A stretch of 55,621 nt of DNA, from IMG/VR virus record IMGVR_UViG_3300033153_013781, positions 1 to 55,621 of that record, one strand, 5' to 3'. A program made the translations under genes and the position numbers. This DNA is from a virus. Lineage: Duplodnaviria > Caudoviricetes. The notes under the pieces are model-generated. The model ran no database searches. It was not told where the DNA came from and saw nothing but the letters and a program-made list of their open reading frames with translations. This document shows, one piece after another, positions 1 to 55,621 of the stretch (within the stretch, counting starts at the first letter, position 1; the number at the start of each line of letters is the position of its first letter).

Positions 1-30
1 TGATTGATAAATCTCCTTTTTTTAGAAAAA

Positions 31-101
31 AGGGGCGAAGGAGAATTGAACTCCTATTTTCAGGTTCAAAACCTGACGTAATACCGTTATACCATCGCCC
101 T
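31..101 (-). tRNA. tRNA-Gln(TTG)
   Basis: Cloverleaf; anticodon arm TCAGG-TTTTGAA-CCTGA; T arm AGGAG-TTCAATT-CTCCT. Confidence 0.85.
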
Positions 102-102
102 A

Positions 103-166
103 TAACGTGTTTCCACTACACCACTGCCCCTAGTGAGACGCGTTAACCAGCTTACGCTATGGGGCA
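103..166 (-). pseudogene. tRNA fragments (acceptor 5' strand + D arm, twice)
   Basis: TGCCCCA-TA-GCGT-AAGCTGGTTA-ACGC followed by GGGGCAG-TG-GTGT-AGTGGAA-ACAC; no complete anticodon or T arm. Confidence 0.55.
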
Positions 167-201
167 AAGGATTTTTACAAATTTTGCGGTATAATATAAT
201 T

Positions 202-525
202 ATGAATGAACAAACCAAACAAAAAGTACTTGTTGGATTCTTAGCTGTTTTAATTATTGGAGCTGGCTCGTTTTGGTACATGGGACGAGATACATCTTCG
301 TCCAATGTTAACTATGCTTCTGGACCCACTCAACGGAGACAAAGAGTTGAAAAGGAAGTTGCAACAAAAGATATTCGCAAACGTAGTCGTAAGGAGCCAG
401 CAAGAGCAAAGGTTACCGAAAGACGTGAGCGTGCAGCTTCAGACAAAAAGAAAACATCAAGAAGAACTAGAAAAAGAAGCCAAGGCAAAAAAGTGAAGAA
501 AGAAAAACTGGTTCCTGCATCCTAA
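202..525 (+). CDS. membrane-anchored basic protein
   Basis: N-terminal hydrophobic helix VLVGFLAVLIIGAGSFWY followed by a K/R-rich tail; TATAAT just upstream. Confidence 0.7.
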   Translation: MNEQTKQKVLVGFLAVLIIGAGSFWYMGRDTSSSNVNYASGPTQRRQRVEKEVATKDIRKRSRKEPARAKVTERRERAASDKKKTSRRTRKRSQGKKVKKEKLVPAS

Positions 526-590
526 TTACCATTTAGGATCTCGTTTAAATTAGGTTCATTTATTGAAATATGCATTGTATTCCTGTCTAA

Positions 591-662
591 TGGAGCTACG
601 GGGATTTGAACCCCGGACTTCCGCGCTGCCAGCGCGGCGCTCTCCCGCTGAGCTATAGCCCC
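591..662 (-). tRNA. tRNA-Ala(GGC)
   Basis: GGGGCTA..TAGCTCC A with G3:U70; anticodon arm CCGCG-CTGGCAG-CGCGG. Confidence 0.95.
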
Positions 663-683
663 CAATAGGCTATGCTATACCTT

Positions 684-712
684 AATATAGCACAACCTGA
701 TAAAAATGTCAA
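684..712 (-). promoter_or_regulatory. sigma70-type promoter upstream of tRNA-Ala
   Basis: TTGACA-N17-TATATT with extended TG. Confidence 0.7.
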
Positions 713-945
713 GTCCTTCTTTCAAAGGTATTTTGTGGATTTTTTTCGCCTGGATAAAGCCATTCTAAAAACTTCTTTTGAGATCTACCCTTACACTGAG
801 GGCATCTCCAGACGTATTTTTTGCCTTTATATTGTTTCTTATTGTAACGAGGGACCAAAGACCATCCTGCTGTTTCTGGATCATCTGGGACATCATTACC
901 GCAAAATCGACATTGAGTGGCACCTAAATCATCATGCCGATCCAT
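709..945 (-). CDS. small Zn-ribbon-like hypothetical protein
   Basis: CRFC...CPQC; follows the upstream ORF directly. Confidence 0.6.
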   Translation of the reverse strand: MDRHDDLGATQCRFCGNDVPDDPETAGWSLVPRYNKKQYKGKKYVWRCPQCKGRSQKKFLEWLYPGEKNPQNTFERRT

Positions 946-946
946 G

Positions 947-1342
947 TTAATACCTGGTGCTGATTTTTGTTGCTGCTCTCTGCGAATATCCCGAATTTGA
1001 AGTCAGGAATTGATCCATCCAAGACCAATCATCCATGACGTAATTCGCAAACTCCTGCTGAGTCAGTTTAACCTCATCATCAATGCTCATTTCAAGCATT
1101 TTGATGACGCGGCTATACTGTTTTGTTTGGTCTTGTGGTTGTTCCAAAGCAAAAATCAGACTCACTTTTTTGTTGTTGTTTTTGGCATCTTCAATTCTCT
1201 CTTGCAGAGCTTTAAGAGCAGCTTTGTGATAGCCATCTAAGGATTCTAGAAAAATACTACGATGCTCATCTCGATTTGCTCTGAGAATTTTAAGAAGTTT
1301 TGTCTTGTCAACCTTAACAACTTCCATACCATAATTTTGCAT
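947..1342 (-). CDS. hypothetical protein
   Basis: 131 aa ORF with GGAG RBS. Confidence 0.75.
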   Translation of the reverse strand: MQNYGMEVVKVDKTKLLKILRANRDEHRSIFLESLDGYHKAALKALQERIEDAKNNNKKVSLIFALEQPQDQTKQYSRVIKMLEMSIDDEVKLTQQEFANYVMDDWSWMDQFLTSNSGYSQRAATKISTRY

Positions 1343-1378
1343 TATTCATCTCCATATTGCAATTGTTAATTTATCCAT

Positions 1379-1451
1379 TAGCCCGAGTGGGGATCGAACC
1401 CACATTCGCCTGTTTCGAAGACAGGTGCTGTTCCATTTCAGCTTCCGGGCT
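1379..1451 (-). tRNA. tRNA-Arg(TCG)
   Basis: Anticodon arm CCTGT-CTTCGAA-ACAGG; T arm GTGGG-TTCGATC-CCCAC. Confidence 0.85.
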
Positions 1452-1662
1452 TTGTTTGAATTCCAATCTCATAAGCCAGTCCTAAGAGACTTGCCAAGTC
1501 TCCCAACTTTGCATCGGGATAACCTGACGATAATAATTCTTCCAGTTGTTTTATTAGCCTATTTTGATCGTCATTGCGTTCTTTTTTTGTGTGAGGTCCA
1601 TGTTTAGTGATATGCCAGATACCACACCAAAATTTTCCTTCTTCAGTGGTTGTTTTCTTCAT
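1438..1662 (-). CDS. hypothetical protein (stop codon inside tRNA-Arg)
   Basis: Start MKKTTT chosen; TGA lies in the tRNA D arm. Confidence 0.55.
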   Translation of the reverse strand: MKKTTTEEGKFWCGIWHITKHGPHTKKERNDDQNRLIKQLEELLSSGYPDAKLGDLASLLGLAYEIGIQTKPGS

Positions 1663-1909
1663 GTGGTTGCCTTTCACGTTCAGGTCTGGTACGCTCCCAA
1701 ACTTCATCGAATTCCTTATGAGTAATATCCATAGCAGCTTCATAATTGCCTTTGGATTTTTCTGCCAAATCTGATAATTGTTTTTCTACATGTTCTCCAC
1801 AACCCGCAGGAAAAGCTGTACCACACCAAAGAATGTCAACTTGTTCTTTATGAGTTAGAAGCGGAAAATGTTTTCTTACGGCTGTTCCACATGTGAGGCA
1901 CATTTTCAT
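1643..1909 (-). CDS. hypothetical protein
   Basis: 88 aa ORF in a packed operon. Confidence 0.6.
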   Translation of the reverse strand: MKMCLTCGTAVRKHFPLLTHKEQVDILWCGTAFPAGCGEHVEKQLSDLAEKSKGNYEAAMDITHKEFDEVWERTRPERERQPHEENNH

Positions 1910-1910
1910 G

Positions 1911-2180
1911 TTATCCGTCCTTATTCATTGGAAATTGGTCGGTATGTAATTCTCCTGAATCATCTACAAATCCGGTAACAATTTCACCACTGTTAAATGC
2001 TTGAGCGATTACTTCTCTGGCATGAGGATTATCAGCTTCTACTTGATCAGGAGTAATTCTTTGAAATCCGATGGTGTCAGGTTCTTCTTGGCATTGACTT
2101 CTTTGATTTCTTCCTATAGCAAATCCTATTACAAATGTTATAATTCCAGCTATCAGTGATATGATTAGAGTTTCGTTCAT
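1911..2180 (-). CDS. single-TM membrane protein
   Basis: N-terminal hydrophobic helix; ATGA overlap with upstream ORF. Confidence 0.7.
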   Translation of the reverse strand: MNETLIISLIAGIITFVIGFAIGRNQRSQCQEEPDTIGFQRITPDQVEADNPHAREVIAQAFNSGEIVTGFVDDSGELHTDQFPMNKDG

Positions 2181-2446
2181 TTTGTTTCCTCAGCCATTTT
2201 AACATCTTCACCTGTTACCACTTTTACGTATTCTTTGATGCCATCTTTTGTTCCATCAACTTGTTTGGGCGTTAGATTCCAAGAGCATCCTTCGCCTGCC
2301 ATGATTTTATCTACTGGAGCATTACCAAATACATTAGAAAGTAATTTATGCATGGCTTTGGCTTGTTTTCGTTGAGCCCGAGACATTCGTAGCCAACGCC
2401 AGTAGTATTGAGTAATAAACCATCGTCGTTTGATCCATTTTATCAT
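2177..2446 (-). CDS. hypothetical protein
   Basis: Start MIKWIKRR overlaps the upstream stop; GGAGG RBS. Confidence 0.65.
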   Translation of the reverse strand: MIKWIKRRWFITQYYWRWLRMSRAQRKQAKAMHKLLSNVFGNAPVDKIMAGEGCSWNLTPKQVDGTKDGIKEYVKVVTGEDVKMAEETK

Positions 2447-2637
2447 CGAAGTCCTCCAAGAGCTTTTTGTTTCCATTCTGGCCAATCGTCAACTATTTTC
2501 GAAGCTTCTTCTAAATGCTTCAAAAAGTTTTTTGATTGCTTGTCTCGAATTTTGTTAACAGCTTTTCTCAGAATCTTTTCTTCTTCTTCATCTAATTCAT
2601 TATGAGAGATAGGATCAATGATCCATTCAGCTTTCAT
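2443..2637 (-). CDS. hypothetical protein
   Basis: 64 aa ORF, coupled to downstream ORF. Confidence 0.6.
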   Translation of the reverse strand: MKAEWIIDPISHNELDEEEEKILRKAVNKIRDKQSKNFLKHLEEASKIVDDWPEWKQKALGGLR

Positions 2638-2701
2638 GTCGTCTCTTCCTAATGCGATCTATTTGTTTTGCCAAGAACCACTTTTTCGCGGAAAAATACT
2701 T

Positions 2702-3112
2702 TCATGCAATATTTTTAACGCCTTCATAATCCGCATTATTTATTGCTGCGTCGATTGCTTTGTCGGTCTTAGCAAGAGATTTTTCAACCTTTTGTCGCTC
2801 AGCATGCTTGCTTTTTGAATAATGTTCATGAGCTATGCTTCCATCTGCATTTAAGCCGACATTATCTGGTTTAATTTTATCAAGCTCTTTGGCTTGAACT
2901 TTTCGTTTTGCAAGAGCTTTTGCAAGCAACTCAGCTCGATTAGCAACTTCCTCTTCCACGAGGCTTTCCACAACACGTTTGCGTATCTCACCTGCTTTTT
3001 GTTGATCTTGAATAGACTCCTTAACATCAATTTGAAGTTTTACTGCTTCGGGATTAGCAGAAGGTTGAACTTCCTGTGTTAGATTTTCTGTTCCTTCAGT
3101 TACATCTGTCAT
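2702..3112 (-). CDS. coiled-coil hypothetical protein
   Basis: 136 aa ORF with GGAG RBS. Confidence 0.75.
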   Translation of the reverse strand: MTDVTEGTENLTQEVQPSANPEAVKLQIDVKESIQDQQKAGEIRKRVVESLVEEEVANRAELLAKALAKRKVQAKELDKIKPDNVGLNADGSIAHEHYSKSKHAERQKVEKSLAKTDKAIDAAINNADYEGVKNIA

Positions 3113-3160
3113 AATTTTCTCCGTTAATAGTTTAGGATAAATCGTTGTTCAAATACAGGT

Positions 3161-3331
3161 CTATTTCTTATACATTCTGGACATAATGGTTTCTACTTCT
3201 ATTTCGCGTCTTACCCAATGAAAGGAAGATTCTGTAAGTTGCAGTGCTCGTCGTACAACTTCTCCATTAAGCACTAATGCTTCTGCTTCTGCTTCAACTT
3301 CTTTAAAAATATCCTCAGCGATAGCTAACAT
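3161..3331 (-). CDS. 56-aa hypothetical protein, paralog of the upstream ORF
   Basis: Own translation MLAIAEDIFKEVEAEAEALVLNGEVVRRAL...; resembles AIAVDIFNEV..LNGEIVRRAL. Confidence 0.55.
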   Translation of the reverse strand: MLAIAEDIFKEVEAEAEALVLNGEVVRRALQLTESSFHWVRREIEVETIMSRMYKK

Positions 3332-3768
3332 AGTTGAGGCAAACTCCGAGGATATTTATTTGTTGGATTATAAAGATGTATACACGCCACACAAGGCCAA
3401 ATTTTTCTTAATTGTTTGCGTAAACTGGACGCCTCAGATTCATAATGAACCATTTGACCATATTCGGGTTTTGCATTGACACTATATATTTGCACATCTT
3501 CTCTTCCAAAGATTTTTATCGTTAAACGATGGATTTTTAGTCGATAATCGGTATATTCTCGCAGCATCAATCTAAAATTTCCCGGATTTTTTATAAAACC
3601 GCAACAACACCCATGCAAAGCTCGTCGTACAATTTCGCCATTGAGAGTCGTAACATTGGTATCAACTTCATTGAAAATGTCTACAGCAATAGCCTGGACG
3701 GGATTCGAACCCGCGTTACCACCTTGAGAGAGTGGCGTGCTAACCGCTGCACTACCAAGCCGTATCAT
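3325..3768 (-). CDS. hypothetical protein reading in-frame through tRNA-Glu
   Basis: TAATG coupling to the radical SAM gene; paralogy with 3161..3331. Confidence 0.5.
   Translation of the reverse strand: MIRLGSAAVSTPLSQGGNAGSNPVQAIAVDIFNEVDTNVTTLNGEIVRRALHGCCCGFIKNPGNFRLMLREYTDYRLKIHRLTIKIFGREDVQIYSVNAKPEYGQMVHYESEASSLRKQLRKIWPCVACIHLYNPTNKYPRSLPQLC
3690..3761 (-). tRNA. tRNA-Glu(CTC)
   Basis: GGCTTGG..CCAGGCT A; anticodon arm CCACT-CTCTCAA-GGTGG. Confidence 0.9.
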
Positions 3769-4715
3769 TAGAGTAATCTCGCTCCATCATATTGCCAGTC
3801 ATAGAATAATGTTCCATTTCCAAAAAAGATTAGCGTCCTGATTTCATCTGAAGATGGTTCAACTGTTAAACAATCTGAAACACAAAGATTTTGACCATTG
3901 TAATCATAAACTCGTGCTTCATGAGCACCATTCATAAGCGTCATAATACGAGTAGCATCTCTTTCAATCGTATCACGAATATCTTTTTCTTGATCACTAC
4001 GAAGTCCATGGATACCAACATACTCATCTTCTGGGGTTTGATATAATACATGAAGTCCTTTCGGATTTGGACGACGTATGGGTCGAATTGTCAACTGCTC
4101 AACGCCTTCGTTTTTGCACCAACTGGCTACCTCGTTGACCTTGGCTGGATTGTCAATCATTCCGTCCATCATCATGACACAAAGACGAATGGAATAACCC
4201 AAATCATGTAAAAATCTTATCGTACGGTCAAGGGCAGGATATGGTTTACGATAAATACGCTCGTTATGTTCTTGAGCAATTCCAACTGTAGAAATAGCAA
4301 TGGTATTAAGTCCTAATTCTTTCCATTCTTCGAGATGCGTTTGGGTAGTACGGATATATTTTTCATATTTTTCAACCCCTATCTGCGTCGTCCCATGAAT
4401 TTTAGCCAAATACCCAATCTGAATCGCATTGGTCTGCAATTCAATGAATGGAAATTGATCTTTTAATTGATGGAGATAAAATTCAATCTCATCTGGATAA
4501 AGAGTTGGTTCGCCTTTGCCCGTAAGAAGGACGGTTGTTGTTCCGCACATTTTAGCAAGCTGTATTGCTTTGTTAAGGTTTTGGCTAAGGTTTGTATGAT
4601 TGATTCCTGGATTTTTGGGTAGATTTTCAAACTTTGTCATATGCGAAACACAAAATGGACATGCTGCATCACAAGCCGATGTCCCAACAACGATTGAAAA
4701 TGTTTGAATTTTCAT
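3768..4715 (-). CDS. radical SAM protein
   Basis: CDAACPFC (CxxxCxxC) and TGKGEP motifs. Confidence 0.9.
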   Translation of the reverse strand: MKIQTFSIVVGTSACDAACPFCVSHMTKFENLPKNPGINHTNLSQNLNKAIQLAKMCGTTTVLLTGKGEPTLYPDEIEFYLHQLKDQFPFIELQTNAIQIGYLAKIHGTTQIGVEKYEKYIRTTQTHLEEWKELGLNTIAISTVGIAQEHNERIYRKPYPALDRTIRFLHDLGYSIRLCVMMMDGMIDNPAKVNEVASWCKNEGVEQLTIRPIRRPNPKGLHVLYQTPEDEYVGIHGLRSDQEKDIRDTIERDATRIMTLMNGAHEARVYDYNGQNLCVSDCLTVEPSSDEIRTLIFFGNGTLFYDWQYDGARLL

Positions 4716-5089
4716 GTTAGCTCCAGTTTCATATACTCTTCAGCAGAAATCATGTTTTCAGAATCAATCGAATCAGCTTTCAATTTGACTAACCAACCTT
4801 TTCCAAATGCATCATCATTGATTAATTCTGGATGATCTATCAATTCTTCATTGATTTCGATAATTTCACCGGGCATAGCAGCAAAAATTTCTGATGTAGC
4901 TTTAACAGATTCTACTTCTCCAATGTTACCGTTGACATCTATTTGAGTGCCTACAGAATACAATTCAACGTATGTGATATCTGTGAGAGTATCAGCAGCA
5001 TATTGGGTAATCCCAATTGTTACCGTATCACCCTCAATAAGAAACCATTCGTGAGAATTACTGTATTTTCTGTCTGTTGGTGCATTCAT
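4712..5089 (-). CDS. gcvH: glycine cleavage system H protein
   Basis: SHEW..GITQYA..VESVKA (lipoyl Lys)..GKGWLVK. Confidence 0.95.
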   Translation of the reverse strand: MNAPTDRKYSNSHEWFLIEGDTVTIGITQYAADTLTDITYVELYSVGTQIDVNGNIGEVESVKATSEIFAAMPGEIIEINEELIDHPELINDDAFGKGWLVKLKADSIDSENMISAEEYMKLELT

Positions 5090-5093
5090 AGTA

Positions 5094-5166
5094 TGGCCCT
5101 GGAGGGATTCGAACCCTCAACATTTACTTTAGAAGAGTAATGCTCGTCCGTTTGAGCTTCAGGGCT
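5094..5166 (-). tRNA. tRNA-Arg(TCT)
   Basis: Anticodon arm TTACT-CTTCTAA-AGTAA; T arm GAGGG-TTCGAAT-CCCTC. Confidence 0.9.
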
Positions 5167-5195
5167 ATTGTACTGGATATGGCTAGAAATGTCAA
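5167..5195 (-). promoter_or_regulatory. sigma70-type promoter
   Basis: TTGACA-N17-TACAAT; the -10 box abuts the tRNA-Arg 5' end. Confidence 0.6.
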
Positions 5196-5209
5196 GCCTA
5201 AAATTACAC

Positions 5210-7354
5210 CTATACCTGGGCCAGATAGGCAGTTTTTTGAAACCAATTTCGGGCAGCAACAAGTTGGCGACTTGCTAATAATCTTTGTTGCTCCGCCCAG
5301 AAGTGCTGGACAGTAGTTTCGGCTAAGAGTTGCTCTTGTACCAAACTCCAATGTTCTTTTTGTGCTTCTGCTAATTCTTGACGGGTATTTTTGCCATCGC
5401 GAATTTTTTGAGCGTATTGCTCATCTATATTTTGAATCCGTTGTGCAATGTCCCTTTTCTTTTGAACCGTTTGATAAATTACAGCATCAGGAGTTTCATC
5501 TAAAACCATGTAATGAGTGGTAACAGGATTCTGACTGTTAACTCGAAATGCTCTACCTTCAACTTGATCAGCATCTTTGGGAGTCCATGAAATATCATTC
5601 ACAATAACATTGCCTACAATATTCGGCAAATCCAACCCAGTTCCAGATGAAAGAACTCCCAAAACAAAAACTTTTATAGGGGAGTTTGGGTCACGAAAAT
5701 TTTCAATCAAATTGCTTTTCATAGCTGTTCCAGTTCCCTCGCCCATAGTCATAGCAACTTCCATCCCATATGGTTGAAGTTGAGCTCTAAGTGAACTTTC
5801 TAATGCTTGAGCAGGTTCCACAAAGCAGGTGAAAATCAATACCTTTTCTCCCTGTTGTATCAACTGCATGGCTTTGTTTACAGAATGTGGGACTTTTTGA
5901 AGAGCCATTTCAATACGATAGGCGGTCAATGTAGTAAGCGGAGATTCAGGAGCATCTGTTTTTTTCATGTTATTTAAACGAGTTTGAACAGCTTCTGTCA
6001 AATTTGCCCTAATATTATCATCTGTGGGTAACATTTCTGGATTACGAAAATGATCAGGCAGATCAGGCTTAACTTGTTTCTTAGTTTTGCGCTGATAAAC
6101 ATCTGTTAAAATCAGCATAGCATGAAGACCAGTGACACTTTCTATTTGTTCGTCTACAACTGAGCGTAGGTTCTCTTCGGAAAGTTGTTTTACTATGTTT
6201 AGTTTGGAATTAAGATCTAATTCATCAAATCCCCCATACTCTTGTCTTGTGAAATTTAAGAAATCTTTGGCACTGGATGGATCAACTAAATATTCTCCTT
6301 GTTGTCCCCTTATTTTTTTAGTTTTCATGCCGGTGTATTTCTGATTAAAACGACGAGGAGTCATAGATCCCATGGAATTTCCAACCGCAAGCAACTGACG
6401 ATGTAAATCAGAAGGCTTGTTTGCAGAAACGGTTGCACTGGCTCCCCATTTAAAAGGAATTGTTTTGCCGATAATTTCTACATTTTTGGAAGTATTTGAT
6501 GTAGAATTTTTAACCATATGTGATTCATCCATAATCATTACATCAAAGTTTTGCAATCTAAGTTGTTGCATAAGAGCTTCAACTTGAGCTTGTCGTTGAA
6601 CTTTGTTACCTGCCATTTCAGCATCAACCATTTCACTGGCATCTTCTGCTTCTTCAGTATTCTCCATTTGATTCTCTTGTTGAGCTTGAGTTAAGACATT
6701 AATTTTACCATATGAAAGAACAAGCCATTTAGCATTGGGTTGACTCATGTCTTCGATGCGTAATTTAACGGGTGATTCTGGGCTCTGCAAAAATTCATCA
6801 GTATCAGGTAATCCAGCAACTTGTAAGATTCTTTTTGCGAATTGATTAATTACGCTTGCCAAGGTAAAGATAAGAATTTTTCCTGATGCCAGGGTAGATT
6901 TATGACCCTCTTCGGCGTCCCATAAATTTTTATCTTTAGTTCGCATATCTGCTGCAATAATCAATTGTTCTGTTTTCCCAACACCTGTTTCATCTCCCAG
7001 GAGAGCTGATTGTCGCGAATAAAGCCATTGAACTCCTTTCCCTTGTAAAGGGAAAAGTCGATAAGGATCTTGTCCTGTTTTTCGTATCCAATACTCATTA
7101 ACTTCTGCTTGAAATTTTTCTTCATCAGGAATAAACATCCCATGCTCATCTTTTAACCGTTGACGATTAGCCCGTGCTTTATAATATCCATCCAAAATTC
7201 CATTAACAATTCTGCCAAGTGTAACATGCTCGGAATTTCTTAACTCAGAACCCTTCATCAAAGCTTTTTGAAATAAATCTGTCGTATCGAATTTGCTCAT
7301 AGCAAGCAATTTTTGGAAATCTTGCCTTACTCTTTCCTTGCATGTAATATTCAC
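5210..7354 (-). CDS. SNF2-family helicase (C-terminal ATPase part)
   Basis: GDETGVGKT, MDESH, SATVSAN, GTGLDL and QVEGRAFR motifs. Confidence 0.9.
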   Translation of the reverse strand: MNITCKERVRQDFQKLLAMSKFDTTDLFQKALMKGSELRNSEHVTLGRIVNGILDGYYKARANRQRLKDEHGMFIPDEEKFQAEVNEYWIRKTGQDPYRLFPLQGKGVQWLYSRQSALLGDETGVGKTEQLIIAADMRTKDKNLWDAEEGHKSTLASGKILIFTLASVINQFAKRILQVAGLPDTDEFLQSPESPVKLRIEDMSQPNAKWLVLSYGKINVLTQAQQENQMENTEEAEDASEMVDAEMAGNKVQRQAQVEALMQQLRLQNFDVMIMDESHMVKNSTSNTSKNVEIIGKTIPFKWGASATVSANKPSDLHRQLLAVGNSMGSMTPRRFNQKYTGMKTKKIRGQQGEYLVDPSSAKDFLNFTRQEYGGFDELDLNSKLNIVKQLSEENLRSVVDEQIESVTGLHAMLILTDVYQRKTKKQVKPDLPDHFRNPEMLPTDDNIRANLTEAVQTRLNNMKKTDAPESPLTTLTAYRIEMALQKVPHSVNKAMQLIQQGEKVLIFTCFVEPAQALESSLRAQLQPYGMEVAMTMGEGTGTAMKSNLIENFRDPNSPIKVFVLGVLSSGTGLDLPNIVGNVIVNDISWTPKDADQVEGRAFRVNSQNPVTTHYMVLDETPDAVIYQTVQKKRDIAQRIQNIDEQYAQKIRDGKNTRQELAEAQKEHWSLVQEQLLAETTVQHFWAEQQRLLASRQLVAARNWFQKTAYLAQV

Positions 7355-8372
7355 CAGCAGGTTGGAGTAATTTCTCGCGTTTTTTTGCTCTATTTTCTCT
7401 TGAACGATCAGAAATTACTGGAGCAACTGGAGCAAATTGAGCAAATTGTTGTACAGGTTGTTGTACAGGTTGCTGTGGTTGAATCCTTTCAACAGCTTCA
7501 CCTTTTACTGTAAATACCTTTTCAACGAGATCTATAAAGAGAGGTAATAAATTTGTTTGTTCGTGGGCTCCTCCAAATTGATTTAAATCAACGGCAAGAT
7601 GATAATTTGTAGTGGCAGATACATTATCAAATCTGATCAAAAACTTAGAGACGCTTTGACTTGATACTTCTCCTGATTCTATTCTTTGCATAGCAGCATC
7701 TATGGCAGAAGTATCGTATTGTAGTTCTGTAAAAATTTGTTTCAATTCAGGAATTTGTTCAGGATTCAATCCTACCACCAACCAGTCATTAGGCAAAAGT
7801 TTAGCGTTACGTTGTAATGCTATACCTAATCGAGTTTGTATAGCGTGCCGAATAGGATTGTAAGCTTTGGCATTAGCATCGAGACCAGAAAAAAGAAAGG
7901 CTCTTTGTTTTTCAGGAATGTGAGAAGTCCAACTGAGAGCATAATTAGTTATGTTTCCTTGCTGTGGCATCATCTCAAAACGGGTTACTTTTTGACCCTT
8001 AGCATGTCGTCGATTTACTTGTTCTTGTGCCTGTTGTTCTCGAAGTTGTTTTCGCTGATTCAATTCACCGTTAAGACGATTTGTTTCAGCTCGTAAATGT
8101 GGAGCCATATTTTGAATATTGGCCAAACAATCCTGAATCACTTTGGCGGATAATAAAGCCTGTCCATTATTCTGTAAAATTAAATTTGTACCAGGATCAT
8201 TTTGAATTGCGTTGAACCAATATACACGGGATGGATCTTGGGATGGATTGGCTAAAATCTGATTAATCATGGTTTGTAGGCTATTTATGTTGGAAACCCC
8301 AAAGGAAACAGCGATTTCGCCGCCGTGAGCAGCTTTTTTTTCCATTTGAAATAATCGAAGGAGCCAATTCAT
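7245..8372 (-). CDS. probable N-terminal part of the SNF2 helicase (frameshifted)
   Basis: Overlaps the helicase ORF by 110 nt in a +1 frame offset; start MNWLL chosen. Confidence 0.65.
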   Translation of the reverse strand: MNWLLRLFQMEKKAAHGGEIAVSFGVSNINSLQTMINQILANPSQDPSRVYWFNAIQNDPGTNLILQNNGQALLSAKVIQDCLANIQNMAPHLRAETNRLNGELNQRKQLREQQAQEQVNRRHAKGQKVTRFEMMPQQGNITNYALSWTSHIPEKQRAFLFSGLDANAKAYNPIRHAIQTRLGIALQRNAKLLPNDWLVVGLNPEQIPELKQIFTELQYDTSAIDAAMQRIESGEVSSQSVSKFLIRFDNVSATTNYHLAVDLNQFGGAHEQTNLLPLFIDLVEKVFTVKGEAVERIQPQQPVQQPVQQFAQFAPVAPVISDRSRENRAKKREKLLQPAGEYYMQGKSKARFPKIACYEQIRYDRFISKSFDEGF

Positions 8373-8451
8373 ACATGTATTTGCTCCACAAAAAAGCAAA
8401 AACCTGTTTTGTGTCCTTGACTATTTTAGGAAATTATGGTAGATTAGAACC

Positions 8452-8685
8452 ATGGAGCTTTATAAAATCATATTACACAGTTGTGAGGCCGTAGATTTTG
8501 TTGTGGTAACATTTGCTTTACAAAAAGTGATGAACTGGGAATTTATTCGTGCATATCAATTCTGCCAAGAAGCAGATCAGAATGGCACCAGTGTACTCTG
8601 CATTGCTTCTTCTCAAAAAGCTCACGATTATATTTTAGAGCTAGAAGAAGAAGGTGGATTGCTTGTCGAACAAGTTCCAATTTAA
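8452..8685 (+). CDS. clpS: ClpS-like adaptor protein
   Basis: YKIILH..VVVTFALQKV..AYQFCQEADQNGTSV pattern; lacks the usual NDD motif; TTGACT-N17-TAGATT just upstream. Confidence 0.6.
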   Translation: MELYKIILHSCEAVDFVVVTFALQKVMNWEFIRAYQFCQEADQNGTSVLCIASSQKAHDYILELEEEGGLLVEQVPI

Positions 8686-8686
8686 T

Positions 8687-8761
8687 TCTGGGAGAGAGGA
8701 TTCGAACCTCTGACTTCCTGGTTCCGGGCCAGGTACTCTAACCGGACTGAGCTACACCCAG
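8687..8761 (-). tRNA. tRNA-Pro(CGG)
   Basis: CTGGGTG..CTCCCAG A; loop CC-CGG-AA. Confidence 0.9.
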
Positions 8762-8825
8762 TATGTGCGATGACGAGGATGTCATCGCAGAAATGCCAAT
8801 TCGTGCAAATTGACATATGGCAGGT

Positions 8826-9203
8826 TTACCACCACAAACCCCTGAAATTTTTGCCAAAAAGAGTCAAACCTTCCTGAAGTTTCTTGTAATAGATTTTCAC
8901 TTCTTCGTCTGTTAAATCATCAGGATGAATAAAGTCTCCGCCATTACTTTTGGCAATTTGCTCCATAGACCAAATCATCTTGTTGACCATTCGACACCAT
9001 TCTGCATTTCTTCCACAATTTGAACAATCATCGCGGAATTCGTTTTCGTGAAATCTTTTGAGACGTGGAGCTACAAATTTTGCTATTGTGAATTCGAGAC
9101 TGAAAGTATCTTCATCGATGAATCCTTGTTTGTGTCGTTGCTTCCATTCGCGCCAGAATGTTCGAGTAAAGATTCGTGGACGGTAAAAAGTAATCTTAAT
9201 CAT
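8826..9203 (-). CDS. hypothetical phage protein
   Basis: AGGAG RBS; ends GLTLFGKNFRGLWW. Confidence 0.75.
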   Translation of the reverse strand: MIKITFYRPRIFTRTFWREWKQRHKQGFIDEDTFSLEFTIAKFVAPRLKRFHENEFRDDCSNCGRNAEWCRMVNKMIWSMEQIAKSNGGDFIHPDDLTDEEVKIYYKKLQEGLTLFGKNFRGLWW

Positions 9204-9277
9204 GTTATTCTCCTACACAGCGTTGTTGCTGCTCAGAAAATTGTCATTCGATACATATTATTCTCCTTCTTATTAAA

Positions 9278-9352
9278 TCGGGATGAGAAGATTTGAACTT
9301 CCGCTCTCATGTTCCCCGAACATGCGCTTTTACCAGACTAAGCTACACCCCG
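9278..9352 (-). tRNA. tRNA-Pro(GGG)
   Basis: CGGGGTG..CATCCCG A; loop TC-GGG-GA. Confidence 0.9.
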
Positions 9353-9355
9353 TAA

Positions 9356-9428
9356 TACCCTGGACGAGACTCGAACTCGCATTCTCCACCTTGAAGAGTG
9401 GCGACTTAACCAATTTGTCCACCAGGGC
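9356..9428 (-). tRNA. Glu-like tRNA with a 6-nt anticodon loop
   Basis: GCCCTGG..CCAGGGT A; CCACT-CTTCAA-GGTGG. Confidence 0.7.
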
Positions 9429-9433
9429 AAAAC

Positions 9434-9505
9434 TACCCCATGCGAGTATCGATCTCGCTTCTTCTGCCTGAAAAACAGAAATCATAGCCAGTAGACCAAT
9501 GGGGC
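9434..9505 (-). tRNA. tRNA-Glu(TTC)
   Basis: GCCCCAT..ATGGGGT A; TCTGT-TTTTCAG-GCAGA; atypical T loop ATCGATA. Confidence 0.75.
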
Positions 9506-9511
9506 TTAAAT

Positions 9512-9730
9512 AAACATCGCGAAAGTTCTTGTTGCAAGGAATAAACGTAGAGCTCTATCCAATTGAGCTACAGCGGCGTAGTGCCACCGTGGGTATCCGA
9601 CTCTCCGAATATTTATGGATATGCCGTATTCCTGGTGGCGAAATAGAAAAGCCGCTGACAGGACTCGAACCTGTAACCTCTGGTTTAAAAGACCAATTGT
9701 TTGTATGCACCAAATGTAGGTCGCGATGTC
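9512..9730 (-). ncRNA. circularly permuted tRNA-Lys(TTT)-like / YrlA-like RNA
   Basis: 3' half (9650-9694) precedes 5' half (9549-9577); ends pair ACATCGCGA/TCGCGATGT. Confidence 0.85.
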
Positions 9731-9733
9731 TAA

Positions 9734-9804
9734 AGCGTCCGACGAGAATCGAACTCGTATTTTAACGTTGGCAACGTTATGTAATACCACTATACCACGG
9801 ACGC
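9734..9804 (-). tRNA. tRNA-Gly(GCC)
   Basis: GCGTCCG..CGGACGC T; TAACG-TTGCCAA-CGTTA. Confidence 0.9.
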
Positions 9805-9810
9805 ATATAA

Positions 9811-9971
9811 AACATCGCAAAAGTTTTTAATGCTGAAATAAACTATGCGCTCTGCCAATTGAGCTATCTCCCGTGAAAACCGATTGTCGTAATCGGGAGA
9901 ACAGGATTCGAACCTATATCACATCCTCCGAATGGAATTGTTTGTATGCATTAACCATTGGTTGCGATGTC
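9811..9971 (-). ncRNA. second circularly permuted tRNA-like / YrlA-like RNA (Pro-type acceptor)
   Basis: 3' half (9893-9936) precedes 5' half (9846-9873); ends pair ACATCGCAA/TTGCGATGT. Confidence 0.85.
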
Positions 9972-10685
9972 TTAAATTATTTTATATTTTTTTGCCCATT
10001 TTCGAATAGTATTATCAGAAACTCCGTATTTCCGACCGATAGCACACCATGAAGAACTCTTTATCATCTTAGCCAAAGCTTGCTTTGATGGACGATCAAC
10101 TTTGCGAAAACGGCTGTTATCTATTCTAAAACATTTGTGACACATTCCAGTTTTTGCTTTACGGGATACTTCTCCATTACATTTTTTGCATTTGATCGGA
10201 GGTCTTTTATTTGCTCTTCCTGCGAATGTCGATTGTTGACTATTACAATTTGGACATAATAATCGTAAATTTTCTATTCTGTTGTCGTCTCTTGTTCCAT
10301 TTATATGGTCTAATACTAAAACTAACAATTTCCCTTTCCATATCGGTTTTTGACAACATGTTGAGCATATGTTCTTCAGAATGTTGTCATTTATAAGCCT
10401 TGTTTTTAAATGACCACGATCAAAGGTGGAATTTTTAACTAGCAATTGTTCGAGAGGCATTTTCTCTTTAGGAAATTTTCTACCTTTTACAGAAATTAAA
10501 ATATGAGAGAAATCAATTTTATCATCTGCGAGTCTCTTTTTTAAACTCCTAAATCGGCTTCCGCCATTCGAAGGACACAACCCTAGTTCAATAAGAATTT
10601 GGGAATATGTTTTGCTTCTTTTGACTGCTTCTTTCAAATGTTGTTTTGATATTGTCCATATTGGACTAGTTTTTATTTTATTCAT
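9972..10685 (-). CDS. HNH endonuclease with C-terminal HTH
   Basis: LDHINGTRDDNRIENLRLLCPNC; SWCAIGRKYGVSDNTIRKW. Confidence 0.9.
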   Translation of the reverse strand: MNKIKTSPIWTISKQHLKEAVKRSKTYSQILIELGLCPSNGGSRFRSLKKRLADDKIDFSHILISVKGRKFPKEKMPLEQLLVKNSTFDRGHLKTRLINDNILKNICSTCCQKPIWKGKLLVLVLDHINGTRDDNRIENLRLLCPNCNSQQSTFAGRANKRPPIKCKKCNGEVSRKAKTGMCHKCFRIDNSRFRKVDRPSKQALAKMIKSSSWCAIGRKYGVSDNTIRKWAKKYKII

Positions 10686-10767
10686 ATGTTCTCCAATAAT
10701 GATTATACATTACTTAGAGACCACACTGGTAACACTCCTTTTTTATTTTTTGGAGTTCTGCCACTAA

Positions 10768-10838
10768 AGCATCTAGCGGGATTTGCACCCGCGCCGTCAC
10801 TTTGGAAGAGTGAAATGCAACTACTACACTATAGACGC
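10768..10838 (-). tRNA. tRNA-Gly(TCC)
   Basis: GCGTCTA..TAGATGC T; TCACT-CTTCCAA-AGTGA. Confidence 0.85.
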
Positions 10839-10921
10839 ATAACGCACCCATTATACAATATCGCATAATGGGTGCGATTGTAGACATCCTAAATTAAACC
10901 CTATTCAATTTTTTATAACCG

Positions 10922-10997
10922 TTGTTTTGACCTTTTTGTTGACGTCAACAAAATGGTGTTAACCATTTTCCTGATGCCAGGAATATGGTCAAAACAA
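10922..10997. repeat. branched palindrome (two hairpins inside a terminal inverted repeat)
   Basis: TTGTTTTGACC..GGTCAAAACAA encloses TTTTGTTGACGTCAACAAAA and ACCATTTTCCTG..CAGGAATATGGT. Confidence 0.7.
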
Positions 10998-11040
10998 ATT
11001 AATGTCCACAGAGTCTTGCCGTAGCTCACTGCTTCTTCGG

Positions 11041-11238
11041 TTATCCTACTTTTGTTACTACCTTAACCACAGCTTTATAAATACCGTAGTAAGGACCTAA
11101 ATCTTTAGTTAATTGATCCAAATCTTCTTGTGCTTCTGATTTAGTCCAATGCATTTTCATGTTAATAGTTTTTTCAATGCCCGGAATTTTTTTATCTTTC
11201 CGATTGGTCATAATCAAAAAAACTTCTGTATCTTTCAT
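11041..11238 (-). CDS. hypothetical protein
   Basis: Start MKDTEVF with GGAG RBS after tRNA-His. Confidence 0.6.
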   Translation of the reverse strand: MKDTEVFLIMTNRKDKKIPGIEKTINMKMHWTKSEAQEDLDQLTKDLGPYYGIYKAVVKVVTKVG

Positions 11239-11249
11239 AATTACTCCAA

Positions 11250-11322
11250 TCCCGGCAGTGGGATTCGAACCCATCTCTTACTGTTCCACAGACAGTCGTG
11301 CTTCCATTTACACCTTACCGGG
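11250..11322 (-). tRNA. tRNA with His(GTG) anticodon
   Basis: CCCGGTA..TGCCGGG A; ACTGT-CTGTGGA-ACAGT. Confidence 0.85.
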
Positions 11323-11637
11323 TTTTCTTAGATGTCCCTCGTCCCTCGTTAACATCGCCCATAATTCTAATTCAAGTTCAATAGCATCTTGAATCGGTTG
11401 AGGTATTTTAAGTTCTCTATTTACAAACGTTTCCTTCATACGTCGCAGATTAAATTTCAGTGAATCTATCGGTGTCATTCCCGGTGAATTCCCAATCGTT
11501 CTCATAATATTTGCAATTCGTTCTATTCCTTCTTTCGTACAACAAATCTTCAAATAGAGCCATTCAGAATATTCCGGACTCGTAATACGACGAGGTCTTT
11601 TTGTTTTTGCAAATACTTTTTTAATTTCTTCAATCAT
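11308..11637 (-). CDS. hypothetical protein (stop inside tRNA-His)
   Basis: 109 aa ORF between tRNAs. Confidence 0.6.
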   Translation of the reverse strand: MIEEIKKVFAKTKRPRRITSPEYSEWLYLKICCTKEGIERIANIMRTIGNSPGMTPIDSLKFNLRRMKETFVNRELKIPQPIQDAIELELELWAMLTRDEGHLRKPGKV

Positions 11638-11639
11638 AA

Positions 11640-11714
11640 TCGTGACGGAGGGATTCGAACCCGTCTGCCTCTCGCTTATGAAACGAGCGCTCTAACCAAT
11701 TGAGCTACGTCACG
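11640..11714 (-). tRNA. tRNA(CAT), elongator Met or Ile2
   Basis: CGTGACG..CGTCACG A; CTCGT-TTCATAA-GCGAG; no initiator features. Confidence 0.85.
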
Positions 11715-11744
11715 TCAAACCGCTGAGCGTTACTCTTGTCGGAT

Positions 11745-11816
11745 TCCACCCTTATCCATAAGTTTGACCCGATACGGATTACACCAAGCAACTCGGGTCA
11801 ACGTTACTTGGAAGTG
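11745..11816 (-). ncRNA. candidate kissing-loop RNA element
   Basis: Two hairpins whose loops TTGACCCGA and TCGGGTCAA are complementary. Confidence 0.55.
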
Positions 11817-11827
11817 CTAACACTAAA

Positions 11828-11898
11828 AGCCTCCTGAGAGAATCGAACTCTCGTCCGCTGTTTACAAAACAGCAATTCTTCCATTGAACCAAGGAGGC
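11828..11898 (-). tRNA. tRNA-Thr(TGT)
   Basis: GCCTCCT..AGGAGGC T; GCTGT-TTTGTAA-ACAGC. Confidence 0.9.
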
Positions 11899-11942
11899 AC
11901 GATGGATACCCGAAAGTACCCAAAGCGATCCGGCAAACAAAA

Positions 11943-12020
11943 TGTAGTGAACGGGTGACGATCCCGCGTCTTCAGGGTCCGTCACCCTGATGATTTCTCC
12001 AAACCGTAATCTACCACCAC
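11943..12020 (-). tRNA. atypical tRNA (loop centre ACG, Arg?)
   Basis: GTGGTGG..TCACTAC A; 6-bp stem TCAGGG-TGACGGA-CCCTGA; T loop ATCGTCA. Confidence 0.6.
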
Positions 12021-12084
12021 AAATAGAGGTCCCGATTATTTCAACCCATTCAGCCGCTCGGGACCACACAGCTTCCGGAGTATC

Positions 12085-12109
12085 TGGAATCATAGAGAAT
12101 CGAACTCTA
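12085..12109 (-). pseudogene. tRNA 3' fragment
   Basis: TAGAG-TTCGATT-CTCTA-TGATTCC-A with no 5' half adjacent. Confidence 0.6.
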
Positions 12110-12110
12110 G

Positions 12111-12329
12111 TTAATTTTTCGTTGTCTCTTTGGTAACTTTATCAACCCAATGGCTACACCCATCATCTATTTTTACAAGAGGACGCTCCCAAGTCGAGTA
12201 AGTATTCTTCACTCGACCTTGATGTTCTACCGAAACAGGAGGATTTAGATAACACACATGTTTCCCTGCGCTCGTTGTTGTTTTCTCTTCTTCTATCTTC
12301 ATGTATTGACAATTTTCACATTTGTTCAT
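12111..12329 (-). CDS. small Cys-containing protein
   Basis: CENC..CYLNPP..RPLV..DGCSHW; AGGA RBS. Confidence 0.7.
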   Translation of the reverse strand: MNKCENCQYMKIEEEKTTTSAGKHVCYLNPPVSVEHQGRVKNTYSTWERPLVKIDDGCSHWVDKVTKETTKN

Positions 12330-12339
12330 AACAATTTCC

Positions 12340-12927
12340 TTATGTTAATTCCTTAATTTTGTTCCGTGGAGTTAAGACTTTGTAATCAAATATCCATACT
12401 CCATTCACTTTTTTCAGATGCCTAACAGCGTGACAACTGTAACAAACTACTTCTAAGTTAGACATTTTATTGTTTTTTCTATTACCATCTTTATGGTGAA
12501 CTACAAGTTTATATTTTTTCTTTTCGCAACATCCGACACATCCTTTTAAGAACTTTTTTTTGCATTTTTCTCGATATGAATATTCTCCATATCCGGTTCC
12601 ATAATGTGCGGGCTGTATTGCTTTGCAATCTCCTTCTAAACTTTGAGCAAAATCCTTACATTTTCTGCCACAAAAATAAACTCCATGTTTTGAATTTTTA
12701 AGTTTTGAAGGAGTTATTTGCTTGCTCTTTTTGCAAATCTCACATTTTACAATTACTTTGTTTTGTTTCGCTTTAGCAGCACATGCTGTGGTGCAGTATC
12801 TCTTTTTTCCGTATCCTGGATTCGGCTTAAGTCTACGAATAAATTCAATATTACAAATTCCACAATTTGCTTTTTCTCCTTTTCTTTTATGTCCGTCGTT
12901 CTCGCAAAAAAATACTATTTCATTCAT
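12340..12927 (-). CDS. HNH endonuclease with Zn fingers
   Basis: VHHKDGNRKNNKMSNLEVVCYSCH. Confidence 0.9.
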   Translation of the reverse strand: MNEIVFFCENDGHKRKGEKANCGICNIEFIRRLKPNPGYGKKRYCTTACAAKAKQNKVIVKCEICKKSKQITPSKLKNSKHGVYFCGRKCKDFAQSLEGDCKAIQPAHYGTGYGEYSYREKCKKKFLKGCVGCCEKKKYKLVVHHKDGNRKNNKMSNLEVVCYSCHAVRHLKKVNGVWIFDYKVLTPRNKIKELT

Positions 12928-13009
12928 AATGAATCCCCTAATAATCTATTAGAAGATTCGTTTAAATTTTGGAAGACTCCTCTTTTGCTCCAAAGATTTT
13001 ATATTCCAC

Positions 13010-13081
13010 TGGAAATATTCGGGTACGATCCGAAAATTTTGCCGTGCAAGGGCAATGTGATCCCAATTTCACCATATCCCC
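13010..13081 (-). tRNA. tRNA-Ala(TGC)
   Basis: GGGGATA..TATTTCC A; TTGCC-CTTGCAC-GGCAA. Confidence 0.8.
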
Positions 13082-13085
13082 TTAA

Positions 13086-13134
13086 CCCGCAGTTCGAGAC
13101 CGTCTTGACCTGACCTGCGGGGACATCAGTCTCG
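13086..13134 (-). ncRNA. candidate pseudoknot with HDV-like topology
   Basis: CGAGACT/GGTCTCG, CCCGCAG/CTGCGGG and GTC/GAC nested pairings. Confidence 0.5.
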
Positions 13135-13151
13135 GGACGGAAATTTGTTAT

Positions 13152-13349
13152 TCATTCTTCCTTTGAAAGCCGTGCAGCTCTTTCATTTTCTCGCATAATG
13201 GTTTCATACACTTCCTTGCGATGAACCGATATGTTTTTTGGAGCATTGATGCCGATACGAACTTTATCACCTCGTATATCGACTATCTTTATTTCGATAT
13301 TATCTCCAATCATAATTGTTTCTTCACGTTCTCTTGACAATACTAACAT
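13152..13349 (-). CDS. csrA: carbon storage regulator CsrA
   Basis: [34 protein letters not shown]. Confidence 0.97.
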
Positions 13350-13361
13350 TTTTGAATCCTT

Positions 13362-13565
13362 TCATTTTTCTGGCTCTTCCTTGAAAGCCTTGACTGCACT
13401 TTCGATCTTCTGAACGAAAGCGTTATGACATTTTGCACAAAGAAGACCTTTCCAGAGTCCTTTGTCCAGTATTAAATCACATTTCCAAACGAGTTCGAAA
13501 AAATTGATGAATCGCTTGGTTTTTGATGCTTTTAATGCTATGCCACATTTAGAACACTTGCTCAT
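13362..13565 (-). CDS. small Zn-binding hypothetical protein
   Basis: CSKC..CAKCH; GAAGG RBS. Confidence 0.65.
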   Translation of the reverse strand: MSKCSKCGIALKASKTKRFINFFELVWKCDLILDKGLWKGLLCAKCHNAFVQKIESAVKAFKEEPEK

Positions 13566-13581
13566 TGGTCTTGTCCTTCGA

Positions 13582-14301
13582 CTAAATTATTTCATACTGT
13601 CGTGCCCATTTTCGAACGGCGTTGTCAGAAACTCCAAATTTACGACCAATGGCACACCAAGATTCTTCATCTATCATTTTTTTAAGCTGTTCCTTTGACG
13701 GTCTTTTGCATTTTCTCTTACTAATACTACAGCATTCTGGAGAGCAGTATCTAACAGAATGATATTTAGGCAAAAAAGTTTTTTTACAGTGAATGCATTT
13801 TTTCTTAACAATCTTATTTTGTTTTTCGCATTTTTTCAATGTTAACTCGCGATCTTTTGCATATGGTTTGTCATGAACTTCTGCATGACAATTTTGACAA
13901 AGCAAATCGCATTTATCAACTTCTTTCTTTACCACTTTCCACGATCTACAATGTCCATATCTGGAGATTGTAAAATCTTTTTGTTTTGGATCTCTGTGAT
14001 GGAATGCATATGCCCCAGGAACAGGTTTGTCATAACCGCACAAAATGCATTTGCCACCTTTATAAGCAAAAAGTTTAAGTTTCTGTTTTCTTCTCCATTT
14101 TGTTACACTTATTACCCATCGTTTTCTTTTGCGTTTTAATTTTTCCTCATTAGTATTGTCATCATTCAAAGCGGAACGAGTATTGTGCTTATTGAATGGA
14201 GAACAATCTAAGCAAAATTTTCGCTTTTGAAGGTTCCTGATTTTTCCGTCAATTTCAATCTTGTTCTTAAAATCTTTACTGCATTTTTTGCATGTTGGCA
14301 T
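13582..14301 (-). CDS. HNH endonuclease with C-terminal HTH
   Basis: FHHRDP..CDLLCQNCHAEVH; SWCAIGRKFGVSDNAVRKW; start MPTCKK. Confidence 0.9.
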   Translation of the reverse strand: MPTCKKCSKDFKNKIEIDGKIRNLQKRKFCLDCSPFNKHNTRSALNDDNTNEEKLKRKRKRWVISVTKWRRKQKLKLFAYKGGKCILCGYDKPVPGAYAFHHRDPKQKDFTISRYGHCRSWKVVKKEVDKCDLLCQNCHAEVHDKPYAKDRELTLKKCEKQNKIVKKKCIHCKKTFLPKYHSVRYCSPECCSISKRKCKRPSKEQLKKMIDEESWCAIGRKFGVSDNAVRKWARQYEII

Positions 14302-14367
14302 ATGTATACCCCTTTCAGGGTTACATACGTCGAACTGTAGTCTAAAACCTTTAACAAAATTGTTAAC

Positions 14368-14455
14368 CTCCAAGGGCTGGATTCGAACCAGCGATGGGAC
14401 TTGCGTCACGCCTGATTAACAGTCAGGTGCCTGCTACCAACTCGGCTACCTTGGA
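14368..14455 (-). tRNA. tRNA-Asn(GTT) with long variable arm
   Basis: TCCAAGG..CCTTGGA G; CCTGA-CTGTTAA-TCAGG; 18-nt variable region with GAC-GCAA-GTC. Confidence 0.85.
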
Positions 14456-14470
14456 TTAAGGGATTAATCT

Positions 14471-14490
14471 CTATTTAATTTTCAAAGAAC
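14471..14490 (-). promoter_or_regulatory. boxA-like antitermination site
   Basis: GTTCTTTGAAAATTAAATAG; similar copies at 15847, 16408, 17149 (-) and 20931 (+). Confidence 0.6.
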
Positions 14491-14500
14491 TATCAATTTG

Positions 14501-14540
14501 ATGGAAGAATTCGAACCTCCACCAATTGAACTATCTCGGA
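14501..14540 (-). pseudogene. internally deleted tRNA remnant
   Basis: TCCGAGA-TA-GTTC-AATTGGT fused to GGAGG-TTCGAAT-TCTTC. Confidence 0.5.
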
Positions 14541-14562
14541 TCATATTTACTTTTCAAAAAAC

Positions 14563-14796
14563 TTAATAGCCTAAAAAGTTAGCTATTTTCTTTTTGGTTC
14601 GTTCTGCTTTTCTTAATATTTCTCGCAACTCCCAGTCTGGTACAATTTTTACATTTTTTATGTTGTGCCATTCTGTTGAACCGTCATATATTCGTTCAGT
14701 TAGAATCAGATGTTCTTGTTGTTCTGAATATTTTTTTGCAAGAAATAAATCAGATCCATCACCATTAACTCTACAAATCGATCCGATTTCTATCAT
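14563..14796 (-). CDS. hypothetical protein
   Basis: 77 aa ORF with AAGGA RBS. Confidence 0.65.
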   Translation of the reverse strand: MIEIGSICRVNGDGSDLFLAKKYSEQQEHLILTERIYDGSTEWHNIKNVKIVPDWELREILRKAERTKKKIANFLGY

Positions 14797-14815
14797 GATC
14801 TATCCTTAATAAAAA

Positions 14816-15099
14816 ATTCGTTACCGTCGCTATCACGGTCTACGGGCTCCGACGCGATTAAGCTTTAGCCCGCGTGCTTCCACTTCCTAACTTTCATATT
14901 CAGCATTGAGTCTTGTGAACTTGAGCCTGTCCAGACTTTCTTCTGGCTCACGGTTTTTTTAAAGCATAATCGCATGTTGCTCTTCTTAAGTTCTCGCCAC
15001 TATTTCGCAAATATTAATCGGTCATCTATCAATGATACATGACGTACTAATATTGCTTTTCCTGAATATATACTCGCTTCGGCATTACACTATAACGAA
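14816..15099 (-). ncRNA. 284-nt tRNA-framed structured RNA
   Basis: Acceptor TTCGTTA/TAACGAA; D stem GTGT/GCAC around a ~200-nt insert; 15/16-bp long-range pairing. Confidence 0.75.
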
Positions 15100-15101
15100 A
15101 A

Positions 15102-15176
15102 TCCGGGAGAGAGGACTCGAACCTCCAACCTCAGGCTTCCAGAGCCCGCCGTCTAGCCAATTGACATTACACCCGG
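15102..15176 (-). tRNA. tRNA-Pro(TGG)
   Basis: CCGGGTG..CTCCCGG A; CGGGC-TCTGGAA-GCCTG. Confidence 0.85.
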
Positions 15177-15179
15177 TTA

Positions 15180-15198
15180 TCGGAGTGACAGGATTTAA
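15180..15198 (-). pseudogene. tRNA-Pro 3' fragment
   Basis: AAATCCTGT-CACTCCG-A. Confidence 0.55.
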
Positions 15199-15242
15199 TA
15201 ATTATTAAAAGGAATCCATCACGATTTTTCCTAAAGTACTAT

Positions 15243-15854
15243 ATGCAAAAAATACAATGCTTTCAATGTAAGAATAATTTCATTCCCAATAAAGATCATA
15301 AATATGATCACAAAACAAGAGGAATGCGTCGTTCATTTTGCACTCAAAAGTGCTACAGAGCCGCTCAAGATAGTCGAACCATTATTTCTTGTGCTAATTG
15401 CGGAAACAAAAAATCAATTACTGCCTCAGATCGTCGTCAATCCAAAAGTGGTCGATCTTTCTGCAACAAATCTTGTGCCGCTACTTACAACAATAAGCTG
15501 AAAAGAAAAGTTCGCAGATCAAAATGCGAAATAGCTCTATTTCAAATGCTCACTGATGCATTCCCAAAAATTACCGTCCTTCCTAACAACAAAACTATGC
15601 TTGATGGCTATGAAGTTGATATTGCTGTCCCTTCAATAAAATTAGCTATTGAGTGGAATGGAATAGTCCACTTTAAGCCTATCTACGGACAAATGAAACT
15701 TAATAAGATTCAACAGCGAGATGCTGAGAAACAAAAAATTGCATCAAATAAAGGAATAAATCTTATCATTATTTCTGATCTTGTTTCTACTCAAACTCGT
15801 GTTAATGAAGCTTTTGTAGAAATTCAAAAAATCATTAAGCAACTTACTATTTAA
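15243..15854 (+). CDS. Zn-finger + PD-(D/E)XK (Vsr/DUF559-like) endonuclease
   Basis: YEVDIAVPSIKLAIEWNGIVH..RDAEK; N-terminal CxxC..FCxxxC repeats. Confidence 0.8.
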   Translation: MQKIQCFQCKNNFIPNKDHKYDHKTRGMRRSFCTQKCYRAAQDSRTIISCANCGNKKSITASDRRQSKSGRSFCNKSCAATYNNKLKRKVRRSKCEIALFQMLTDAFPKITVLPNNKTMLDGYEVDIAVPSIKLAIEWNGIVHFKPIYGQMKLNKIQQRDAEKQKIASNKGINLIIISDLVSTQTRVNEAFVEIQKIIKQLTI

Positions 15855-15868
15855 TTTTCAAATAACAC

Positions 15869-15943
15869 TCCGGGAGGAGAGATTTGAACTCTCAGTCTCA
15901 GCGTCCCAAACGCTGCGGATTAACCAGATTTTCCTATACTCCG
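15869..15943 (-). tRNA. chimeric tRNA-Pro(TGG) with mispaired acceptor stem
   Basis: CAGCG-TTTGGGA-CGCTG intact, but 5' CGGAGTA pairs poorly with 3' CTCCCGG. Confidence 0.65.
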
Positions 15944-16317
15944 TATCTTTCTTCCCAATGCAATATTCTGTGACATTTGCAACAGAGTGTTTCACACTTA
16001 GATATTTCCTTCTTGATTTTATCTATTGACATTCCTCTGCGTGAGGCATCTGCAATAGTAAAATCTTTTTCTCCTTTGTTATGGTGAAAATCCAGAACTC
16101 TAAAATCGTCTTCGCCACACTTTTTGCATATTAATTCTTTTTTGAATTCATTCAACCATATCCTAATTTTACGCCGTCTTATATTTTTCGTCTCTTGATA
16201 GCATTTTTGGCATTTCCATCTTCGATATTCTTTGCCTTTGACAATATTGGCTATCTCAAATTTCTTTATCGGACATCTGGTATTACAATACTTGCAAATT
16301 CTTGTTTTTGGTTCCAT
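15934..16317 (-). CDS. HNH endonuclease
   Basis: CKKCGEDDFRVLDFHH..CETLCCKCHRILH. Confidence 0.9.
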   Translation of the reverse strand: MEPKTRICKYCNTRCPIKKFEIANIVKGKEYRRWKCQKCYQETKNIRRRKIRIWLNEFKKELICKKCGEDDFRVLDFHHNKGEKDFTIADASRRGMSIDKIKKEISKCETLCCKCHRILHWEERYGV

Positions 16318-16424
16318 TGAAATTTACCTCCAATAGAATATTCCAAAACAATCACCTGTTCTCCTTTGGGATACCAGATCGTTTCCCCAAACATTTTTAT
16401 TTCCACATATTTGATTTTCAAAGA

Positions 16425-16452
16425 GCGGATTACCAAATTTTCCTACACCCGG
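16425..16452 (-). pseudogene. tRNA-Pro 5' fragment
   Basis: CCGGGTG-TA-GGAAAATTTGGTAATCC-GC. Confidence 0.65.
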
Positions 16453-16682
16453 TTTATTTTCTTTCTTCCTACATGCCAACCATTACAAAACCGACATCTA
16501 TAATGCTCCAATGAGTTTCTTGTGCTTTCCTTTGCATTCATTTCTTTTGCTGCTCTAATTGCAGAAGATTCTTTTGGATACATAATTTTTATTTCACAAG
16601 AATAATGCCAATCGATTATGGAGGTATATTTAATAATACATCGATAAATAAATTCCCATAACCATCGCATTTTCATTCTCAA
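16443..16682 (-). CDS. hypothetical protein (YRCxxCxGWHVG)
   Basis: Zn-ribbon-like C-terminus. Confidence 0.7.
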   Translation of the reverse strand: MRMKMRWLWEFIYRCIIKYTSIIDWHYSCEIKIMYPKESSAIRAAKEMNAKESTRNSLEHYRCRFCNGWHVGRKKINRV

Positions 16683-16755
16683 TAGGCTGAGTGGGACTCG
16701 AACCCACGATTTCTTCCTTATCAGGGAAGCGATTTTGCCACTAATCTACCAGCCC
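16683..16755 (-). tRNA. tRNA-Ile(GAT)
   Basis: GGGCTGG..TCAGCCT A; CTTCC-CTGATAA-GGAAG. Confidence 0.9.
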
Positions 16756-16972
16756 TCTTTTTTACTATCACTGTCACTGCTAATGGTTGTTCATTTTCAT
16801 CAACATCGATACAGATTTCTCCCCAGTCTTCGATGTAAGCCAATTTTGTATGATGTGCTTCACCGATTTCAACTGGTTTAAATTCTGCATCATAAATCAT
16901 AAGCATAGAGTCATCGTTACCTTTTATTTCGGTAACAAATGATTTTGTATTATTAGTTATCATTTTGCACAT
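16721..16972 (-). CDS. hypothetical protein (stop inside tRNA-Ile)
   Basis: GAGG RBS before MCKM; reads into the tRNA up to a TGA in the anticodon loop. Confidence 0.55.
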   Translation of the reverse strand: MCKMITNNTKSFVTEIKGNDDSMLMIYDAEFKPVEIGEAHHTKLAYIEDWGEICIDVDENEQPLAVTVIVKKRAGRLVAKSLP

Positions 16973-16986
16973 TTTATTTACCTCAA

Positions 16987-17057
16987 TAACCCTGGCGAGA
17001 TTCGAACTCACACTAAAATCTTCGCAGGATCTCGTGCTTCCATTACACTACAGGGTT
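16987..17057 (-). tRNA. tRNA-Arg(GCG)
   Basis: AACCCTG..CAGGGTT A; AGATC-CTGCGAA-GATTT. Confidence 0.85.
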
Positions 17058-17061
17058 CTAA

Positions 17062-17135
17062 TGGGCGAGGTGGGACTCGAACCCACATAACACCTCCGTG
17101 TAAGAGAGGCACTTGGCCAATTAAGTTACACGCCC
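17062..17135 (-). tRNA. tRNA-Val(TAC)
   Basis: GGGCGTG..CTCGCCC A; CCTCT-CTTACAC-GGAGG. Confidence 0.9.
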
Positions 17136-17181
17136 TATTCTACACTACCTATGAAATTGTCAAAAAGCAAGGTTAATCCAT

Positions 17182-17227
17182 AAAAAAAGCCCCATGAATC
17201 CGTTGTCGGACTCATGGGGCTTTTTTT
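17182..17227 (-). terminator. intrinsic terminator / attenuator hairpin
   Basis: GCCCCATGAGTCCG-ACAA-CGGATTCATGGGGC followed by T7. Confidence 0.9.
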
Positions 17228-17241
17228 GTCTTTCGACAGCC

Positions 17242-17370
17242 TTACAAGTCCGCACCTCCTGGCACGTTGCCTGTATTTTCGCTCATAGGCGCAATACGGG
17301 CTGCGGGGGATACTGTGGTCCCTTGATGCCGTTGCGATTGTGAGTTTGACTGTCTATTATTGATGAACAT
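17242..17370 (-). CDS. 42-aa leader peptide of the tRNA operon attenuator
   Basis: Own translation MFINNRQSNSQSQRHQGTTVSPAARIAPMSENTGNVPGGADL; AAGGA RBS; 3' end complementary to the terminator stem. Confidence 0.8.
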   Translation of the reverse strand: MFINNRQSNSQSQRHQGTTVSPAARIAPMSENTGNVPGGADL

Positions 17371-17423
17371 TATATTTCCTTAAATTTCGGCTCAAAAATA
17401 CGTTAATTTGAGCTTGTTTTAGA

Positions 17424-17451
17424 AGTATACGATATTATACCGTAATGTCAA
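17424..17451 (-). promoter_or_regulatory. sigma70-type promoter of the tRNA operon
   Basis: TTGACA-N16-TATACT. Confidence 0.75.
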
Positions 17452-17546
17452 GTGGATTCTTCTATTTTTCTTTTATTTTTTCAAAAAATCTTTGAAGCAG
17501 GATTTTGGGGTCATTTTTCCCAAGTAGGAGATGGAGGTTGTTTTTC

Positions 17547-17744
17547 ATGCCACGCAAAAATAGAAAAGGACGCTGCGGTGAACGAATTGTTGATATTTTG
17601 GATTTGAGAGAATCGAATCTTTGCGATTATTTCAATGGCAAGCGAAAGAACAGTAAACCTTGTTGTCGAAACTGTATTCATTTTCATCTTTTGGAAGTTT
17701 GTAAGAGCGATAAGATAGATCGCGTTTCAAACGACGATAGTTAA
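17547..17744 (+). CDS. small Cys-rich protein
   Basis: GGAGG RBS; CCRNCIHF. Confidence 0.6.
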   Translation: MPRKNRKGRCGERIVDILDLRESNLCDYFNGKRKNSKPCCRNCIHFHLLEVCKSDKIDRVSNDDS

Positions 17745-17787
17745 ATTGGTCATGTTCATATCATATTAACGCCTTGAAGGAGATTCT

Positions 17788-18222
17788 ATGATGTATGATG
17801 TTTACCTTGGGGGCGTTACAGCGCCCGAATGGCGTAAAGAATTCAGAGATAATGTTAGTTCTGACATTTCTATTTTCGATCCTTATATCGAAACATTTAC
17901 GAAGTATAACAAGCACGATAAAGCAGAGCAAATTGCTCGTGAATTTCACTTCATGGAAGAATGTGATATTGTTGTTTTTTATTTTAATTCAAAAACAGCA
18001 AAATCTGCTCGACTTCAGCTTGGAGATGCCGTTGGACACGACAAACAAGTGATTGTTTGTTTGGACGGAAAAGTCCCTGGCAAAACGTTTATCAAACGAT
18101 ATTGTGAATTTCGTGGAATCATTATGGTTGATTCTGTGGAGGATCTCGTTGCTACTGTAGAAGAGTGTGCAGCTGAAGTAGAATTGTGTCAATTGTCAGA
18201 ATTTGACAACATTCACAAATAA
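17788..18222 (+). CDS. nucleoside 2-deoxyribosyltransferase-like protein
   Basis: VYLGG..WR..IFDP..E..CDIVVFYF pattern. Confidence 0.7.
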   Translation: MMYDVYLGGVTAPEWRKEFRDNVSSDISIFDPYIETFTKYNKHDKAEQIAREFHFMEECDIVVFYFNSKTAKSARLQLGDAVGHDKQVIVCLDGKVPGKTFIKRYCEFRGIIMVDSVEDLVATVEECAAEVELCQLSEFDNIHK

Positions 18223-18256
18223 ATCGTATAATCTGGTATCTAGAAGGAGTTATCGA

Positions 18257-18589
18257 ATGTTCGTTAAGGAACTAGAACTGGAAATATCGTTAGAATCCAT
18301 TCTTCAATATAAAGAAATAGCTGAAAAACATCTTGATGAGCAAAATTCGATTCTGGATGTTGCATTGGCAGGATTTGATTCCAATGGTGACGAAATATTT
18401 GGAATTCGTTTAATATCCGATGCTGGTGAAGAATGGTATGATCCTGAAGAAGATGGATTTGATTCTTTGGTAGGATGGAACGATAAGTCGGACGCTTATT
18501 TTGAATTAGAAAATAAAGTTTTACCCCAGATTGGTTATGCTATTTATCAAAAAGATTTGCAATTATTTCACAAATTCATGGGGAATTAG
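18257..18589 (+). CDS. acidic hypothetical protein
   Basis: AAGGAG RBS before MFVKE. Confidence 0.7.
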   Translation: MFVKELELEISLESILQYKEIAEKHLDEQNSILDVALAGFDSNGDEIFGIRLISDAGEEWYDPEEDGFDSLVGWNDKSDAYFELENKVLPQIGYAIYQKDLQLFHKFMGN

Positions 18590-18598
18590 AAACTGAAT

Positions 18599-19630
18599 AT
18601 GAAACGACGCAGGTTGGTTGCAGGTGAAGAAGTTATTTTAATATTTGACATACAAGCTGGATTTATTCAGCAGTCTGCTAAATTTCAAGAATACCGTAGT
18701 ATAATCTATAATGAGAGAAAACATGAAATTCCGGTTTTCAAACGCAAGCATGACGAGATCACTGGATTGGAATGTTTTTGGATTAAGCCTTCAGATATAG
18801 ATGATGATGCTCGTATTGAACAAATTCAACGAGATCTGATTGAATTGCAATTGAAGGCATTTGAAGTGGGACAAATAACGAGTTCCAAAGTACCAGAAAA
18901 GATACGCGATAAAGAGATTCGTCAAATGGCAAATAAACATACAAAATTTAGAGATAAACTGATTGATAAATTAGGCTATGATCCACTTGATTATTCATGG
19001 GTGGAACGAGAATTGGCAGAAACGCCTATTGAACGTCTTTGGTTTAAATTCCAAAGAGAGCGAAAAGGTAGCTTTGATGACAATTGGGAGCTTACTGTAA
19101 GACACTTCCAAGATGCTCATCATAAGGTAGTAACTCCTGAAGATGCATTTGATCTTTCACGCAAATGGAAACGATATTTGATTGGTGCATGGAATACTAT
19201 AGCGGCTCAAAATGCTAATATAGAAGATTGGAAAACGGCTGCTAAACGATTTGAGAAATATCATCGTGAGATTGAGACTCGCATGATGGAATGGAGCATG
19301 AAATACCAGGAAAAATATCCCCTCGCTAAAGTCAAATCTCCTGTTAATTTTCAGCATGGTCCTTATTTTAATGAGTGCATAGAAAGAGTTCCAAAGCTTT
19401 TTACAGATGCAACGTGTTTTCGATTGCGTGAAGATGTAGTATTGGAAGTAGTGTCTTACGATCCAAAATTACGATATATAAGACTCGATTTTACTTCTGA
19501 TATTCGCGAAAAAATCAAACCAGGCATTCCTCAGAATGACCCTTGGCGACCGATGAGAGCAGATTATATTATATATGTTCCTCCTGAAAAAATTGATGAA
19601 CAATTAGAATTTTTAGGATCGCTTGATTAG
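18599..19630 (+). CDS. hypothetical protein
   Basis: 343 aa ORF. Confidence 0.8.
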   Translation: MKRRRLVAGEEVILIFDIQAGFIQQSAKFQEYRSIIYNERKHEIPVFKRKHDEITGLECFWIKPSDIDDDARIEQIQRDLIELQLKAFEVGQITSSKVPEKIRDKEIRQMANKHTKFRDKLIDKLGYDPLDYSWVERELAETPIERLWFKFQRERKGSFDDNWELTVRHFQDAHHKVVTPEDAFDLSRKWKRYLIGAWNTIAAQNANIEDWKTAAKRFEKYHREIETRMMEWSMKYQEKYPLAKVKSPVNFQHGPYFNECIERVPKLFTDATCFRLREDVVLEVVSYDPKLRYIRLDFTSDIREKIKPGIPQNDPWRPMRADYIIYVPPEKIDEQLEFLGSLD

Positions 19631-20160
19631 TGGGTTTTTCTCTAAAAGAATTTTATACCTTATTAGATGGATACTTAGATAGAATCCCTATAAATGCTCT
19701 AAAAGTTCATCTCAATGAACTTGATATATCTCTTGATGATGTAAAAGAATTTGCACAATTTTCCGATCAATCTTATCGAAGAAATTTAATGCATGAGGGT
19801 AGCGGATACCAAGCTTTAATTATTTGTTGGAAGAATGGTCAACGCAGTCCTATTCACGATCACAAAGGATCAAGTTGTGGAGTAAAGATTTTAAAAGGGG
19901 TGGCCACAGAAACTCTTTTTGTAACTGCTCCGAATAATTTGATTTATCCAACAACTTCAGAATGGTTATTTGAAGGGGATGTTACAGGTTCTGAAAATAG
20001 TGATATTCACCAGGTTTCAAACCTTCAAGAGGGATCGCGAAAATTAGTGACGTTGCACGTTTATTTTCCTGCTTTGTTGAATATGAATTGTTATTCTTTA
20101 GAATCGAATGAAGTCACGAAAATTCATGATCCTGTCTCTGGTTGTGGAGGTGGAATTTGA
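19630..20160 (+). CDS. cysteine dioxygenase family protein
   Basis: YRRNL..W..GQRSPIHDH.GSSC..IHQVSN..TLHVY.P. Confidence 0.9.
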   Translation: MGFSLKEFYTLLDGYLDRIPINALKVHLNELDISLDDVKEFAQFSDQSYRRNLMHEGSGYQALIICWKNGQRSPIHDHKGSSCGVKILKGVATETLFVTAPNNLIYPTTSEWLFEGDVTGSENSDIHQVSNLQEGSRKLVTLHVYFPALLNMNCYSLESNEVTKIHDPVSGCGGGI

Positions 20161-20196
20161 TCTTGCAAATTATTTTTAAAAAATCCAGGAATCTGC

Positions 20197-20225
20197 TTGA
20201 CATTTGTGGTATAATGAAGTATAAA
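20197..20225 (+). promoter_or_regulatory. sigma70-type promoter
   Basis: TTGACA-N17-TATAAA, also an internal TGnTATAAT. Confidence 0.7.
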
Positions 20226-20290
20226 TTAAACATACGTCATTTTGACGTTTCGGGTGGCTTTCGGGCCATCTACTTTTTTGGAGAAAAATT

Positions 20291-20338
20291 ATGCGTATTA
20301 CCCGAAAATCTATATTTAAGAAAAGGACTCGGGGATAA
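20291..20338 (+). CDS. 15-aa leader peptide of second attenuator
   Basis: MRITRKSIFKKRTRG; GGAG RBS; 3' end complementary to the terminator stem. Confidence 0.7.
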   Translation: MRITRKSIFKKRTRG

Positions 20339-20361
20339 GGTACGCCTACATAAGGAATATC

Positions 20362-20395
20362 AACCCTCGATCACTTAGGTAGTCGAGGGTTTTTT
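20362..20395 (+). terminator. intrinsic terminator / attenuator hairpin
   Basis: AACCCTCGA..TCGAGGGTT followed by a T run. Confidence 0.8.
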
Positions 20396-20401
20396 CGTGT
20401 T

Positions 20402-20608
20402 ATGGGCAAGAAAAAGGCTGAAAAGCTACGAGTAATGATGAAAACAGATGGGTTTTGGACGGTCTGGCGTTTTGAATTCGACGTAACAGACGGACGAGGC
20501 GTGGCTTGGCACAACGCACGTGGTACTGGATCTGAAAATTCAATTGAAAAAAGTACTGGACATTTCATCAAAAAGGGTTATGCTGTAATCCCGTGGGAAG
20601 ACGTGTAA
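20402..20608 (+). CDS. hypothetical protein
   Basis: 68 aa; loosely similar to the next ORF (VM.K..G..DG.V.W..G.G..GY.V.W.D). Confidence 0.65.
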   Translation: MGKKKAEKLRVMMKTDGFWTVWRFEFDVTDGRGVAWHNARGTGSENSIEKSTGHFIKKGYAVIPWEDV

Positions 20609-20621
20609 AGGAGATTAAAAA

Positions 20622-20879
20622 TTGGGAGAAGTAGAAGAAAAGCCTAAAGTTATGATTAAGAGTGAAAATGGACTCCTTCTTATTAAAAGACAAATGAAAA
20701 CTGCTGATGGCGATGTTTGGTGGCAATTTTCAAAAGGTCCTGGCGATGGAAAGGCTGTGCTTCCAGCTTCTAAAATTTTTGAAGAACACGGATATGAAAT
20801 CGTATTATGGGATGATAATCAAATAGCGTCTGATGGTAGTGCAATTTTTACAAACAATGATGAAGGTGAAAAAATCTAA
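20622..20879 (+). CDS. hypothetical protein
   Basis: AAGGAG RBS, TTG start. Confidence 0.65.
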   Translation: MGEVEEKPKVMIKSENGLLLIKRQMKTADGDVWWQFSKGPGDGKAVLPASKIFEEHGYEIVLWDDNQIASDGSAIFTNNDEGEKI

Positions 20880-20904
20880 GGGGGCGTAGCTTAGTGGTTA
20901 AAAG
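20880..20904 (+). pseudogene. tRNA 5' fragment
   Basis: GGGGGCG-TA-GCTT-AGTGGTTAAAAG; complementary to CGCCCCC-A at 21701-21708. Confidence 0.55.
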
Positions 20905-20959
20905 GGACGGTAGGTTTTAATTTTTCGTAGGTTCTTTGATAATTGAATAAAAAAAGAAT

Positions 20960-21265
20960 GGGCTCCTAGCTCAATTGGTTAGAGCAAACGACTCATCTAT
21001 ATGGTGCGTTCATAAGGAAACTTTTGAAATGAACGGGATGAATTCAGGGGAACCTCAGCATGTAATGATGGTGGCAATCCTGAGCCAAGCCTGCGGTACA
21101 CCGCAGGAAGGTGCAGAGACTAGTGGAGAGGTATAGTCCTCTTAATAACCACATTAGCGTCCCGCGTTCTAACGTAAAGTCGAGGATGGTGATATAGTCC
21201 AGCGAGTCAAGAAATTGACATTAAGCTGAATCGTTAGGTTGTGGGTTCGAGTCCCACGGAGCCCA
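20960..21265 (+). tRNA. tRNA-Ile2(CAT) interrupted by a group I intron
   Basis: GGGCTCC..GGAGCCC A; exons join to AACGA-CTCATAA-TCGTT. Confidence 0.9.
20997..21228 (+). mobile_element. group I intron (IC3-like), 232 nt
   Basis: AATCCTGAGCCAAG, GTGCAGAGACT and GATATAGTCC core motifs; exon U pairs with IGS GTG; ends in G. Confidence 0.92.
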
Positions 21266-21551
21266 GTTCTAGTAACTTGTTGTCGAATTCCCAATGGCAA
21301 TTTCGACAGAATAATAGTAAGTTACTGTTAGCGTTGACTTCAGCAATAGTAGCAATTGGAAGGAAATCGGAGATTGGTTTAATGTGACAGGTTTCTACGT
21401 GTTTATTGTAACTACAGTTGAAACATACTTGGGGACGCGATTTTGTCTTCTTGTAAATTAACCTTTGATAAGGAAGTGGGAAAACTTCTAAAAACCTGCT
21501 ATGATCAATGGGTAGCTTATTATCGAAATGAACGAATAGGAATTTATTCAT
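21234..21551 (-). pseudogene. HNH endonuclease remnant
   Basis: CFNC..VETCHIKPIS..NLLLFCRNCHWEFD; N-terminus looks degraded; antisense to the tRNA 3' exon. Confidence 0.65.
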
Positions 21552-21864
21552 CCCAAGAACAGGCTGTTCAAGTATGTTTCGATAGAGATATTCCTGAGTA
21601 TGAAATCTACGTTCGTCTTGTAGACGTTCAGACTGAATCTGTGCTTGGTTGCCGTCCCTTGGAATGGTGCTAGATCGTGGTTGAGTTGCTGGAATCCAGT
21701 CGCCCCCAGTTTGGAAATAATTTTAACTTTTAAGGAGAAACCCATGTTTATTGATTTTACAAGTTTAATTACCGCGATTTTAGTAATAATTTTGTTCTTT
21801 TTGCAGTAGTGTCGTGTATGTGGTATGGATGATCTCGATACAGGTAAGAGAAAGTTGAGAAAAA

Positions 21865-22386
21865 ATGACGAAGACGAGTTGGCCACCGATTAAAGATGGA
21901 ACGAAGGTTGTTACTACTAAAGCTAATCCCAAGATCGACGATTGGGCTAAGGAAGTAGTGGAAGCTCGTCAATGGGGAGTTAAAGCTATTGTGATCACGC
22001 ATTATGATTCACATGTTCTTAGTTATAAAGTTCGACATGAAGATGGGACTGATGGATATTACGATTCAAGCGAATTGCAGGTGGCTCAAGAAATGATTTT
22101 TATGGGTGCGGGTGAGCATAGCGAAGCTGAATGCAAAAAATTGCATGGAAGACTAGATGTAGGGCTTTCCCTGTTAGGTGGCATGCAGCAAATGGGGAGT
22201 TGCGGTGATGTTTTCGAACCTTGTACTCCTGAAGAGTTTAAGCGGCATATGGCAGAGGAAATGAATCAAGGCCATACAGTGATCATGGCAGTAATTGAAG
22301 ATATTGCTTCAGCTTTAGGAGCTAAAATTCGTCGAGATGATGATGAGATGCGTTTTATTTTGGAAGTGGAAATAAAGAGAGAATAG
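21865..22386 (+). CDS. hypothetical protein
   Basis: 173 aa ORF. Confidence 0.7.
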   Translation: MTKTSWPPIKDGTKVVTTKANPKIDDWAKEVVEARQWGVKAIVITHYDSHVLSYKVRHEDGTDGYYDSSELQVAQEMIFMGAGEHSEAECKKLHGRLDVGLSLLGGMQQMGSCGDVFEPCTPEEFKRHMAEEMNQGHTVIMAVIEDIASALGAKIRRDDDEMRFILEVEIKRE

Positions 22387-22458
22387 GGTCAATGGCGTAA
22401 TGGTTTGCGCGTTCGGTTGAAGCCCGAAAGGTGGCAGGTTCAATTCCTCCTTGGCCCA
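22386..22458 (+). tRNA. tRNA-Phe(GAA)
   Basis: GGGTCAA..TTGGCCC A; TTCGG-TTGAAGC-CCGAA. Confidence 0.85.
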
Positions 22459-22497
22459 GTTGTTATTGGATAAATTATCTTAATTAAGGAAATTGAA

Positions 22498-22995
22498 ATG
22501 GACATTGCATTAATTTTCGCGGCTGTTGCAATAATTTTGGCTGTTATACTGTTTTTTGCAGGAGGAAAAAGTTCAGCGGAAGAGAATCAGCCTGGTACAC
22601 ATTTTTCTCCACAGGCTGCTGTTCCTCCGGATCAAATGCCAGTTCGAAAAAGGGCTAACAAACGTGGGTGGAAAGCACCTGCTGGTCATTATTTTAATGA
22701 ATTAGATGAACTTGTTACTATTACAGGTGATTTGGTTCTTGACTTGATCATAATTGCTCAACTTTGTGGTGAAGAGTATACTGAGCCAGCTCCAATTGAA
22801 GAGCCTGATCCAGCGTCAATGGAAGAACCTGTGGGTACAGAGACTATTGCGTCTCATCCTGAACCTGTTGAAGTAGCTTCGGATACGAAGACATCAAGTT
22901 ATTCGGATACATCAAGTTATGATTCGGGTGATAGTTATGATTCAGGTGGTGATAGCGGTGGCGGTGGTGGTGATAGTGGTGGTGGTGGTGATTAA
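22498..22995 (+). CDS. membrane protein with Gly/Ser/Asp-rich tail
   Basis: N-terminal TM; ends SYDSGGDSGGGGGD. Confidence 0.75.
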   Translation: MDIALIFAAVAIILAVILFFAGGKSSAEENQPGTHFSPQAAVPPDQMPVRKRANKRGWKAPAGHYFNELDELVTITGDLVLDLIIIAQLCGEEYTEPAPIEEPDPASMEEPVGTETIASHPEPVEVASDTKTSSYSDTSSYDSGDSYDSGGDSGGGGGDSGGGGD

Positions 22996-23228
22996 AATGG
23001 TGTTTTATTATTTAATTGTCGGACTATTGGGATACGTATTGTTATCAAAGAATCAAATAGACTAGGAAAATTGTGACCAGTGATTGGAAAATGTTTTTAT
23101 TCGCATTTGTAATGGTTGCTGTGGTACTCGTTATATCGCGAGATCCAAAAGGAAGAAAATAGAATGAAATATAAACAGAAACAGAAATTTAAACGCTTGT
23201 GATGCGGGCTAAGCTATGCCTGTATTAT

Positions 23229-23303
23229 GGGGGTATAGCTCAGTCTGGTCAGAGCATCGCACTTTTAATGCGAGAGTCGTGAGTTCGAATCTCACTGCCC
23301 CTA
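23229..23303 (+). tRNA. tRNA-Lys(TTT)
   Basis: GGGGGTA..TGCCCCT A; TCGCA-CTTTTAA-TGCGA. Confidence 0.92.
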
Positions 23304-23316
23304 TTAAGGAACAAAA

Positions 23317-23601
23317 ATGGCAACAGCAATGAAAATGACGTTTAGTCCAGAAGATGCAGCTGCATATTTAAATATTTCTGTTGAGGAATTATCGAAGCGC
23401 GTTAAACGTGGTGATCTTCGATTGCATTCTCAAGGAAAAAGAAAGTACCATTTAGCTGGTGAGGTAGATGTTTTAAAATCTATGATTATTCATGAGAACA
23501 ATGCCAGGATTGAAGCTTCATGGGAATCGAAAAAAGCTAAAGATTCAGTAAAAAAGAAGAAAATTTATAACTATGTCCATTATGGACAATTTAGGGATTA
23601 G
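23317..23601 (+). CDS. excisionase/MerR-like HTH protein
   Basis: FSPEDAAAYLNISVEELSKRVKRGDL. Confidence 0.7.
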   Translation: MATAMKMTFSPEDAAAYLNISVEELSKRVKRGDLRLHSQGKRKYHLAGEVDVLKSMIIHENNARIEASWESKKAKDSVKKKKIYNYVHYGQFRD

Positions 23602-23603
23602 AC

Positions 23604-23762
23604 ATGAAAACTTTAATTTGCGGAATTATTTTAGTTTGTTGTTGTTTTATTTTGGGTTGTCCGGCAATTGGCGTTTGCAATGCGGGCAATATTACGAATA
23701 GGACTATTCAATGCATGGCTGATTCGGATTGTCCTACTGAGATTACTTGTATTTTACCTTGA
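23604..23762 (+). CDS. small Cys-rich secreted/lipoprotein-like peptide
   Basis: Own translation MKTLICGIILVCCCFILGC... Confidence 0.4.
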   Translation: MKTLICGIILVCCCFILGCPAIGVCNAGNITNRTIQCMADSDCPTEITCILP

Positions 23763-23770
23763 AGGATCGA

Positions 23771-23986
23771 ATGATGAATATTTTAGCGTTTGGAATGCCC
23801 GGTGGTATTGAGCTTGTAATGATAGCTGGAATTGGTTTGTTGATTTTTGGAAGAAAGCTTCCTGGAATTGCTCGAAGTTGTGGACAGAGTATTGTCGAGT
23901 TCAAGAAGGGCATTAAGGGTATTTCTGATGGTGCCGATGAAGTGAAAGCTGACTTGAAACAGATTGAGAATGACATTAAGATTTAA
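23771..23986 (+). CDS. tatA: twin-arginine translocase TatA/E
   Basis: GMPGGIELVMIAGIGLLIFGRKLPGIARSCGQSIVEFKKG. Confidence 0.92.
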   Translation: MMNILAFGMPGGIELVMIAGIGLLIFGRKLPGIARSCGQSIVEFKKGIKGISDGADEVKADLKQIENDIKI

Positions 23987-24016
23987 TTTCCGCGGAAAAT
24001 GAAAAGGACTGAAATA

Positions 24017-24469
24017 ATGATTAATAGAAGGAACTTTTTTGGAAGTGTTAGTGTGGCTGCTGTAGCGATTGGTTCTAAAGCAGTTTTGGGCAGAGATGTA
24101 ACTGCAAAACCTCAGCTCACTATGGACATTACTCCTGAGAATGCCTTGCATTATGCTGAATATCTAGTAAAAGCTCCATGTCCGGAATTAGAGGATATTA
24201 TAGCTCAAGATGCCCATTCTGCTTATAGATATGCAAGTTTTGTTCTTGATGGTCCCTTTACTTTGGGGGAAGTAGTCATAGCTCACTCTCGATGGGCTTA
24301 TTTTTATGCCACATTTGCTCTTAAAGGTCGCTTTCCTTTGGGAGAGCCAGCTATAGCTCAAGATGCAGATTATTCCAGGTGGTATGCAGAGTTTCTTGGG
24401 GGAACATTCTTGTTAAATGGAAAAATTATCTATTCAAAGGAAACAGGATTTAAAGGCATCGGGATATAA
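24017..24469 (+). CDS. Tat-signal protein with internal repeats
   Basis: MINRRNFFG signal; repeated AY.YA...L.G.F.LGE..IA units. Confidence 0.75.
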   Translation: MINRRNFFGSVSVAAVAIGSKAVLGRDVTAKPQLTMDITPENALHYAEYLVKAPCPELEDIIAQDAHSAYRYASFVLDGPFTLGEVVIAHSRWAYFYATFALKGRFPLGEPAIAQDADYSRWYAEFLGGTFLLNGKIIYSKETGFKGIGI

Positions 24470-24789
24470 TAATATCTATGAGAACATTTAAAATATCACA
24501 ATTATTTAGTGGCATATGGAGATTTATTTGCGATTTTATAGCTGCATGTAAAACTTTGTTTCGGAAATAATTATGGACAGAAAAATCAAAAGAAAGCTAA
24601 GGATGGCTACGCTCAAAAATATAGCAGCGGTTTTATGCACTATAATAAGTTTTTTCTTTTTTGCAGTATTATTAGTTGAAACAACCGGGTTTGCAACAGG
24701 GTAATATTTTCAAAACCAGAGTTTCCAGGCGTAATCAATTCCTTAAAAATAACACTTGATTTTCCATTAATGGTCATGTATAAACATAT

Positions 24790-25563
24790 ATGACTGTTAA
24801 TCAACTTTGGACAAAATATCAAAAGAAACGAACGGACAAGTATCGCAACGATCTTGTTTTGCACTACTCCTTTCTTATTAATTTTTACGTTAATAAAGTA
24901 TCTTGCAAAAATAAACATGTACAAGAAGAAGAATTATCTGGAGCAGCTTATTTGGGTTTAATCGGAGCTGTTGAAGCTTTTGATCCTGAAAGAAAAATAA
25001 AATTTGAAACCTTTTGTAAGCGACGAATTTATGGTGCGATTATAGATTGGTTACGTGAACTGGATTTACAATCTCGAACTGTTCGAATATTTGAAAAAAA
25101 GAAACAACAAGCAGAAGAGAATCTTTCTCACAATGGATATTATGGCGAGACTGATATCGCAGACAAAATGGATATTAACTATAAACGATATAGCATGTTA
25201 AATAAGCTTCTTTTTCACGGGAAAGAAGTTCGTATCAGTGCGTTGCAAAACAATAGTAAGTATGGAACCAATGCCAATTGGGCAGATTCCAATATTTTTG
25301 ATAATTGGGAAACCGAAGATACAAGAGAATCCGATCCTACGTCTTCGACTAATCAATGGCTTCTTAAAGAATTTATAACTGAAAAATTAGGATGTCTTGA
25401 ACGTAAAATTTTGGTTCTTTATTATTTTGAAGGTTTGATTATGCGTGAAATTGCACAAGAATTGGGCTATAGTGAGTCTCGAATTAGTCAGCTACATTCA
25501 GAGGCTATAGTTCGTGTTCGGAGCAATTTGAAAAAGAACGAATTATTGGCAGAAATATTTTGA
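24790..25563 (+). CDS. FliA/WhiG-family sigma factor
   Basis: GLIGAVEAFDPER.IKFETF..RRIYGAIIDWLR; LYYFEGL.MREIAQELGYSESRISQLH. Confidence 0.92.
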   Translation: MTVNQLWTKYQKKRTDKYRNDLVLHYSFLINFYVNKVSCKNKHVQEEELSGAAYLGLIGAVEAFDPERKIKFETFCKRRIYGAIIDWLRELDLQSRTVRIFEKKKQQAEENLSHNGYYGETDIADKMDINYKRYSMLNKLLFHGKEVRISALQNNSKYGTNANWADSNIFDNWETEDTRESDPTSSTNQWLLKEFITEKLGCLERKILVLYYFEGLIMREIAQELGYSESRISQLHSEAIVRVRSNLKKNELLAEIF

Positions 25564-26048
25564 GAAACAAAACAATGGCTTGGGTTTCATCTGAAGTAAC
25601 AAAAAGTATTACACTTGTCGAGGCGGTTTGCGGACATTGTCAAGCAATCAACTGGTTGGCTGATGAATGGAGTGAAGACCCATCTAAAGTAGATAACGAT
25701 GGTATGACCTGCTGGAGTTGTGAGCAGGAGAGTTATTTTCATCCTTATGTTTATAGCGTCGATACAGGTGTTCCAGAAGAAAACGAAGCTATCGAGTCGG
25801 GGGACGGCAAAAAAAGTATTTTAGATGCAAATTATATAAAGGGGATGAGAATTGGACGTCGTGAAACTACAGATGAGTACAAGAATTTAGGAGCCTGGGA
25901 AGCCCAGATTATAGGTCTGCCTCAAGCTCGTTGTTATGGAAACTCAGATCCTGAAGCAGTAGGAAAATTGATCCTTACTTTTAGAAAAGAATATCCTGGT
26001 GATATTGAATTTTGTGATCCTTCTGAAATGCAGGATCAGAGAATTTGA
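25560..26048 (+). CDS. Zn-ribbon-containing hypothetical protein
   Basis: CGHC..CWSC; overlaps the sigma stop. Confidence 0.65.
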   Translation: MRNKTMAWVSSEVTKSITLVEAVCGHCQAINWLADEWSEDPSKVDNDGMTCWSCEQESYFHPYVYSVDTGVPEENEAIESGDGKKSILDANYIKGMRIGRRETTDEYKNLGAWEAQIIGLPQARCYGNSDPEAVGKLILTFRKEYPGDIEFCDPSEMQDQRI

Positions 26049-26255
26049 CTTTTTATTTTTTGTTACCGATAATGAAGTGTGTAATGAATCCGTATCCAAA
26101 GGAGCGCGGGCATGCAAAAACAATCTCATCGCTGGCTATGCGAACGCCTGGACGTGCCAGCTTGCAGGAAGGCGCAGAATCGCAACCTGTGGCTCTGGAG
26201 ACCGTGATGGTTGTGCTCCTTTGAGTGCGGATTCAATTTTAGAAGGAGAAACAAA

Positions 26256-26495
26256 ATGGAAATAGATCCTACACCATATCTTGGAGTCGTTGGAGCTATT
26301 ATTATGTGGTTTGGGCTAATTTTTGTAATTAGCATTATCAAAGGTTTTATCGTTCAGGGTACATCTATTGCGATTTCAGAATGGTTGTTAAAAGTTGGTG
26401 ATGAAAACTCTCAGGAGCGAATTTGTCGTTGGCTCGGAGATAAAGAGAAGATTCTTGCACATTTAAAAGAAATAAAAGCCAAGGAAAACTCTTGA
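26256..26495 (+). CDS. small membrane protein
   Basis: AAGGAG RBS; TM helix. Confidence 0.65.
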   Translation: MEIDPTPYLGVVGAIIMWFGLIFVISIIKGFIVQGTSIAISEWLLKVGDENSQERICRWLGDKEKILAHLKEIKAKENS

Positions 26496-26519
26496 CATTT
26501 TGACGAAACGTGGTATAAT
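26492..26519 (+). promoter_or_regulatory. sigma70-type promoter
   Basis: TTGACA-N16-TATAAT with extended TG. Confidence 0.75.
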
Positions 26520-26540
26520 GACGAAAATTGGAGAAAAATC

Positions 26541-27020
26541 ATGAAAATGACGCTTTCAAAAGCTATGAAACACAAAAATCGGGTTGCCCAGAAAATCTCA
26601 AAGATTTCGGGAGAGATCCAAAGTCACAACAGCATTCTTAATGTGAATGAACCCGAAGTGAACGTATTGAAGCTAAACAAAGCAAGGACCATTCTCGTAG
26701 AGTATTTGGTGAATCTAAAAACAGCCATTCACAGGGCATCGGATAAAGTTCGTCATGACATCTTCACAATGTCTGAATTGCGACAATCGATATCTTTTTA
26801 TCGTTCAATCAATACTCAACATGGCAAAATTCAGTCTCATAGTTTTGGGTCTGGAGATGATTTTATTGAGTACAGAGCAGCTATACGCAGAGATACAGTT
26901 GAAAGCTCTGTAAATCTATTAGAAGCTTCGATAGATGAAATTCAAGATAAGCTTGATGCATTTAACGCGACTGAAATAATCGATATCAATGTTCCAGAAG
27001 AGATGTCTCGTCCTATTTAG
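26541..27020 (+). CDS. DIP1984/septicolysin-like coiled-coil protein
   Basis: MTLSKAMK.KNR..LK.AI..IDEIQDKLDAFN.T.I pattern (recognised from memory). Confidence 0.6.
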   Translation: MKMTLSKAMKHKNRVAQKISKISGEIQSHNSILNVNEPEVNVLKLNKARTILVEYLVNLKTAIHRASDKVRHDIFTMSELRQSISFYRSINTQHGKIQSHSFGSGDDFIEYRAAIRRDTVESSVNLLEASIDEIQDKLDAFNATEIIDINVPEEMSRPI

Positions 27021-27033
27021 GGTGCGGACTTTT

Positions 27034-27243
27034 GGGAGTGTTGAAGCGAACGGAATAATGTGGCGTTGTTTGATGAAAATCATACAATGAAACCTATGCA
27101 ATGGGTCAACCTATATCGTGATCTGAATTCAAAATTCACGATTTAAGGATGCAAAATTCAGGGCATACCAGCCGACATCAATATGCAAAATTCCATTCTG
27201 CTACAACTTTTCGAGTCGCTTCGGCGGCTAGCTTCAACCTCCC
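27034..27243 (+). ncRNA. candidate ~210-nt structured RNA
   Basis: Closing stem GGGAGTGTTGAAGC/GCTTCAACCTCCC; three CAAAATTC repeats. Confidence 0.6.
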
Positions 27244-27289
27244 TCTTCTTTTTCTCCTTCTATGTATAATTAAGAGAAAGGAGATTGTT

Positions 27290-27682
27290 ATGGGAGAAAG
27301 CATTATTTTTCCGTCATTAACGGATCAGATGGTTTTGGGGGTATTCAAATATCTTGTTGAAGCGGAGTTGCGTAAAAGCGTCCCTGGCCACACAGATTTT
27401 CGATTTGGTTGTCAAGAAGGAATGATAGCCTCAATGGTCATTATGTTTGGACAAGCAGACGACGCTGTTGCGGAAAAGGCGTATGATCAAGGTGTTTCTT
27501 GGTCACACATAATTGGTGACATCAAAAAAGATTTACAAACTTGGGAAAATGCACTCGAAAATATGGAAAACCATACGCAGGTTGATTTCGAAAGTTTGCA
27601 AGATGCTGTAGACAAAGCTGTAAATGATTATGCTCTAAAGCATCCCAAGAAGCTTGGAGATGCTCTACGAGTAAACCTCTAG
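27290..27682 (+). CDS. hypothetical protein
   Basis: AAGGAG RBS before MGES. Confidence 0.7.
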   Translation: MGESIIFPSLTDQMVLGVFKYLVEAELRKSVPGHTDFRFGCQEGMIASMVIMFGQADDAVAEKAYDQGVSWSHIIGDIKKDLQTWENALENMENHTQVDFESLQDAVDKAVNDYALKHPKKLGDALRVNL

Positions 27683-27692
27683 GAGCAAGATA

Positions 27693-28820
27693 GTGTTAAG
27701 CCCAATTGGTAATCGACGCATTAAAGCTAAAAAAGATGCGTTTGTTAAATTAGTAAATGAACACAAAGAGAAAAAATGGGTTATTTGTAGTCACGATAAT
27801 CCTGATCCAGATTCAATTGCCTCATGTTTAGGCATGTCTCATATATTAGGTTTTCTCGGCGTTGAAGACACTGTTGTAACTTATTGTGGAGAGATTAGTC
27901 ATCCTCAAAACAGGGCAATGATTAATGTTCTGCAATTAATAATTACCAAATGGGAGGATTTAGAACCTCCTGACAACGAGGCAATTTATGTTTTCGTAGA
28001 CTGTTCTTTTGGACAAAAGAATATGTCTATTAAACAACAGATGCCTAAAATTGTGATTGACCATCATAAAATACCCACGAATAATAAAGAGGTTCTTTTT
28101 TTGCACGATGAAGTTGGAGCGTGTTCTACTCTTGTTTTGGATTTAGCGTTATCAGTAACGCAAGAGGCAGAGGCAGAGGCAGAGGCAGAGGCAGAGGCAG
28201 AGGCAGAAGATAAAGAAGAATTGCAATGTTTCGATCCTGACGAGGATGGTACTAAAGAATTAGCTACAGCGTTGGCTATTGGGATAAAGACGGATACGTT
28301 GGATTTTTTAAATGAGACGACAACGCCAGATGATTTTCAGGCGTTTCGCTTATTGGGTAGACATCTGAGTGATGAGAAATTTGGAAGAATAGTTAATTAT
28401 GAATTTCCTCCTTATGTGCTTGACTATGAGCAGACGGCATGGGAGAATAAGAGACCTGAATTCCAGCCTCATTTTATCACTGGTTTGGGATATATCGACG
28501 CAGCTCAGTCGGATTGTATTCCAACGATTGCCGATAAATTTATGCGTATTCAGGGCGTACAAACGGTTGTCGTTTATGGAGTTGTAGAAAATGGAATAAG
28601 AGCGAGTGTACGAACTTCAAGTGCATCTTTGGATTGTCAAACGCTTTGTGATGATGTTTTTGGAAAAGGAAATGGCGGCGCAAAACATGGAATTGGCGGG
28701 GCGTACGTCGCGTTTAATGTATTTTTTCCGCAAGAAATGAGTGATGAGGATCGTAAATCGCTGTGGATTTTAATAAAATCTCAAGTCGAAGGTCGATTTG
28801 AGAGAGCAACTAATAAATAG
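27693..28820 (+). CDS. DHH/DHHA1 phosphoesterase (NrnA-like)
   Basis: HDNPDPDS, FVD, IDHH, IKTDT, SVRT and GGAK motifs. Confidence 0.92.
   Translation: MLSPIGNRRIKAKKDAFVKLVNEHKEKKWVICSHDNPDPDSIASCLGMSHILGFLGVEDTVVTYCGEISHPQNRAMINVLQLIITKWEDLEPPDNEAIYVFVDCSFGQKNMSIKQQMPKIVIDHHKIPTNNKEVLFLHDEVGACSTLVLDLALSVTQEAEAEAEAEAEAEAEDKEELQCFDPDEDGTKELATALAIGIKTDTLDFLNETTTPDDFQAFRLLGRHLSDEKFGRIVNYEFPPYVLDYEQTAWENKRPEFQPHFITGLGYIDAAQSDCIPTIADKFMRIQGVQTVVVYGVVENGIRASVRTSSASLDCQTLCDDVFGKGNGGAKHGIGGAYVAFNVFFPQEMSDEDRKSLWILIKSQVEGRFERATNK
28164..28205 (+). repeat. (GAGGCA)7 in-frame microsatellite
   Basis: Encodes (EA)7. Confidence 0.95.
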
Positions 28821-28862
28821 GAGAATCCTAAAAAAGGACGTATGTAATTAGGGAGAAAAATT

Positions 28863-30609
28863 ATGTCAGTATTAAATAATGACGTTTTATGGCTTACCAA
28901 ATCATGGTTAGCTCATGATTCGAAAACTGTTGAAGATTCATTCAAGACAGTCTGTTCGGATCGTGGACGCTTTCTGGACAAGGATTATACCCCTTATGAT
29001 ATTGGAAGCTGGATTAATCTCCCTGTTGAAGACGGAAAAGAATTCATTCAACTTTCTCGTACGCGAATTAGGGTTCCGGAAATTATGTTATTGGCGAACT
29101 ATAATCACATTCCAGTAAGGACTGTGGTATTTTGTCGTAGAAATATTTGGCGTCGAGACAGAGGGCGTTGTTTTGTTCCAGAGACTCTAATCTTGATGGA
29201 AAATGGAGGATTTCAACCAATAAACTCCATTGAAGTAGGTGATAGAGTTTTAGATGCAGAGGGGAATGTGCAAGATGTTGATTTTGTTTTTTCTAAGCAC
29301 ACAAATGATGACCTCGTTGTTTTGCGTCATCGAGGCAATGGAGATTATCTAACTTGTACTTCAGATCATAGGATTTTAGTTTCTGATAAAAATTTCAACA
29401 CCAAATGGGTAGAAGCTGGAGATATTACTACTAATGATTACTTGTTTGAGTTGAGTCAAGTCCCTCATCTCCAAAATATCCAAAATGGCAGAATTCCTCG
29501 TCCTTTGGATTTAAACATAATTTGTAATGCTCTGAAGAATTTAAAATATACTGATCATACTGTTAGAGATTATAATCGAAAGACGGTACATCGTCATGTA
29601 TCTATAGATGAAAAATTAGGACGTTTTGTCGGATACTTTCTTGCTGAAGGAAATGTATTTGATAACCGTGTTACTTTCTCTTTGCATATTGATGAAGACG
29701 ATTTTGCAAGTGATATACAGAAACTTATAAAATCTATTTTTGATGTAGATGTTTCTCTGAAAAAGTTCCCGGACAAACACTTACAGCAGGTAATTTGTAA
29801 TTCTTCTATTATCGCCGAATTTGTAAGAAATTGGTGTTTTCACAATGCCGAAAAAAGAGTTCAATCAAAAGATCTTCCAAGAAACTATTTAAAAGGTATT
29901 CTCTATGGGATATTACGAGGGGACGGAACTTTTAATGAAGATCAGTTCCGCGCGACTTTGATGATGAAGACAGAAAATTTAATTCGTGATATTTATCTGG
30001 TATCACATTTATGTGGTATTAGAGCAACTTTGTCAAAAACTGGACGCCGAAAGGATGGTCGCAGTTATAAAAGTGTTATATATAATGCTCAAGAATTTAA
30101 CAAAATAGCACAAGTTTGTATGTTAGAAAAAAAACAGTACACTAGAAATAGCAAAGTTTATATCTAAAGTAACTTCTGTAGCTCGTATGCCATATAGCGG
30201 ATTAGTCTATGATTTGCAAGTTAGTGGATCACACACTTATGTGGCTGATTTTGTTTGTGTTCATAATTGTCAATATTGTGGTTTTGAACCAAGGGTTGAC
30301 GATGTAACGATGGATCATGTCCACCCAAGATCAAAGGGTGGCTTGTCTACGTTTGACAACGTGGTTCTATGTTGCACCGCTTGTAACCTTAAAAAGGGCA
30401 GCAGATCGCTTGCGCAAGCTGGTATGCGACTTCAAAAGTTGAAGAGGTATTCTAACGGAGAATGGGGTACGATTCACTATGACATTCCTAAACGTCCTAT
30501 GTGGAATCCTCTGTATGCTTTGAGGCGTAGGACGTATCCGAAATCTTGGGGAGCGTTTTTGAAGCATTTTGATGAGTCCCTATATTGGGAAGTAAAACTG
30601 GAGGAATAG
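28863..30609 (+). CDS. McrA-like HNH endonuclease with intein, split by a +1 frameshift
   Basis: RRNIWRRDRGR|intein|CQYCG..TMDHVHPRSKGG..NVVLCC.ACN.KKG; ORFs 28863..30167 and 30187..30609. Confidence 0.85.
29169..30267 (+). mobile_element. intein with LAGLIDADG domain
   Basis: CFVPET start; CTSDH; GYFLAEG; GILRGDG; VYDLQV..VHN|C. Confidence 0.9.
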
Positions 30610-30821
30610 TGGAAGCGATTATTGATTTTTTAATTTCCAGCAAAGCGATTATTGGTGCTGTTGTTGGTCTCTTAGAAGGCGTAGTCGTTCTGATTAATCT
30701 CTGGCGTAAATTGACTGTAAAAAATGAGGGAGAAGTCGATGTAATGTCGGCTTCTCCTTCTAAATTTAAGGCTTTTATATGGGTTTGCAATCCTGTTAAT
30801 GTTTTTCGTAAACCCAAATAG
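30609..30821 (+). CDS. small membrane protein
   Basis: GGAGG RBS; one TM helix. Confidence 0.6.
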   Translation: MEAIIDFLISSKAIIGAVVGLLEGVVVLINLWRKLTVKNEGEVDVMSASPSKFKAFIWVCNPVNVFRKPK

Positions 30822-30870
30822 TTTCCTTGTATAATATGCTCTCAACGAGAATATTATTAAGGAAACTGAA

Positions 30871-31602
30871 ATGCCCGAAATTGTTACTGATCATGAAGTC
30901 CTGCGTCGAAAATCTGAGCCTGCCAATGATTTAGAAATTGGCGATCTTATCCAACAATTATCTATTAGCATTCCTGCCCATGCTCTGGGACTTGCTGCCC
31001 CTCAAATTGGTATTCATAAGCGCATCTTCCTGGCGAATCTTTCGTCTGGTTCATTTGCTTTTATTAATCCTGAAATAACATGGACAAGTCCCGATAAAAT
31101 TCCATCTGAGGAATCTTGTTTATCATTACCGGGAATAAATCGTTGCGTAGAAAGACATTCACAAGCAACTGTGTCATGTTATAAGCTTATAGACATGAAA
31201 ACTGGAGATGTCGTATTCGATCCAGAGCCAATGAGATTAAAAAATCGTGATTCATTTATTGTTCAACATGAAAACGATCATTTGAATGGTGTGTTAATAA
31301 TAAATTTACCTCTTGTGATGACAGTTGAAGCAAAGCGATTAGCAAAAGAAGAAAACAGGAAGAAAAGAATACAAAAATCCCGCCTTAATAAACCTCCCCC
31401 AAAGCCTCCCAAAATGAGCACTTCGAATTTAATTAAGAAGAAACGTAAAGCAAAAAAAACAAAGAGAGAGCAACGTACTGCAAAACGGCAAGATAAGATC
31501 CGTGTCGAGATTCAAGAACGTTTCAATGCGGAGAAAAAAGGTCTTTTTTCTAAGAGTGAATCTTCTACATCTGACGCTGCAAATGAGGTTAAGCAAGACT
31601 GA
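30871..31602 (+). CDS. def: peptide deformylase with basic C-terminal tail
   Basis: GLAAPQIG, ESCLS and QHENDHLNG motifs. Confidence 0.95.
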   Translation: MPEIVTDHEVLRRKSEPANDLEIGDLIQQLSISIPAHALGLAAPQIGIHKRIFLANLSSGSFAFINPEITWTSPDKIPSEESCLSLPGINRCVERHSQATVSCYKLIDMKTGDVVFDPEPMRLKNRDSFIVQHENDHLNGVLIINLPLVMTVEAKRLAKEENRKKRIQKSRLNKPPPKPPKMSTSNLIKKKRKAKKTKREQRTAKRQDKIRVEIQERFNAEKKGLFSKSESSTSDAANEVKQD

Positions 31603-31692
31603 TAATATGTTTTTGCCGAGCTCGAAAACAGAGGCAGGAAATGACCTTGCTTTGGACAATTTATACCACTGCGAAATTGATAATTATAGGAG

Positions 31693-34600
31693 ATGCCCAT
31701 GTCGCCATTGACGCCCGTTGCTCAACAAGTGTGTGAAAAACGTTACTTTCAAAAAGATAAAGATGGAAAAATAATAGAGGATTGGAGCCAATTGGCTTCA
31801 CGCGTAGTTAGCCATGTTTGTAAAAATGAAGACGATGATTTTCAGAAGAATATTTATGATCTAATATATAAGACAGAATTTTTACCCAATTCACCCTGTT
31901 TAGTAAATGCTGGAACTACTACCAAAAGCAAAGGTTTAATGGCATGTTTTGTCACTAAAGCACCAGAAGATTCGTGGATAGGAATGTTGGAAAATATTGG
32001 TAACTTTGGACATATTGCCAGACAGGGTGGTGGTTGCGGGGTAGATTTTAGTAAAATCCGTCCTGAAAATGATCCTGTTTTTGGTTCAACCCATGCCAAA
32101 GCATGTGGACCCATTGAACACATGAGAATGATTTCTGAAGTTATGAGTTCTATTACTCAATCTGGATTTCGTGGCATGGCCTGTTGCTCATATGATACAT
32201 TGATTAGCACGGACTCTGGATTTATTCAATTGGGAGAAATCGTCGAACAAAGCATGATTGGGCTTGGCATTCATACTCAATTTGGACCTGCCACAATTAC
32301 TAATGCTTGGTGCAATGGAGAGAAAGAAGTTTTTGAAATAATTACTGAAAAGGGTAATAAAATAAAACTTACTGGCGATCATAAAGTCTATGTAATTGAT
32401 AGATATAACGGAAAAAATCATGGAAAACTTACCAAAAAAATAAATCAAATTGGGGTGTGGAAAGAAGTTAAAAATATTGATCTGCAAAATGATTGCTTAG
32501 TTCTGAATCTAGATGAAAAACCTTTTGCAGCCAAATATCAATATGTCAATGGAATTAAAGTGGATGAACAATTATCATCTTTAGTATCTTATACGAAGTG
32601 TGATGGGCTCTTCAAAAGGTACAATAGTTGCCAAAGATTGGAACTGGCGCTAGATTCTAAAGAATCCATTGATTATTTTATGATGACTGAACATGTTCAT
32701 TTTAATCAACTTCCCGAACGAAGCAATGGAATAACAGTTTTAAGAAAAGAAGGCAAATCCGTAGAGTTTTTGAAGTATTTTGGAGAATTCGGAACATATC
32801 ATTGCGATATTCCTTCTGTTATATTTAAATCTCCCAAAACTGTTGTATCGTCTTTTATTCAAGCTGCATTCGACGCAGAAGGCACAGTGGATGTAAGCGA
32901 TGATAGGTGTCGTATTATAACTGGTATGACTAGCATTGAATTTGTTGAAGATTTACAAATTCTTTTAGGCATGTTCGGTATTCAAAGCCAACTAAGACGA
33001 GATGTAGTACATGTGAATAAAGATGGAATCACCCGTCATAATATGCATTATCTAAGCATTAGTAATAAATGGCACGTTAAAAGATTCATGGAAGAAATTG
33101 GATTTTTGTCGAATCGCAAAAATGAAGCTGCAAGAAAAGCATTAGAAAAAATGAATTTTGATAAAATTGGACGTGGCAACACTCCTTCTGCCAAAATTAT
33201 TCACCGAATTGCTCGGATAGATTCTTTGGGAGAAATGCCCGTTTATGATATATCTACTTCTAATGAAACTTTTTTGGCAAACAATTTAACTGTTCACAAT
33301 TGTATGTCGTGTTTACGTGTTGATCATCCGGATATTCTGAAGTTTATTATTTGCAAACAGCGTGATAGAGCTTTAAAAACTTTGTTAAAAGAAGATATTT
33401 TCAATCATTATGATGCCCTAAAAGGGAATACGGATGAACAACTGAATGTAGTTCTAGATAAATTTATTTCTAATTTTAATATTAGTGTGTTTACAACTGA
33501 TGATTTTATGCAAAAAGTAGAAAATGATGAAGAGTATGATTTGGCATTCAATGACAAAATCTATCAAACAGTTAAAGCTCGCGATATTTTTGATATGATT
33601 GTTAAAAATGCTTGGCAAAATGGCGATCCAGGCATGTTGTTTCATAATACTATTAATGACGGTCCTTATAAATATTCTAAACAAAAAATTACAGCTACAA
33701 ACCCGTGCGTTGTTAAAGGCTCTTTAGTTGCTGGAGCACTTGGATGGGAGCCTGTTGAAGATATTAAAGTTGGGGATAAAATTTTCTCCCAAGGTCGTTT
33801 GGTCCCGGTTACAAGCATAGAAGTAAATGAAGACCACAAGGTTTTCCGTGTTGAGTTTACTGATGGTGATTATATCGATGCGACTGCTGCACACCGATTC
33901 AAGTGTGTAGTTGATAAACAGTACCAATATCTTCGGTTGGACGAAATAGGAGAAGGACACCGAGTTGTTGTGGAACCTATTGATATTGACCAAATGGAAT
34001 ATAGAGGCATAGGATACTTGACATCTTATGCTCTGAATAACAAAGAAGAGTGCAAAGGTAACGACGAATTTTGGTCGCAAAGAGATTTAGGATTGCTTGT
34101 AGGAGCTGTCTTAGGGGATGGCTGTTTTACAGAACGCAAGACAAATCGAAAAATGGTTGATGTTTCCTTTGGAAGAGCAGAGTCTGATTGGCAGTCGAAA
34201 TACTGCGAGCTTTTAAAAAAATATGGTGTTTCGTATTACAATGAAACTACCAACCAAACTATCAGAGTTCGAAGTAATTATCTTCTGGAAATACTTGAAC
34301 ATGCGGGAGTGCAACGTAATAAAGCTCCTAAAAAGAAAATTCCAGATAAATTTATGCATTCTAACGATAAAGAATTGCTGGCGGGAGTATTGGATGGACT
34401 GTTTAGTACAGACGGGAATATGTCTCTCAAAAAAGACAATCCGATGCTTCGACTGACTAGTTCTAGCTACGAAATGTGTCGTCAGGTACGACGTGTCTTA
34501 CTGTCGTTTGGAATCCATGCAAAAATATACAAAACAGAGAGAACGTCACATATTTACGACGATCCGAATTGTGGTCCTCGGGAAATATCTTCTGAAAATC

Positions 34601-36165
34601 CCAAATATGATGTAGTCATAATGAACGTTGGCATTAGGAGATTTGCAGACAAAATAGGACTGACTCATCCTCAGAAAAATGAGAAACTTCAAAAATGTGC
34701 CAAAAATTATCACTATATTGGCGATGCAGGTGTCTCGAAGATAAAATCCATAACTGAATTGCCTGGGTTGCATACCGTATACGATCTTTTCGCTGAAGAA
34801 ACAGACGAATGGAACGTTAATGGGTACATACAACAGGGGTGCGGGGAACAACTTCTTCCTTTTTTTGGCAGCTGCAACCTCGGAAGTGTCGATGTTTCTA
34901 AGTTTTATAATGAAGACAGAGAAGTGATGGAATGGACTCGTTTGGGGAATGCCATAGAAACAGCAATGCAATTTTTAGACAATGTTATTGACGTTAATAA
35001 ATTCCCTACGCCAGATTTTGCAAAATGGGCAAAAGAAAATAGACCTGTGGGTCTTGGAATTATGGGTTGGGCTGATTTATTACTCAAAATGAAAATCACT
35101 TACGGCAATGAAGAGTCTTTTAAATTTGCTCAAAAAATAGGACGATTTTTTGAAAAAACTGCTCATGAAAAATCAGTCCAATTAGGAGAAGAAAGAGGTA
35201 CTCCTAAGTCATGTAAATTTAAAGAATTAGATTTTCGTCGGAATGTAACGACTTTGTCTATTGCTCCAACGGGCACTATTAGCTTATTAGCAGGATGTTC
35301 AAGTGCGATAGAGCCCGTGTTCAGTGCCACTATTTATCGATATGACAATACGGGAGCGAAGGAGATGAAACACCCTTATGCGAAAAAATCATGGTTTCGC
35401 TGTGCTTCAGATTTAACATGGGAAGAGCACGTAGGCATGCAGGCTGCATTCCAAACTTATATCGACTCTGCAATAAGCAAAACGATCAATCTTCCTAATT
35501 CTGCAACAATTGAAGACATCTCTAATGCATATATGATGGCTTGGAAAAGTAAATGCAAAGGCATTACGGTCTATAGAGATGGATGCAAATCAACACAAGT
35601 TCTTAATACTTCCAAAAAAGGAATGATGGGTAGCAATAATGCCAAACCTCGTCCTAAAGAAGTTGAAGTTGATATATTTAAAACAAAGGCAGATGGATAT
35701 GATTGGCATGTTATAGTGGGAAAAGTCGATGACGTTCCTTATGAAGTATTTGCTGTTAATGGGAAGCAGGAGCTTCCTAGTTCCGCAAAAGTAGTTAAAC
35801 GAAAGAAGCTTCATTATTCTCTCATGACAGATAAAGATGAAATTATTATAGATAATCTTGGAATGGAAGAAGATGAAATCCATCCTAGAATTGGAGCAGA
35901 AACGCGACGATTTAGTTTAGAATTACGTCATGGTATCGATCCTAAAAACATTGTAACTGCGATAGATAAATCTTCAGAGGTAGTAACCAGTTTTACTAAG
36001 GCAGTGGGACGGATACTCAAAAATAAATACATTAGTGCCGAAGATCTTCGCGAGATTTCAGGCATCCCGTGTTTTGATTGCGCTAAAAAGGGTAAAAATG
36101 TTGAAATGATTTCGGAAGCAGGGTGTTGGAAATGTCCCGTATGCTTTTCGAGTAAATGTGGCTAA
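31693..36165 (+). CDS. nrdJ: class II (B12-dependent) ribonucleotide reductase with two inteins
   Basis: FLPNSP, TNP|CGE, SCNLGS, IAPTGTIS, SAISKTIN and GITVYRDG motifs; C-terminal Zn ribbon. Confidence 0.93.
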   Translation: MPMSPLTPVAQQVCEKRYFQKDKDGKIIEDWSQLASRVVSHVCKNEDDDFQKNIYDLIYKTEFLPNSPCLVNAGTTTKSKGLMACFVTKAPEDSWIGMLENIGNFGHIARQGGGCGVDFSKIRPENDPVFGSTHAKACGPIEHMRMISEVMSSITQSGFRGMACCSYDTLISTDSGFIQLGEIVEQSMIGLGIHTQFGPATITNAWCNGEKEVFEIITEKGNKIKLTGDHKVYVIDRYNGKNHGKLTKKINQIGVWKEVKNIDLQNDCLVLNLDEKPFAAKYQYVNGIKVDEQLSSLVSYTKCDGLFKRYNSCQRLELALDSKESIDYFMMTEHVHFNQLPERSNGITVLRKEGKSVEFLKYFGEFGTYHCDIPSVIFKSPKTVVSSFIQAAFDAEGTVDVSDDRCRIITGMTSIEFVEDLQILLGMFGIQSQLRRDVVHVNKDGITRHNMHYLSISNKWHVKRFMEEIGFLSNRKNEAARKALEKMNFDKIGRGNTPSAKIIHRIARIDSLGEMPVYDISTSNETFLANNLTVHNCMSCLRVDHPDILKFIICKQRDRALKTLLKEDIFNHYDALKGNTDEQLNVVLDKFISNFNISVFTTDDFMQKVENDEEYDLAFNDKIYQTVKARDIFDMIVKNAWQNGDPGMLFHNTINDGPYKYSKQKITATNPCVVKGSLVAGALGWEPVEDIKVGDKIFSQGRLVPVTSIEVNEDHKVFRVEFTDGDYIDATAAHRFKCVVDKQYQYLRLDEIGEGHRVVVEPIDIDQMEYRGIGYLTSYALNNKEECKGNDEFWSQRDLGLLVGAVLGDGCFTERKTNRKMVDVSFGRAESDWQSKYCELLKKYGVSYYNETTNQTIRVRSNYLLEILEHAGVQRNKAPKKKIPDKFMHSNDKELLAGVLDGLFSTDGNMSLKKDNPMLRLTSSSYEMCRQVRRVLLSFGIHAKIYKTERTSHIYDDPNCGPREISSENPKYDVVIMNVGIRRFADKIGLTHPQKNEKLQKCAKNYHYIGDAGVSKIKSITELPGLHTVYDLFAEETDEWNVNGYIQQGCGEQLLPFFGSCNLGSVDVSKFYNEDREVMEWTRLGNAIETAMQFLDNVIDVNKFPTPDFAKWAKENRPVGLGIMGWADLLLKMKITYGNEESFKFAQKIGRFFEKTAHEKSVQLGEERGTPKSCKFKELDFRRNVTTLSIAPTGTISLLAGCSSAIEPVFSATIYRYDNTGAKEMKHPYAKKSWFRCASDLTWEEHVGMQAAFQTYIDSAISKTINLPNSATIEDISNAYMMAWKSKCKGITVYRDGCKSTQVLNTSKKGMMGSNNAKPRPKEVEVDIFKTKADGYDWHVIVGKVDDVPYEVFAVNGKQELPSSAKVVKRKKLHYSLMTDKDEIIIDNLGMEEDEIHPRIGAETRRFSLELRHGIDPKNIVTAIDKSSEVVTSFTKAVGRILKNKYISAEDLREISGIPCFDCAKKGKNVEMISEAGCWKCPVCFSSKCG
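32182..33300 (+). mobile_element. RNR intein 1 (LAGLIDADG)
   Basis: CCSYDT..LTGDH..AAFDAEG..VYDIST..TVHN|C. Confidence 0.92.
33706..34839 (+). mobile_element. RNR intein 2 at the catalytic Cys, atypical C-terminus
   Basis: TNP|CVVKGS..ATAAH..GAVLGDG..GLFSTDG..VYDL..GYIQQG|CGE. Confidence 0.9.
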
Positions 36166-36212
36166 TGTTCCAAAAAGAGGAATCCCCCTCTTTTTTTGTC
36201 TAATGTGTGTGT

Positions 36213-38096
36213 ATGGCAGAAACAGGCAGTTTAGGGTTTGCCCCGACATTACATCAGATAACTCCGGAGAGAGTTGCGTTTATTTATAACACGAATGATC
36301 CTGACTCTTTGGAGGTAGCTCAATATTATCGTGATAAACGATCAATTCCCAACGCGAATCTAATTGGGCTCGCTATTACTGTACCTACCCAAGGAGCCAC
36401 TGGAACAACTTGTGAAACTGTTTCTCTCAATGAAACAACTTATTTATCCCAAATAGAAACCCCCTTATTATCTGCCCTCGAAACTTTAGGAGCTGATTTT
36501 TCAACAGATGGATCAAGCCCTATTTGGGTTATTGTATTAGGATTTGGAATACCCCTGACTTACAATGATGGGGGAGAATTAATAGCTATTGCTAGTCGCC
36601 TCCATCGTCTTGGTCATTCTGTTAGTCATAAATTTTCCAATCATACCTATGATCGTCGTGGATCTTTTAAATTTTTTGATGACACTGACGCAACTGAACT
36701 TTTCATCACCGCAGTTTTAGATGGACCTACTAAAGAAGTTGTTAAAAAATTAATTGATAGATCTCTTGATGTAACTAATCAAACTTTCATTACTGGAGAT
36801 CTTTTCATTGATCCATATGGAAGAAAAACCACAAGTGCGGATACAGAATACGAGCAGGACATACTGGATTTCGTCAATAATGAAATTCCTAATTTAGGAA
36901 TCGAAAGTCAGTTGACGACAGATATAGATGACCCATACCAAGAGCCCACTGTAAAATCTTTGTCTCAAGATTCATTTTATTGGGGATGGTTTAATCCTAC
37001 ATTTTCTCAACAGTTATTTTTGAACCAAAATGAAAGAAGAGCATTTTTATATAATGCAGATGATAGATCCGCATGTAATATTCACTTTTTAAACAATAAT
37101 TCTGCATTTGATGAAAATGGAAGTGATTTTTGGTGTAACCTGGCTATCAATGTTGAACCAGGATATGCTTCATGTGCCGGGTCAATAGATGAACCAGGCT
37201 CAGATGCATTTTTGCGTCCCACCCCTTTCTTTCAAGCTTTGCATCAAGGAGCTACTCTGGGAGAAGCATATTTGTTCGCTTCTAAATTTGTTAGTTGGAA
37301 AACGGTCTTAATTGGTGATCCACTTATGACGGTGAATTTTCCTGTAGACATTCCTTCTGATCAAGATGTTGTTTTTCAACTTATTCCGAATAATGAAGCT
37401 ATATTATTAGAAAAAAATGTCATAGAAGAATCATTGGCTTGGGGTTCTCGTCAAACACGAGTGCTCAATGAGATACTTGACAAAGTTGTGGTTAGTGAAG
37501 ATTTTAATGAAGAACTAAGTTTGCTTATTCCTGCAAATAGGTGGTTTAATCTTAAAAATACTAAATCTCAAACAGATATTCACTTCATTTTAGTGTCGCG
37601 TTGGCTGAGATATATTCAAGCAACAACTAATCTTTCTGTTAATCAGTGGTTAGAGGAAAATTTACACAAAGTTACTCAACGGCTAAAAGATGTAATTCAA
37701 GAGACTGGGGTAGCCACAATTCCTGCAAGCTCAGTTTATGATTCAGGATTTTGGGAATTCACATTTAATTTTGTTCATCAAGAATTGACGTTAGAAGACA
37801 TTTTCTTTAAATTAGAGATTTCTCGCGATGAATCATTTAGCCCTAAATTAATGGATATAAGTTCAGCAGGGAATACTACTGGTTGGAAATACGAAGGACA
37901 ACCCTTCTTATTTATTCAAATGCCAGATAGTGGATTCCCCTCAAATTTCAGTGGAAGAAGAGTGAGGTTTTCGTCCCCAGAGGTGAATTTTCTCAGAAGT
38001 ACTGAAGTGTATTATGTAAGATGGACTGCCACAGATAGTACTGGGGCTTCTTTTCCAGGAGCTACAGCAACGCAAAGAATAATAATTGGGACCTAA
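36213..38096 (+). CDS. TIGR03790-like protein
   Basis: VAFIYN.ND.DS..VAQYY..KR.IP..NLI; FYWGW; G.IDEP; G.TLGEA..SWK..LIGDPL. Confidence 0.75.
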   Translation: MAETGSLGFAPTLHQITPERVAFIYNTNDPDSLEVAQYYRDKRSIPNANLIGLAITVPTQGATGTTCETVSLNETTYLSQIETPLLSALETLGADFSTDGSSPIWVIVLGFGIPLTYNDGGELIAIASRLHRLGHSVSHKFSNHTYDRRGSFKFFDDTDATELFITAVLDGPTKEVVKKLIDRSLDVTNQTFITGDLFIDPYGRKTTSADTEYEQDILDFVNNEIPNLGIESQLTTDIDDPYQEPTVKSLSQDSFYWGWFNPTFSQQLFLNQNERRAFLYNADDRSACNIHFLNNNSAFDENGSDFWCNLAINVEPGYASCAGSIDEPGSDAFLRPTPFFQALHQGATLGEAYLFASKFVSWKTVLIGDPLMTVNFPVDIPSDQDVVFQLIPNNEAILLEKNVIEESLAWGSRQTRVLNEILDKVVVSEDFNEELSLLIPANRWFNLKNTKSQTDIHFILVSRWLRYIQATTNLSVNQWLEENLHKVTQRLKDVIQETGVATIPASSVYDSGFWEFTFNFVHQELTLEDIFFKLEISRDESFSPKLMDISSAGNTTGWKYEGQPFLFIQMPDSGFPSNFSGRRVRFSSPEVNFLRSTEVYYVRWTATDSTGASFPGATATQRIIIGT

Positions 38097-38479
38097 TGAT
38101 TACTGACAAATTTCAATTTTATAGTGATTATTATGCTTTCGCAGCGGAAGCAGGCATTAACAGGGCCCGCGCAATATTTCCGGGTATTACCACATCTACT
38201 CTTGTAGATGTTTCTACTGTTATCAACCGACCGAATTCTGATGTAGCAACGGCTAATATGACCCGTGCTTTTGATACTGCTTATGAATATTTATGGTCAG
38301 ATGGACAAGAACGCGGATCATTACAAGATTCTTTTTTTGCTTTATCTCGATACATCTTGCTAACTGAAGAAGTTGATATAAATACTTTTCTTACGAACCA
38401 TATTTTGCAAGTTGAACCACTTTACGCCACACTAGCAAACATCTTCGGAGAATCGATTATAAGTGGCAATATAAAGTAA
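38096..38479 (+). CDS. hypothetical protein
   Basis: TAATG coupling on both sides. Confidence 0.75.
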   Translation: MITDKFQFYSDYYAFAAEAGINRARAIFPGITTSTLVDVSTVINRPNSDVATANMTRAFDTAYEYLWSDGQERGSLQDSFFALSRYILLTEEVDINTFLTNHILQVEPLYATLANIFGESIISGNIK

Positions 38480-40371
38480 TGACAATTAAAATGACAAAAT
38501 ACAAAGAACAAAACACCTCTGAAGAGTTGGTCTCGTTACTGGAAAAAATCAAAACGGTAGTTAAGGCGAAAAGCAATGAACAATATATTCCGAATATTAT
38601 TGAGTTTTGTAACTCTCCTTATTATTTGAATCTTCCTGGAAACAACGTCACACTTTACCCTATGCAACAGATTATCTTAAAAGTATTTTATAAAGGTCAA
38701 CCAGGTAATGAAAAAATTGAGTTGACTGAAGAAGAAATACAACTTTTATTTGAATTAAAATTAGATAATGTTTTAGAAAAATATCATGGTGAAGATTTAT
38801 TCCGTGAATTAGTTTTAGTTTTAGGACGTCGAAGCGGAAAGGACTTTTTAGTTTCTCTAATGGCTCTTTATGAAGTTATGCGTCTTTTAGAAATTCCTGG
38901 TGGATCACCGTTTAAATATTACAATATAGCTGAGGGTAACCCTATCTTTATTTTAACAGTCGCTAACTCAGCAGACCAAGCTCGTATTCTTTTTACCGAA
39001 ATTAAAGAGAAAATGACTTCATCAGAATATTTCCGGGATAAAGTAGGACATATTGAAGCAGATAAAATTTCTCTACGTACTCCTCAAGACATAACTAAAC
39101 AAAAAGATCTACTTGAGGATGGTCTGGATAACGCTGCCTCTAAAATCAAAGGTTCAGTGGTTATTATGTCAGGTCACAGTAATAGTGAATCTTTGCTTGG
39201 TAAAAGAATTTATGCACTCCTGCTGGACGAGGTGGCATCGTTTAAATCAACAGGCGGGAAAACGTCTGGTGACCGTATTTATTCAGCCCTTAGTCCTGCT
39301 ACTGCCGACTTCGTACGAAAGACAGGAAGAATAGATGAAAACGGCGATGAGATCGCAGTAATGGATTCCAAAATCATTAGTATTTCTTCTCCACGATCTG
39401 AAGAAGGTATGCTGTTCAAATTGTATAATGATACTCCCAATGCGATAAGTAGAGTGGCGTTTAAGTTGCCAACTTGGAAAGTAAGTAAACAATGGAAAGA
39501 ATCTATGCTTCGTCAAGAATTTAAATTTATGAGCATAAATGATTTTAACATGGAATTTGGAGCAGAATTCTCCGGCACAGCTGGAGAAAAATACATACCT
39601 GATCACTATGTAGATGAGGCTATAGAAATTGGAGCAGAGTTAAAATTATCTCAAGCTATCTCTGGAGTTCCCGGAATGGTATATTATGCCCATCTTGATC
39701 CTGCATCCACAAGTCATAATTACGCATTAGTAGTTCTTCATACAGAAGAAAGAATGAGGTTAGCCGAACGTAATGGGCAGATTATAAAAGAAAAAGCCAA
39801 AATGTTTATTATAGATCATCTAAAATGTTGGCAACCTTCAGGCGGACAATCTATTAATGTTCATGAAGTGGATCAATATGTAGTTGATTTAGCCAGACGT
39901 TTTCGATTCGCTATGGTGTCATATGATAACTGGAATTCTCAAGCCAGCGTTCAACTTTTGAGACGGAAGGGTATTCCAACGAAGATTACGCCATTTCGTC
40001 GTGAATATAAGATGAAAATCTATAGTCAACTAGAAGATTTGTTGGTTAATCATCAGCTTGCTATACCTCGTAAAAATCCATATTCAGAAACAATGGAAAT
40101 GGAACTAAAATGTCTAAAACGCATTTTCTTGCCAACAGGGTTTAAAATAGAACCTAATCCAGAAGCTCAGATTACGACCGATGATTTTGCGGATGCTCTC
40201 GCAGGAGCTTGTGGATCGGCATCTGAAAGTATGTATACCGGATATCCTCAAGGAGGACTTGTAAATATGCCTCAATCTCCATCTACGGGGTCGAATAGCC
40301 AATGGAGAATCGGGAATGCCAGTTATAGTGACCAGCAATGGCGTCTCTGGAATCGTAAATTTGGAATCTAA
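38479..40371 (+). CDS. terL: terminase large subunit
   Basis: LYPMQ; GRRSGK Walker A; LLLDEVA Walker B; ISSP; EFGAEF; HLDPA; DDFADA nuclease motifs. Confidence 0.88.
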   Translation: MTIKMTKYKEQNTSEELVSLLEKIKTVVKAKSNEQYIPNIIEFCNSPYYLNLPGNNVTLYPMQQIILKVFYKGQPGNEKIELTEEEIQLLFELKLDNVLEKYHGEDLFRELVLVLGRRSGKDFLVSLMALYEVMRLLEIPGGSPFKYYNIAEGNPIFILTVANSADQARILFTEIKEKMTSSEYFRDKVGHIEADKISLRTPQDITKQKDLLEDGLDNAASKIKGSVVIMSGHSNSESLLGKRIYALLLDEVASFKSTGGKTSGDRIYSALSPATADFVRKTGRIDENGDEIAVMDSKIISISSPRSEEGMLFKLYNDTPNAISRVAFKLPTWKVSKQWKESMLRQEFKFMSINDFNMEFGAEFSGTAGEKYIPDHYVDEAIEIGAELKLSQAISGVPGMVYYAHLDPASTSHNYALVVLHTEERMRLAERNGQIIKEKAKMFIIDHLKCWQPSGGQSINVHEVDQYVVDLARRFRFAMVSYDNWNSQASVQLLRRKGIPTKITPFRREYKMKIYSQLEDLLVNHQLAIPRKNPYSETMEMELKCLKRIFLPTGFKIEPNPEAQITTDDFADALAGACGSASESMYTGYPQGGLVNMPQSPSTGSNSQWRIGNASYSDQQWRLWNRKFGI

Positions 40372-40426
40372 AAAGGAATTAACCTAAGATTTAAGAATAT
40401 ATAAGTGTTCTATTGTGGAGAAAAAC

Positions 40427-41137
40427 ATGTTTAACATGAAAAAACATACAAAATCGGCTCAGGCACCCTATGAAAAATACCATCGGGATGAGAATTTGGG
40501 ACCAAAAGCAAATGATGATGCCCCAATTTCGGAAAAACAACTCCCACATCGCGATGGGTTTGAACAAAAAATAACTGAAGATCAAATGAAAGATAAGCAT
40601 GAATGGGGCGACAAAGAAAAAGCAAAACCCATTGAAAAATTATTGGAATCTGCTACGTCAGCCTATGTTAAGCATCGAAGTGATGCTGGAGATTTGACTG
40701 TTCCCCCAATAAACGCTCTAGTTGAAAAAATCCGCCAAAAAAGATTGGCTGAAGATTATAAAGTAGATAAAAAATCTCACTGGAGCCATACGTTTAACGA
40801 AAAGAAACAACAGGGTTCTTTGCCTGCATGGAGTAAAAATGCTCCGCAACATGGTAACCATTCTCTATGCAACGATCCTGATCGTTTTTCTGGAACTAAC
40901 GATGATCCAGTTAATTTCCATAAAGATAATATTCACCCATTAGTGGGCAACATTACAACGGCAGATGTGGATAAAGTTGTAACTAATATTAAAACCGGAA
41001 AATCCACTGAATATGATAGTGCAATGATGGCGATACTGCGGTTGGCACATAATGAAAAACGAGAATTGTCCGATGTGGAACGAAAAACAATTGTTGATTT
41101 AAAAATTGCCCGAACAGAACAAATGATGCAAAAATAA
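40427..41137 (+). CDS. putative virion protein
   Basis: GGAG RBS; starts MFNMKKHTKSAQ. Confidence 0.7.
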   Translation: MFNMKKHTKSAQAPYEKYHRDENLGPKANDDAPISEKQLPHRDGFEQKITEDQMKDKHEWGDKEKAKPIEKLLESATSAYVKHRSDAGDLTVPPINALVEKIRQKRLAEDYKVDKKSHWSHTFNEKKQQGSLPAWSKNAPQHGNHSLCNDPDRFSGTNDDPVNFHKDNIHPLVGNITTADVDKVVTNIKTGKSTEYDSAMMAILRLAHNEKRELSDVERKTIVDLKIARTEQMMQK

Positions 41138-41658
41138 TGCAAAAATTCACGAGCAAAAAAGTTGTTGCTATTGGAATTAATCCAAGAATTGATGAATATA
41201 AAAGAGATCTAATCCAAGAATTCCTCGATGGAACTCACCCTCTAAGCCCCGCTCGCAAAACCGAAGATAGCGGATCTAGAAGAAAAGTATTTTTAGAACA
41301 ATCCCCCGCTGGACCCAATGAAACAGGAGGAGCGGGAGATCGCACTTCTCATGATAATGTCGGATCAGGGTATGATAAAGGCTTAAATCCCGGAGGAAGA
41401 GCAGATGACGAAATTGGTCCAGGAAATACTCCTAACAGAGATCCAGAACAAGAATGGACCAGTCCCGAAACGACCAACCGCATTTTTGGCAATGATGACG
41501 ATCTTTCAGATAAATTTTCCCCTTTAAATGAGGGGAGTAGACAACGAGACCAAAACGTCACTAATCATCTCAGAAGATTGCATAGCCGACCACAACCAGT
41601 TCAAGCTCTTCCCAAACGAGCCCCAGTAGATGAACTTGCTAAACGCTACCATAGTTGA
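41137..41658 (+). CDS. hypothetical protein (stop supplied by the IS end)
   Basis: TAATG coupling; low-complexity. Confidence 0.7.
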   Translation: MQKFTSKKVVAIGINPRIDEYKRDLIQEFLDGTHPLSPARKTEDSGSRRKVFLEQSPAGPNETGGAGDRTSHDNVGSGYDKGLNPGGRADDEIGPGNTPNRDPEQEWTSPETTNRIFGNDDDLSDKFSPLNEGSRQRDQNVTNHLRRLHSRPQPVQALPKRAPVDELAKRYHS

Positions 41659-41687
41659 ACTACCCCTCCCACAAGGGGAGGGGATTC

Positions 41688-42857
41688 CTACTTCAATGAC
41701 TCAACTTGCTCAAAAGCACAATACTTCTGAGTAGAGGTCGAATCTCCATAGGCGTAACTTGGGGTAGTCCCTACCCTACTTATATTCAAAGCAGCATTCA
41801 AATCTCTATCAATCTCTAAATCACAATGAGGACAAGAGTGAATTCTATCTGCTAATGTTTTTGGAACAATCTTTCCACAACCTGAACACATTTGAGTTGT
41901 ATTCTTGGGGTTGACTAATCTAACTTCCACACCAGCTTCTTCCGCTTTGTATTGAGTATATTCAATTAGTTTTCTCCAAGCACAATCACTAATATGCTTT
42001 GCTAAATTATGGTTACGAACCATTCCTCTTATGTTTAATTGCTCAAAAGATATACTTCCGTAATTCTCAACCAATTCTCTACTCAACTTATGTAAGAAAT
42101 CTTCTCGTTGATGTCTTATGGTTCTATATACTTTTGCCAATGTAATACGCTGTTTATTTCTATTTGCACTGCCCTTTACTTTTTTAGATAATCTACGTTG
42201 TTTCAATTTGAGTTTGTCCTCTGATTTCAACAAGTGACGTGGATTCTCAAACGACTTACCATCGGAGAGAAAAGCAAAGGTTTTAATGCCTAAATCTACT
42301 CCTATGGCTGGTTTTGAGGACTTGACTGGAGATGTATTCTCTTGCTCACAAGTAAGGATTACAAACCACTGGTCAACGTCTCTGACTATTCTACAGGTTT
42401 TTATTGCTCCTTCTGTGGGTCGTGAGTATTTGAGTTTTACATCACCAATTTTGCTCAGTTTAATTCTCCTACAATCATTCGTTAATCTGAACCCCGATTG
42501 AGGAAAACAAAAAGAGTTGTAACGATGCTCAGATTTGAAGCGAGGAAAACCTGCTTTTACTTTCTTTCCTGTCTTACGTTCTTTTATTCTCCGAAAGAAA
42601 TTTGTGAATGATGTTTCAATTCGTTTAAGAGTATTTTGAAGCACCTGAGAGTGAACTTGTTTTTGATAATCGTTCTTGTTTTGTTTAAGGGCATTTGCTT
42701 GGTCACAATAAGATGTAGATTTTTTAGTTTCTTTATAGGAGTTTATTCGTTCTGATAAGGCATTATTGTACAAATATCTACAGGTAGTTAGAGTTTGGTT
42801 TAGAACAGACTCTTGTTTACGAGTAGGATATATTCTGTATTTGAATGCTTTAATCAT
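41688..42857 (-). CDS. tnpB: TnpB RNA-guided nuclease
   Basis: AFKYRIYPT; GVDLG; FEQL; TTQMCSGCG..CPHC..DRDLNAA. Confidence 0.96.
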   Translation of the reverse strand: MIKAFKYRIYPTRKQESVLNQTLTTCRYLYNNALSERINSYKETKKSTSYCDQANALKQNKNDYQKQVHSQVLQNTLKRIETSFTNFFRRIKERKTGKKVKAGFPRFKSEHRYNSFCFPQSGFRLTNDCRRIKLSKIGDVKLKYSRPTEGAIKTCRIVRDVDQWFVILTCEQENTSPVKSSKPAIGVDLGIKTFAFLSDGKSFENPRHLLKSEDKLKLKQRRLSKKVKGSANRNKQRITLAKVYRTIRHQREDFLHKLSRELVENYGSISFEQLNIRGMVRNHNLAKHISDCAWRKLIEYTQYKAEEAGVEVRLVNPKNTTQMCSGCGKIVPKTLADRIHSCPHCDLEIDRDLNAALNISRVGTTPSYAYGDSTSTQKYCAFEQVESLK

Positions 42858-43266
42858 TATGTTTTTGATTTTCTATATACTTTTTGATAGTCGAGGAACT
42901 AACTGTGCCAGCACTGCCGTAATAGCACCCTCTACTAAATAAGCCACTTCCCCAGAAATGAGCCTGTTTGAGACTTTGAAACTTTTTGAACACATCAACT
43001 GTCAAGATAGACTTAATTGTTGTAGCAATAGTCAGTGGAGCCACTTTAGGTGGTGCAGAAACGAATAAGTGAATGTGGTCACTCATCACTTCTAAAGCGA
43101 GTTGTTCCCACTGATACTGATTACAGATACTTTCAATTTGTTCTTTCACATAAGTCTCGATTTCTCCTGATAATACCTTGTGTCTGTATTTTGTTACAAA
43201 CACAATGTGGTAATTCAGGTTGTAGACAGCGTGTTTAGTTTTCTTGTTTTTGCTCATCAGTCTCAT
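42850..43266 (-). CDS. tnpA: Y1 HUH transposase TnpA
   Basis: YHIVFVTKYR; DHIHLF; IKKYIENQ. Confidence 0.96.
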   Translation of the reverse strand: MRLMSKNKKTKHAVYNLNYHIVFVTKYRHKVLSGEIETYVKEQIESICNQYQWEQLALEVMSDHIHLFVSAPPKVAPLTIATTIKSILTVDVFKKFQSLKQAHFWGSGLFSRGCYYGSAGTVSSSTIKKYIENQKHND

Positions 43267-43417
43267 CTGGCAAAGGATATGTATTTAGAATAGCTTCACG
43301 GATGAGGTCTGAATGAGTTAAATCTTGGTCACGCTCAAGAGATAGAAAATGAGCCATACGTTTAACGTGTTTGACGTATTTTGGTTCTAATCTTACGCTG
43401 ATTACAGTAGACTCCAT
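43235..43417 (-). CDS. ribbon-helix-helix-like protein inside the IS
   Basis: VISVRL..SDLIREAI; AAGGAG RBS. Confidence 0.7.
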   Translation of the reverse strand: MESTVISVRLEPKYVKHVKRMAHFLSLERDQDLTHSDLIREAILNTYPLPDETDEQKQEN

Positions 43418-43607
43418 TGTTAATATCTCCTTACAAGGTTGTTTACAGATATATTATACAACAAAGTTTACGAAACTCCTTTATTATTTTTGTAGAGGCT
43501 TTTGTGGCAATTCATCCCCTTCCACAAGGGAAGGGGTTTTCTTGCCACTTCCCTATAAACTGTTCTCACTTATCTCATATTTATGTATAATGAATTTATA
43601 AGGAGAT

Positions 43608-44405
43608 TTGATCATGATTACTATTAAAGGTACTAGTAAAATTAAAGGGGCTTTGGATTTAGGTGGTATTAATCAGCAATTAAAAACAGGTGACTGTATT
43701 CCATTGACAGATGAAGATTTTTCAGATCACACAGTCCAGTTAGCCATTAGTATGGGATTTATTACTTATGAAAAAGGTGGCATATTGGATGTAGATTACA
43801 CATCTTCATCAATTAAACTTCGAAATTCTTCTGATCGAGATCTGCTAATCAATGCATTAGAAGATACTATACGACCAGGACAAACATTCACTCTTACTAA
43901 CGATCAGGTTAATAGTGGTGATATTCGCGGAGCATTAGGTAAAGGAATGTTGCAAATAGTTTCTTCAGCAAAACCAAGTCAAGATATAGAAGAATCTGAT
44001 GTTCGTATAGGCAATATTTTTGATGAAAAAGATAAAATCCAGGAAGAGTCTACTTCAAAATCCGAAGACGCTCCAAGATATTTAGAAACAAACGAAGAAA
44101 TACTAGAAGTAGGAGTAATAGACACAGAAGACCCCAAGCCTGTTGAAAAGAAAGATATTCCTGATCCCAAAGGAAAAACTGTGGTTTGGAATCCTACTCA
44201 CGATCCATTGGTCCATACGAAAACCCGGACACAAATGGAAGCTGTTTCTATAGATAAAGAAGGAGTTTCCGATCCAATGGAAACAAATGTAGATGTGAGT
44301 GAAATTAGCTTTGTAGATGCAGAGCTAGACCAACAAAGGAAAGAATCACATCCTATTTTGAAGGATAAGATTAGTTCAGGGGAAGATGGAATCGATTTCT
44401 TATAA
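43608..44405 (+). CDS. acidic hypothetical protein
   Basis: AAGGAG RBS; 265 aa. Confidence 0.8.
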   Translation: MIMITIKGTSKIKGALDLGGINQQLKTGDCIPLTDEDFSDHTVQLAISMGFITYEKGGILDVDYTSSSIKLRNSSDRDLLINALEDTIRPGQTFTLTNDQVNSGDIRGALGKGMLQIVSSAKPSQDIEESDVRIGNIFDEKDKIQEESTSKSEDAPRYLETNEEILEVGVIDTEDPKPVEKKDIPDPKGKTVVWNPTHDPLVHTKTRTQMEAVSIDKEGVSDPMETNVDVSEISFVDAELDQQRKESHPILKDKISSGEDGIDFL

Positions 44406-44548
44406 TCCAATAAGATTAGGACCAAAACACTGGATTTATGTCTTCGCAAAACTAACTAACAAGGATAAAACGGTTCTAAAGAAGTACTATAGCACACTGT
44501 ATCCACGCAGCTACGTGCGAAAATTGGTAGCATTTTTAGACAAAAACA

Positions 44549-45313
44549 ATGTTCAATTTAAAAAGTCACAACATCACTGACGAAACAGAGCTTCTAAAGG
44601 CAGAATTAAGAGCCTTTGATATAATAAATAGTAGTGATGGGTATCAAATTTGTATTGGCGATTCAGTACTATCATCCCCTAATCTTTCAGAATGTTCCAA
44701 ACTTATTGATTCAGGAATTTCGGAACTAAAAAATCAAACACTAGAAACATGGCACGATCTTCAGCATATCGCTCAAAAAATGCTGCGTGAAGATGGGAAA
44801 AATACCGGCAGTTTAGACAATCTGCTATTTCTTAATGCAGTCAAAAAAACCTTCGAATTGTCCAGCATTTTCACAGATCTCAAACCAATAACTGAAACTA
44901 TACGACAGCTTTTAGATACAGATATTGCATCCTCCGAAGGTCGATTAATACTCTATTTTAATGACAATCATCTTCGAATTCAATGTTTGCATAGACTCAT
45001 AATGATAGAGCTATATCGCAAACACCTTATTCACCATTACATGTCTATAACAAAACAAGCTCAAATCTCTGGACCATGGGCAAATTTGGATTTACCCATG
45101 GAAGAGAGAGTATGGGAATGGGATGAAGGTGAAGAAGAATATTTTGCAAATAGAAAAAAATCTCGTAGAGAACAAGTGCGATACAATCCTGAGAATCAAA
45201 CTAAGAGTGGATTTTATTATGTTTGGCAAGATTTGTCACGCGATCCATATAGATTCGAAGACATGAAGGAAGATAGCCCTTATAAAAGTCGCCATCTTTT
45301 AACTGTGCCATGA
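44549..45313 (+). CDS. putative virion protein
   Basis: MFNLK start; TKQAQ motif; ends SRHLLTVP. Confidence 0.75.
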   Translation: MFNLKSHNITDETELLKAELRAFDIINSSDGYQICIGDSVLSSPNLSECSKLIDSGISELKNQTLETWHDLQHIAQKMLREDGKNTGSLDNLLFLNAVKKTFELSSIFTDLKPITETIRQLLDTDIASSEGRLILYFNDNHLRIQCLHRLIMIELYRKHLIHHYMSITKQAQISGPWANLDLPMEERVWEWDEGEEEYFANRKKSRREQVRYNPENQTKSGFYYVWQDLSRDPYRFEDMKEDSPYKSRHLLTVP

Positions 45314-46287
45314 ACCGAAAATACTCTATACAAGACATGCATATTTGGGCAAAATCAAAGGATTTGCTATTTTTATCGCAAATATACACATCTTGTTCTC
45401 AAAAACATGAATGGGAATGTAATAAATGTCAACATATTTGGTTTGCCACTCCTTCGAATATAAGAAAACAACGAGGCTGTCCGAATTGTGCAGGTCAATG
45501 TCAGTCAGTTGAAACTATGCATAAATTAGCTAAATCATGTGGTTTAGAATTTTTGTCTAACTACTATAAAACAATGAAAACCAAATATAAGTGGAAATGC
45601 CAAAACGGTCATGTATCATTAATAGGAGCAGATAGTGTTAAAAATGGAGTTAGGTGCTCTTATTGTCATAGAGGCATTAAAGAAGAAGAATGTAGATTTA
45701 TTATAGAACACTTGACCGGACATAAATTCCCAGTAGGACGCATAGAAAACTTAGAATTAGATGGGTACTGCCATGTTTTAAACACTGCGTTTGAATATAA
45801 TGGGAAACAGCATTATGAATTTATGAGTTATTTTCATAAATCATATGTGGACTTTGAAAAACAAATAGAGAGAGATAATAAAAAAACAAAAGCATGTCAA
45901 AAGTCCAACATTAATAAGATCGATATTTCTTATTTAGAAGCGGTCAGTAGAAAACGATTAACAGAATATATAATAAATTCATTGAAATCTATAAATAATA
46001 TTGTAATCCAAAAATTTGATATAAAATGGGAAAATTTTCATGGAAAAAGAAAGTTCCTAAAAGAAACTATCGAGAATGCAGAGCGAATAAATGCTGATTG
46101 TTTGAGTAAAGTCTATATGACAGCCAAAACTAAATTGCAATTTCAGTGTAAAACTTGTCAACACATATGGTGGTCTACGCCCTCTAATGTTAAGACTGGA
46201 TATGGTTGTATAAAATGTTCCTATAATCATAAAAGATGGGATACTCGTCGGAATAAGGAATCAAGACATTTGTTGACGGTGCCATAA
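45310..46287 (+). CDS. Zn-ribbon repeat + PD-(D/E)XK putative homing endonuclease
   Basis: W.C..CQHIW..TPSN..GCP.C repeats; LELDGY..AFEYNGKQHY..RD..K. Confidence 0.85.
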   Translation: MNRKYSIQDMHIWAKSKDLLFLSQIYTSCSQKHEWECNKCQHIWFATPSNIRKQRGCPNCAGQCQSVETMHKLAKSCGLEFLSNYYKTMKTKYKWKCQNGHVSLIGADSVKNGVRCSYCHRGIKEEECRFIIEHLTGHKFPVGRIENLELDGYCHVLNTAFEYNGKQHYEFMSYFHKSYVDFEKQIERDNKKTKACQKSNINKIDISYLEAVSRKRLTEYIINSLKSINNIVIQKFDIKWENFHGKRKFLKETIENAERINADCLSKVYMTAKTKLQFQCKTCQHIWWSTPSNVKTGYGCIKCSYNHKRWDTRRNKESRHLLTVP

Positions 46288-46505
46288 TGATATACACAGC
46301 TGGACAACCAAGAAAACCTCTCACTGCTTCAGAAGCCGTATATGGCTTCGGAGGCTGGTTGACTTCAAGAGATGATCCAGTCACCATGGGTTCTTGTCAT
46401 GAATGTTCTATTGTTGCTGAATTAATAGATAAATTTTGCAAAGAAAATCATCTTGAAGATCCAAGAGATCACTGGGAAAAAAATTTAAATCATCCCAAGG
46501 ACTAA
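46287..46505 (+). CDS. hypothetical protein
   Basis: TAATG coupling. Confidence 0.65.
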   Translation: MIYTAGQPRKPLTASEAVYGFGGWLTSRDDPVTMGSCHECSIVAELIDKFCKENHLEDPRDHWEKNLNHPKD

Positions 46506-46506
46506 A

Positions 46507-47337
46507 ATGCCAGATAAAAACGAAATTATTAATAAGCAACTAGTGATCAAAGAAGTTATTGCAAAGCTTAAACACTTTACAAAACTCTATGGCATTAAAT
46601 CTATTTTTGTAGTAGGTGGATATACTCGTGAACACTATTTAGGAAAGATATGGAGAGTTAAAGATATAGATGTAGCTTCAGCTTATCATGATCAAGCAAG
46701 ACAATTAGGAGGATTATTTGCTTCAGAAATTTTGCATTCTGCTCCAAAATTTTATGAAAGAACCGGAACTGCGGCAATAGAATATCCATCTGAGTTTGGA
46801 TTCATTCGGGTTGAATTTCAAGGTGACAGCATTAATACATATATGCATAATCAAGAAGTTAGAACATGGATGCAATCTCAAGGCATAGATGACGTTCCTT
46901 TAATGAATAATATCTATGGACGTGATTTTACTATCAATTCTCTTATTTATTCTCTTCACAACGAAACCATGTATGATCCTACTGGACAAGGAGTTCGTGA
47001 CCTAGATCGAGGAAGAATTCGTTCTCTTTTACCGGCTCCTATGCTTATTAAATACAATCCATTAGCTGCATTGCGAGCTATCAGATTTGCTATTCAATAC
47101 GATTATCATATCGATTCTGACCTTAGACTGGCTATTAAAGACGCTGGAATTGACAATTTATGCAACTCTTTATCTAAAGAAAGAATTGTGAAAGAAGTGG
47201 TTAAAGTTCTAAAAACTAATGGCCCAGAGGCTCTGGATTTACTAAAAAGGTTTAATTTAGATAGGATTTTGCTGCATCCCGACGTAAAGAAGTATGTATA
47301 TTTAGGATCAGAGGACGAAAAAAATGCTAAAAATTAA
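46507..47337 (+). CDS. CCA-adding enzyme / poly(A) polymerase family nucleotidyltransferase
   Basis: VVGGYTRE..KDIDV; RDFTINSL; YDPTGQG..DL; P..ALRAIRFA; SKERI..E..K. Confidence 0.9.
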   Translation: MPDKNEIINKQLVIKEVIAKLKHFTKLYGIKSIFVVGGYTREHYLGKIWRVKDIDVASAYHDQARQLGGLFASEILHSAPKFYERTGTAAIEYPSEFGFIRVEFQGDSINTYMHNQEVRTWMQSQGIDDVPLMNNIYGRDFTINSLIYSLHNETMYDPTGQGVRDLDRGRIRSLLPAPMLIKYNPLAALRAIRFAIQYDYHIDSDLRLAIKDAGIDNLCNSLSKERIVKEVVKVLKTNGPEALDLLKRFNLDRILLHPDVKKYVYLGSEDEKNAKN

Positions 47338-47548
47338 ATCAGCTCAAGACGCAGGGATTAGCCATCTTATGGGTGTTTTGTCGAGTACACAAAATTATGC
47401 AGCTCAAGCTTCTCAAATAATAGAGCAATCCGCGTTGGAGAATCAATATTTCGGATTAAAAGAAATTCAAGCAAATCAAGAACTAATGTACGCACTAGAC
47501 GGAGCATTAGGAAATAACTGGATAAAAATTGTGACTGGGGAATTATGA
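47324..47548 (+). CDS. hypothetical protein
   Basis: Starts MLKIKSAQ. Confidence 0.65.
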   Translation: MLKIKSAQDAGISHLMGVLSSTQNYAAQASQIIEQSALENQYFGLKEIQANQELMYALDGALGNNWIKIVTGEL

Positions 47549-48000
47549 ACAAAGAAAACCAATCACTCATAGATTTTTTACAGGTATTACCATTCTCTTC
47601 TTTTATGGTCCCTCGATCTCCCATTTCAAACAAAGAAGCTCAAGCTCTTTATGATATTTGGGAATATGGAGAAAAGGATGAATATGGAAAATATATTGTT
47701 CCTATAGACGTAGATTCCATGCATATAACATCTTTGACAAGCAAAGGATACATGAGTAATCATGCCAGTCGATTTGCTACAAGAGGTGGAAATAACCCGA
47801 CATGTGATTTTACTAATAAAGGAAAAGATGTCATCCAGAAGATTATTCTTTTCAAAGAAAAATCAGCTTTTGAAAAATCATCTGGAATTATAGATTATGA
47901 ATCGATTTGCCGAGCTGAAATAAAATCCCCTAAAACAGCTGACAAAATAGCATCTAAACGCAAACAACCACGTAATTGGCTGGAAAGAGTATGGAAGTAA
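47545..48000 (+). CDS. hypothetical protein
   Basis: ATGA overlap with upstream ORF. Confidence 0.75.
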   Translation: MNKENQSLIDFLQVLPFSSFMVPRSPISNKEAQALYDIWEYGEKDEYGKYIVPIDVDSMHITSLTSKGYMSNHASRFATRGGNNPTCDFTNKGKDVIQKIILFKEKSAFEKSSGIIDYESICRAEIKSPKTADKIASKRKQPRNWLERVWK

Positions 48001-48434
48001 TTCTAAAATCAACTCTGAAAAGGATCAAGAAAAAGATTATTCGAGACCTTTACTGGTATGATCATGTAACTCAAAAGCAACTTCATGGACGTGGAGGTCG
48101 TATGATTTTTGTTTATGATCGGGTTAACAAAAAACAAGTGCCTCGAATTGTAGATTCGGAAGAATGGGTTCATGAACCTAATTATGAAGATATACTTGAT
48201 TGGGTTAAAAAAAATCCAATGCATGTTCAGTCAGTTACAAGTAAAGCTGTTAATAATCATGTAACCATTGATGTTGACGCCAATTCGTTTTCAACTATAG
48301 AAGATGAACTTAGGCTATACGGTATTCAGTATGATTACGATACTGAAGATTTTCGACGAGAAGTTGATGATAAGAGAGGAAAGAAAAAATGGCAAAACTC
48401 ACAATCGAAGTGGCCGATACGCCTGCCGCATTAG
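47991..48434 (+). CDS. hypothetical protein
   Basis: Packed ORF, start MEVILK. Confidence 0.7.
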   Translation: MEVILKSTLKRIKKKIIRDLYWYDHVTQKQLHGRGGRMIFVYDRVNKKQVPRIVDSEEWVHEPNYEDILDWVKKNPMHVQSVTSKAVNNHVTIDVDANSFSTIEDELRLYGIQYDYDTEDFRREVDDKRGKKKWQNSQSKWPIRLPH

Positions 48435-48742
48435 CTCATGGACTTATGTATCGAAAAAATATGCCCAATGATGAAGGTATGCTGTTTAAATTCCCCAGCA
48501 TTAGAGAAGCTAATTTTTGGGGCAAAAATACTTATATCCCATTAGATATCGCTTTTATTGATAAAAATAATCGTATCATAGAAATAAAAAAAATTACTCC
48601 CATGTCTACCAAAGTTGTTCGCAGTGAGGGATTGTGTGCAATGGCTCTTGAAACAAATGCAGGATTTTTTAACTCAAATGGTGTTTCCGTAGGACACACC
48701 ATTAATATAGACAATAATATGATAGAATTTAAGGAATGTTAA
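48389..48742 (+). CDS. DUF192 family protein
   Basis: IEVADT..GLMYR..GMLF.F..FW.KNT.IPLDIAFID..ALE.NAG. Confidence 0.9.
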   Translation: MAKLTIEVADTPAALAHGLMYRKNMPNDEGMLFKFPSIREANFWGKNTYIPLDIAFIDKNNRIIEIKKITPMSTKVVRSEGLCAMALETNAGFFNSNGVSVGHTINIDNNMIEFKEC

Positions 48743-49293
48743 AAATAATAACAGCAGAACTTTATAGACTTGGACAATCCTTCCTTGACGAAATAGAGGA
48801 CGTGGATTGGGGAGACAATGCGCAATCAGAAACTGGACGTATAACTCCTCATGGTCCACAAGGAGTTATCAATGAAGGGAATTTTGAAGATTACGAGCCT
48901 ACAGATATAGAAGATTCTATAGAACGGCTCCCGCAAGAGACTCCTGATTATCAACAAGAAATTCCCATGGGCAATGAATTGCTCGGAATCCCAGAAGGAA
49001 CGCAAGAAGTAGAATATGATAATTCTCAACAACTTGTGTATGATGGAATAGACCGAGATGATGTTATTAGTTTTGATTATACTAATCGACATGGTCAATA
49101 CGCAGGAACAAGAACTGTTGAACCGCATTACACATTCATGGCTCAATCTACAGGTAATGAGATTTTAGTGACGTTTGACAGAGATCAGAATGATATAAGA
49201 GCATTTATAGTAGGAAATATCCACCCATACGGGGTAAGATATGAAGATGTAAAGTTTGAGCCTAAAGGCGAAATTATGAAAGGCATATACTAA
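48736..49293 (+). CDS. protein with C-terminal WYL-like domain
   Basis: ISFDYT..G..RTVEPH..D..IRAF...I. Confidence 0.6.
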   Translation: MLKIITAELYRLGQSFLDEIEDVDWGDNAQSETGRITPHGPQGVINEGNFEDYEPTDIEDSIERLPQETPDYQQEIPMGNELLGIPEGTQEVEYDNSQQLVYDGIDRDDVISFDYTNRHGQYAGTRTVEPHYTFMAQSTGNEILVTFDRDQNDIRAFIVGNIHPYGVRYEDVKFEPKGEIMKGIY

Positions 49294-51110
49294 TGAACAA
49301 AATACCGGAACAGCTAATTAAACTGTCCGACAAACTTGATCAAGCTGGCAAAACTAAGTGCGCTAACACTATTGACGAACTTATAGAGCACCAATCACTC
49401 ACAAAGGTTGCTCAATATGTTGGAGTCATTGGTTATGTTTTGAAGCAAAATCGAGCTATGGGCAATTGTATTCGTAAAAAAAGAGCTTCTTCTGATGCAT
49501 CTACGTCTATGCAAGAAGTAGTTTTGGGATGTTTATCAGAATACCAGGATGGTCAGCAATATGATAATAACGAATGGACATCTAAATACGCTCAAGTGGT
49601 TCAGCAATGTCCTGATCAATTTTTATCATCTCATGTAGATTTTTTGGAAGCTCTAGCTGAAGAAAATGATATGAATCAACATATAGCCCGAGTCAAAACC
49701 GCACACAACATGCTAATGCAAGAAAATATTCAAGATGATTTTCTAAATCGAATAGCATTTGATGTAGAAAATTTAGAAAAAGTATTAAAGGAGGGTGACG
49801 GCGATCACCGCCCTTTTAAAGTAGCCGCTCCGGAATCCCAAAGAAGCCGTTGGAGTCGTTTTTGGTCTCCAAGTTGGTCTCGGGGCGGCAAAGATAAAGA
49901 TACTCAATTTGAAATGGATGCTGTTATTGAATCATTAATGAATATCCAAGGTGATATTCAGCAAATTAGAAGTGGAATATCGCAACTGCGCTATCAAAGC
50001 AGATCAACACAAGATCCAAACATCCACCAAAATCTTCAATCTCTTTCTGATACAAATTGGGAGCAAACAACTAATGGAATACACCAATTAAAACAATCTT
50101 TAGTTGCTTTGCAACAAAATAATCCCAATGATGGAGTAGCACTTAATTTAGTTCAAGCCTCCAGTCTGATAGAAGAAAATATTGAACAAGTTTTTGATGA
50201 ATTAAAAAATGTTCAACAAAACATGTATAATCTACGGTTGCGAGATCCAGTAAAAGGAAGAGGGAACTTGAAATCAGCCACAGAAGAATATTCTGACTTA
50301 GCCCGAGCGTTAGATCGCCTCTATATTAATCCATTAGATGAACGAGCTTTGCATTATTCATTAAAGCTTCATGGTAGATTAGAAGACACACTAAATGAAC
50401 GAGCAGGAGCTCAAGATCCCACTTATAATGAATGGGTTAATTCTCCTGAATCTGAATTAGGGCAGAGTCGAGTAAATCCCGATCCAAGGGATCAATCTGT
50501 TCAATCTGAACCATCAATGACAATGAATGCTGAACCATCAATGACAATGGATTCTGATCCTATTGCAGAAAGTTTAAAACAACTAATGTCAGATCCTAAT
50601 GCTTTATCTTCTTTTGTTAACTGGTTAAAGCAAATGCGAACAGTATCAATGGACCCAGAAAAAAAACAATCAGTTCTAAATATGTATGATTTGCTAACAG
50701 AAAAACAAAATAATCTCAACGCTCCTGTTCCTGGACAAGATCCAAATTTACAATCCAATGTTGTGCAAACAGAAACCGCAGCTAACGCAGATGGTCCGTC
50801 TGCGGATGAACTTCTTGATATGGCTAGCGATCCTAATTCTGATTGGAGAGACATTTTTAAAGATATAGAAAATCTGCGAAATTCGGGAAAAACGGGAATT
50901 TCAGCTTCTTCTCTTAAAAAAATTATGAAAGTTGCTGATTCATTAGATGGTTGGGACAGTGATTTGGCGAAATTATTAAGAGATTACATAGAAGAGGAAG
51001 AATATCAGTTGCCAGAATTCCCTTCTATGTCCTCAATAATAAAGGAGCATGAAGCTTCAAAGCAGAAAATAAGAGAGAAAAAAGCAGGAGCGGTAGCTCT
51101 AAGCACATAA
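49293..51110 (+). CDS. large coiled-coil putative virion protein
   Basis: 605 aa; several KxA motifs. Confidence 0.75.
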   Translation: MNKIPEQLIKLSDKLDQAGKTKCANTIDELIEHQSLTKVAQYVGVIGYVLKQNRAMGNCIRKKRASSDASTSMQEVVLGCLSEYQDGQQYDNNEWTSKYAQVVQQCPDQFLSSHVDFLEALAEENDMNQHIARVKTAHNMLMQENIQDDFLNRIAFDVENLEKVLKEGDGDHRPFKVAAPESQRSRWSRFWSPSWSRGGKDKDTQFEMDAVIESLMNIQGDIQQIRSGISQLRYQSRSTQDPNIHQNLQSLSDTNWEQTTNGIHQLKQSLVALQQNNPNDGVALNLVQASSLIEENIEQVFDELKNVQQNMYNLRLRDPVKGRGNLKSATEEYSDLARALDRLYINPLDERALHYSLKLHGRLEDTLNERAGAQDPTYNEWVNSPESELGQSRVNPDPRDQSVQSEPSMTMNAEPSMTMDSDPIAESLKQLMSDPNALSSFVNWLKQMRTVSMDPEKKQSVLNMYDLLTEKQNNLNAPVPGQDPNLQSNVVQTETAANADGPSADELLDMASDPNSDWRDIFKDIENLRNSGKTGISASSLKKIMKVADSLDGWDSDLAKLLRDYIEEEEYQLPEFPSMSSIIKEHEASKQKIREKKAGAVALST

Positions 51111-51149
51111 CTGATAGTTAGGTTAGTCTATTTAGATAGGGGAGAAACG

Positions 51150-51908
51150 ATGAATTTCTTTTCCAATAAAATTGTAAATCCAACGGGTAGTGATACCACT
51201 TGGAACGAATGGTTAGAAAACCATTTAAAAACAGCTGAAGGAAAACAAGCTTCAGAAGCAAAGCCAGAGTGCGATGATGATCCGAGAGGACAATGTCGTG
51301 GTCAGGAAATCAACAACGATAACGAAGAAGGCGCACATTCCTATCAGGAAGGTGAGTCTGTTGATGGTAAACCTGATCAAGGTGAAGGCAAAGGTGGATC
51401 AAAAAAAGAAAAAGAAGCCAGTGTTGAAACCGCAACCAAAGAAGCCGATTGCGGTAAGGACATGGGTGAATGCAGCAAGGCTGGCGATGTAACTGAGGAA
51501 CACTCAGATGCTGGCAATGCGGATGTTGGTGAAGCTGCTGTTGAGCAAAACATCAACAATGATCCCAATTACCAAAAGGGTGAATCTACAAACCCTGGCA
51601 AAGTCGATGGAAAAAACAAGAAAGAAAAGGGAGCCGAAGCTTCTGCGAAAGCAGCCACTAAGACTGCTGAGAAGAAAGGTTTCAAAAAAGTTGCTTGTTT
51701 AAATCGCCAAGAAAAGTTAGAACTTTTTGCTGATATGACACGAAAGCAAAATAAGTCAGGTGCTCCTGCTTATCCTATTCAGTACATAGAAGCAATGGTT
51801 GGCTTTAAATTCTCGAACATGAAGGATGATGAAAAAGAATGGTTCCGCAGTTTTTGGAGAACCATGTATCCTGAAGCTTATGTCGAGGATATGGTCGCAG
51901 ATCGCTAA
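51150..51908 (+). CDS. putative virion/scaffold-like protein
   Basis: GGGGAG RBS; internal repeat (INND..YQ.GES..G); KTAE motifs. Confidence 0.75.
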   Translation: MNFFSNKIVNPTGSDTTWNEWLENHLKTAEGKQASEAKPECDDDPRGQCRGQEINNDNEEGAHSYQEGESVDGKPDQGEGKGGSKKEKEASVETATKEADCGKDMGECSKAGDVTEEHSDAGNADVGEAAVEQNINNDPNYQKGESTNPGKVDGKNKKEKGAEASAKAATKTAEKKGFKKVACLNRQEKLELFADMTRKQNKSGAPAYPIQYIEAMVGFKFSNMKDDEKEWFRSFWRTMYPEAYVEDMVADR

Positions 51909-51928
51909 TCTGAAAGGATGAGAGATAT

Positions 51929-52540
51929 ATGATTGTTCCTGCTGGTAAAAGGAAAGCACAAGTTGCTCAAGGTCCTTTGCAAAATCAAAGTATCTTAGAT
52001 AGCGTTCTGTTCAACAAGTTTGGACAAGGAGCTGGAGCACTTGTAGATAATAATCCTAACAAACCAAAACCTTCTGATGATTTACAGCAAACAATGAATG
52101 ATGGTGCCTTAGGCCATGATCAAATGGCTGATCAATTAGAACAAGATAGAATGCCTCCTCCAGAGGCAACGCAAGATCAACAACCTGCCATAGCTCCTGC
52201 TGGAGGTGCTCCAGCAGATCAATTCTTAGGACCTGCTCCCGTAGATGATGCTCAACAAGTAGGCAACCCCTATGATGCTGAAGTTCAAAAAATTAGACAA
52301 TATATTGGATATCAAAATTACGGTTTTGAAGCTACTCCTCAAAAAGATGGCAGTTTGGAAATTACTGTAATACCTCCTCCAGGACAACCCGTAGATATTG
52401 GTCAACTGATGAACGGTCTTAAGCAAGTATCTCAAGGAGAGTGGAAGGGTGAATCAACCCCTTCTATGTCTCAAGGTGGACCCGTAAAATTAAAATATGT
52501 TCCGCAGGGATTGGGAACTCAGAAAATAGAAAAAAGGTAG
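51929..52540 (+). CDS. Pro/Gln-rich putative virion protein
   Basis: KRKAQVAQ near N-terminus. Confidence 0.75.
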   Translation: MIVPAGKRKAQVAQGPLQNQSILDSVLFNKFGQGAGALVDNNPNKPKPSDDLQQTMNDGALGHDQMADQLEQDRMPPPEATQDQQPAIAPAGGAPADQFLGPAPVDDAQQVGNPYDAEVQKIRQYIGYQNYGFEATPQKDGSLEITVIPPPGQPVDIGQLMNGLKQVSQGEWKGESTPSMSQGGPVKLKYVPQGLGTQKIEKR

Positions 52541-52548
52541 AAATAACT

Positions 52549-53442
52549 ATGAAACTATCAGGACATAACTTCGAAAATGACGTTTTCAGCAGCTTGCTTA
52601 ATGGGATCTCCCAGGATGTTGAGCTCAAAAAAACAGCTCAAACTAAGACAGAAACTGATGTTTCAGGCTTTTTCTCCACAGCAACTGCCGCTGACTTGGC
52701 AAACATCCAAGAAGAAGAGTTAGAGTTTATGGCTGGTGAATTAGCATTCGCTGCGGAAAGAGCATGCGTTGCTGTAACTGCTGAAGATTTAGTCAAATTT
52801 GCTTGTCAATCACGTATTGACGGGCTACGTGGAAAAGCTCTTGAAAGAGCGGCTCAAAAATATTGTAACAGATTAGATGAATCCTGCAATTTAAGCGGCA
52901 CCACAAAAATATCCGCAAATGATCTAATTAATCAATTGGCATCACACAAAGTAGTTCCTGCCGGTTATAACCCCCAACATGGATCAAATGACAGTGCTAC
53001 TGGCAAATTTATGGGATCAAGCAAAAATCCTAATACCATTTGGGATACAGGAGCACTAGAAAAACAAGCTCAGGTAGCTCTTGGTGATGAAAAAATCAAA
53101 GCCAGCAAAAAGGCAGAAGAAGATCACAGACATCAAATGAAAACTGCTCAGTGGCAAGAATTACAAGACAAACATTCTGATCCAGAGTTAATTCATAAAG
53201 GTATTACCAATGCTGGAACTGCTCAAGAAAAGCCAATTACAGGTCAAAAACTTCCAGCTAATACTATGAGTATTTTTAGCGATAATCGAGAATTCGAAAA
53301 TATTCCCAATCAAACGGTTGGAGAAGAAATCGTTGCCCAAGCAGAAGCTCGTGCTAACAAGAAGGTAGAATCTAACGACGAATCTCGCGACATTCAGAAG
53401 CCTAAAAACACGAAAACTGCCATAGATAGCCTCTTTAACTAA
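52549..53442 (+). CDS. putative virion protein
   Basis: KKTAQ and MKTAQ motifs. Confidence 0.75.
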   Translation: MKLSGHNFENDVFSSLLNGISQDVELKKTAQTKTETDVSGFFSTATAADLANIQEEELEFMAGELAFAAERACVAVTAEDLVKFACQSRIDGLRGKALERAAQKYCNRLDESCNLSGTTKISANDLINQLASHKVVPAGYNPQHGSNDSATGKFMGSSKNPNTIWDTGALEKQAQVALGDEKIKASKKAEEDHRHQMKTAQWQELQDKHSDPELIHKGITNAGTAQEKPITGQKLPANTMSIFSDNREFENIPNQTVGEEIVAQAEARANKKVESNDESRDIQKPKNTKTAIDSLFN

Positions 53443-53455
53443 TAGAAGGGGTAAC

Positions 53456-55621
53456 ATGTTTAATTTGTCGAAACATGCTCAAGGCACCTTAGATGGTGCC
53501 ATAGAAGGTTTGGGACAAGCAACGGATGGAGCTTCTGATCTCGTAGATTTTAACAAACAAACTGATTTGAGTTCGGACGATTTGTCCCAGGGACTCACAG
53601 AAGATCAAGAAGGGGCAGTATATGATGCTGCCCGCGTTGCTAAATGGAATAAGATAGTTTCTCAAATAGGTGAGATGCCGTCAGAAGTTCTGAGTGCCAT
53701 TGAAAGAATGCCAGAATTTCAGAAATGGCAGCCTAAAGTAGACAATGCTTCAACCATCGCTCCTGAAATGTTGGAAAATGAAGGCATGCAAGGAGCGGAA
53801 ATCCCGCTTGGGGAAGCCGTAGACTTTGATCCAATGGAGCAAATTATTGTAGGAAGAGCGCGTGAATTAAAACGCAAAATTGATGAAAATCAATATCAAC
53901 AAGAAATATGGAACCAACAGGCGTATTCACGAGCTGCTTTTAATCTGAGGCGACATAAAAAAGCCCAAATGCAACCTATGCCTCAGGCTATGCCTCAAAT
54001 GCCGATGCAAATGCCGATGCAAATGCCGATGCAAGAGCCGATGCAAGAGCCGATGCAAGAGCCAGCAGAACGTTTTCCTGTTGCCAATGAGGGCGATTTT
54101 ATTTCTAAGTTTGCTGATGATTTATTGGCATTTAATAATGAGCCTGGAACTCAAGAATATGAAAGAGCTCGAATAGCGGCAGAAGAAATTCGAGCAGCAG
54201 TAAGCCCTGGATTCGAAGAAGAAGCTAACAGTATTATTGAATCCGTAATGCAACTAGATGCTACACAAAGGGATTTAGCTTCAAATTATCTAATTAAGAT
54301 GTATGAGGTTTTAATTCCTCCTGCGTTTACAAGTGATCAAGCTGGATCACAAATGGAGCCAGTTATGAGCGAAAAGAACAAAGACGCAATCGATGGTATT
54401 GTAAGATACAGTCTTACTGATAGCGTTCTTAACAACAATAAAGATGCAATGATGAAAACGGCTGCGGATCAATTTGGTCAGCAGTATCTGCTTTATGGTC
54501 CTACCGAAAAACGAATTTGTCCAAAACTGCGTGGTAAAAATTTGAGTGTAGGAGATGTAGTGTCAGAATACACCTGCCGACATCATTGTGTTGATGGAGT
54601 AGTTATAGATGATAATAAAACAATTTGTGGTGAAGCTTTGTGGCGTGCAAACGCTATGGATAAGTTTTCTCGTGAATACGTGAATGAAAATGGAGATATT
54701 GAAGGGGGCTACATTAACAAGCGATTTGAGGTGAATCGTAACGTTCAAGAAGAAAATAAAATGAGACTTAAGCCGGGAGAGACTCGCAAACCTCGTCCAG
54801 CTGCTTGGGGAAATACTGAGTCTCGTTTACAAGACATGAGATCTAAGGAGGGGCAAACCCGTGATTATCGTCCTAAAACTAATACCGGCGATCCTTTTGA
54901 ATGGTGCCATGATGCTGATCAAAATAACGTCGAAGTAAGTCAGACAGAGCGTGACCGAAGAGAAGAAGCTGCTGGACATAAAACAGTTCAGTATACCAAT
55001 CGTGATCAAGGTGAAAACAATCCTAAAAAAGCCTTTAATATGAAGAATTTTAAAACAGCCCAAACTCCTGTGGCTTATTCTCCACGAGATACACATCAAA
55101 CAGCTGTAAGCCCGTTTGCAGCCGGAACGATTCCTCCTGCGGATATCGAAACCGGACATCAAACTTTTGATTCTGGCAAACCGATGGTTGCTCCGTCTAA
55201 ACCTATGTCACTCGAAGATATGGAAACCGAAAAATATAACTTTGAAGAAGGTCAAGCAAAAGTAAAATCTATGAGCAACATATCTATTTTGTATACCTTA
55301 AAGGACTTGAATGAAGTTGTTAATACACAAGAAGCATCCTCAAAAAGAGGAGCATCAACTCCTAAATTAGGATATTACAATGATGCGCTACACACTCTTG
55401 GAGATGAAATTCGTCAACGTGGTGGTTTGGAAAAAGTACAAGCTTTGGCAGAACAAGAACATCAGCAAAGAAATCAAGGTGTTATTCCAACCGCATCTGG
55501 ATTCAATCTCAAAAATCATAAAAAAGCTGAAAATCCTCAGCCACATACAGTCGCTTTGCCTGATCATGATTATTGGCAACAGCAGCAACCCCAAGATGGA
55601 CACAACCCAGATATGAAACCA
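53456..55621 (+). CDS. large putative virion protein, runs off the window end
   Basis: Not in the ORF track; own reading from MFNLSKHAQ with AAGGGG RBS; same frame carries the motifs at 55031 and 55499 and no stop was seen. Confidence 0.85.
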   Translation, partial: MFNLSKHAQGTLDGAIEGLGQATDGASDLVDFNKQTDLSSDDLSQGLTEDQEGAVYDAARVAKWNKIVSQIGEMPSEVLSAIERMPEFQKWQPKVDNASTIAPEMLENEGMQGAEIPLGEAVDFDPMEQIIVGRARELKRKIDENQYQQEIWNQQAYSRAAFNLRRHKKAQMQPMPQAMPQMPMQMPMQMPMQEPMQEPMQEPAERFPVANEGDFISKFADDLLAFNNEPGTQEYERARIAAEEIRAAVSPGFEEEANSIIESVMQLDATQRDLASNYLIKMYEVLIPPAFTSDQAGSQMEPVMSEKNKDAIDGIVRYSLTDSVLNNNKDAMMKTAADQFGQQYLLYGPTEKRICPKLRGKNLSVGDVVSEYTCRHHCVDGVVIDDNKTICGEALWRANAMDKFSREYVNENGDIEGGYINKRFEVNRNVQEENKMRLKPGETRKPRPAAWGNTESRLQDMRSKEGQTRDYRPKTNTGDPFEWCHDADQNNVEVSQTERDRREEAAGHKTVQYTNRDQGENNPKKAFNMKNFKTAQTPVAYSPRDTHQTAVSPFAAGTIPPADIETGHQTFDSGKPMVAPSKPMSLEDMETEKYNFEEGQAKVKSMSNISILYTLKDLNEVVNTQEASSKRGASTPKLGYYNDALHTLGDEIRQRGGLEKVQALAEQEHQQRNQGVIPTASGFNLKNHKKAENPQPHTVALPDHDYWQQQQPQDGHNPDMKP
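53999..54064 (+). repeat. 12-bp tandem repeat encoding MPMQ/EPMQ
   Basis: ATGCCGATGCAA x3, then GAGCCGATGCAA x2. Confidence 0.9.

What the first reader, a model, noticed from the sequence alone, without database searches (positions are those of the whole stretch)
14816..15099. 284-nt RNA built on a tRNA frame with a giant D-loop insert and long pseudoknot
Seen (minus strand, directly after tRNA-Pro): perfect acceptor TTCGTTA/TAACGAA, TA linker and D stem GTGT/GCAC. The D loop holds about 200 nt of nested helices (ATATTCAG/CTGAATAT, AATATTAGT/ATTAATATT, GTCAT/ATGAC, GAACTT/AAGTTC). The anticodon-position stem CGGGCT/AGCCCG has an 18-nt loop, and the T-like arm is CCGT-GATAGCG-ACGG. The enlarged loop TAAAGCTTAATCGCGT (14852-14867) pairs 15/16 with ATGCGATTATGCTTTA (14960-14975) in the insert. 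I do not recognise it as tmRNA, RNase P, SRP or a group I intron. Inference: a new ncRNA cut out by tRNA-processing enzymes.
Basis: partly seen in the sequence, partly recalled or inferred. Interest (0 to 1): 0.85.

Follow-up and report, generated by a model that had tools for sequence, protein, structure and literature searches.

The report
Structured RNA in phage tRNA array
A 283-base non-coding RNA gene sits where a tRNA would sit in a marine phage's tRNA cluster, keeps its fold in related phages, matches no known RNA family, and may be a tRNA-derived RNA with a new, untested job.

Summary
The stretch is non-coding and matches no Rfam family at E<=10.

Contigs of four marine runs hold 91-95% identical copies. 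Their differences support the fold:
- Three pairs changed on both sides and stayed paired; 6 of 20,000 permutations reach that.
- Most one-sided stem changes give G.U only on the minus strand.
- Homology stops exactly at the ends of the terminal 7-bp stem.
- tRNAs abut the element in two relatives.
- In one relative the whole domain closed by helix C (173 nt) is replaced by 166 other letters, while the ends stay.

So this is a real, clade-restricted structured RNA gene occupying a tRNA slot.

- It is not a tRNA or tmRNA by ARAGORN or Rfam, even with the insert removed in silico.
- The "T loop" is non-canonical and varies in length.
- The pseudoknot is plausible but unproven. Its two end pairs break in relatives, and 8 of 300 shuffles match it.
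- Processing by tRNA enzymes is inferred from context only.
- No RNA data and no distant homologues were found.

The parts
14817..15099 (-). The whole RNA element (RNA positions 1-283; position = 15100 - coordinate)
   Evidence: In run X1 the homology block ends exactly at 14817 and 15099. X2, X3 and X6 cover it at 91-95% identity. No Rfam match. Not coding.
15093..15099 (-). Helix A, 5' strand (UUCGUUA, pos 1-7), acceptor-like
   Evidence: 7 of 7 pairs with 14817-14823. A7>G in X2 gives G-U. Other changes near the ends of the aligned pieces are not listed by the tool.
14817..14823 (-). Helix A, 3' strand (UAACGAA, pos 277-283)
   Evidence: Followed by a U run in the window. In X6 it is followed after 4 nt by a tRNA-like 5' half (loose end).
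15087..15090 (-). Helix B, 5' strand (GUGU, pos 10-13), 'D stem'
   Evidence: Pairs with 14874-14877. No listed variation in the partner strand, so untested.
14874..14877 (-). Helix B, 3' strand (GCAC, pos 223-226)
   Evidence: Lies in the 21-nt block with no listed change in any of the four relatives.
14898..15070 (-). Insert domain closed by helix C (pos 30-202, 173 nt)
   Evidence: In X1 exactly this block is replaced by 166 other letters, while 14817-14897 and 15071-15099 stay (table 5).
15062..15069 (-). Helix C, 5' strand (AUAUUCAG, pos 31-38)
   Evidence: Pair 36/199 is C-G in the window, U-G in X2 and U-A in X3.
14896..14903 (-). Helix C, 3' strand (CUGAAUAU, pos 197-204)
   Evidence: G199>A in X3 and X6. 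Kept in the alifold consensus of window+X2+X3.
15010..15054 (-). Hairpin D (pos 46-90; 9+5+4 pairs)
   Evidence: 47/89 goes A-U to G-C and 53/83 goes G-U to U-A in X2. The G62.G74 mismatch becomes G.U (X2) or G-C (X3). 46, 47 and 66 go to G.U. The 54/82 pair is broken in X2.
14988..14993 (-). Helix E, 5' strand (GAACUU, pos 107-112); partner at 14917-14922
   Evidence: 6 of 6 pairs. No variation in the relatives, so untested.
14923..14949 (-). Hairpin F (pos 151-177)
   Evidence: Present in the MFE and in alifold. X6 changes fall in its loop, at pos 159 and 163.
14960..14975 (-). Pseudoknot, 5' strand (pos 125-140)
   Evidence: 15 of 16 pairs with 14852-14867, -17.0 kcal/mol. U139>A in X2 breaks the pair with A234.
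14852..14867 (-). Pseudoknot, 3' strand, in the 18-nt loop of hairpin G (pos 233-248)
   Evidence: G247>A in X1 and X6 would turn U126.G247 into U-A if U126 is unchanged; the partner is replaced in X1 and not listed in X6. U233>C in X6 breaks a pair. In X1, where the partner domain is replaced, all 4 listed substitutions and 2 indels fall in the 18-nt loop of hairpin G; 3 of the 4 substitutions lie in this strand and the fourth (pos 249) just after it.
14868..14888 (-). Purine-rich 21-nt block (pos 212-232) with no listed change in any relative
   Evidence: No listed change in X1, X2, X3 or X6.
14843..14872 (-). Hairpin G (CGGGCU / 18-nt loop / AGCCCG, pos 228-257), 'anticodon-position' arm
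   Evidence: The stem has no listed change except U233>C in X6.
14824..14838 (-). Hairpin T (CCGU-GAUAGCG-ACGG, pos 262-276)
   Evidence: The loop gains 2 nt in X6 and 3 nt in X1 (table 4).
15102..15176 (-). tRNA-Pro(UGG), 2 nt upstream of the RNA
   Evidence: ARAGORN. Rfam tRNA model, 33.2 bits.
14563..14796 (-). 77-aa ORF downstream; not part of the unit
   Evidence: The X2 contig joins 14524 to 14811 and so lacks it. No relatives in viral contigs. No Pfam hit.

Best explanation
This is a gene for a roughly 283-nt structured non-coding RNA that occupies one 'tRNA slot' of the phage's minus-strand tRNA operon.

Shown:
- It is non-coding and belongs to no curated RNA family.
- It folds with its two ends paired in a 7-bp stem (A).
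- Selection in related phages acts on RNA pairing in the minus-strand sense.
- It is modular. A conserved frame (pos 1-29 and 203-283: stems A, B, G, T and an unchanged purine-rich strand) carries a domain of about 170 nt closed by helix C. That domain can be exchanged or diverge wholesale.

Inferred:
- It is transcribed with the neighbouring tRNAs.
- The terminal stem, stacked on the adjacent 3' hairpin (11 bp in all, with U at -1), mimics the acceptor/T minihelix. RNase P would then make the 5' end, and the 3' trimming of the tRNA pathway would make the 3' end. The product would be a stable, closed RNA.
- The 18-nt loop of hairpin G docks onto the insert through the long pseudoknot.

My guess for function, not tested: a tRNA-derived mimic. 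The frame would be the processing and stability handle. The insert plus the locked 'anticodon' loop would bind a host or phage factor that normally reads tRNAs, for example a tRNA-targeting defence nuclease.
For: Structure and strand:
- Listed differences in X2, X3 and X6 touch 10 pair-cells of the model. 8 stay canonical and 3 changed on both sides: 36/199 C-G to U-G to U-A, 47/89 A-U to G-C, 53/83 G-U to U-A.
- 6 of 20,000 position permutations reach 3 double changes. 1 of 20,000 reaches 8 kept with at most 2 broken.
- The G62.G74 mismatch becomes G.U in X2 and G-C in X3.
- 6 of 8 one-sided changes at model positions (the G62.G74 mismatch included) give G.U, which pairs only in the minus-strand RNA.
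- The alifold consensus of window+X2+X3 keeps A, C, D, F, G and T.
- The window's own MFE fold fits the changes worse: 18 pair-cells touched, 10 kept.

Non-coding:
- X2 carries five 1-nt indels.
- The only ORF (36 aa) is cut to 24 aa in X2, with 8 identical residues.

Discrete unit in a tRNA slot:
- The spacer to tRNA-Pro is 2 nt, like the 2-4 nt between other adjacent tRNAs of the array.
- In X1, homology stops at 14817 and 15099, and a different canonical tRNA 3' end abuts it.
- In X6 a tRNA-like 5' half starts 4 nt after it.
- X2 lacks the downstream ORF but keeps the RNA.

Modularity:
- X1 replaces pos 30-202 by 166 letters.
- All 4 listed substitutions of X1 in the 3' frame lie in the G loop.

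No known family: with a true group I intron found in the same scan as a positive control.

Precedent:
- RNase P cuts non-tRNA phage RNAs (passages of PMC11143913).
- Large ornate RNAs lie near tRNAs in prophages (passages of PMC5737381).
Against: - There are no expression data.
- Only four close relatives are known, seen as difference tables and not as sequences. X3 and X6 are contigs of depth below 5. X2 and X3 share some changes by descent, so the permutation figures are optimistic.
- Differences within about 30 nt of the ends of the aligned pieces are not listed, so helix A and hairpin T are almost untested.
- Helices B, E and G never vary.
- The pseudoknot has 2 touched pairs and both are broken. 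Its length alone is matched by 8 of 300 shuffles.
- The MFE z-score is only -2.2.
- The RNA is not better conserved than its flanks. X2 has 3 differences in the 65 flank bases it covers, against 27 differences in the 314 bases over the RNA.
- BLAST and two single-sequence covariance models found nothing in 21 TerL-related phage records, two of them complete genomes. If functional, the RNA is dispensable for the wider lineage.
- The stem-plus-hairpin stack is 11 bp, not the 12 of tRNA. No CCA is encoded.
Confidence: 0.55

Rival explanations
1. A dead tRNA gene carrying an inserted, self-structured selfish element. A former tRNA of the array was disrupted in its D loop by a hairpin-closed element of about 170 nt. 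The conserved pairing belongs to that element, and the whole has no function in trans.
For: - The connector lengths of the frame copy a cloverleaf: 7 bp, 2 nt, 4 bp ... 4 bp, 1 nt, stem, 4 nt, hairpin, 7 bp.
- The block closed by helix C is swapped as a unit in X1.
- The array is full of mobile genes and holds another tRNA remnant at 14500-14541.
- The covariation found lies in C and D, that is, in the insert.
Against: - The frame is the best conserved part. The 21-nt and 17-nt blocks show no listed change in all four relatives, and the frame is retained in X1 while the insert diverges. That is the opposite of a decaying pseudogene.
- No second copy of the insert exists in the window or in the related records.
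Confidence: 0.15
2. A neutral spacer whose helices are chance. The relatives are simply close strains, and the compensatory changes are luck or assembly noise.
For: - Modest z-score.
- The pseudoknot is not beyond chance.
- The flanks are as conserved as the RNA.
- Low-depth contigs.
- Absent from 21 related records.
Against: - Three double-sided compensatory pairs in a model fixed beforehand; 6 of 20,000 permutations reach that.
- The key changes are shared between independent studies: pos 36 in X2 and X3, pos 199 in X3 and X6.
- The homology block ends exactly at the stem ends in X1.
Confidence: 0.12
3. A degenerate or atypical group I-like intron or ribozyme.
- Helix C would be P3, and hairpin D would be P4-P5.
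- Helices E and F together would be P6.
- The stretch at pos 180-196 would be the P6'/J6-7/P7 'R' element.
- A 4-bp helix 188-191/208-211 would cross helix C like P7.
For: - Pos 180-196 resembles the group I R element as I recall it (a recalled motif, no call).
- Pair 188/211 is G.U in the window, A-U in X2 and G-C in X3 (positions; pairing read by eye).
- The phage carries a real group I intron at 20984-21221.
Against: - The Rfam Intron_gpI model gives no hit at E<=10, even on the 292 nt alone.
- There is no P8 between the would-be P3' and P7'.
- A208>C in X6 breaks the 4-bp helix.
- The flanks are complete tRNAs and spacers, not exons, and the homology ends at helix A.
Confidence: 0.06
4. 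A cis-acting leader or terminator controlling the 77-aa ORF just downstream.
For: A U run and then a Shine-Dalgarno-like AAGGA and ATG follow the RNA.
Against: - X2 keeps the RNA but lacks the ORF.
- X6 has a tRNA-like sequence there instead, and X1 has unrelated sequence.
- No terminator-like site is called at the RNA's 3' end.
- No riboswitch or T-box model matches.
Confidence: 0.03

Closest known systems
Stable non-tRNA RNAs of the phage T4 tRNA operon (species 1 and 2 RNAs; recalled, no call) and other phage RNase P substrates (phi80 M3 RNA, P1/P7 C4 RNA; passages of PMC11143913)
   Same: A non-tRNA RNA embedded among phage tRNA genes and presumably released by the host's tRNA-processing nucleases. 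Base-paired ends present a minihelix-like substrate.
   Different: - No sequence similarity to any record of the cultured-phage collection beyond the tRNA-Pro.
- This RNA is larger, with a multi-helix insert and a possible long pseudoknot.
- Processing has not been tested here.
tmRNA
   Same: Paired 5' and 3' ends with an adjacent 3' hairpin (tRNA-like ends) enclose a large internal domain with pseudoknotting. This is plausibly a tRNA-derived chimera.
   Different: - ARAGORN finds no tmRNA and Rfam gives no match.
- The third acceptor pair is C-G, not G.U (the identity rule is recalled).
- There is no canonical T loop.
- There is no conserved tag reading frame.
GOLLD and ROOL RNAs (Rfam; PMC5737381 passages)
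   Same: Ornate structured RNAs of unknown function. They are often next to tRNAs and in phage DNA, and are possibly co-transcribed with the tRNAs.
   Different: - No match to either model.
- This RNA is 283 nt, against a ROOL average of 581 nt.
- This RNA has a tRNA-like terminal frame and occupies a tRNA slot exactly.
tRNA (including unusual cloverleaves such as the 8/4 and 9/3 forms; PMC5389517, listing and start of abstract only)
   Same: 7-bp terminal stem, 2-nt and 1-nt connectors, 4-bp 'D stem', 4-nt 'variable' linker, and a 3' hairpin with a 7-nt loop abutting the 3' strand.
   Different: - About 209 nt where the D loop should be.
- An 18-nt 'anticodon' loop.
- A non-canonical T loop of variable length.
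- Not detected by any tRNA finder, even after in-silico removal of the insert.

Membership tests
tRNA | Recognised by tRNA covariance or heuristic models | tested here: not met
   ARAGORN and Rfam RF00005 tRNAs in the window but nothing at 14816-15099. No hit at E<=10 on the stretch alone. 0 of 61 constructs with the insert removed in a script are called, even with intron mode and a lowered threshold.
tRNA | 7-nt T loop of conserved sequence and fixed length | tested here: not met
   The loop is GAUAGCG (the consensus is recalled). It gains 2 nt in X6 and 3 nt in X1.
tRNA | 7-nt anticodon loop on a 5-bp stem | tested here: not met
   6-bp stem with an 18-nt loop.
tRNA | 7-bp acceptor stem abutting the T arm; cloverleaf connector lengths | tested here: met
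   7 bp, then UA, a 4-bp stem ... 4-bp stem, G, stem, UAGA, hairpin, 7 bp.
tmRNA | Detected by ARAGORN or the Rfam tmRNA models | tested here: not met
tmRNA | G3.U70 alanine identity pair and a conserved tag reading frame | tested here: not met
   The third pair is C-G. The only ORF (36 aa) is not kept in X2. The identity rule is recalled.
Group I intron | Match to the conserved core (Rfam RF00028) | tested here: not met
   No hit at E<=10. The same library finds a true intron at 20984-21221 with 94.2 bits.
Group I intron | Interrupts a gene whose exons flank it | tested here: not met
   The flanks are a complete tRNA-Pro and a spacer. In relatives other tRNAs abut the unit, and homology ends at helix A.
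Group I intron | P3/P7 pseudoknot | tested here: inconclusive
   A 4-bp 188-191/208-211 pairing crosses helix C. Pair 188/211 varies compatibly in X2 and X3, but pair 191/208 is broken in X6 (positions). There is no P8.
RNase P RNA, SRP RNA, 6S, T-box, Y-RNA-like | Match to the Rfam model | tested here: not met
   No family at E<=10 on the sense strand.
GOLLD / ROOL | Match to the Rfam model | tested here: not met
GOLLD / ROOL | Context: next to tRNAs in phage DNA | tested here: met
   The context rule comes from PMC5737381 passages.
Phage tRNA-operon stable RNA / RNase P substrate | Released from a tRNA precursor by RNase P and 3' processing | not testable with these tools
   No listed holder is on record as RNA. 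The idea rests on the 2-nt spacing and the stem-hairpin geometry only.

The most novel reading that the evidence does not exclude
A new class of tRNA-derived chimeric RNA, comparable in logic to tmRNA. A tRNA scaffold keeps the handles for RNase P, 3' trimming and perhaps CCA addition. It carries an exchangeable domain of about 170 nt in place of the D loop, and that domain is locked to an enlarged anticodon loop by a 14-16-bp pseudoknot. The phage would deploy it as a tRNA mimic that captures or blocks a tRNA-reading host factor, such as an anticodon nuclease of a defence system. The insert and loop would co-vary as a specificity module.
Probability: 0.15. Interest if true: 0.85.

Novelty: new variant of a known kind. 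Interest (0 to 1): 0.6.

Why it matters
Phage tRNA arrays are now seen as tools against host defences that attack tRNAs (PMC10264068 and PMC11464382; search listing and start of abstract only). The non-tRNA RNAs that sit in such arrays are almost unstudied.

This case is a compact RNA with a conserved fold that takes the exact place of a tRNA. It has tRNA-like ends and a swappable inner domain. If it is processed and stable, it would be a tractable example of how a tRNA gene can be rebuilt into a new functional RNA, which is the route usually imagined for tmRNA. It would also be a candidate RNA-based counter-defence or regulatory factor.

If it is only a disrupted tRNA, it still documents hairpin-closed insertions into tRNA genes of phage arrays.

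Tried and rejected
- Known families: Rfam at gathering score on the whole window, then at E<=10 on 551 nt and on 292 nt. Nothing on the sense strand. The only rows were the tRNA-Pro, a Streptococcus sRNA model downstream at E 7.7, and a 23-nt TYMV model on the other strand at E 5.8. All were rejected as chance.
- RNase P idea: the loop of hairpin F resembles the P4 strand of RNase P RNA as I recall it. But it is a local hairpin loop, two of its A's change to G in X6, and no RNase P model matches. Rejected.
- T-box idea: the unchanged block faintly resembles the T-box motif as recalled. There is no model match, and tRNAs rather than mRNAs follow the element in relatives. Rejected.
- Alternative pairing 18-25 with 244-251 (7 of 8 pairs, read by eye): G23>U and G25>U in X2 and X3 break it without compensation (positions). 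Rejected.
- Paralogues: two other gaps of about 285 nt after tRNAs (306-590, 8400-8686) do not align with the RNA. The apparent 1.9-kb gap at the window's end is an open-ended 722-aa ORF.
- Homologues through neighbouring proteins: the 77-aa ORF and the SNF2 helicase gave no related viral contigs. The helicase has only distant hits in cultured phages.
- Homologues through TerL: 25 IMG/VR loci at up to 71% identity. BLAST, model R1 and model R2 over the 21 of those 25 records that I passed on found only chance-level matches (best E 0.02-0.8).
- Cultured phages: blastn of 14700-15300 hit only the tRNA-Pro, in 30 Vibrio phage records.
- Pattern scans:
  - The 19-mer and the 21-mer found 0 in viral contigs.
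  - The 21-mer found 2 metagenome loci. Both are the same protein-coding gene, so these are chance matches. That spent the metagenome scan.
  - The gapped frame pattern found 0 in viral contigs and 0 in genome contigs.
  - The 17-mer found 2 viral loci, again inside one protein gene.
- Expression: no RNA holder is listed among the 14 runs returned.
- Promoters and terminators: a -35/-10-like site lies at 15266-15238(-), upstream of tRNA-Pro. But 12 sites were found against 10.7 expected, and no terminator was called at the RNA. These are not used as evidence.
Supplementary files of papers were not consulted.
- Papers:
  - PMC5737381 and PMC11143913 were seen as passages.
  - PMC10264068, PMC11464382 and PMC5389517 were seen only as a search listing with the start of the abstract.
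  - The T4 species 1 and 2 RNAs are recalled. The search did not bring a paper on them.
  - Searches brought no description of an RNA like this one. That is no proof that none is in print.
Full report
CONTEXT
- The window is a 55.6-kb fragment of an uncultured phage (an IMG/VR record, about 40% complete by CheckV).
- It carries a minus-strand array of tRNA genes from 31 to 17135. ARAGORN tRNAs in the window and Rfam 23.
- Cys-rich, HNH-like small ORFs are interspersed among them.
- The large terminase belongs to a lineage found on metagenomic contigs of up to 522 kb. The closest IMG/VR relative has 71% TerL identity.

THE OBSERVATION
I number the RNA as position = 15100 - window coordinate.
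- The long loop pairing (pos 125-140 with 233-248) has 15 pairs of 16, one of them G-U, and -17.0 kcal/mol as a duplex.
With the pseudoknot added it would be the better fold.
- From the window alone the signal is modest. The z-score is -2.23. A 16-nt helix with one mismatch appears in 8 of 300 shuffles.

NOT A KNOWN FAMILY, NOT CODING
- Rfam gives nothing on the sense strand at E<=10, on 551 nt or on 292 nt. The same library finds 23 tRNAs and a bona fide group I intron (94.2 bits) elsewhere in the window.
- ARAGORN calls neither a tRNA nor a tmRNA. That held for 61 of 61 script-made constructs in which the 'D-loop' insert was removed, with intron mode and a lowered threshold.
- The only ORF inside is 36 aa. 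In relative X2 it is cut to 24 aa with 8 identical residues. X2 also carries five 1-nt indels across the element.

RELATIVES
BLAST, a full-length single-sequence covariance model (R1) and a model of the 3' 82 nt (R2) found no homologue in 21 TerL-related IMG/VR records, in cultured phages, or by exact-motif scans of three collections. The few motif hits lie in protein genes.

The sequencing-run index did find partial holders in marine and marine-sediment metagenomes. I laid the contigs of four runs, from four studies, on 14300-15400:
- X2: a 989-nt contig covers 14811-15124 with 22 substitutions and 5 gaps. It joins 14524 directly to 14811, so the 77-aa ORF downstream of the RNA is absent.
- X3: a contig covers 14814-15124 with 16 substitutions and 4 gaps.
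- X6: a contig covers 14813-14994. Beyond 14813 it runs into sequence that reads like the 5' half of a tRNA.
- X1: a 2,195-nt contig keeps only 14817-14897 and 15071-15099. It has 166 other letters in place of the 173 between them. A canonical tRNA T-arm and acceptor 3' strand lie directly upstream of 15099, and unrelated sequence lies downstream of 14817.

The unit therefore has sharp borders at the two strands of the terminal stem. tRNAs abut it in different arrangements. Its 2-nt distance from tRNA-Pro equals the 2-4-nt spacing of other adjacent tRNAs in this array.

COVARIATION
I mapped the listed differences onto it.
- Pair 36/199 of the long-range helix C is C-G in the window, U-G in X2 and U-A in X3. 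The U36 change is shared by X2 and X3, and A199 by X3 and X6, so neither is an assembly error.
- In hairpin D, 47/89 goes A-U to G-C and 53/83 goes G-U to U-A in X2.
- The G62.G74 mismatch becomes G.U in X2 and G-C in X3.
- Positions 7, 46, 47 (in X3) and 66 change to give G.U.
- Two terminal pairs break: 54/82 in X2 and 233/252 in X6.
- Overall, 10 pair-cells are touched, 8 stay canonical, and 3 changed on both sides. Random re-placement of the same substitutions reaches 3 double changes in 6 of 20,000 trials, and reaches 8 kept with at most 2 broken in 1 of 20,000. Shared ancestry of X2 and X3 makes these figures somewhat optimistic.
- Six of the eight one-sided changes (counting the G62.G74 mismatch) produce G.U. 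That is a pair only in the minus-strand transcript, which argues for selection on RNA and fixes the strand.
- The window's own MFE fold lacks helix C and fits worse: 18 touched, 10 kept.
- RNAalifold on window+X2+X3, rebuilt inside a script, returns A, C, D, F, G and T.

WHAT IS NOT SUPPORTED
- Helices B, E and G show no informative variation.
- Differences within about 30 nt of the ends of the aligned pieces are not listed by the tool, so A and T are nearly untested.
- The pseudoknot has two touched pairs (139/234 in X2, 140/233 in X6) and both break. If real, it is 14 bp long.
- G247>A in X1 and X6 would improve U126.G247, but the partner position is not visible in either run.
- Indirect support for the pseudoknot: in X1, where the partner domain is replaced, all 4 listed substitutions and 2 indels of the otherwise unchanged 3' frame fall in the G loop. 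X2 and X3 keep the insert and show no change there. Without the X1 letters this cannot be checked.
- The T-like loop is not canonical, and it gains 2 nt in X6 and 3 nt in X1. It is not a T loop in the tRNA sense.

ANATOMY
- The element is a frame plus a module.
- Frame: pos 1-29 and 203-283. It holds terminal stem A, the 4-bp stem B, a large internal loop whose 3' strand (pos 212-232, purine-rich) has no listed change in any of the four relatives, hairpin G with an 18-nt loop, and hairpin T abutting the 3' strand of A.
- Module: pos 30-202, closed by helix C. It holds hairpin D, helix E, hairpin F and the 5' strand of the pseudoknot.
- The module is what X1 replaces.

MECHANISM
- Shown: a conserved, modular RNA fold on the minus strand that forms a discrete unit in a tRNA slot.
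- Inferred: co-transcription with the tRNAs; a 5' end made by RNase P acting on the stack of stem A and hairpin T (11 bp, with U at -1); a 3' end made by the tRNA 3' pathway.
- Precedents: RNase P cuts non-tRNA phage RNAs (PMC11143913 passages). Large ornate RNAs lie beside tRNAs in prophages and may be co-transcribed with them (PMC5737381 passages).
- Function is a guess: a tRNA-derived mimic that uses the frame for maturation and stability, and the module plus the locked loop to bind a tRNA-reading factor. This would fit the current view of phage tRNA arrays as counter-defence (PMC10264068, PMC11464382; listing and start of abstract only).

RIVALS
- A dead tRNA with an inserted structured element (0.15). 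The frame being the best conserved part argues against it.
- A neutral spacer (0.12). The compensatory changes and the sharp borders argue against it.
- An atypical group I-like RNA (0.06). There is a recalled R-element-like stretch and a 4-bp P7-like knot with mixed support, but no model match, no P8 and no exons.
- A leader of the downstream ORF (0.03). The ORF is absent in X2.

VERDICT
- The interpretation 'new ncRNA' is supported at moderate strength.
- 'tRNA frame' is a resemblance that fails the membership tests.
- 'Cut out by tRNA enzymes' and the pseudoknot remain inferences.
- The family is narrow: four marine relatives, and none in 21 related phage records.
- Interest 0.6. The kind, a structured RNA embedded in a phage tRNA operon, is known. 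This architecture is not.

Noticed in passing
window 20984-21221 (+): Bona fide group I intron (Rfam RF00028, 94.2 bits, E 5e-23), lying in the gap 20880-21442 between ORFs of the plus-strand block.
   Followed up: no
window 14368-14455 (-): ARAGORN calls an 88-nt tRNA-Asn(GUU) (Rfam tRNA model 57.8 bits). Its length comes from what I read as a long variable arm. That arm is unusual for an Asn anticodon and may mean a recoded or chimeric tRNA.
   Followed up: partly
window 14500-14541 (-): A tRNA remnant. An acceptor/D-arm-like 5' part runs directly into a GGUUCGAAU T-arm-like part with no anticodon arm. Neither ARAGORN nor Rfam calls it. The X2 contig keeps only its 3' part, joined 6 nt after the RNA.
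   Followed up: partly
window 9355-9429 (-): ARAGORN reports a tRNA of undetermined identity with a two-base anticodon call (tc). Rfam scores it 52.9 bits. It may have a non-standard anticodon loop. It is packed 2 and 4 nt from its neighbours.
   Followed up: no
window 15872-15942 (-): Rfam tRNA hit (41.1 bits) that ARAGORN does not call. It overlaps the start region of an HNH-like 127-aa ORF (15934-16317).
   Followed up: no
window 41688-42857 (-): A 389-aa ORF matches PHROG 506 'transposase' (E 3e-115) in a phage structural/replication block. It is on the opposite strand to its neighbours. Whether a guide-RNA-like region flanks it was not examined.
   Followed up: no
window 28863-30167 (+) and 31693-36165 (+): A 434-aa ORF has Hint/intein and LAGLIDADG domains. 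A 1490-aa ribonucleotide reductase ORF has extra helicase/primase/endonuclease-like segments, suggesting inteins. Many TerL relatives also carry inteins.
   Followed up: no
window 12340-12927, 13582-14409, 15243-15854, 15934-16317: Four Cys-rich ORFs that look like HNH or endonuclease genes sit between the tRNA genes. The two that were scanned have no Pfam hit. They look like free-standing homing endonucleases and may drive the indel turnover seen around the RNA.
   Followed up: partly

Follow-up and report, generated by a model that had tools for sequence, protein, structure and literature searches.

When does a phage switch on the tRNA genes that it carries? To our knowledge, the control of phage tRNA genes is almost unknown, and we know of no tRNA genes placed under leader-peptide attenuation. 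The question is raised by a 55.6-kb virus contig from a large uncultured phage (IMG/VR record IMGVR_UViG_3300033153_013781, 55,621 nt, G+C 37.7%; "the window" refers to the whole of this stretch), in which a promoter, a short open reading frame (ORF) and a terminator at 17182-17451 on the minus strand precede a large tRNA array. An earlier note on this DNA had proposed that the ORF samples the codons read by the whole tRNA pool and that loss of any tRNA stalls the ribosome and switches on replacement tRNAs. From comparison of sequences and predicted structures, we consider it likely that the element is a ribosome-mediated transcription attenuator of the leader-peptide type heading a leftward, tRNA-rich operon, and that the phage probably makes more tRNA when ribosomes read slowly.

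Genomic context

ARAGORN placed 20 tRNA genes on the minus strand of the window, all lying within positions 31-17135, along with two plus-strand genes, and Rfam added one more. HNH endonuclease ORFs are interspersed among the tRNA genes, and the contig also encodes a helicase and a long ribonucleotide reductase ORF. The element lies back to back with a rightward gene at 17788-18222 (PF15891 family), and strand bias flips near 17.5-18 kb, which indicates that the element heads a leftward transcription unit. The first genes under its putative control are tRNA-Val(TAC) and tRNA-Arg(GCG), predicted at 16987-17135 on the minus strand, with tRNA-Val starting 46 nt past the T run of the terminator. 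From there, the operon continues to the left end of the window with 18 more tRNA genes, and many protein genes also lie within it. The tRNA array is cut by the contig end.

Parts of the element

The promoter, the AAGGA ribosome-binding site, the 42-codon leader, the GAAA hairpin and the 14-bp terminator with its T7 run, all listed in the earlier note, were recovered at the same positions on the minus strand. A promoter scan detected TTGACA (17451-17446) and TATACT (17429-17424) separated by 16 nt, thus spanning 17424-17451, with a conserved GTATAAT in the spacer and an A/T-rich stretch upstream. This site scored 11/12 and was the second-best promoter-like site between 8000 and 19000; given that the same scan returned 36 sites where 35.0 were expected, the promoter match alone is little proof. 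The signature TTGAC-N6/7-GTATAAT-N4-TAT, on the other hand, occurred twice in the window against 0.00 expected, with its second copy at 20197 on the plus strand. It was found at 12 places in 11 loci, heading nine relatives of the element (hereafter type 1) and coinciding with the promoter of a second kind of element (type 2) in L029 and L028.

Downstream of the promoter, both the minimum free energy (MFE) and the centroid fold contained a hairpin in the 5' untranslated region (GCTCAAA...TTTGAGC, 17390-17413); inspected by eye, relatives show a hairpin of different sequence at the equivalent position. The Shine-Dalgarno sequence AAGGA (17377-17381), which forms a duplex of -6.1 kcal/mol with the anti-Shine-Dalgarno sequence, is located 6 nt before the ATG at 17370. 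The leader ORF, MFINNRQSNSQSQRHQGTTVSPAARIAPMSENTGNVPGGADL, occupies 17242-17370 with 42 sense codons followed by TAA (17244-17242). A mid-ORF hairpin recognized by eye, CCCGTATT ... AATACAGG (17270-17300), underlies the conserved IAPM.ENTG codons, and by eye has a perfect 9-bp version in L001 and a different 6-bp version in L008.

Four segments define the predicted switch. The candidate segment 1, GACAGTC (17348-17354, codons 6-8), could form a helix with the GGCTGTC that directly follows the stop codon. Segment 2, CGGACTTGTAAGGC (17239-17252), is the 5' strand of the antiterminator and includes the stop codon together with the two sense codons before it; it resembles the 3' arm of the terminator and is in effect a copy of that arm with the stop codon inside. 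The spacer hairpin TGTC-GAAA-GACA (17227-17238) forms in the folds as the tip of the antiterminator stem-loop, and most relatives have a small predicted spacer hairpin of unrelated sequence. Segment 3, GCCCCATGAGTCCG (17207-17220), is the terminator 5' arm, common to terminator and antiterminator, while segment 4 is the terminator 3' arm, CGGATTCATGGGGC (17202-17189), with a T7 run (17188-17182) behind it. The terminator has 14 pairs including one G-T, a loop of ACAA, and A7 and T7 flanks. A simple terminator scan did not pick it up, probably because the A/T extension consumes the T tail. The 251-nt leader as a whole folded at -82.7 kcal/mol (z -5.72), and none of 200 shuffles folded as well.

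Between the terminator and tRNA-Val, inspection by eye revealed a candidate weak promoter on the minus strand (17137-17170), consisting of TTGCTT (17170-17165), 17 nt and TAGTGT (17147-17142), or alternatively of TTGACA (17163-17158), 15 nt and TAGAAT (17142-17137). The pattern TTGnnn-N17-TAGTGT was kept in all four sequences checked by eye (the window, L001, L005 and L007); it falls within a small ORF in L001 and L005, such that its conservation may stem from coding. With such a site just before tRNA-Val, the array may not depend solely on readthrough. The candidate promoter overlaps a boxA-like site (17169-17157), also proposed earlier, which agrees with the rrn boxA consensus at 11 of 13 positions. 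Three such matches occur in the window where 3.17 are expected by chance, and visual comparison suggests a poorer match in L007 and L001 and none in the far group of relatives (see below); with its match at chance level, we place no weight on the site as a signal.

Conservation in related loci

Relatives were sought through the neighbouring PF15891 protein, which had 50 homologues, 20 of which made up alignment A1. The search based on A1 led to 32 loci, 29 from metagenomes, two from IMG/VR and one, short, from a genome (L062). Using blastn and two nhmmer profiles, we found that 15 of these 32 loci contain the whole element, promoter and terminator included. Many of the other 17 are contigs of 1-2 kb and may lack the relevant upstream DNA. 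The 15 fall into a near group (L001, L003, L005, L006, L007 and L008) and a far group (L010, L016, L019, L020, L022, L026, L027, L029 and L062). In all 15 elements that have downstream DNA, a tRNA gene of the same orientation lies behind the element, within 250 nt in 11 of them; in L008, it is a cut gene 2.3 kb away. The terminator was kept in the 15 type-1 elements that contain this stretch, L003 being cut by the contig end. A G+C-rich hairpin with a T run was present in all 13 type-1 and five type-2 elements that were folded, and was seen by eye in L027 and L062.

The earlier note had made conservation of the leader in homologous loci a test of its reading, and the short ORF was indeed retained. 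A frame of 23-44 codons, starting with ATG or GTG and lying behind a Shine-Dalgarno-like site, was present in 16 of 16 type-1 elements (window included), and a short ORF in 21 of 21 elements when both types were considered, 17 of which have an anti-Shine-Dalgarno duplex of -4 kcal/mol or better. L026 appears to be nearly leaderless. Despite indels, ORF lengths vary by whole codons. Codon differences among near-group leaders amounted to 369 nonsynonymous and 119 synonymous changes, with 0.31, 0.28 and 0.42 differences per site at codon positions 1-3, and the peptides of the near and far groups are barely alignable. Retention of the ORF together with poor conservation of the peptide fits a leader that needs to be translated rather than one that encodes a folded protein, and the peptide sequence itself seems to be only weakly constrained. 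A search of a protein database returned no relative of the leader peptide, and it had no PHROG match. The near-group peptides do retain the motifs IAPM.ENTG..PGG.DL, which by eye partly overlap the mid-ORF hairpin, and the peptide could have a function of its own.

Beyond these loci, the element was hard to find. A phage collection contained no close relative by DNA, with a tRNA match only, and no match to the neighbour protein and helicase. IMG/VR yielded nothing for the neighbour protein alone, for the terminator sequence or for the far-group pattern, and the promoter signature was not found in one further record searched. A looser motif gave 30 IMG/VR loci that we treated as chance, given that none matched the element profile apart from L049, which had a marginal 23-nt match (E 0.043). 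Four public DNA runs matched only contigs of relatives carrying variants, in one of which positions 17138-17233 are replaced by 252 other letters. Among public runs, none of RNA was listed as containing the sequence.

Alternative pairing of the leader

The earlier note had described a 9-bp pairing between the last leader codons and the terminator 5' strand. This pairing was verified: CGGACTTGT (17252-17244) pairs with ATGAGTCCG (17215-17207) through seven Watson-Crick and two G-T pairs, and the helix extends by three further pairs (GGC with GCC) beyond two A-C mismatches. In the window, the antiterminator duplex reached -16.9 kcal/mol, with four of 200 shuffles as good.

To examine the relatives, terminators were defined by folding, and the best upstream pairing partner of the 5' arm was then sought; L027 and L062 were left out of the segment 2:3, segment 1:2, covariation and truncation tests. 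In 13 of 13 type-1 elements, the best partner in the upstream transcript was the stop-codon region, including L016, where the stop is shifted 9 nt downstream and the best-partner window ends 2 nt before it. At most nine of 200 shuffles were as good as this duplex in nine of the 13 elements, and 65, 37, 23 and 18 of 200 were as good in L007, L006, L010 and L022, respectively; given that the sequences are related and that the structure was derived from the same sequences, the shuffle controls overstate significance. The earlier note had also called for a search for covarying leader/terminator pairs, and these were detected. On a MAFFT alignment (A2), the terminator was 91.7% paired, with eight pairs changed on both sides, and the antiterminator was 85.1% paired, compared to 21-47% when slid by 1-3 columns. 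Four antiterminator pairs and ten cells were changed on both sides, a result reached by none of 500 shuffles. The window's GGACTTG/TGAGTCC, for instance, corresponds to GAGTTG/CAACT in L019 and to GGCTTG/CAAGCC in L006. Paired changes in the terminator stem, at 17213/17196 and 17214/17195, were also observed in the relatives' contigs from the public DNA runs. The attenuator geometry of ORF, terminator and stop-region pairing is therefore kept in relatives with compensatory changes.

Folding of the two conformers, likewise suggested earlier, gave a concordant picture. For transcripts truncated where segment 3 ends, the MFE structure joined this segment to segment 2 in every one of the 13 elements, and mean 2:3 pair probabilities were 0.52-0.98. 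The antiterminator is much weaker than the terminator and could win only kinetically.

A second element with the same logic

The second copy of the promoter signature belongs to a shorter, type-2 element on the plus strand (20186-20396), which heads the other tRNA group. Behind hairpins and a GGAG, it contains a 15-codon ORF, MRITRKSIFKKRTRG (20291-20338), followed by a terminator (20364-20395). Homologues occur in four loci (L001, L021, L019 and L029). This family is not homologous to type 1 and yet follows the same logic: the best partner of the terminator 5' arm was the end of the ORF in five of five elements, with sequences differing in each. In the window, two small ORFs lie behind the type-2 element, along with a tRNA(CAT) gene that a group I intron interrupts and the genes for tRNA-Phe and tRNA-Lys; the element lies ahead of two tRNA-Phe genes in L021 and of several ORFs and two tRNA-Lys genes in L029.

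Proposed mechanism

The geometry of these parts and their conservation suggest that the ORF is translated, in which direction the switch operates, and that its outcome is a kinetic race. The strong sigma-70-type promoter would produce a leader of roughly 230 nt carrying the translated 42-codon ORF. Segment 2, which takes in the final two sense codons, the stop codon and 5 nt beyond it, could pair with segment 3, the small GAAA hairpin being the tip of the resulting antiterminator stem-loop. Across the elements, segment 3 begins 23-32 nt beyond the stop codon, and we reason from this distance that a terminating ribosome would mask both segment 2 and the spacer hairpin at its base and leave segment 3 free. 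If a ribosome is at the stop codon while polymerase makes segments 3 and 4, segment 2 would be covered, the terminator would form, and transcription would stop 46 nt short of tRNA-Val. With no ribosome there, or with one that lags or has stalled upstream, segment 2 would capture segment 3 first, the stronger terminator would come too late, and polymerase would continue into the tRNA genes. Given that a ribosome arriving on time would mask the antiterminator, transcription of the tRNA genes would be coupled inversely to the speed at which the leader is decoded. What the element would sense is then how far the ribosome trails polymerase across 42 codons, and since any slow codon would add to this lag, the codon-sampling idea gains some substance.

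Codon content of the leaders

Whether the leaders are also tuned to particular tRNAs is a separate matter. The codon counts given in the earlier note were reproduced for the type-1 leader of the window (leader 1), which has 33 distinct codons in 42, including all four Gly, three Pro, three Ala and three Arg codons, and no Lys codon. Compared to phage codon usage, 33 distinct codons is high (mean 27.0, P 0.008; 0.9% of 572 real windows), whereas compared to uniform usage it is ordinary (mean 30.5, P 0.18), and in the relatives codon diversity was unremarkable, with P between 0.05 and 0.99. Given that the diversity equals that of uniform codon use, we rejected it as a signal, and the conserved codon diversity expected ahead of related tRNA arrays did not materialize.

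The idea that leader 1 mirrors the downstream tRNAs fared better. In tests that were post hoc, drew on related sequences and concerned an array cut by the contig end, the minus-strand tRNAs read 32 of 41 leader-1 codons compared to 52.9% of phage ORF codons (P 0.0008), and amino acids were enriched in the leaders in 9 of 12 cases with an array tRNA against 1 of 8 without (P 0.02). With base composition controlled, the latter comparison became 5 of 12 against 2 of 8 (P 0.64; rank test P 0.012). Leader 1 lacks the AT3 bias of the genome (GC3 0.50 vs 0.27), and much of the leader-tRNA match follows from its G+C-rich composition. It has no tandem run of one codon, and its correspondence to the downstream tRNAs is compositional only.

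The two leader types do differ in composition. Phe and Lys codons made up 1 of 41 codons in leader 1 and 4 of 14 in the type-2 leader of the window (leader 2; Fisher 0.012). In pooled type-1 leaders, Lys accounted for 6 of 589 codons against 28.1 expected from base composition, and in pooled type-2 leaders for 16 of 92 against 5.7 expected, with nine Phe codons against 2.8 expected and an ATA codon in each leader. Exceptions are L062, with a Lys/Phe-rich leader ahead of tRNA-Val, and L010, with a single Phe codon ahead of tRNA-Phe; in addition, Ser is the commonest leader residue, and the sequenced part of the array has no tRNA-Ser. The earlier idea of a leader sampling the entire tRNA pool is thus only partly supported: it retains the codon match seen in the window and loses the argument from diversity, with L062, L010 and Ser standing against it.

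We regard tuning of leader codon content to the controlled tRNAs as possible, if doubtful. A broader idea, which we put forward tentatively and hold to be somewhat unlikely, is that large phages autoregulate their tRNA supply via codon-matched leader-peptide attenuators, one mini-gene per tRNA operon, composed mostly of codons that the tRNAs of this operon read. Leader 1 is rich in Gly, Ala, Pro, Arg, Thr, Asn and Gln codons and free of Lys codons, and leader 2, ahead of tRNA(CAU), tRNA-Phe and tRNA-Lys, is rich in Lys, Phe and AUA codons. Slow decoding, caused by host codon mismatch, starvation or anticodon nucleases, would delay the ribosome and free the antiterminator, and exactly the scarce tRNAs would be switched on. 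If this were true, the logic of the trp operon would operate with the same tRNAs as sensed molecule and product.

Alternative explanations

The same parts could in principle be wired as trp-like superattenuation, in which segments 1 and 2 of an untranslated leader pair, the terminator forms, and readthrough follows only from a stall on codons ~1-12, so that few codons would be sensed. In accordance with this, in 8 of 13 elements the best partner of segment 2 starts no further than 22 nt into the ORF, and 1:2 pairing is strong in L019, L020, L029 and L022, where 0-4 of 60 shuffles were as good. The segment 1 motif, which reads CCTACAAC in far-group and GACAGTC in near-group elements, points the same way, given that CCTACAAC is kept irrespective of frame, being read differently in L020 than in L019, L016 and L026. 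However, the 1:2 helix was 67.5% paired across 14 sequences with almost no covariation, and in the window, where segment 1 is the best partner of segment 2 (-15.8 kcal/mol), 25 of 60 shuffles were as good; truncated transcripts favoured 2:3 over 1:2 in 13 of 13 elements. Pairing of segments 1 and 2 thus appears weak, and we consider this wiring quite improbable. With a weak 1:2 helix, an untranslated leader would here probably read through rather than superattenuate. The frame-independent motif would also suit a switch made of RNA alone, be it a riboswitch, a T-box-like tRNA sensor or a protein-binding leader, in which a ligand, tRNA or protein stabilizes either conformer and the ORF is incidental. 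A leader of G+C 0.50 within a window of 0.377 that folds far better than its shuffles, with a mid-ORF hairpin that appears conserved by eye, is what one would expect of such an RNA. This reading nevertheless has to treat as coincidence an ORF with a ribosome-binding site in all elements and a stop codon in or beside segment 2, and the interval from segment 1 to segment 2 is conserved between groups neither in sequence nor in length. Moreover, at E up to 1, neither 17182-17451 nor 20186-20396 matched any Rfam family, known leaders and T-box included. We therefore hold an RNA-only switch to be very improbable.

A third possibility concerns the ORF itself, which might be an independent small early gene that encodes a peptide or a small RNA, is driven by a promoter of its own and ends in a constitutive, insulating terminator, the tRNAs being transcribed from a downstream promoter. 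An abundant, stable RNA of ~230 nt would be expected from the strong promoter, the 5' hairpin and the highly stable terminator, peptide motifs are kept in the near group, and the TTGnnn-N17-TAGTGT site described above (window, L001, L005 and L007) could serve the tRNA genes. There are also precedents for RNAs and peptides that derive from attenuators and act in their own right (PMC6614838; PMC7968998). Such a gene would leave unexplained the pairing of the stop region with the terminator in 13 of 13 type-1 and five of five type-2 elements, with its compensatory changes, as well as the divergence of the peptide between groups while ORF and pairing persist, and it has no protein relative in the searches described above. 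We consider it improbable. A ribosome-mediated attenuator, in comparison, would account for the retained ORF and the retained pairing together.

Relation to known attenuators and significance

In the trpL, hisL, leuL and pheL attenuators, a short translated ORF precedes a terminator and an antiterminator that shares a strand with it, and a ribosome that finishes the ORF blocks the antiterminator. The phage element resembles them in its short promoter-proximal ORF, its intrinsic terminator, its strand-sharing antiterminator and the placement of its stop codon. It departs from the enterobacterial amino-acid leaders in that the genes predicted to be controlled encode phage tRNAs instead of biosynthetic enzymes, and in the greater length of its ORF, whose 42 codons include no stretch repeating a single regulatory codon; its 1:2 helix is weak, and no Rfam leader family matches. 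The nearest precedents for a mixed set of codons are multivalent attenuators, in which one leader reports several amino acids or tRNAs: the thr leader with its Thr and Ile codons, and the ilvGMEDA and ilvBN leaders with Leu, Val and Ile codons. These have clustered repeats of two or three amino acids, whereas here about 16 amino acids are spread over the leader and the output consists of tRNAs.

The ermK, bmrCD and vmlR leaders, which were found by Term-seq, sense ribosome slowing without a special codon run, and the phage element would likewise sense general slowing in a short ORF through competition between terminator and antiterminator. They differ in that they answer drug-stalled ribosomes and control resistance genes, and we know of no attenuators of this type before tRNA genes or in phages. 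T-box riboswitches also report tRNA status through a terminator/antiterminator decision. They bind uncharged tRNA directly, without a leader ORF, and control synthetase and amino-acid genes, unlike the element described here, in which ORF and Shine-Dalgarno sequence are conserved and for which Rfam holds no T-box match. In our literature searches, we found no description of leader-peptide-type control of phage or bacterial tRNA genes. It is well supported by the predicted structures and their conservation that the design is that of a leader-peptide attenuator, and the element differs in the predicted regulation of tRNA genes, the absence of a clustered regulatory codon and the lack of an Rfam match.

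The presence of two leader classes within one genome provides a built-in control for specificity, and the element, as a compact and ligand-free sensor of translation speed, could possibly be of use in synthetic biology. If our reading is true, it would explain how tRNA arrays could stay silent when they are not needed, and the long-debated roles of phage tRNAs, namely compensation of codon usage and escape from tRNA-cleaving defences, would become testable with a small reporter. The phage would then gauge the decoding speed of its host directly and respond with tRNA.

Second leader element and its tRNA genes

We found a second promoter-leader-terminator element on the plus strand (20186-20396), which carries the same promoter signature as the first element, the one heading the minus-strand tRNA array, and belongs to a different sequence family. 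Its leader ORF comprises 15 codons, rich in Lys, Arg, and Phe (20291-20338, +), and is followed by a terminator (20364-20395, +) whose 5' arm is able to pair with the end of the ORF. Homologues were detected in four related loci (L001, L019, L021, and L029). In the window, this element heads a plus-strand group consisting of a tRNA with anticodon CAT, tRNA-Phe, and tRNA-Lys.

A group I intron (matching Rfam Intron_gpI at 20984-21221, +, with 94.2 bits) appears to interrupt the anticodon loop of the CAT tRNA gene (about 20960-21268, +). This split gene was not called in the ARAGORN scan of the window. Candidate identities for the tRNA are an elongator Met tRNA and an AUA-reading Ile tRNA, and another tRNA-like start lies nearby at 20881.

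Variation and possible inserted elements in the tRNA array and beyond

The interval between the first element's terminator and tRNA-Val varied among relatives. A small Cys-rich ORF separates the two in several of them, including L001 (region 1020-1200, minus strand of that locus), L005 (545-765, -), and L027 (1475-1645, -), and is absent from the corresponding interval of the window (17137-17234). The contig of a relative, seen in two public runs, has 252 other letters in place of window positions 17138-17233.

Within the array, ARAGORN reported an ambiguous two-letter anticodon for the tRNA at 9355-9429 (-; Rfam tRNA score of 52.9 bits). By eye, its anticodon loop is seemingly one base overlong with TCA inside, so that the tRNA may be of a suppressor-like or frameshifting type. 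An additional tRNA (15872-15942, -) was found by Rfam only (41.1 bits), with anticodon TGG (Pro) as read by eye. A weak Y RNA-like (YrlA) match at 9824-9954 (-) scored 29.4 bits, well short of the gathering score of 69, and is probably due to chance.

At least four HNH endonuclease ORFs are interspersed among the tRNA genes between 9972 and 16317 (15934-16317, 13582-14409, 12340-12927, and 9972-10685, all -), as if homing endonucleases had colonised the array. Elsewhere, both ends of a 1490-aa ORF (31693-36165, +) match the ribonucleotide reductase large subunit. The central part has matches to the helicase, primase, and endonuclease families, a pattern suggestive of at least one intein or of homing-element insertion.

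Host domain of relatives

The contigs that carry relatives (loci L029 and L062, and protein P0021) are very long, with 522 kb in the case of L029, and some of the corresponding record titles refer to archaeal genome bins. Despite these titles, their elements have bacterial-type promoters, Shine-Dalgarno sites, and intrinsic terminators. The probable explanation is that these relatives are large bacterial phages that ended up in bins with archaea.

What the first reader, a model, noticed from the sequence alone, without database searches (positions are those of the whole stretch)
20197..20395. Second attenuator whose leader spells the codons of its own downstream tRNAs
Seen: the same layout on the plus strand: sigma70 promoter, GGAG RBS, leader ATG CGT ATT ACC CGA AAA TCT ATA TTT AAG AAA AGG ACT CGG GGA TAA (14 distinct codons of 15), small AGG-TACG-CCT hairpin, then terminator. 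TCGGGG (20329-20334) at the leader end can pair with CCTCGA in the terminator stem. The central run ATA-TTT-AAG-AAA (Ile2, Phe, Lys) is in the same order as the three downstream tRNAs: Ile2(CAT), Phe(GAA), Lys(TTT). ATA and Lys codons are absent from the other leader. Both promoters share TTGACATT..GGTATAAT. Inference: two sensors split the codon table between the two operons. Caveats: the 6-bp antiterminator is short, and the Arg/Thr codons have no cognate tRNA in this cluster.
Basis: partly seen in the sequence, partly recalled or inferred. Interest (0 to 1): 0.9.

Follow-up and report, generated by a model that had tools for sequence, protein, structure and literature searches.

The report
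Codon-matched attenuator of phage tRNA genes
A short translated leader in front of a phage's tRNA genes is built from the very codons those tRNAs read and can flip a terminator, so the phage probably turns these genes up when ribosomes run short of those tRNAs.

Summary
The window is a 55.6-kb phage contig with two divergent tRNA arrays. At 20197-20395 lie a promoter, a Shine-Dalgarno-led 15-codon ORF and an intrinsic terminator. I found 16 further complete copies in related metagenome contigs (17 in 9 sequence clusters). All 17 contain ATA, Phe and Lys codons. These make up 102 of 294 leader codons (35%, against 14.5% in the phages' genes) and 50% of the ORF core, and only in the ORF's own frame. 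ATA supplies 22 of 27 Ile codons (28% in genes). All 33 plus-strand tRNAs that ARAGORN found downstream in 14 loci are Lys, Phe, Ile(TAT) or CAT. The leader of the opposite array is the mirror image: 2% such codons, and Ile spelled ATT or ATC. The stretch before the stop codon is complementary to the terminator's 5' arm, and the two co-vary. A folding model gives antitermination when a ribosome stalls at ATA and termination when it reaches the stop. This is probably a ribosome-mediated attenuator that senses the supply of its own operon's tRNAs. Eight literature searches found no such case. Nothing is shown experimentally. The window's own antiterminator is weak. Four relatives have a second promoter after the terminator.

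The parts
20185..20226 (+). Composite promoter: CCAGGAAT, TTGACA (20197-20202), GTATAAT (20209-20215), TATAAA(T) (20220-20226). TTGACA and TATAAA are 17 nt apart.
   Evidence: Read. The same layout stands before the other leader and before all leaders in relatives. It was not listed by the consensus scan because the second hexamer ends in A.
20234..20279 (+). 5' UTR: hairpin 20234-20248, then an 8-bp UUCG-loop hairpin 20252-20271 followed by AC and T6 (20274-20279). Role unknown.
   Evidence: -16.2 kcal/mol for the two hairpins. A hairpin in this position recurs in relatives, but the T-run occurs only in the window's clade.
20280..20283 (+). Shine-Dalgarno GGAG, 7 nt before the ATG.
   Evidence: Purine-rich SD-like sequences stand 5-10 nt before the ATG in the other leaders (judged by eye).
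20291..20338 (+). Leader ORF, 15 codons plus TAA (MRITRKSIFKKRTRG). Sensor codons: AAA 20306, ATA 20312, TTT 20315, AAG 20318, AAA 20321.
   Evidence: It is conserved as an ORF of 14-25 codons in 17 of 17 copies, and the codon content is frame-specific.
20293..20298 (+). P1 5' strand (GCGTAT; the G of the ATG plus codons 2-3).
   Evidence: helix 1 has 6 pairs, 94.4% of cells paired, and 4 pairs with changes on both sides in 12 sequences.
20301..20305 (+). Segment 1 (CCCGA), which pairs with segment 2 inside the leader hairpin.
20322..20335 (+). Segment 2, including TCGGGG 20329-20334. It pairs either with segment 1 or with the terminator's 5' arm (antiterminator).
   Evidence: -11.1 kcal/mol with 20364-20376; cognate pairing across relatives.
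20340..20345 (+). P1 3' strand (GTACGC), directly after the stop codon.
20364..20395 (+). Intrinsic terminator: 5' arm 20364-20373, 3' arm 20379-20389, T6 20390-20395.
   Evidence: (-17.3 kcal/mol); helix 2 has 9 pairs, 7 of them with changes on both sides.
20402..20879 (+). Two small paralogous protein genes (68 aa at 20402-20608; 85 aa at 20622-20879). These are the first genes after the terminator. Function unknown.
   Evidence: Homologues hold the same place in L004, L008, L010 and L011.
20952..21265 (+). tRNA with anticodon CAT (candidate AUA-reading tRNA-Ile2). Exons 20952-20988 and 21229-21265, with a group I intron at 20989-21228.
   Evidence: RF00028, 94.2 bits, 20984-21221. I read the exon ends by eye. 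ARAGORN did not find it.
22386..22458 (+). tRNA-Phe(GAA). It starts on the last base of the preceding 173-aa ORF.
23228..23304 (+). tRNA-Lys(TTT).
17180..17451 (-). Sister element for the opposite tRNA array: the same promoter type, a 42-codon leader ORF (17370-17242) and a strong terminator, followed by tRNA-Val at 17135.

Best explanation
This is a ribosome-mediated transcription attenuator that controls a phage operon of small proteins and tRNAs for AUA (Ile), UUY (Phe) and AAR (Lys). It senses how fast ribosomes decode exactly those codons.

Proposed mechanism:
1. Transcription starts at the composite promoter, at about 20232.
2. A ribosome loads at GGAG/ATG and translates the 15-codon leader.
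3. If it reaches the stop codon quickly, it covers segment 2 (20322-20335). The terminator (20364-20395) then forms and the transcript ends.
4. If it stalls at the ATA, TTT or AAG/AAA codons in the middle, segment 1 is covered and segment 2 is free. Segment 2 pairs with the terminator's 5' arm, and RNA polymerase reads on into the small genes and the tRNA genes.
5. New tRNAs then relieve the stall. This gives negative feedback on tRNA supply.

Shown by sequence analysis: a conserved translated-looking ORF; frame-specific enrichment of the codons read by the downstream tRNAs; the terminator; and a co-varying alternative pairing.

Inferred: the stalling, the read-through, co-transcription of the tRNAs, and the Ile2 identity of the CAT tRNA.
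For: Conservation. There are 17 complete copies in 9 sequence clusters. All lie at the same genomic place, behind the same promoter type, with an SD, an ATG, 14-25 codons and a terminator.

Codon content.
- ATA, Phe and Lys codons are 102 of 294 (34.7%) against 14.5% in 25,427 gene codons.
- Without the window's cluster they are 87 of 252. With one leader per cluster and without the window they are 53 of 145. In the ORF core they are 96 of 192.
- ATA supplies 22 of 27 Ile codons, against 28% in genes.
- Frame control on 14 leaders: 81 of 231 in frame, against 16 of 217 and 19 of 217 in the other two frames. The other all-A/T codons in frame are AAT 0, TAT 0, TTA 0 and ATT 2.

tRNA content. ARAGORN found 34 tRNAs downstream of the marker gene in 15 loci. 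The 33 on the plus strand (14 loci) are Lys 16, Phe 7, CAT 5 and Ile-TAT 5. Of 111 upstream minus-strand tRNAs only 3 are Phe or Lys.

Mirror control. In the other array's leader (12 ORFs, 432 codons) these codons number 9 (2.1%), Lys 2, and Ile is ATT 16, ATC 5, ATA 1. Amino acids with no tRNA in either array (L, D, C, Y, W) are depleted in both leaders.

Structure.
- P1 plus terminator: 93.8% of cells paired, 11 of 15 pairs with double changes, and 0 of 500 shuffles reach this.
- The antiterminator duplex is -10 to -18 kcal/mol. In 11 of 17 leaders at most 0.6% of shuffles do as well, and cognate partners mostly beat non-cognate ones.
- Stall model: the antiterminator probability is at least 0.5 in 16 of 17 with the A site on the last ATA (median 0.82). 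It is at most 0.2 in 14 of 17 with the ribosome at the stop (median 0.02). It is higher at ATA than at the stop in 17 of 17.

Operon.
- My scan found no strong terminator on the plus strand between 20396 and tRNA-Lys.
- ORFs abut tRNAs with gaps of 0-35 nt.
- In L025, L021 and L018 the first gene after the leader is a PTH2 peptidyl-tRNA hydrolase, and L035 has a sub-threshold PTH2 match. This fits a stall-responsive operon.
Against: - There are no expression data.
- The window's own antiterminator is weak: -11.1 against -17.3 kcal/mol for the terminator, and 16% of shuffles pair as well. Five other leaders are also unremarkable (6-17% of shuffles).
- 4 of 17 relatives (L009, L036, L035, L033) have a TTGACA-N17-TAnnnT promoter-like site right after the terminator, so their tRNAs need not depend on read-through.
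- L037 has the Ile/Phe/Lys array, but I found no leader or terminator in the 4.4 kb before it.
- Without any ribosome the equilibrium model also favours the antiterminator (median 0.76). This differs from the trp paradigm.
- Protein genes, not tRNAs, follow the terminator. A weak promoter before the CAT tRNA cannot be excluded.
- The CAT tRNA could be tRNA-Met.
- No Phe tRNA was seen downstream in several loci whose leaders have Phe codons, although the fetched DNA there is limited.
- The copies are related, so the binomial p-values overstate independence.
- The hairpin plus T6 before the SD is unexplained and could itself terminate.
- The CM-fitted alignment leans towards the structure it was fitted to.
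Confidence: 0.65

Rival explanations
1. It is a translation-dependent attenuator, but a general one. It reports overall ribosome availability or speed, for example during host shut-off or stress. The A/U-rich codons are simply slow or unstructured, not matched to the tRNAs.
For: The terminator/antiterminator layout needs only some ribosome position effect. The first regulated genes are proteins. The model predicts read-through when no ribosome is present.
Against: The other all-A/T codons (AAT, TAT, TTA, ATT) are absent or depleted in frame. ATA is chosen over ATT and ATC 22 to 5, whereas the sister leader uses ATT/ATC 21 to 1. The codon sets of the two leaders follow the split of the tRNA genes between the two arrays.
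Confidence: 0.12
2. It is a stand-alone small gene: a basic micropeptide, or a roughly 165-nt RNA with a constitutive terminator. Its codons need the phage's own tRNAs, so the peptide is made only once those tRNAs exist. That would make it a timer rather than a sensor.
For: It has its own promoter and its own terminator. 4 of 17 copies are followed by a separate promoter-like site. The peptides are all basic.
Against: The peptide sequence is poorly conserved, and F, K and I change places between clades. Length varies from 14 to 25 codons. Selection acts at the codon level (ATA). The stretch before the stop co-varies with the terminator's 5' arm, which a plain terminator does not need. The P1 helix encloses the ORF.
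Confidence: 0.12
3. The switch acts on translation rather than transcription. The 'terminator' hairpin masks the start of the next gene, whose ATG lies 0-27 nt after the T-run, and leader translation opens or closes it.
For: In 13 of 17 copies an ORF start or an SD follows the T-run within about 30 nt, often without a clear SD of its own. G-rich 3' arms could double as an SD.
Against: All 17 have a G+C-rich stem followed at once by 5-8 T, the signature of an intrinsic terminator. In L036 the next gene is a tRNA, which is not translated.
Confidence: 0.06
4. It is a chance ORF between an ordinary promoter and an ordinary terminator.
For: In the window alone the enrichment is marginal (5 of 14 codons, p = 0.04), and 16% of shuffles match the antiterminator.
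Against: The ORF is conserved in 17 of 17 copies, has no stop codons in frame against 9 and 12 in the other frames, and has frame-specific codon content.
Confidence: 0.02

Closest known systems
Leader-peptide attenuators of amino-acid operons (trpL, hisL, thrL, ilvL, pheL of enterobacteria; recalled, and the abstract of PMC3082878 for pheL)
   Same: A short SD-led ORF rich in regulatory codons, followed by an intrinsic terminator whose 5' arm can instead pair with the end of the ORF region. Ribosome position chooses between the two. The mix of several codon kinds recalls the multivalent ilv and thr leaders.
   Different: The regulated product is not an amino-acid pathway but tRNA genes (plus small proteins and, in relatives, a peptidyl-tRNA hydrolase). 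The signal would therefore be tRNA supply, down to one synonymous codon (ATA against ATT/ATC). The host is a phage. There is no sequence match to the Rfam leader families. An extra helix joins the start-codon region to the sequence after the stop codon.
pheST (pheM) attenuator controlling phenylalanyl-tRNA synthetase (recalled; not retrieved here)
   Same: A leader peptide with Phe codons controls a component of the translation apparatus rather than a biosynthetic enzyme.
   Different: That element controls a synthetase, not tRNA genes. It uses a single amino acid and is bacterial.
T-box riboswitches (recalled)
   Same: They sense the state of a specific tRNA and control a terminator/antiterminator upstream of translation-related genes.
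   Different: A T-box binds the tRNA directly through a specifier codon and the T-box sequence, and no ribosome is involved. No T-box or other Rfam family matches here, even at E <= 10.
Stalled-ribosome-sensing leaders of resistance genes (ermC, cat, ABCF genes; recalled)
   Same: A stall in a short leader ORF remodels downstream RNA and switches on genes that relieve the stall.
   Different: Those stalls are caused by a drug and depend on the nascent peptide. Here the conserved feature is codon identity, not peptide sequence.
Phage-encoded tRNAs as codon supplements or counter-defence (PMC10264068, passages read; PMC11555353 and PMC12409363, abstracts in the listing)
   Same: Phage tRNA arrays, including tRNA-Lys(UUU), which is a known target of anticodon nucleases such as PrrC.
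   Different: In what I saw of those papers nothing is said about how phage tRNA genes are regulated. 'attenuat', 'leader' and 'promoter' occur 0 times in PMC10264068.

Membership tests
Ribosome-mediated (leader-peptide) transcription attenuator | Short ORF with a ribosome-binding site between the promoter and the first structural gene | tested here: met
   GGAG at 20280 and ATG at 20291, 15 codons. Present in 17 of 17 copies with 14-25 codons. No in-frame stops, against 9 and 12 stops in the other two frames.
Ribosome-mediated (leader-peptide) transcription attenuator | Leader enriched in codons tied to the operon's product | tested here: met
   ATA, Phe and Lys codons are 102 of 294 against 14.5% background, in frame only. 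The 33 downstream plus-strand tRNAs found by ARAGORN are all Lys, Phe, Ile-TAT or CAT.
Ribosome-mediated (leader-peptide) transcription attenuator | Intrinsic terminator between the leader ORF and the structural genes | tested here: met
   20364-20395, -17.3 kcal/mol plus T6. 17 of 17 copies have one. 7 of 9 stem pairs show changes on both sides.
Ribosome-mediated (leader-peptide) transcription attenuator | Mutually exclusive antiterminator between the end of the leader ORF and the terminator's 5' arm | tested here: met
   Family: in 11 of 17 leaders at most 0.6% of shuffles do as well, with energies of -10 to -18 kcal/mol, and cognate partners mostly beat non-cognate ones. Window alone: inconclusive (-11.1 kcal/mol; 16% of shuffles do as well).
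Ribosome-mediated (leader-peptide) transcription attenuator | Upstream helix (1:2) that holds segment 2 when no ribosome is stalled | tested here: inconclusive
   P1 and an inner helix are present and P1 co-varies. However, the equilibrium model still gives the antiterminator without a ribosome in 12 of 17.
Ribosome-mediated (leader-peptide) transcription attenuator | Read-through responds to the supply of charged cognate tRNA | not testable with these tools
   No RNA run is listed for this DNA. Reporters or in vitro coupled assays are needed.
Rfam leader families (Thr, His, Leu, Trp, Phe leaders) and T-box | Match to the family covariance model | tested here: not met
   There is no match in 20197-20395 at the gathering score or at E <= 10. 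The only leader-family rows (Thr_leader and Phe_leader, about 20 bits, E 1.4-6.3) lie on the other element's terminator, far below the gathering score of 55.
tRNA-Ile2 (lysidine, AUA-reading) identity of the CAT tRNA | Elongator-type CAT tRNA recognised by TilS and IleRS rather than MetRS | tested here: inconclusive
   The first and last acceptor bases pair and the anticodon loop is CTCATAA, so by recalled criteria it does not look like an initiator. BLAST neighbours are annotated tRNA-Met or tRNA-Lys, and there was no E. coli match. Indirect support: relatives carry Ile-TAT tRNAs in the same array, and the leaders use ATA but almost no internal ATG.
Group I intron in a tRNA anticodon loop | Match to RF00028 inside a tRNA, with U before the 5' splice site and G at the intron's end | tested here: met
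   RF00028, 94.2 bits, 20984-21221. I read the exon ends (T at 20988, G at 21228) by eye.

The most novel reading that the evidence does not exclude
These large phages divide their tRNA genes into separate regulons. Each regulon is governed by its own leader peptide written in the codons of that regulon's tRNAs: the Ile-AUA/Phe/Lys set here, and most other amino acids in the sister element, with Ile spelled ATT or ATC. The phage would thus run closed-loop, codon-by-codon control of tRNA supply. The Ile-AUA/Phe/Lys regulon carries a peptidyl-tRNA hydrolase in several relatives. It may also act as an alarm that fires when host anticodon nucleases destroy tRNA-Lys or when AUA decoding fails.
Probability: 0.4. 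Interest if true: 0.95.

Novelty: new variant of a known kind. Interest (0 to 1): 0.85.

Why it matters
Phage tRNA genes have been discussed as codon supplements or as replacements for tRNAs that host defences destroy. I found nothing in print on how they are regulated.

If this reading is right, it matters in four ways:
- A phage would measure decoding of particular codons with a leader written in those codons, and would feed the result back onto the genes for the matching tRNAs. That extends classical attenuation from amino-acid supply to tRNA supply.
- It would show discrimination between synonymous codons (ATA against ATT/ATC) in two sister sensors.
- It gives a direct, testable handle on when and why large phages deploy tRNA arrays. 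It also links the arrays to peptidyl-tRNA hydrolase and possibly to anticodon-nuclease defences.
- It offers compact natural parts for codon-specific translation sensors.

The rule 'the leader spells its tRNAs' can also be used to search other tRNA-rich phages.

Tried and rejected
**Searches for relatives that found nothing**
- Close relatives in IMG/VR: four protein-based scans found none. One DNA-pattern scan gave 14 hits, all judged chance on inspection.
- GTDB genomes: the protein-alignment scan found none. The DNA pattern gave 2 hits, both chance, one of them inside a coding region.
- GenBank phages: only pieces of the tRNA and the intron matched, covering at most 5% of the query.

**Other blanks**
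- RNA evidence: no RNA holder is listed for this stretch (four DNA runs of one study hold small shares).
- Function of the two small proteins: no hit in Pfam, PHROGs or the ESM Atlas.
- No PTH2 gene in the window. The record is only a fragment of the phage genome.

**Analyses that did not work**
- A fixed-column count of the antiterminator pairs failed, because the register relative to the stop codon shifts between clades. I used duplex energies with shuffled and non-cognate controls instead.
- The MAFFT alignment of 14 leaders (A4) was out of register, so I did not use it.
- I could not classify the CAT tRNA as Met or Ile2 by similarity.
- For the sister leader, my antiterminator window (to stop +8) was too short for L035, L036 and L033. 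Only 4 of 12 reached 1% of shuffles or fewer. By eye the pairing in those three lies just after the stop. I did not re-run it.

**Rows dropped**
- Leader copies cut by contig ends: L016, L022 and L026. L026 is identical to L027 as far as it goes.
- L030, where the promoter motif is followed by a 2-codon ORF only.
- For the sister leader I replaced the longest ORF with the SD-proximal one in 4 of 12 loci (L008, L017, L018, L036). With the uncurated longest ORFs the result was 23 of 497 (4.6%).

**Literature**
- Eight full-text searches found no report of leader-peptide attenuation of tRNA genes.
- For PMC10264068 and PMC3082878 I saw only the listed passages. For all other papers I saw only the search listing and the start of the abstract.
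- I did not consult supplements. They could hold annotations of such leaders.
- Statements about the trp, his, ilv and pheST attenuators, T-boxes, erm leaders, the lambda bar minigenes and the Azoarcus tRNA intron are recalled, not retrieved.
Full report
**What the window is.** The window is a whole IMG/VR virus record of 55,621 bases, estimated 40% complete. G+C is about 35-41%, and the GC skew changes sign near 18 kb. ARAGORN finds 22 tRNA genes. Rfam finds 23 tRNA hits and one group I intron. Twenty tRNAs lie on the minus strand between 31 and 17135. Phe(GAA), Lys(TTT) and an intron-split CAT tRNA lie on the plus strand after 20900. Between the two arrays lie a nucleoside deoxyribosyltransferase-like gene, two genes of unknown function and a cysteine-dioxygenase-like gene. 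A sigma factor gene lies downstream of the plus-strand tRNAs, at 24790-25563.

**The observation.**
- The RNA 20222-20400 folds to -49.1 kcal/mol, z = -2.84 against shuffles.
- Three points need correcting. The TATAAT that both promoters share is only 7 nt from TTGACA, and the hexamer at the proper 17-nt distance is TATAAA (20220-20225). The small AGG..CCT hairpin is really one strand of a longer helix. The tRNAs are separated from the terminator by two small paralogous protein genes.
- In the window alone the case is weak. Five of 14 codons are ATA, Phe or Lys (p = 0.04). The antiterminator is -10.2 to -11.1 kcal/mol, which 16% of shuffles match.

**Finding relatives.**
- Protein-based and pattern scans of IMG/VR, GTDB genomes and GenBank phages gave nothing useful.
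- The 343-aa protein two genes upstream (18599-19630) has 57 homologues, some on contigs of more than 500 kb. An alignment of 29 of them retrieved 44 metagenome loci.
- Synteny and inspection showed the same element in L004, L008, L010 and L011.
- A covariance model built from these five found nine more copies at the syntenic place. The promoter motif found three further copies.
- In total there are 17 complete copies in 9 clusters of ORF-DNA similarity. Partial copies cut by contig ends (L016, L022, L026) and L030 were left out.

**Is the ORF read?**
- All 17 have a purine-rich SD-like stretch 5-10 nt before an ATG, 14-25 codons, and a stop codon next to the conserved post-stop sequence.
- In 14 leaders the ORF frame has no stop. 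The other two frames have 9 and 12 stops.
- The peptide itself is poorly conserved. F, K and I move about between clades, and one clade member has Lys where its sisters have Phe.
- In L011 the ORF runs in frame with a preceding ORF of about 100 aa that has no homologue in the other loci.

**Codons against tRNAs.**
- Pooled over the 17 leaders (294 codons without start and stop): ATA 22, ATT+ATC 5, Phe 34, Lys 46. Together ATA, Phe and Lys are 102 codons, or 34.7%.
- The background is 14.5% in 25,427 codons of ORFs of at least 150 aa from 14 of the sources, where ATA is 28% of Ile codons.
- The result holds without the window (97 of 280), without its cluster (87 of 252), and with one leader per cluster excluding the window (53 of 145).
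- In the ORF core, after removing codons 1-3 and the last four, the share is 96 of 192.
- The enrichment is frame-specific: 81 of 231 in frame, against 16 of 217 and 19 of 217 out of frame.
- It is not mere A/T richness. In frame, AAT, TAT and TTA occur 0 times and ATT twice.
- Every leader has at least one ATA. The chance of this is about 0.29 per leader, and 1.5e-5 for one leader per cluster.
- ARAGORN on the window and all 44 loci found 34 tRNAs downstream of the marker gene in 15 loci. The 33 on the plus strand are Lys-TTT 11, Lys-CTT 5, Phe-GAA 7, CAT 5 and Ile-TAT 5. The one exception is a minus-strand CAT tRNA in L002. The window's intron-split CAT tRNA comes on top of these.
- Upstream there are 111 tRNAs, all on the minus strand. 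Only 3 of them are Phe or Lys (L007 and L042) and one is CAT.
- Of the 17 leaders, 13 have such a tRNA in the fetched DNA. The other four contigs end within 0.85 kb.

**The mirror control.**
- The element before the minus-strand array has the same promoter type, a 24-45-codon ORF and a strong terminator.
- In 12 curated ORFs (432 codons) ATA, Phe and Lys codons number 9 (2.1%), with 2 Lys. Ile is ATT 16, ATC 5 and ATA 1.
- Enrichment per amino acid follows the tRNA counts of the minus arrays (Spearman 0.58, p = 0.007).
- Leu, Asp, Cys, Tyr and Trp have almost no tRNA in the sampled arrays (a single Trp tRNA, none for the others). They are depleted in both leaders.
- With uncurated longest ORFs the figure is 23 of 497.

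**RNA structure.**
- RNAalifold and single folds show that the start region (ATG-CGT-AC) pairs with the sequence just after the stop codon (helix P1). Inside it, a helix joins segment 1 to segment 2.
- On a CM-made alignment of 12 copies, P1 and the terminator are 93.8% paired. Eleven of 15 pairs have changes on both sides, and 0 of 500 shuffles reach this. Slid controls give 31-52% paired. That alignment was fitted to the model, which biases the count towards the structure.
- Segment 2, just before or across the stop codon, is complementary to the terminator's 5' arm, and both sides change together. Examples: TCGAGGG/CCCTCGA, GCTGAGG/CCTCAGC, TCTTGAGG/CCTCAAGA, ATACGGGG/CCCCGTAT.
- Duplex energies are -10 to -18 kcal/mol. 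In 11 of 17 leaders at most 0.6% of shuffles do as well. The other six range from 6 to 17%.
- A fixed-column pair count was not possible, because the register shifts between clades.

**A position model (inference).**
- I masked 15 nt upstream to 12 nt downstream of the first base of the A-site codon. I then folded the transcript up to the terminator loop.
- With the A site on the last ATA, the terminator's 5' arm pairs with the leader with probability at least 0.5 in 16 of 17 (median 0.82).
- With the ribosome at the stop codon, that probability is at most 0.2 in 14 of 17 (median 0.02).
- It is higher at ATA than at the stop in 17 of 17.
- The drop falls just after the last ATA, TTT or AAR codons.
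- Without any ribosome the median is 0.76. On this model, termination needs a ribosome that finishes the leader.

**The operon.**
- On the window's plus strand between 17.7 and 26 kb, my scan finds terminator-like sites only at 20173 (weak), 20274, 20390 and 24301 (weak).
- Promoter-like hits between the leader and the tRNAs are all 9 of 12 matches. Across the scanned region such hits are as frequent as in shuffled sequence (41 found, 37.6 expected).
- ORFs and tRNAs abut: tRNA-Phe starts on the last base of the preceding ORF, and gaps in relatives are 0-35 nt.
- The order leader, 68-aa protein, 85-aa protein, CAT tRNA is kept in L004, L008 and L010.
- In L025, L021 and L018 the first gene after the leader is a PTH2 peptidyl-tRNA hydrolase (E 1e-7 to 6e-6). 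L035 has a sub-threshold match. The window has none.
- Against simple dependence on read-through: 4 of 17 copies carry a TTGACA-N17-TAnnnT site directly after the terminator. L037 has the array, but I found no leader before it.

**Comparison and novelty.**
- The logic matches the classical leader-peptide attenuators (recalled).
- There is no match to any Rfam family in the element, at the gathering score or at E <= 10.
- Eight full-text searches found no description of tRNA genes controlled in this way. The phage-tRNA paper I opened has no occurrence of 'attenuat', 'leader' or 'promoter'.
- I therefore file it as a new variant of a known kind: known mechanism, new target and new signal (tRNA supply, resolved to a synonymous codon), in a phage.

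**Limits.**
- Nothing is shown experimentally, and no RNA data were available.
- The copies are related, so the p-values are upper bounds on significance.
- The identity of the CAT tRNA is open.
- The hairpin plus T6 before the SD is unexplained.

Noticed in passing
window 20952-21265 (+) and 21234-21551 (-): The CAT tRNA is split after the anticodon by a 240-nt group I intron (RF00028, 94.2 bits). An HNH endonuclease ORF (PF13391) lies antisense and overlaps the 3' exon. The 5' exon plus the start of the intron resemble unannotated stretches of Klebsiella and Escherichia jumbo phages (about 77% identity).
   Followed up: partly
window 20881-20915 (+): Directly after the 85-aa gene lies what looks like the 5' third of a tRNA (acceptor and D arm). 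By eye it resembles the CAT tRNAs of relatives. It may be a remnant of a tRNA that the intron-bearing copy replaced.
   Followed up: no
window 20185-20226 (+) and 17451-17424 (-); the same in L004, L008-L011, L017, L018, L020, L021, L025, L027, L032-L036: A conserved composite promoter, (C)AGGAAT..CTTGACA-N5-7-GTATAAT-N3-4-GTAnnnT, stands before both leader types. In the window it occurs only at these two places (exact motif search). It could be two overlapping promoters one helical turn apart, perhaps for the phage's own sigma factor (24790-25563).
   Followed up: partly
window 17180-17451 (-): The sister leader (42 codons, MFINNRQSNS...) folds very stably (-82.6 kcal/mol, z = -6.3). It has long stretches conserved at the nucleotide level in relatives. 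Its stop region is complementary to its terminator's 5' arm in most copies (the test window was too short for three).
   Followed up: partly
window 20252-20279 (+): An 8-bp UUCG-loop hairpin followed by AC and T6 sits between the promoter and the SD, and the scans score it as terminator-like. The hairpin is kept in L004 with compensating changes, but the T-run there is only 3 long. Its role is unknown.
   Followed up: partly
L021 about 7958-7970, L027 about 1466-1478: Between the leader terminator and the PTH2 gene there is an SD and a two-codon mini-ORF (ATG NNN TAG) whose stop overlaps the ATG of PTH2. This recalls the lambda bar minigenes and their link to peptidyl-tRNA hydrolase (recalled).
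   Followed up: no
L011 1160-1465: Here the leader ORF is the in-frame C-terminal end of an ORF of about 100 aa that starts right after the promoter and has no homologue in the other loci.
   Followed up: partly
L037 5895-10630: This locus has the Ile-TAT, Phe, Lys-CTT, Lys-TTT array but no recognisable leader, promoter motif or terminator in the 4.4 kb before it.
   Followed up: partly
window 9355-9429 (-), 15872-15942 (-): One tRNA-like gene has a two-base 'anticodon' by ARAGORN (Rfam tRNA, 52.9 bits). Another Rfam tRNA hit (41.1 bits) is missed by ARAGORN. In L020, ARAGORN also calls a 'tmRNA*' across three tRNA-Lys genes, probably an artefact.
   Followed up: no
window 3768-16317 (-), 31693-36165 (+), 41688-42857 (-): The genome is full of selfish elements. 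HNH endonuclease genes lie between the tRNAs. A ribonucleotide reductase gene carries intein and LAGLIDADG domains (matched in 2 stretches each), and there is a TnpB/OrfB_IS605 gene. A radical-SAM gene and an SNF2-type helicase gene also sit inside the tRNA array.
   Followed up: no
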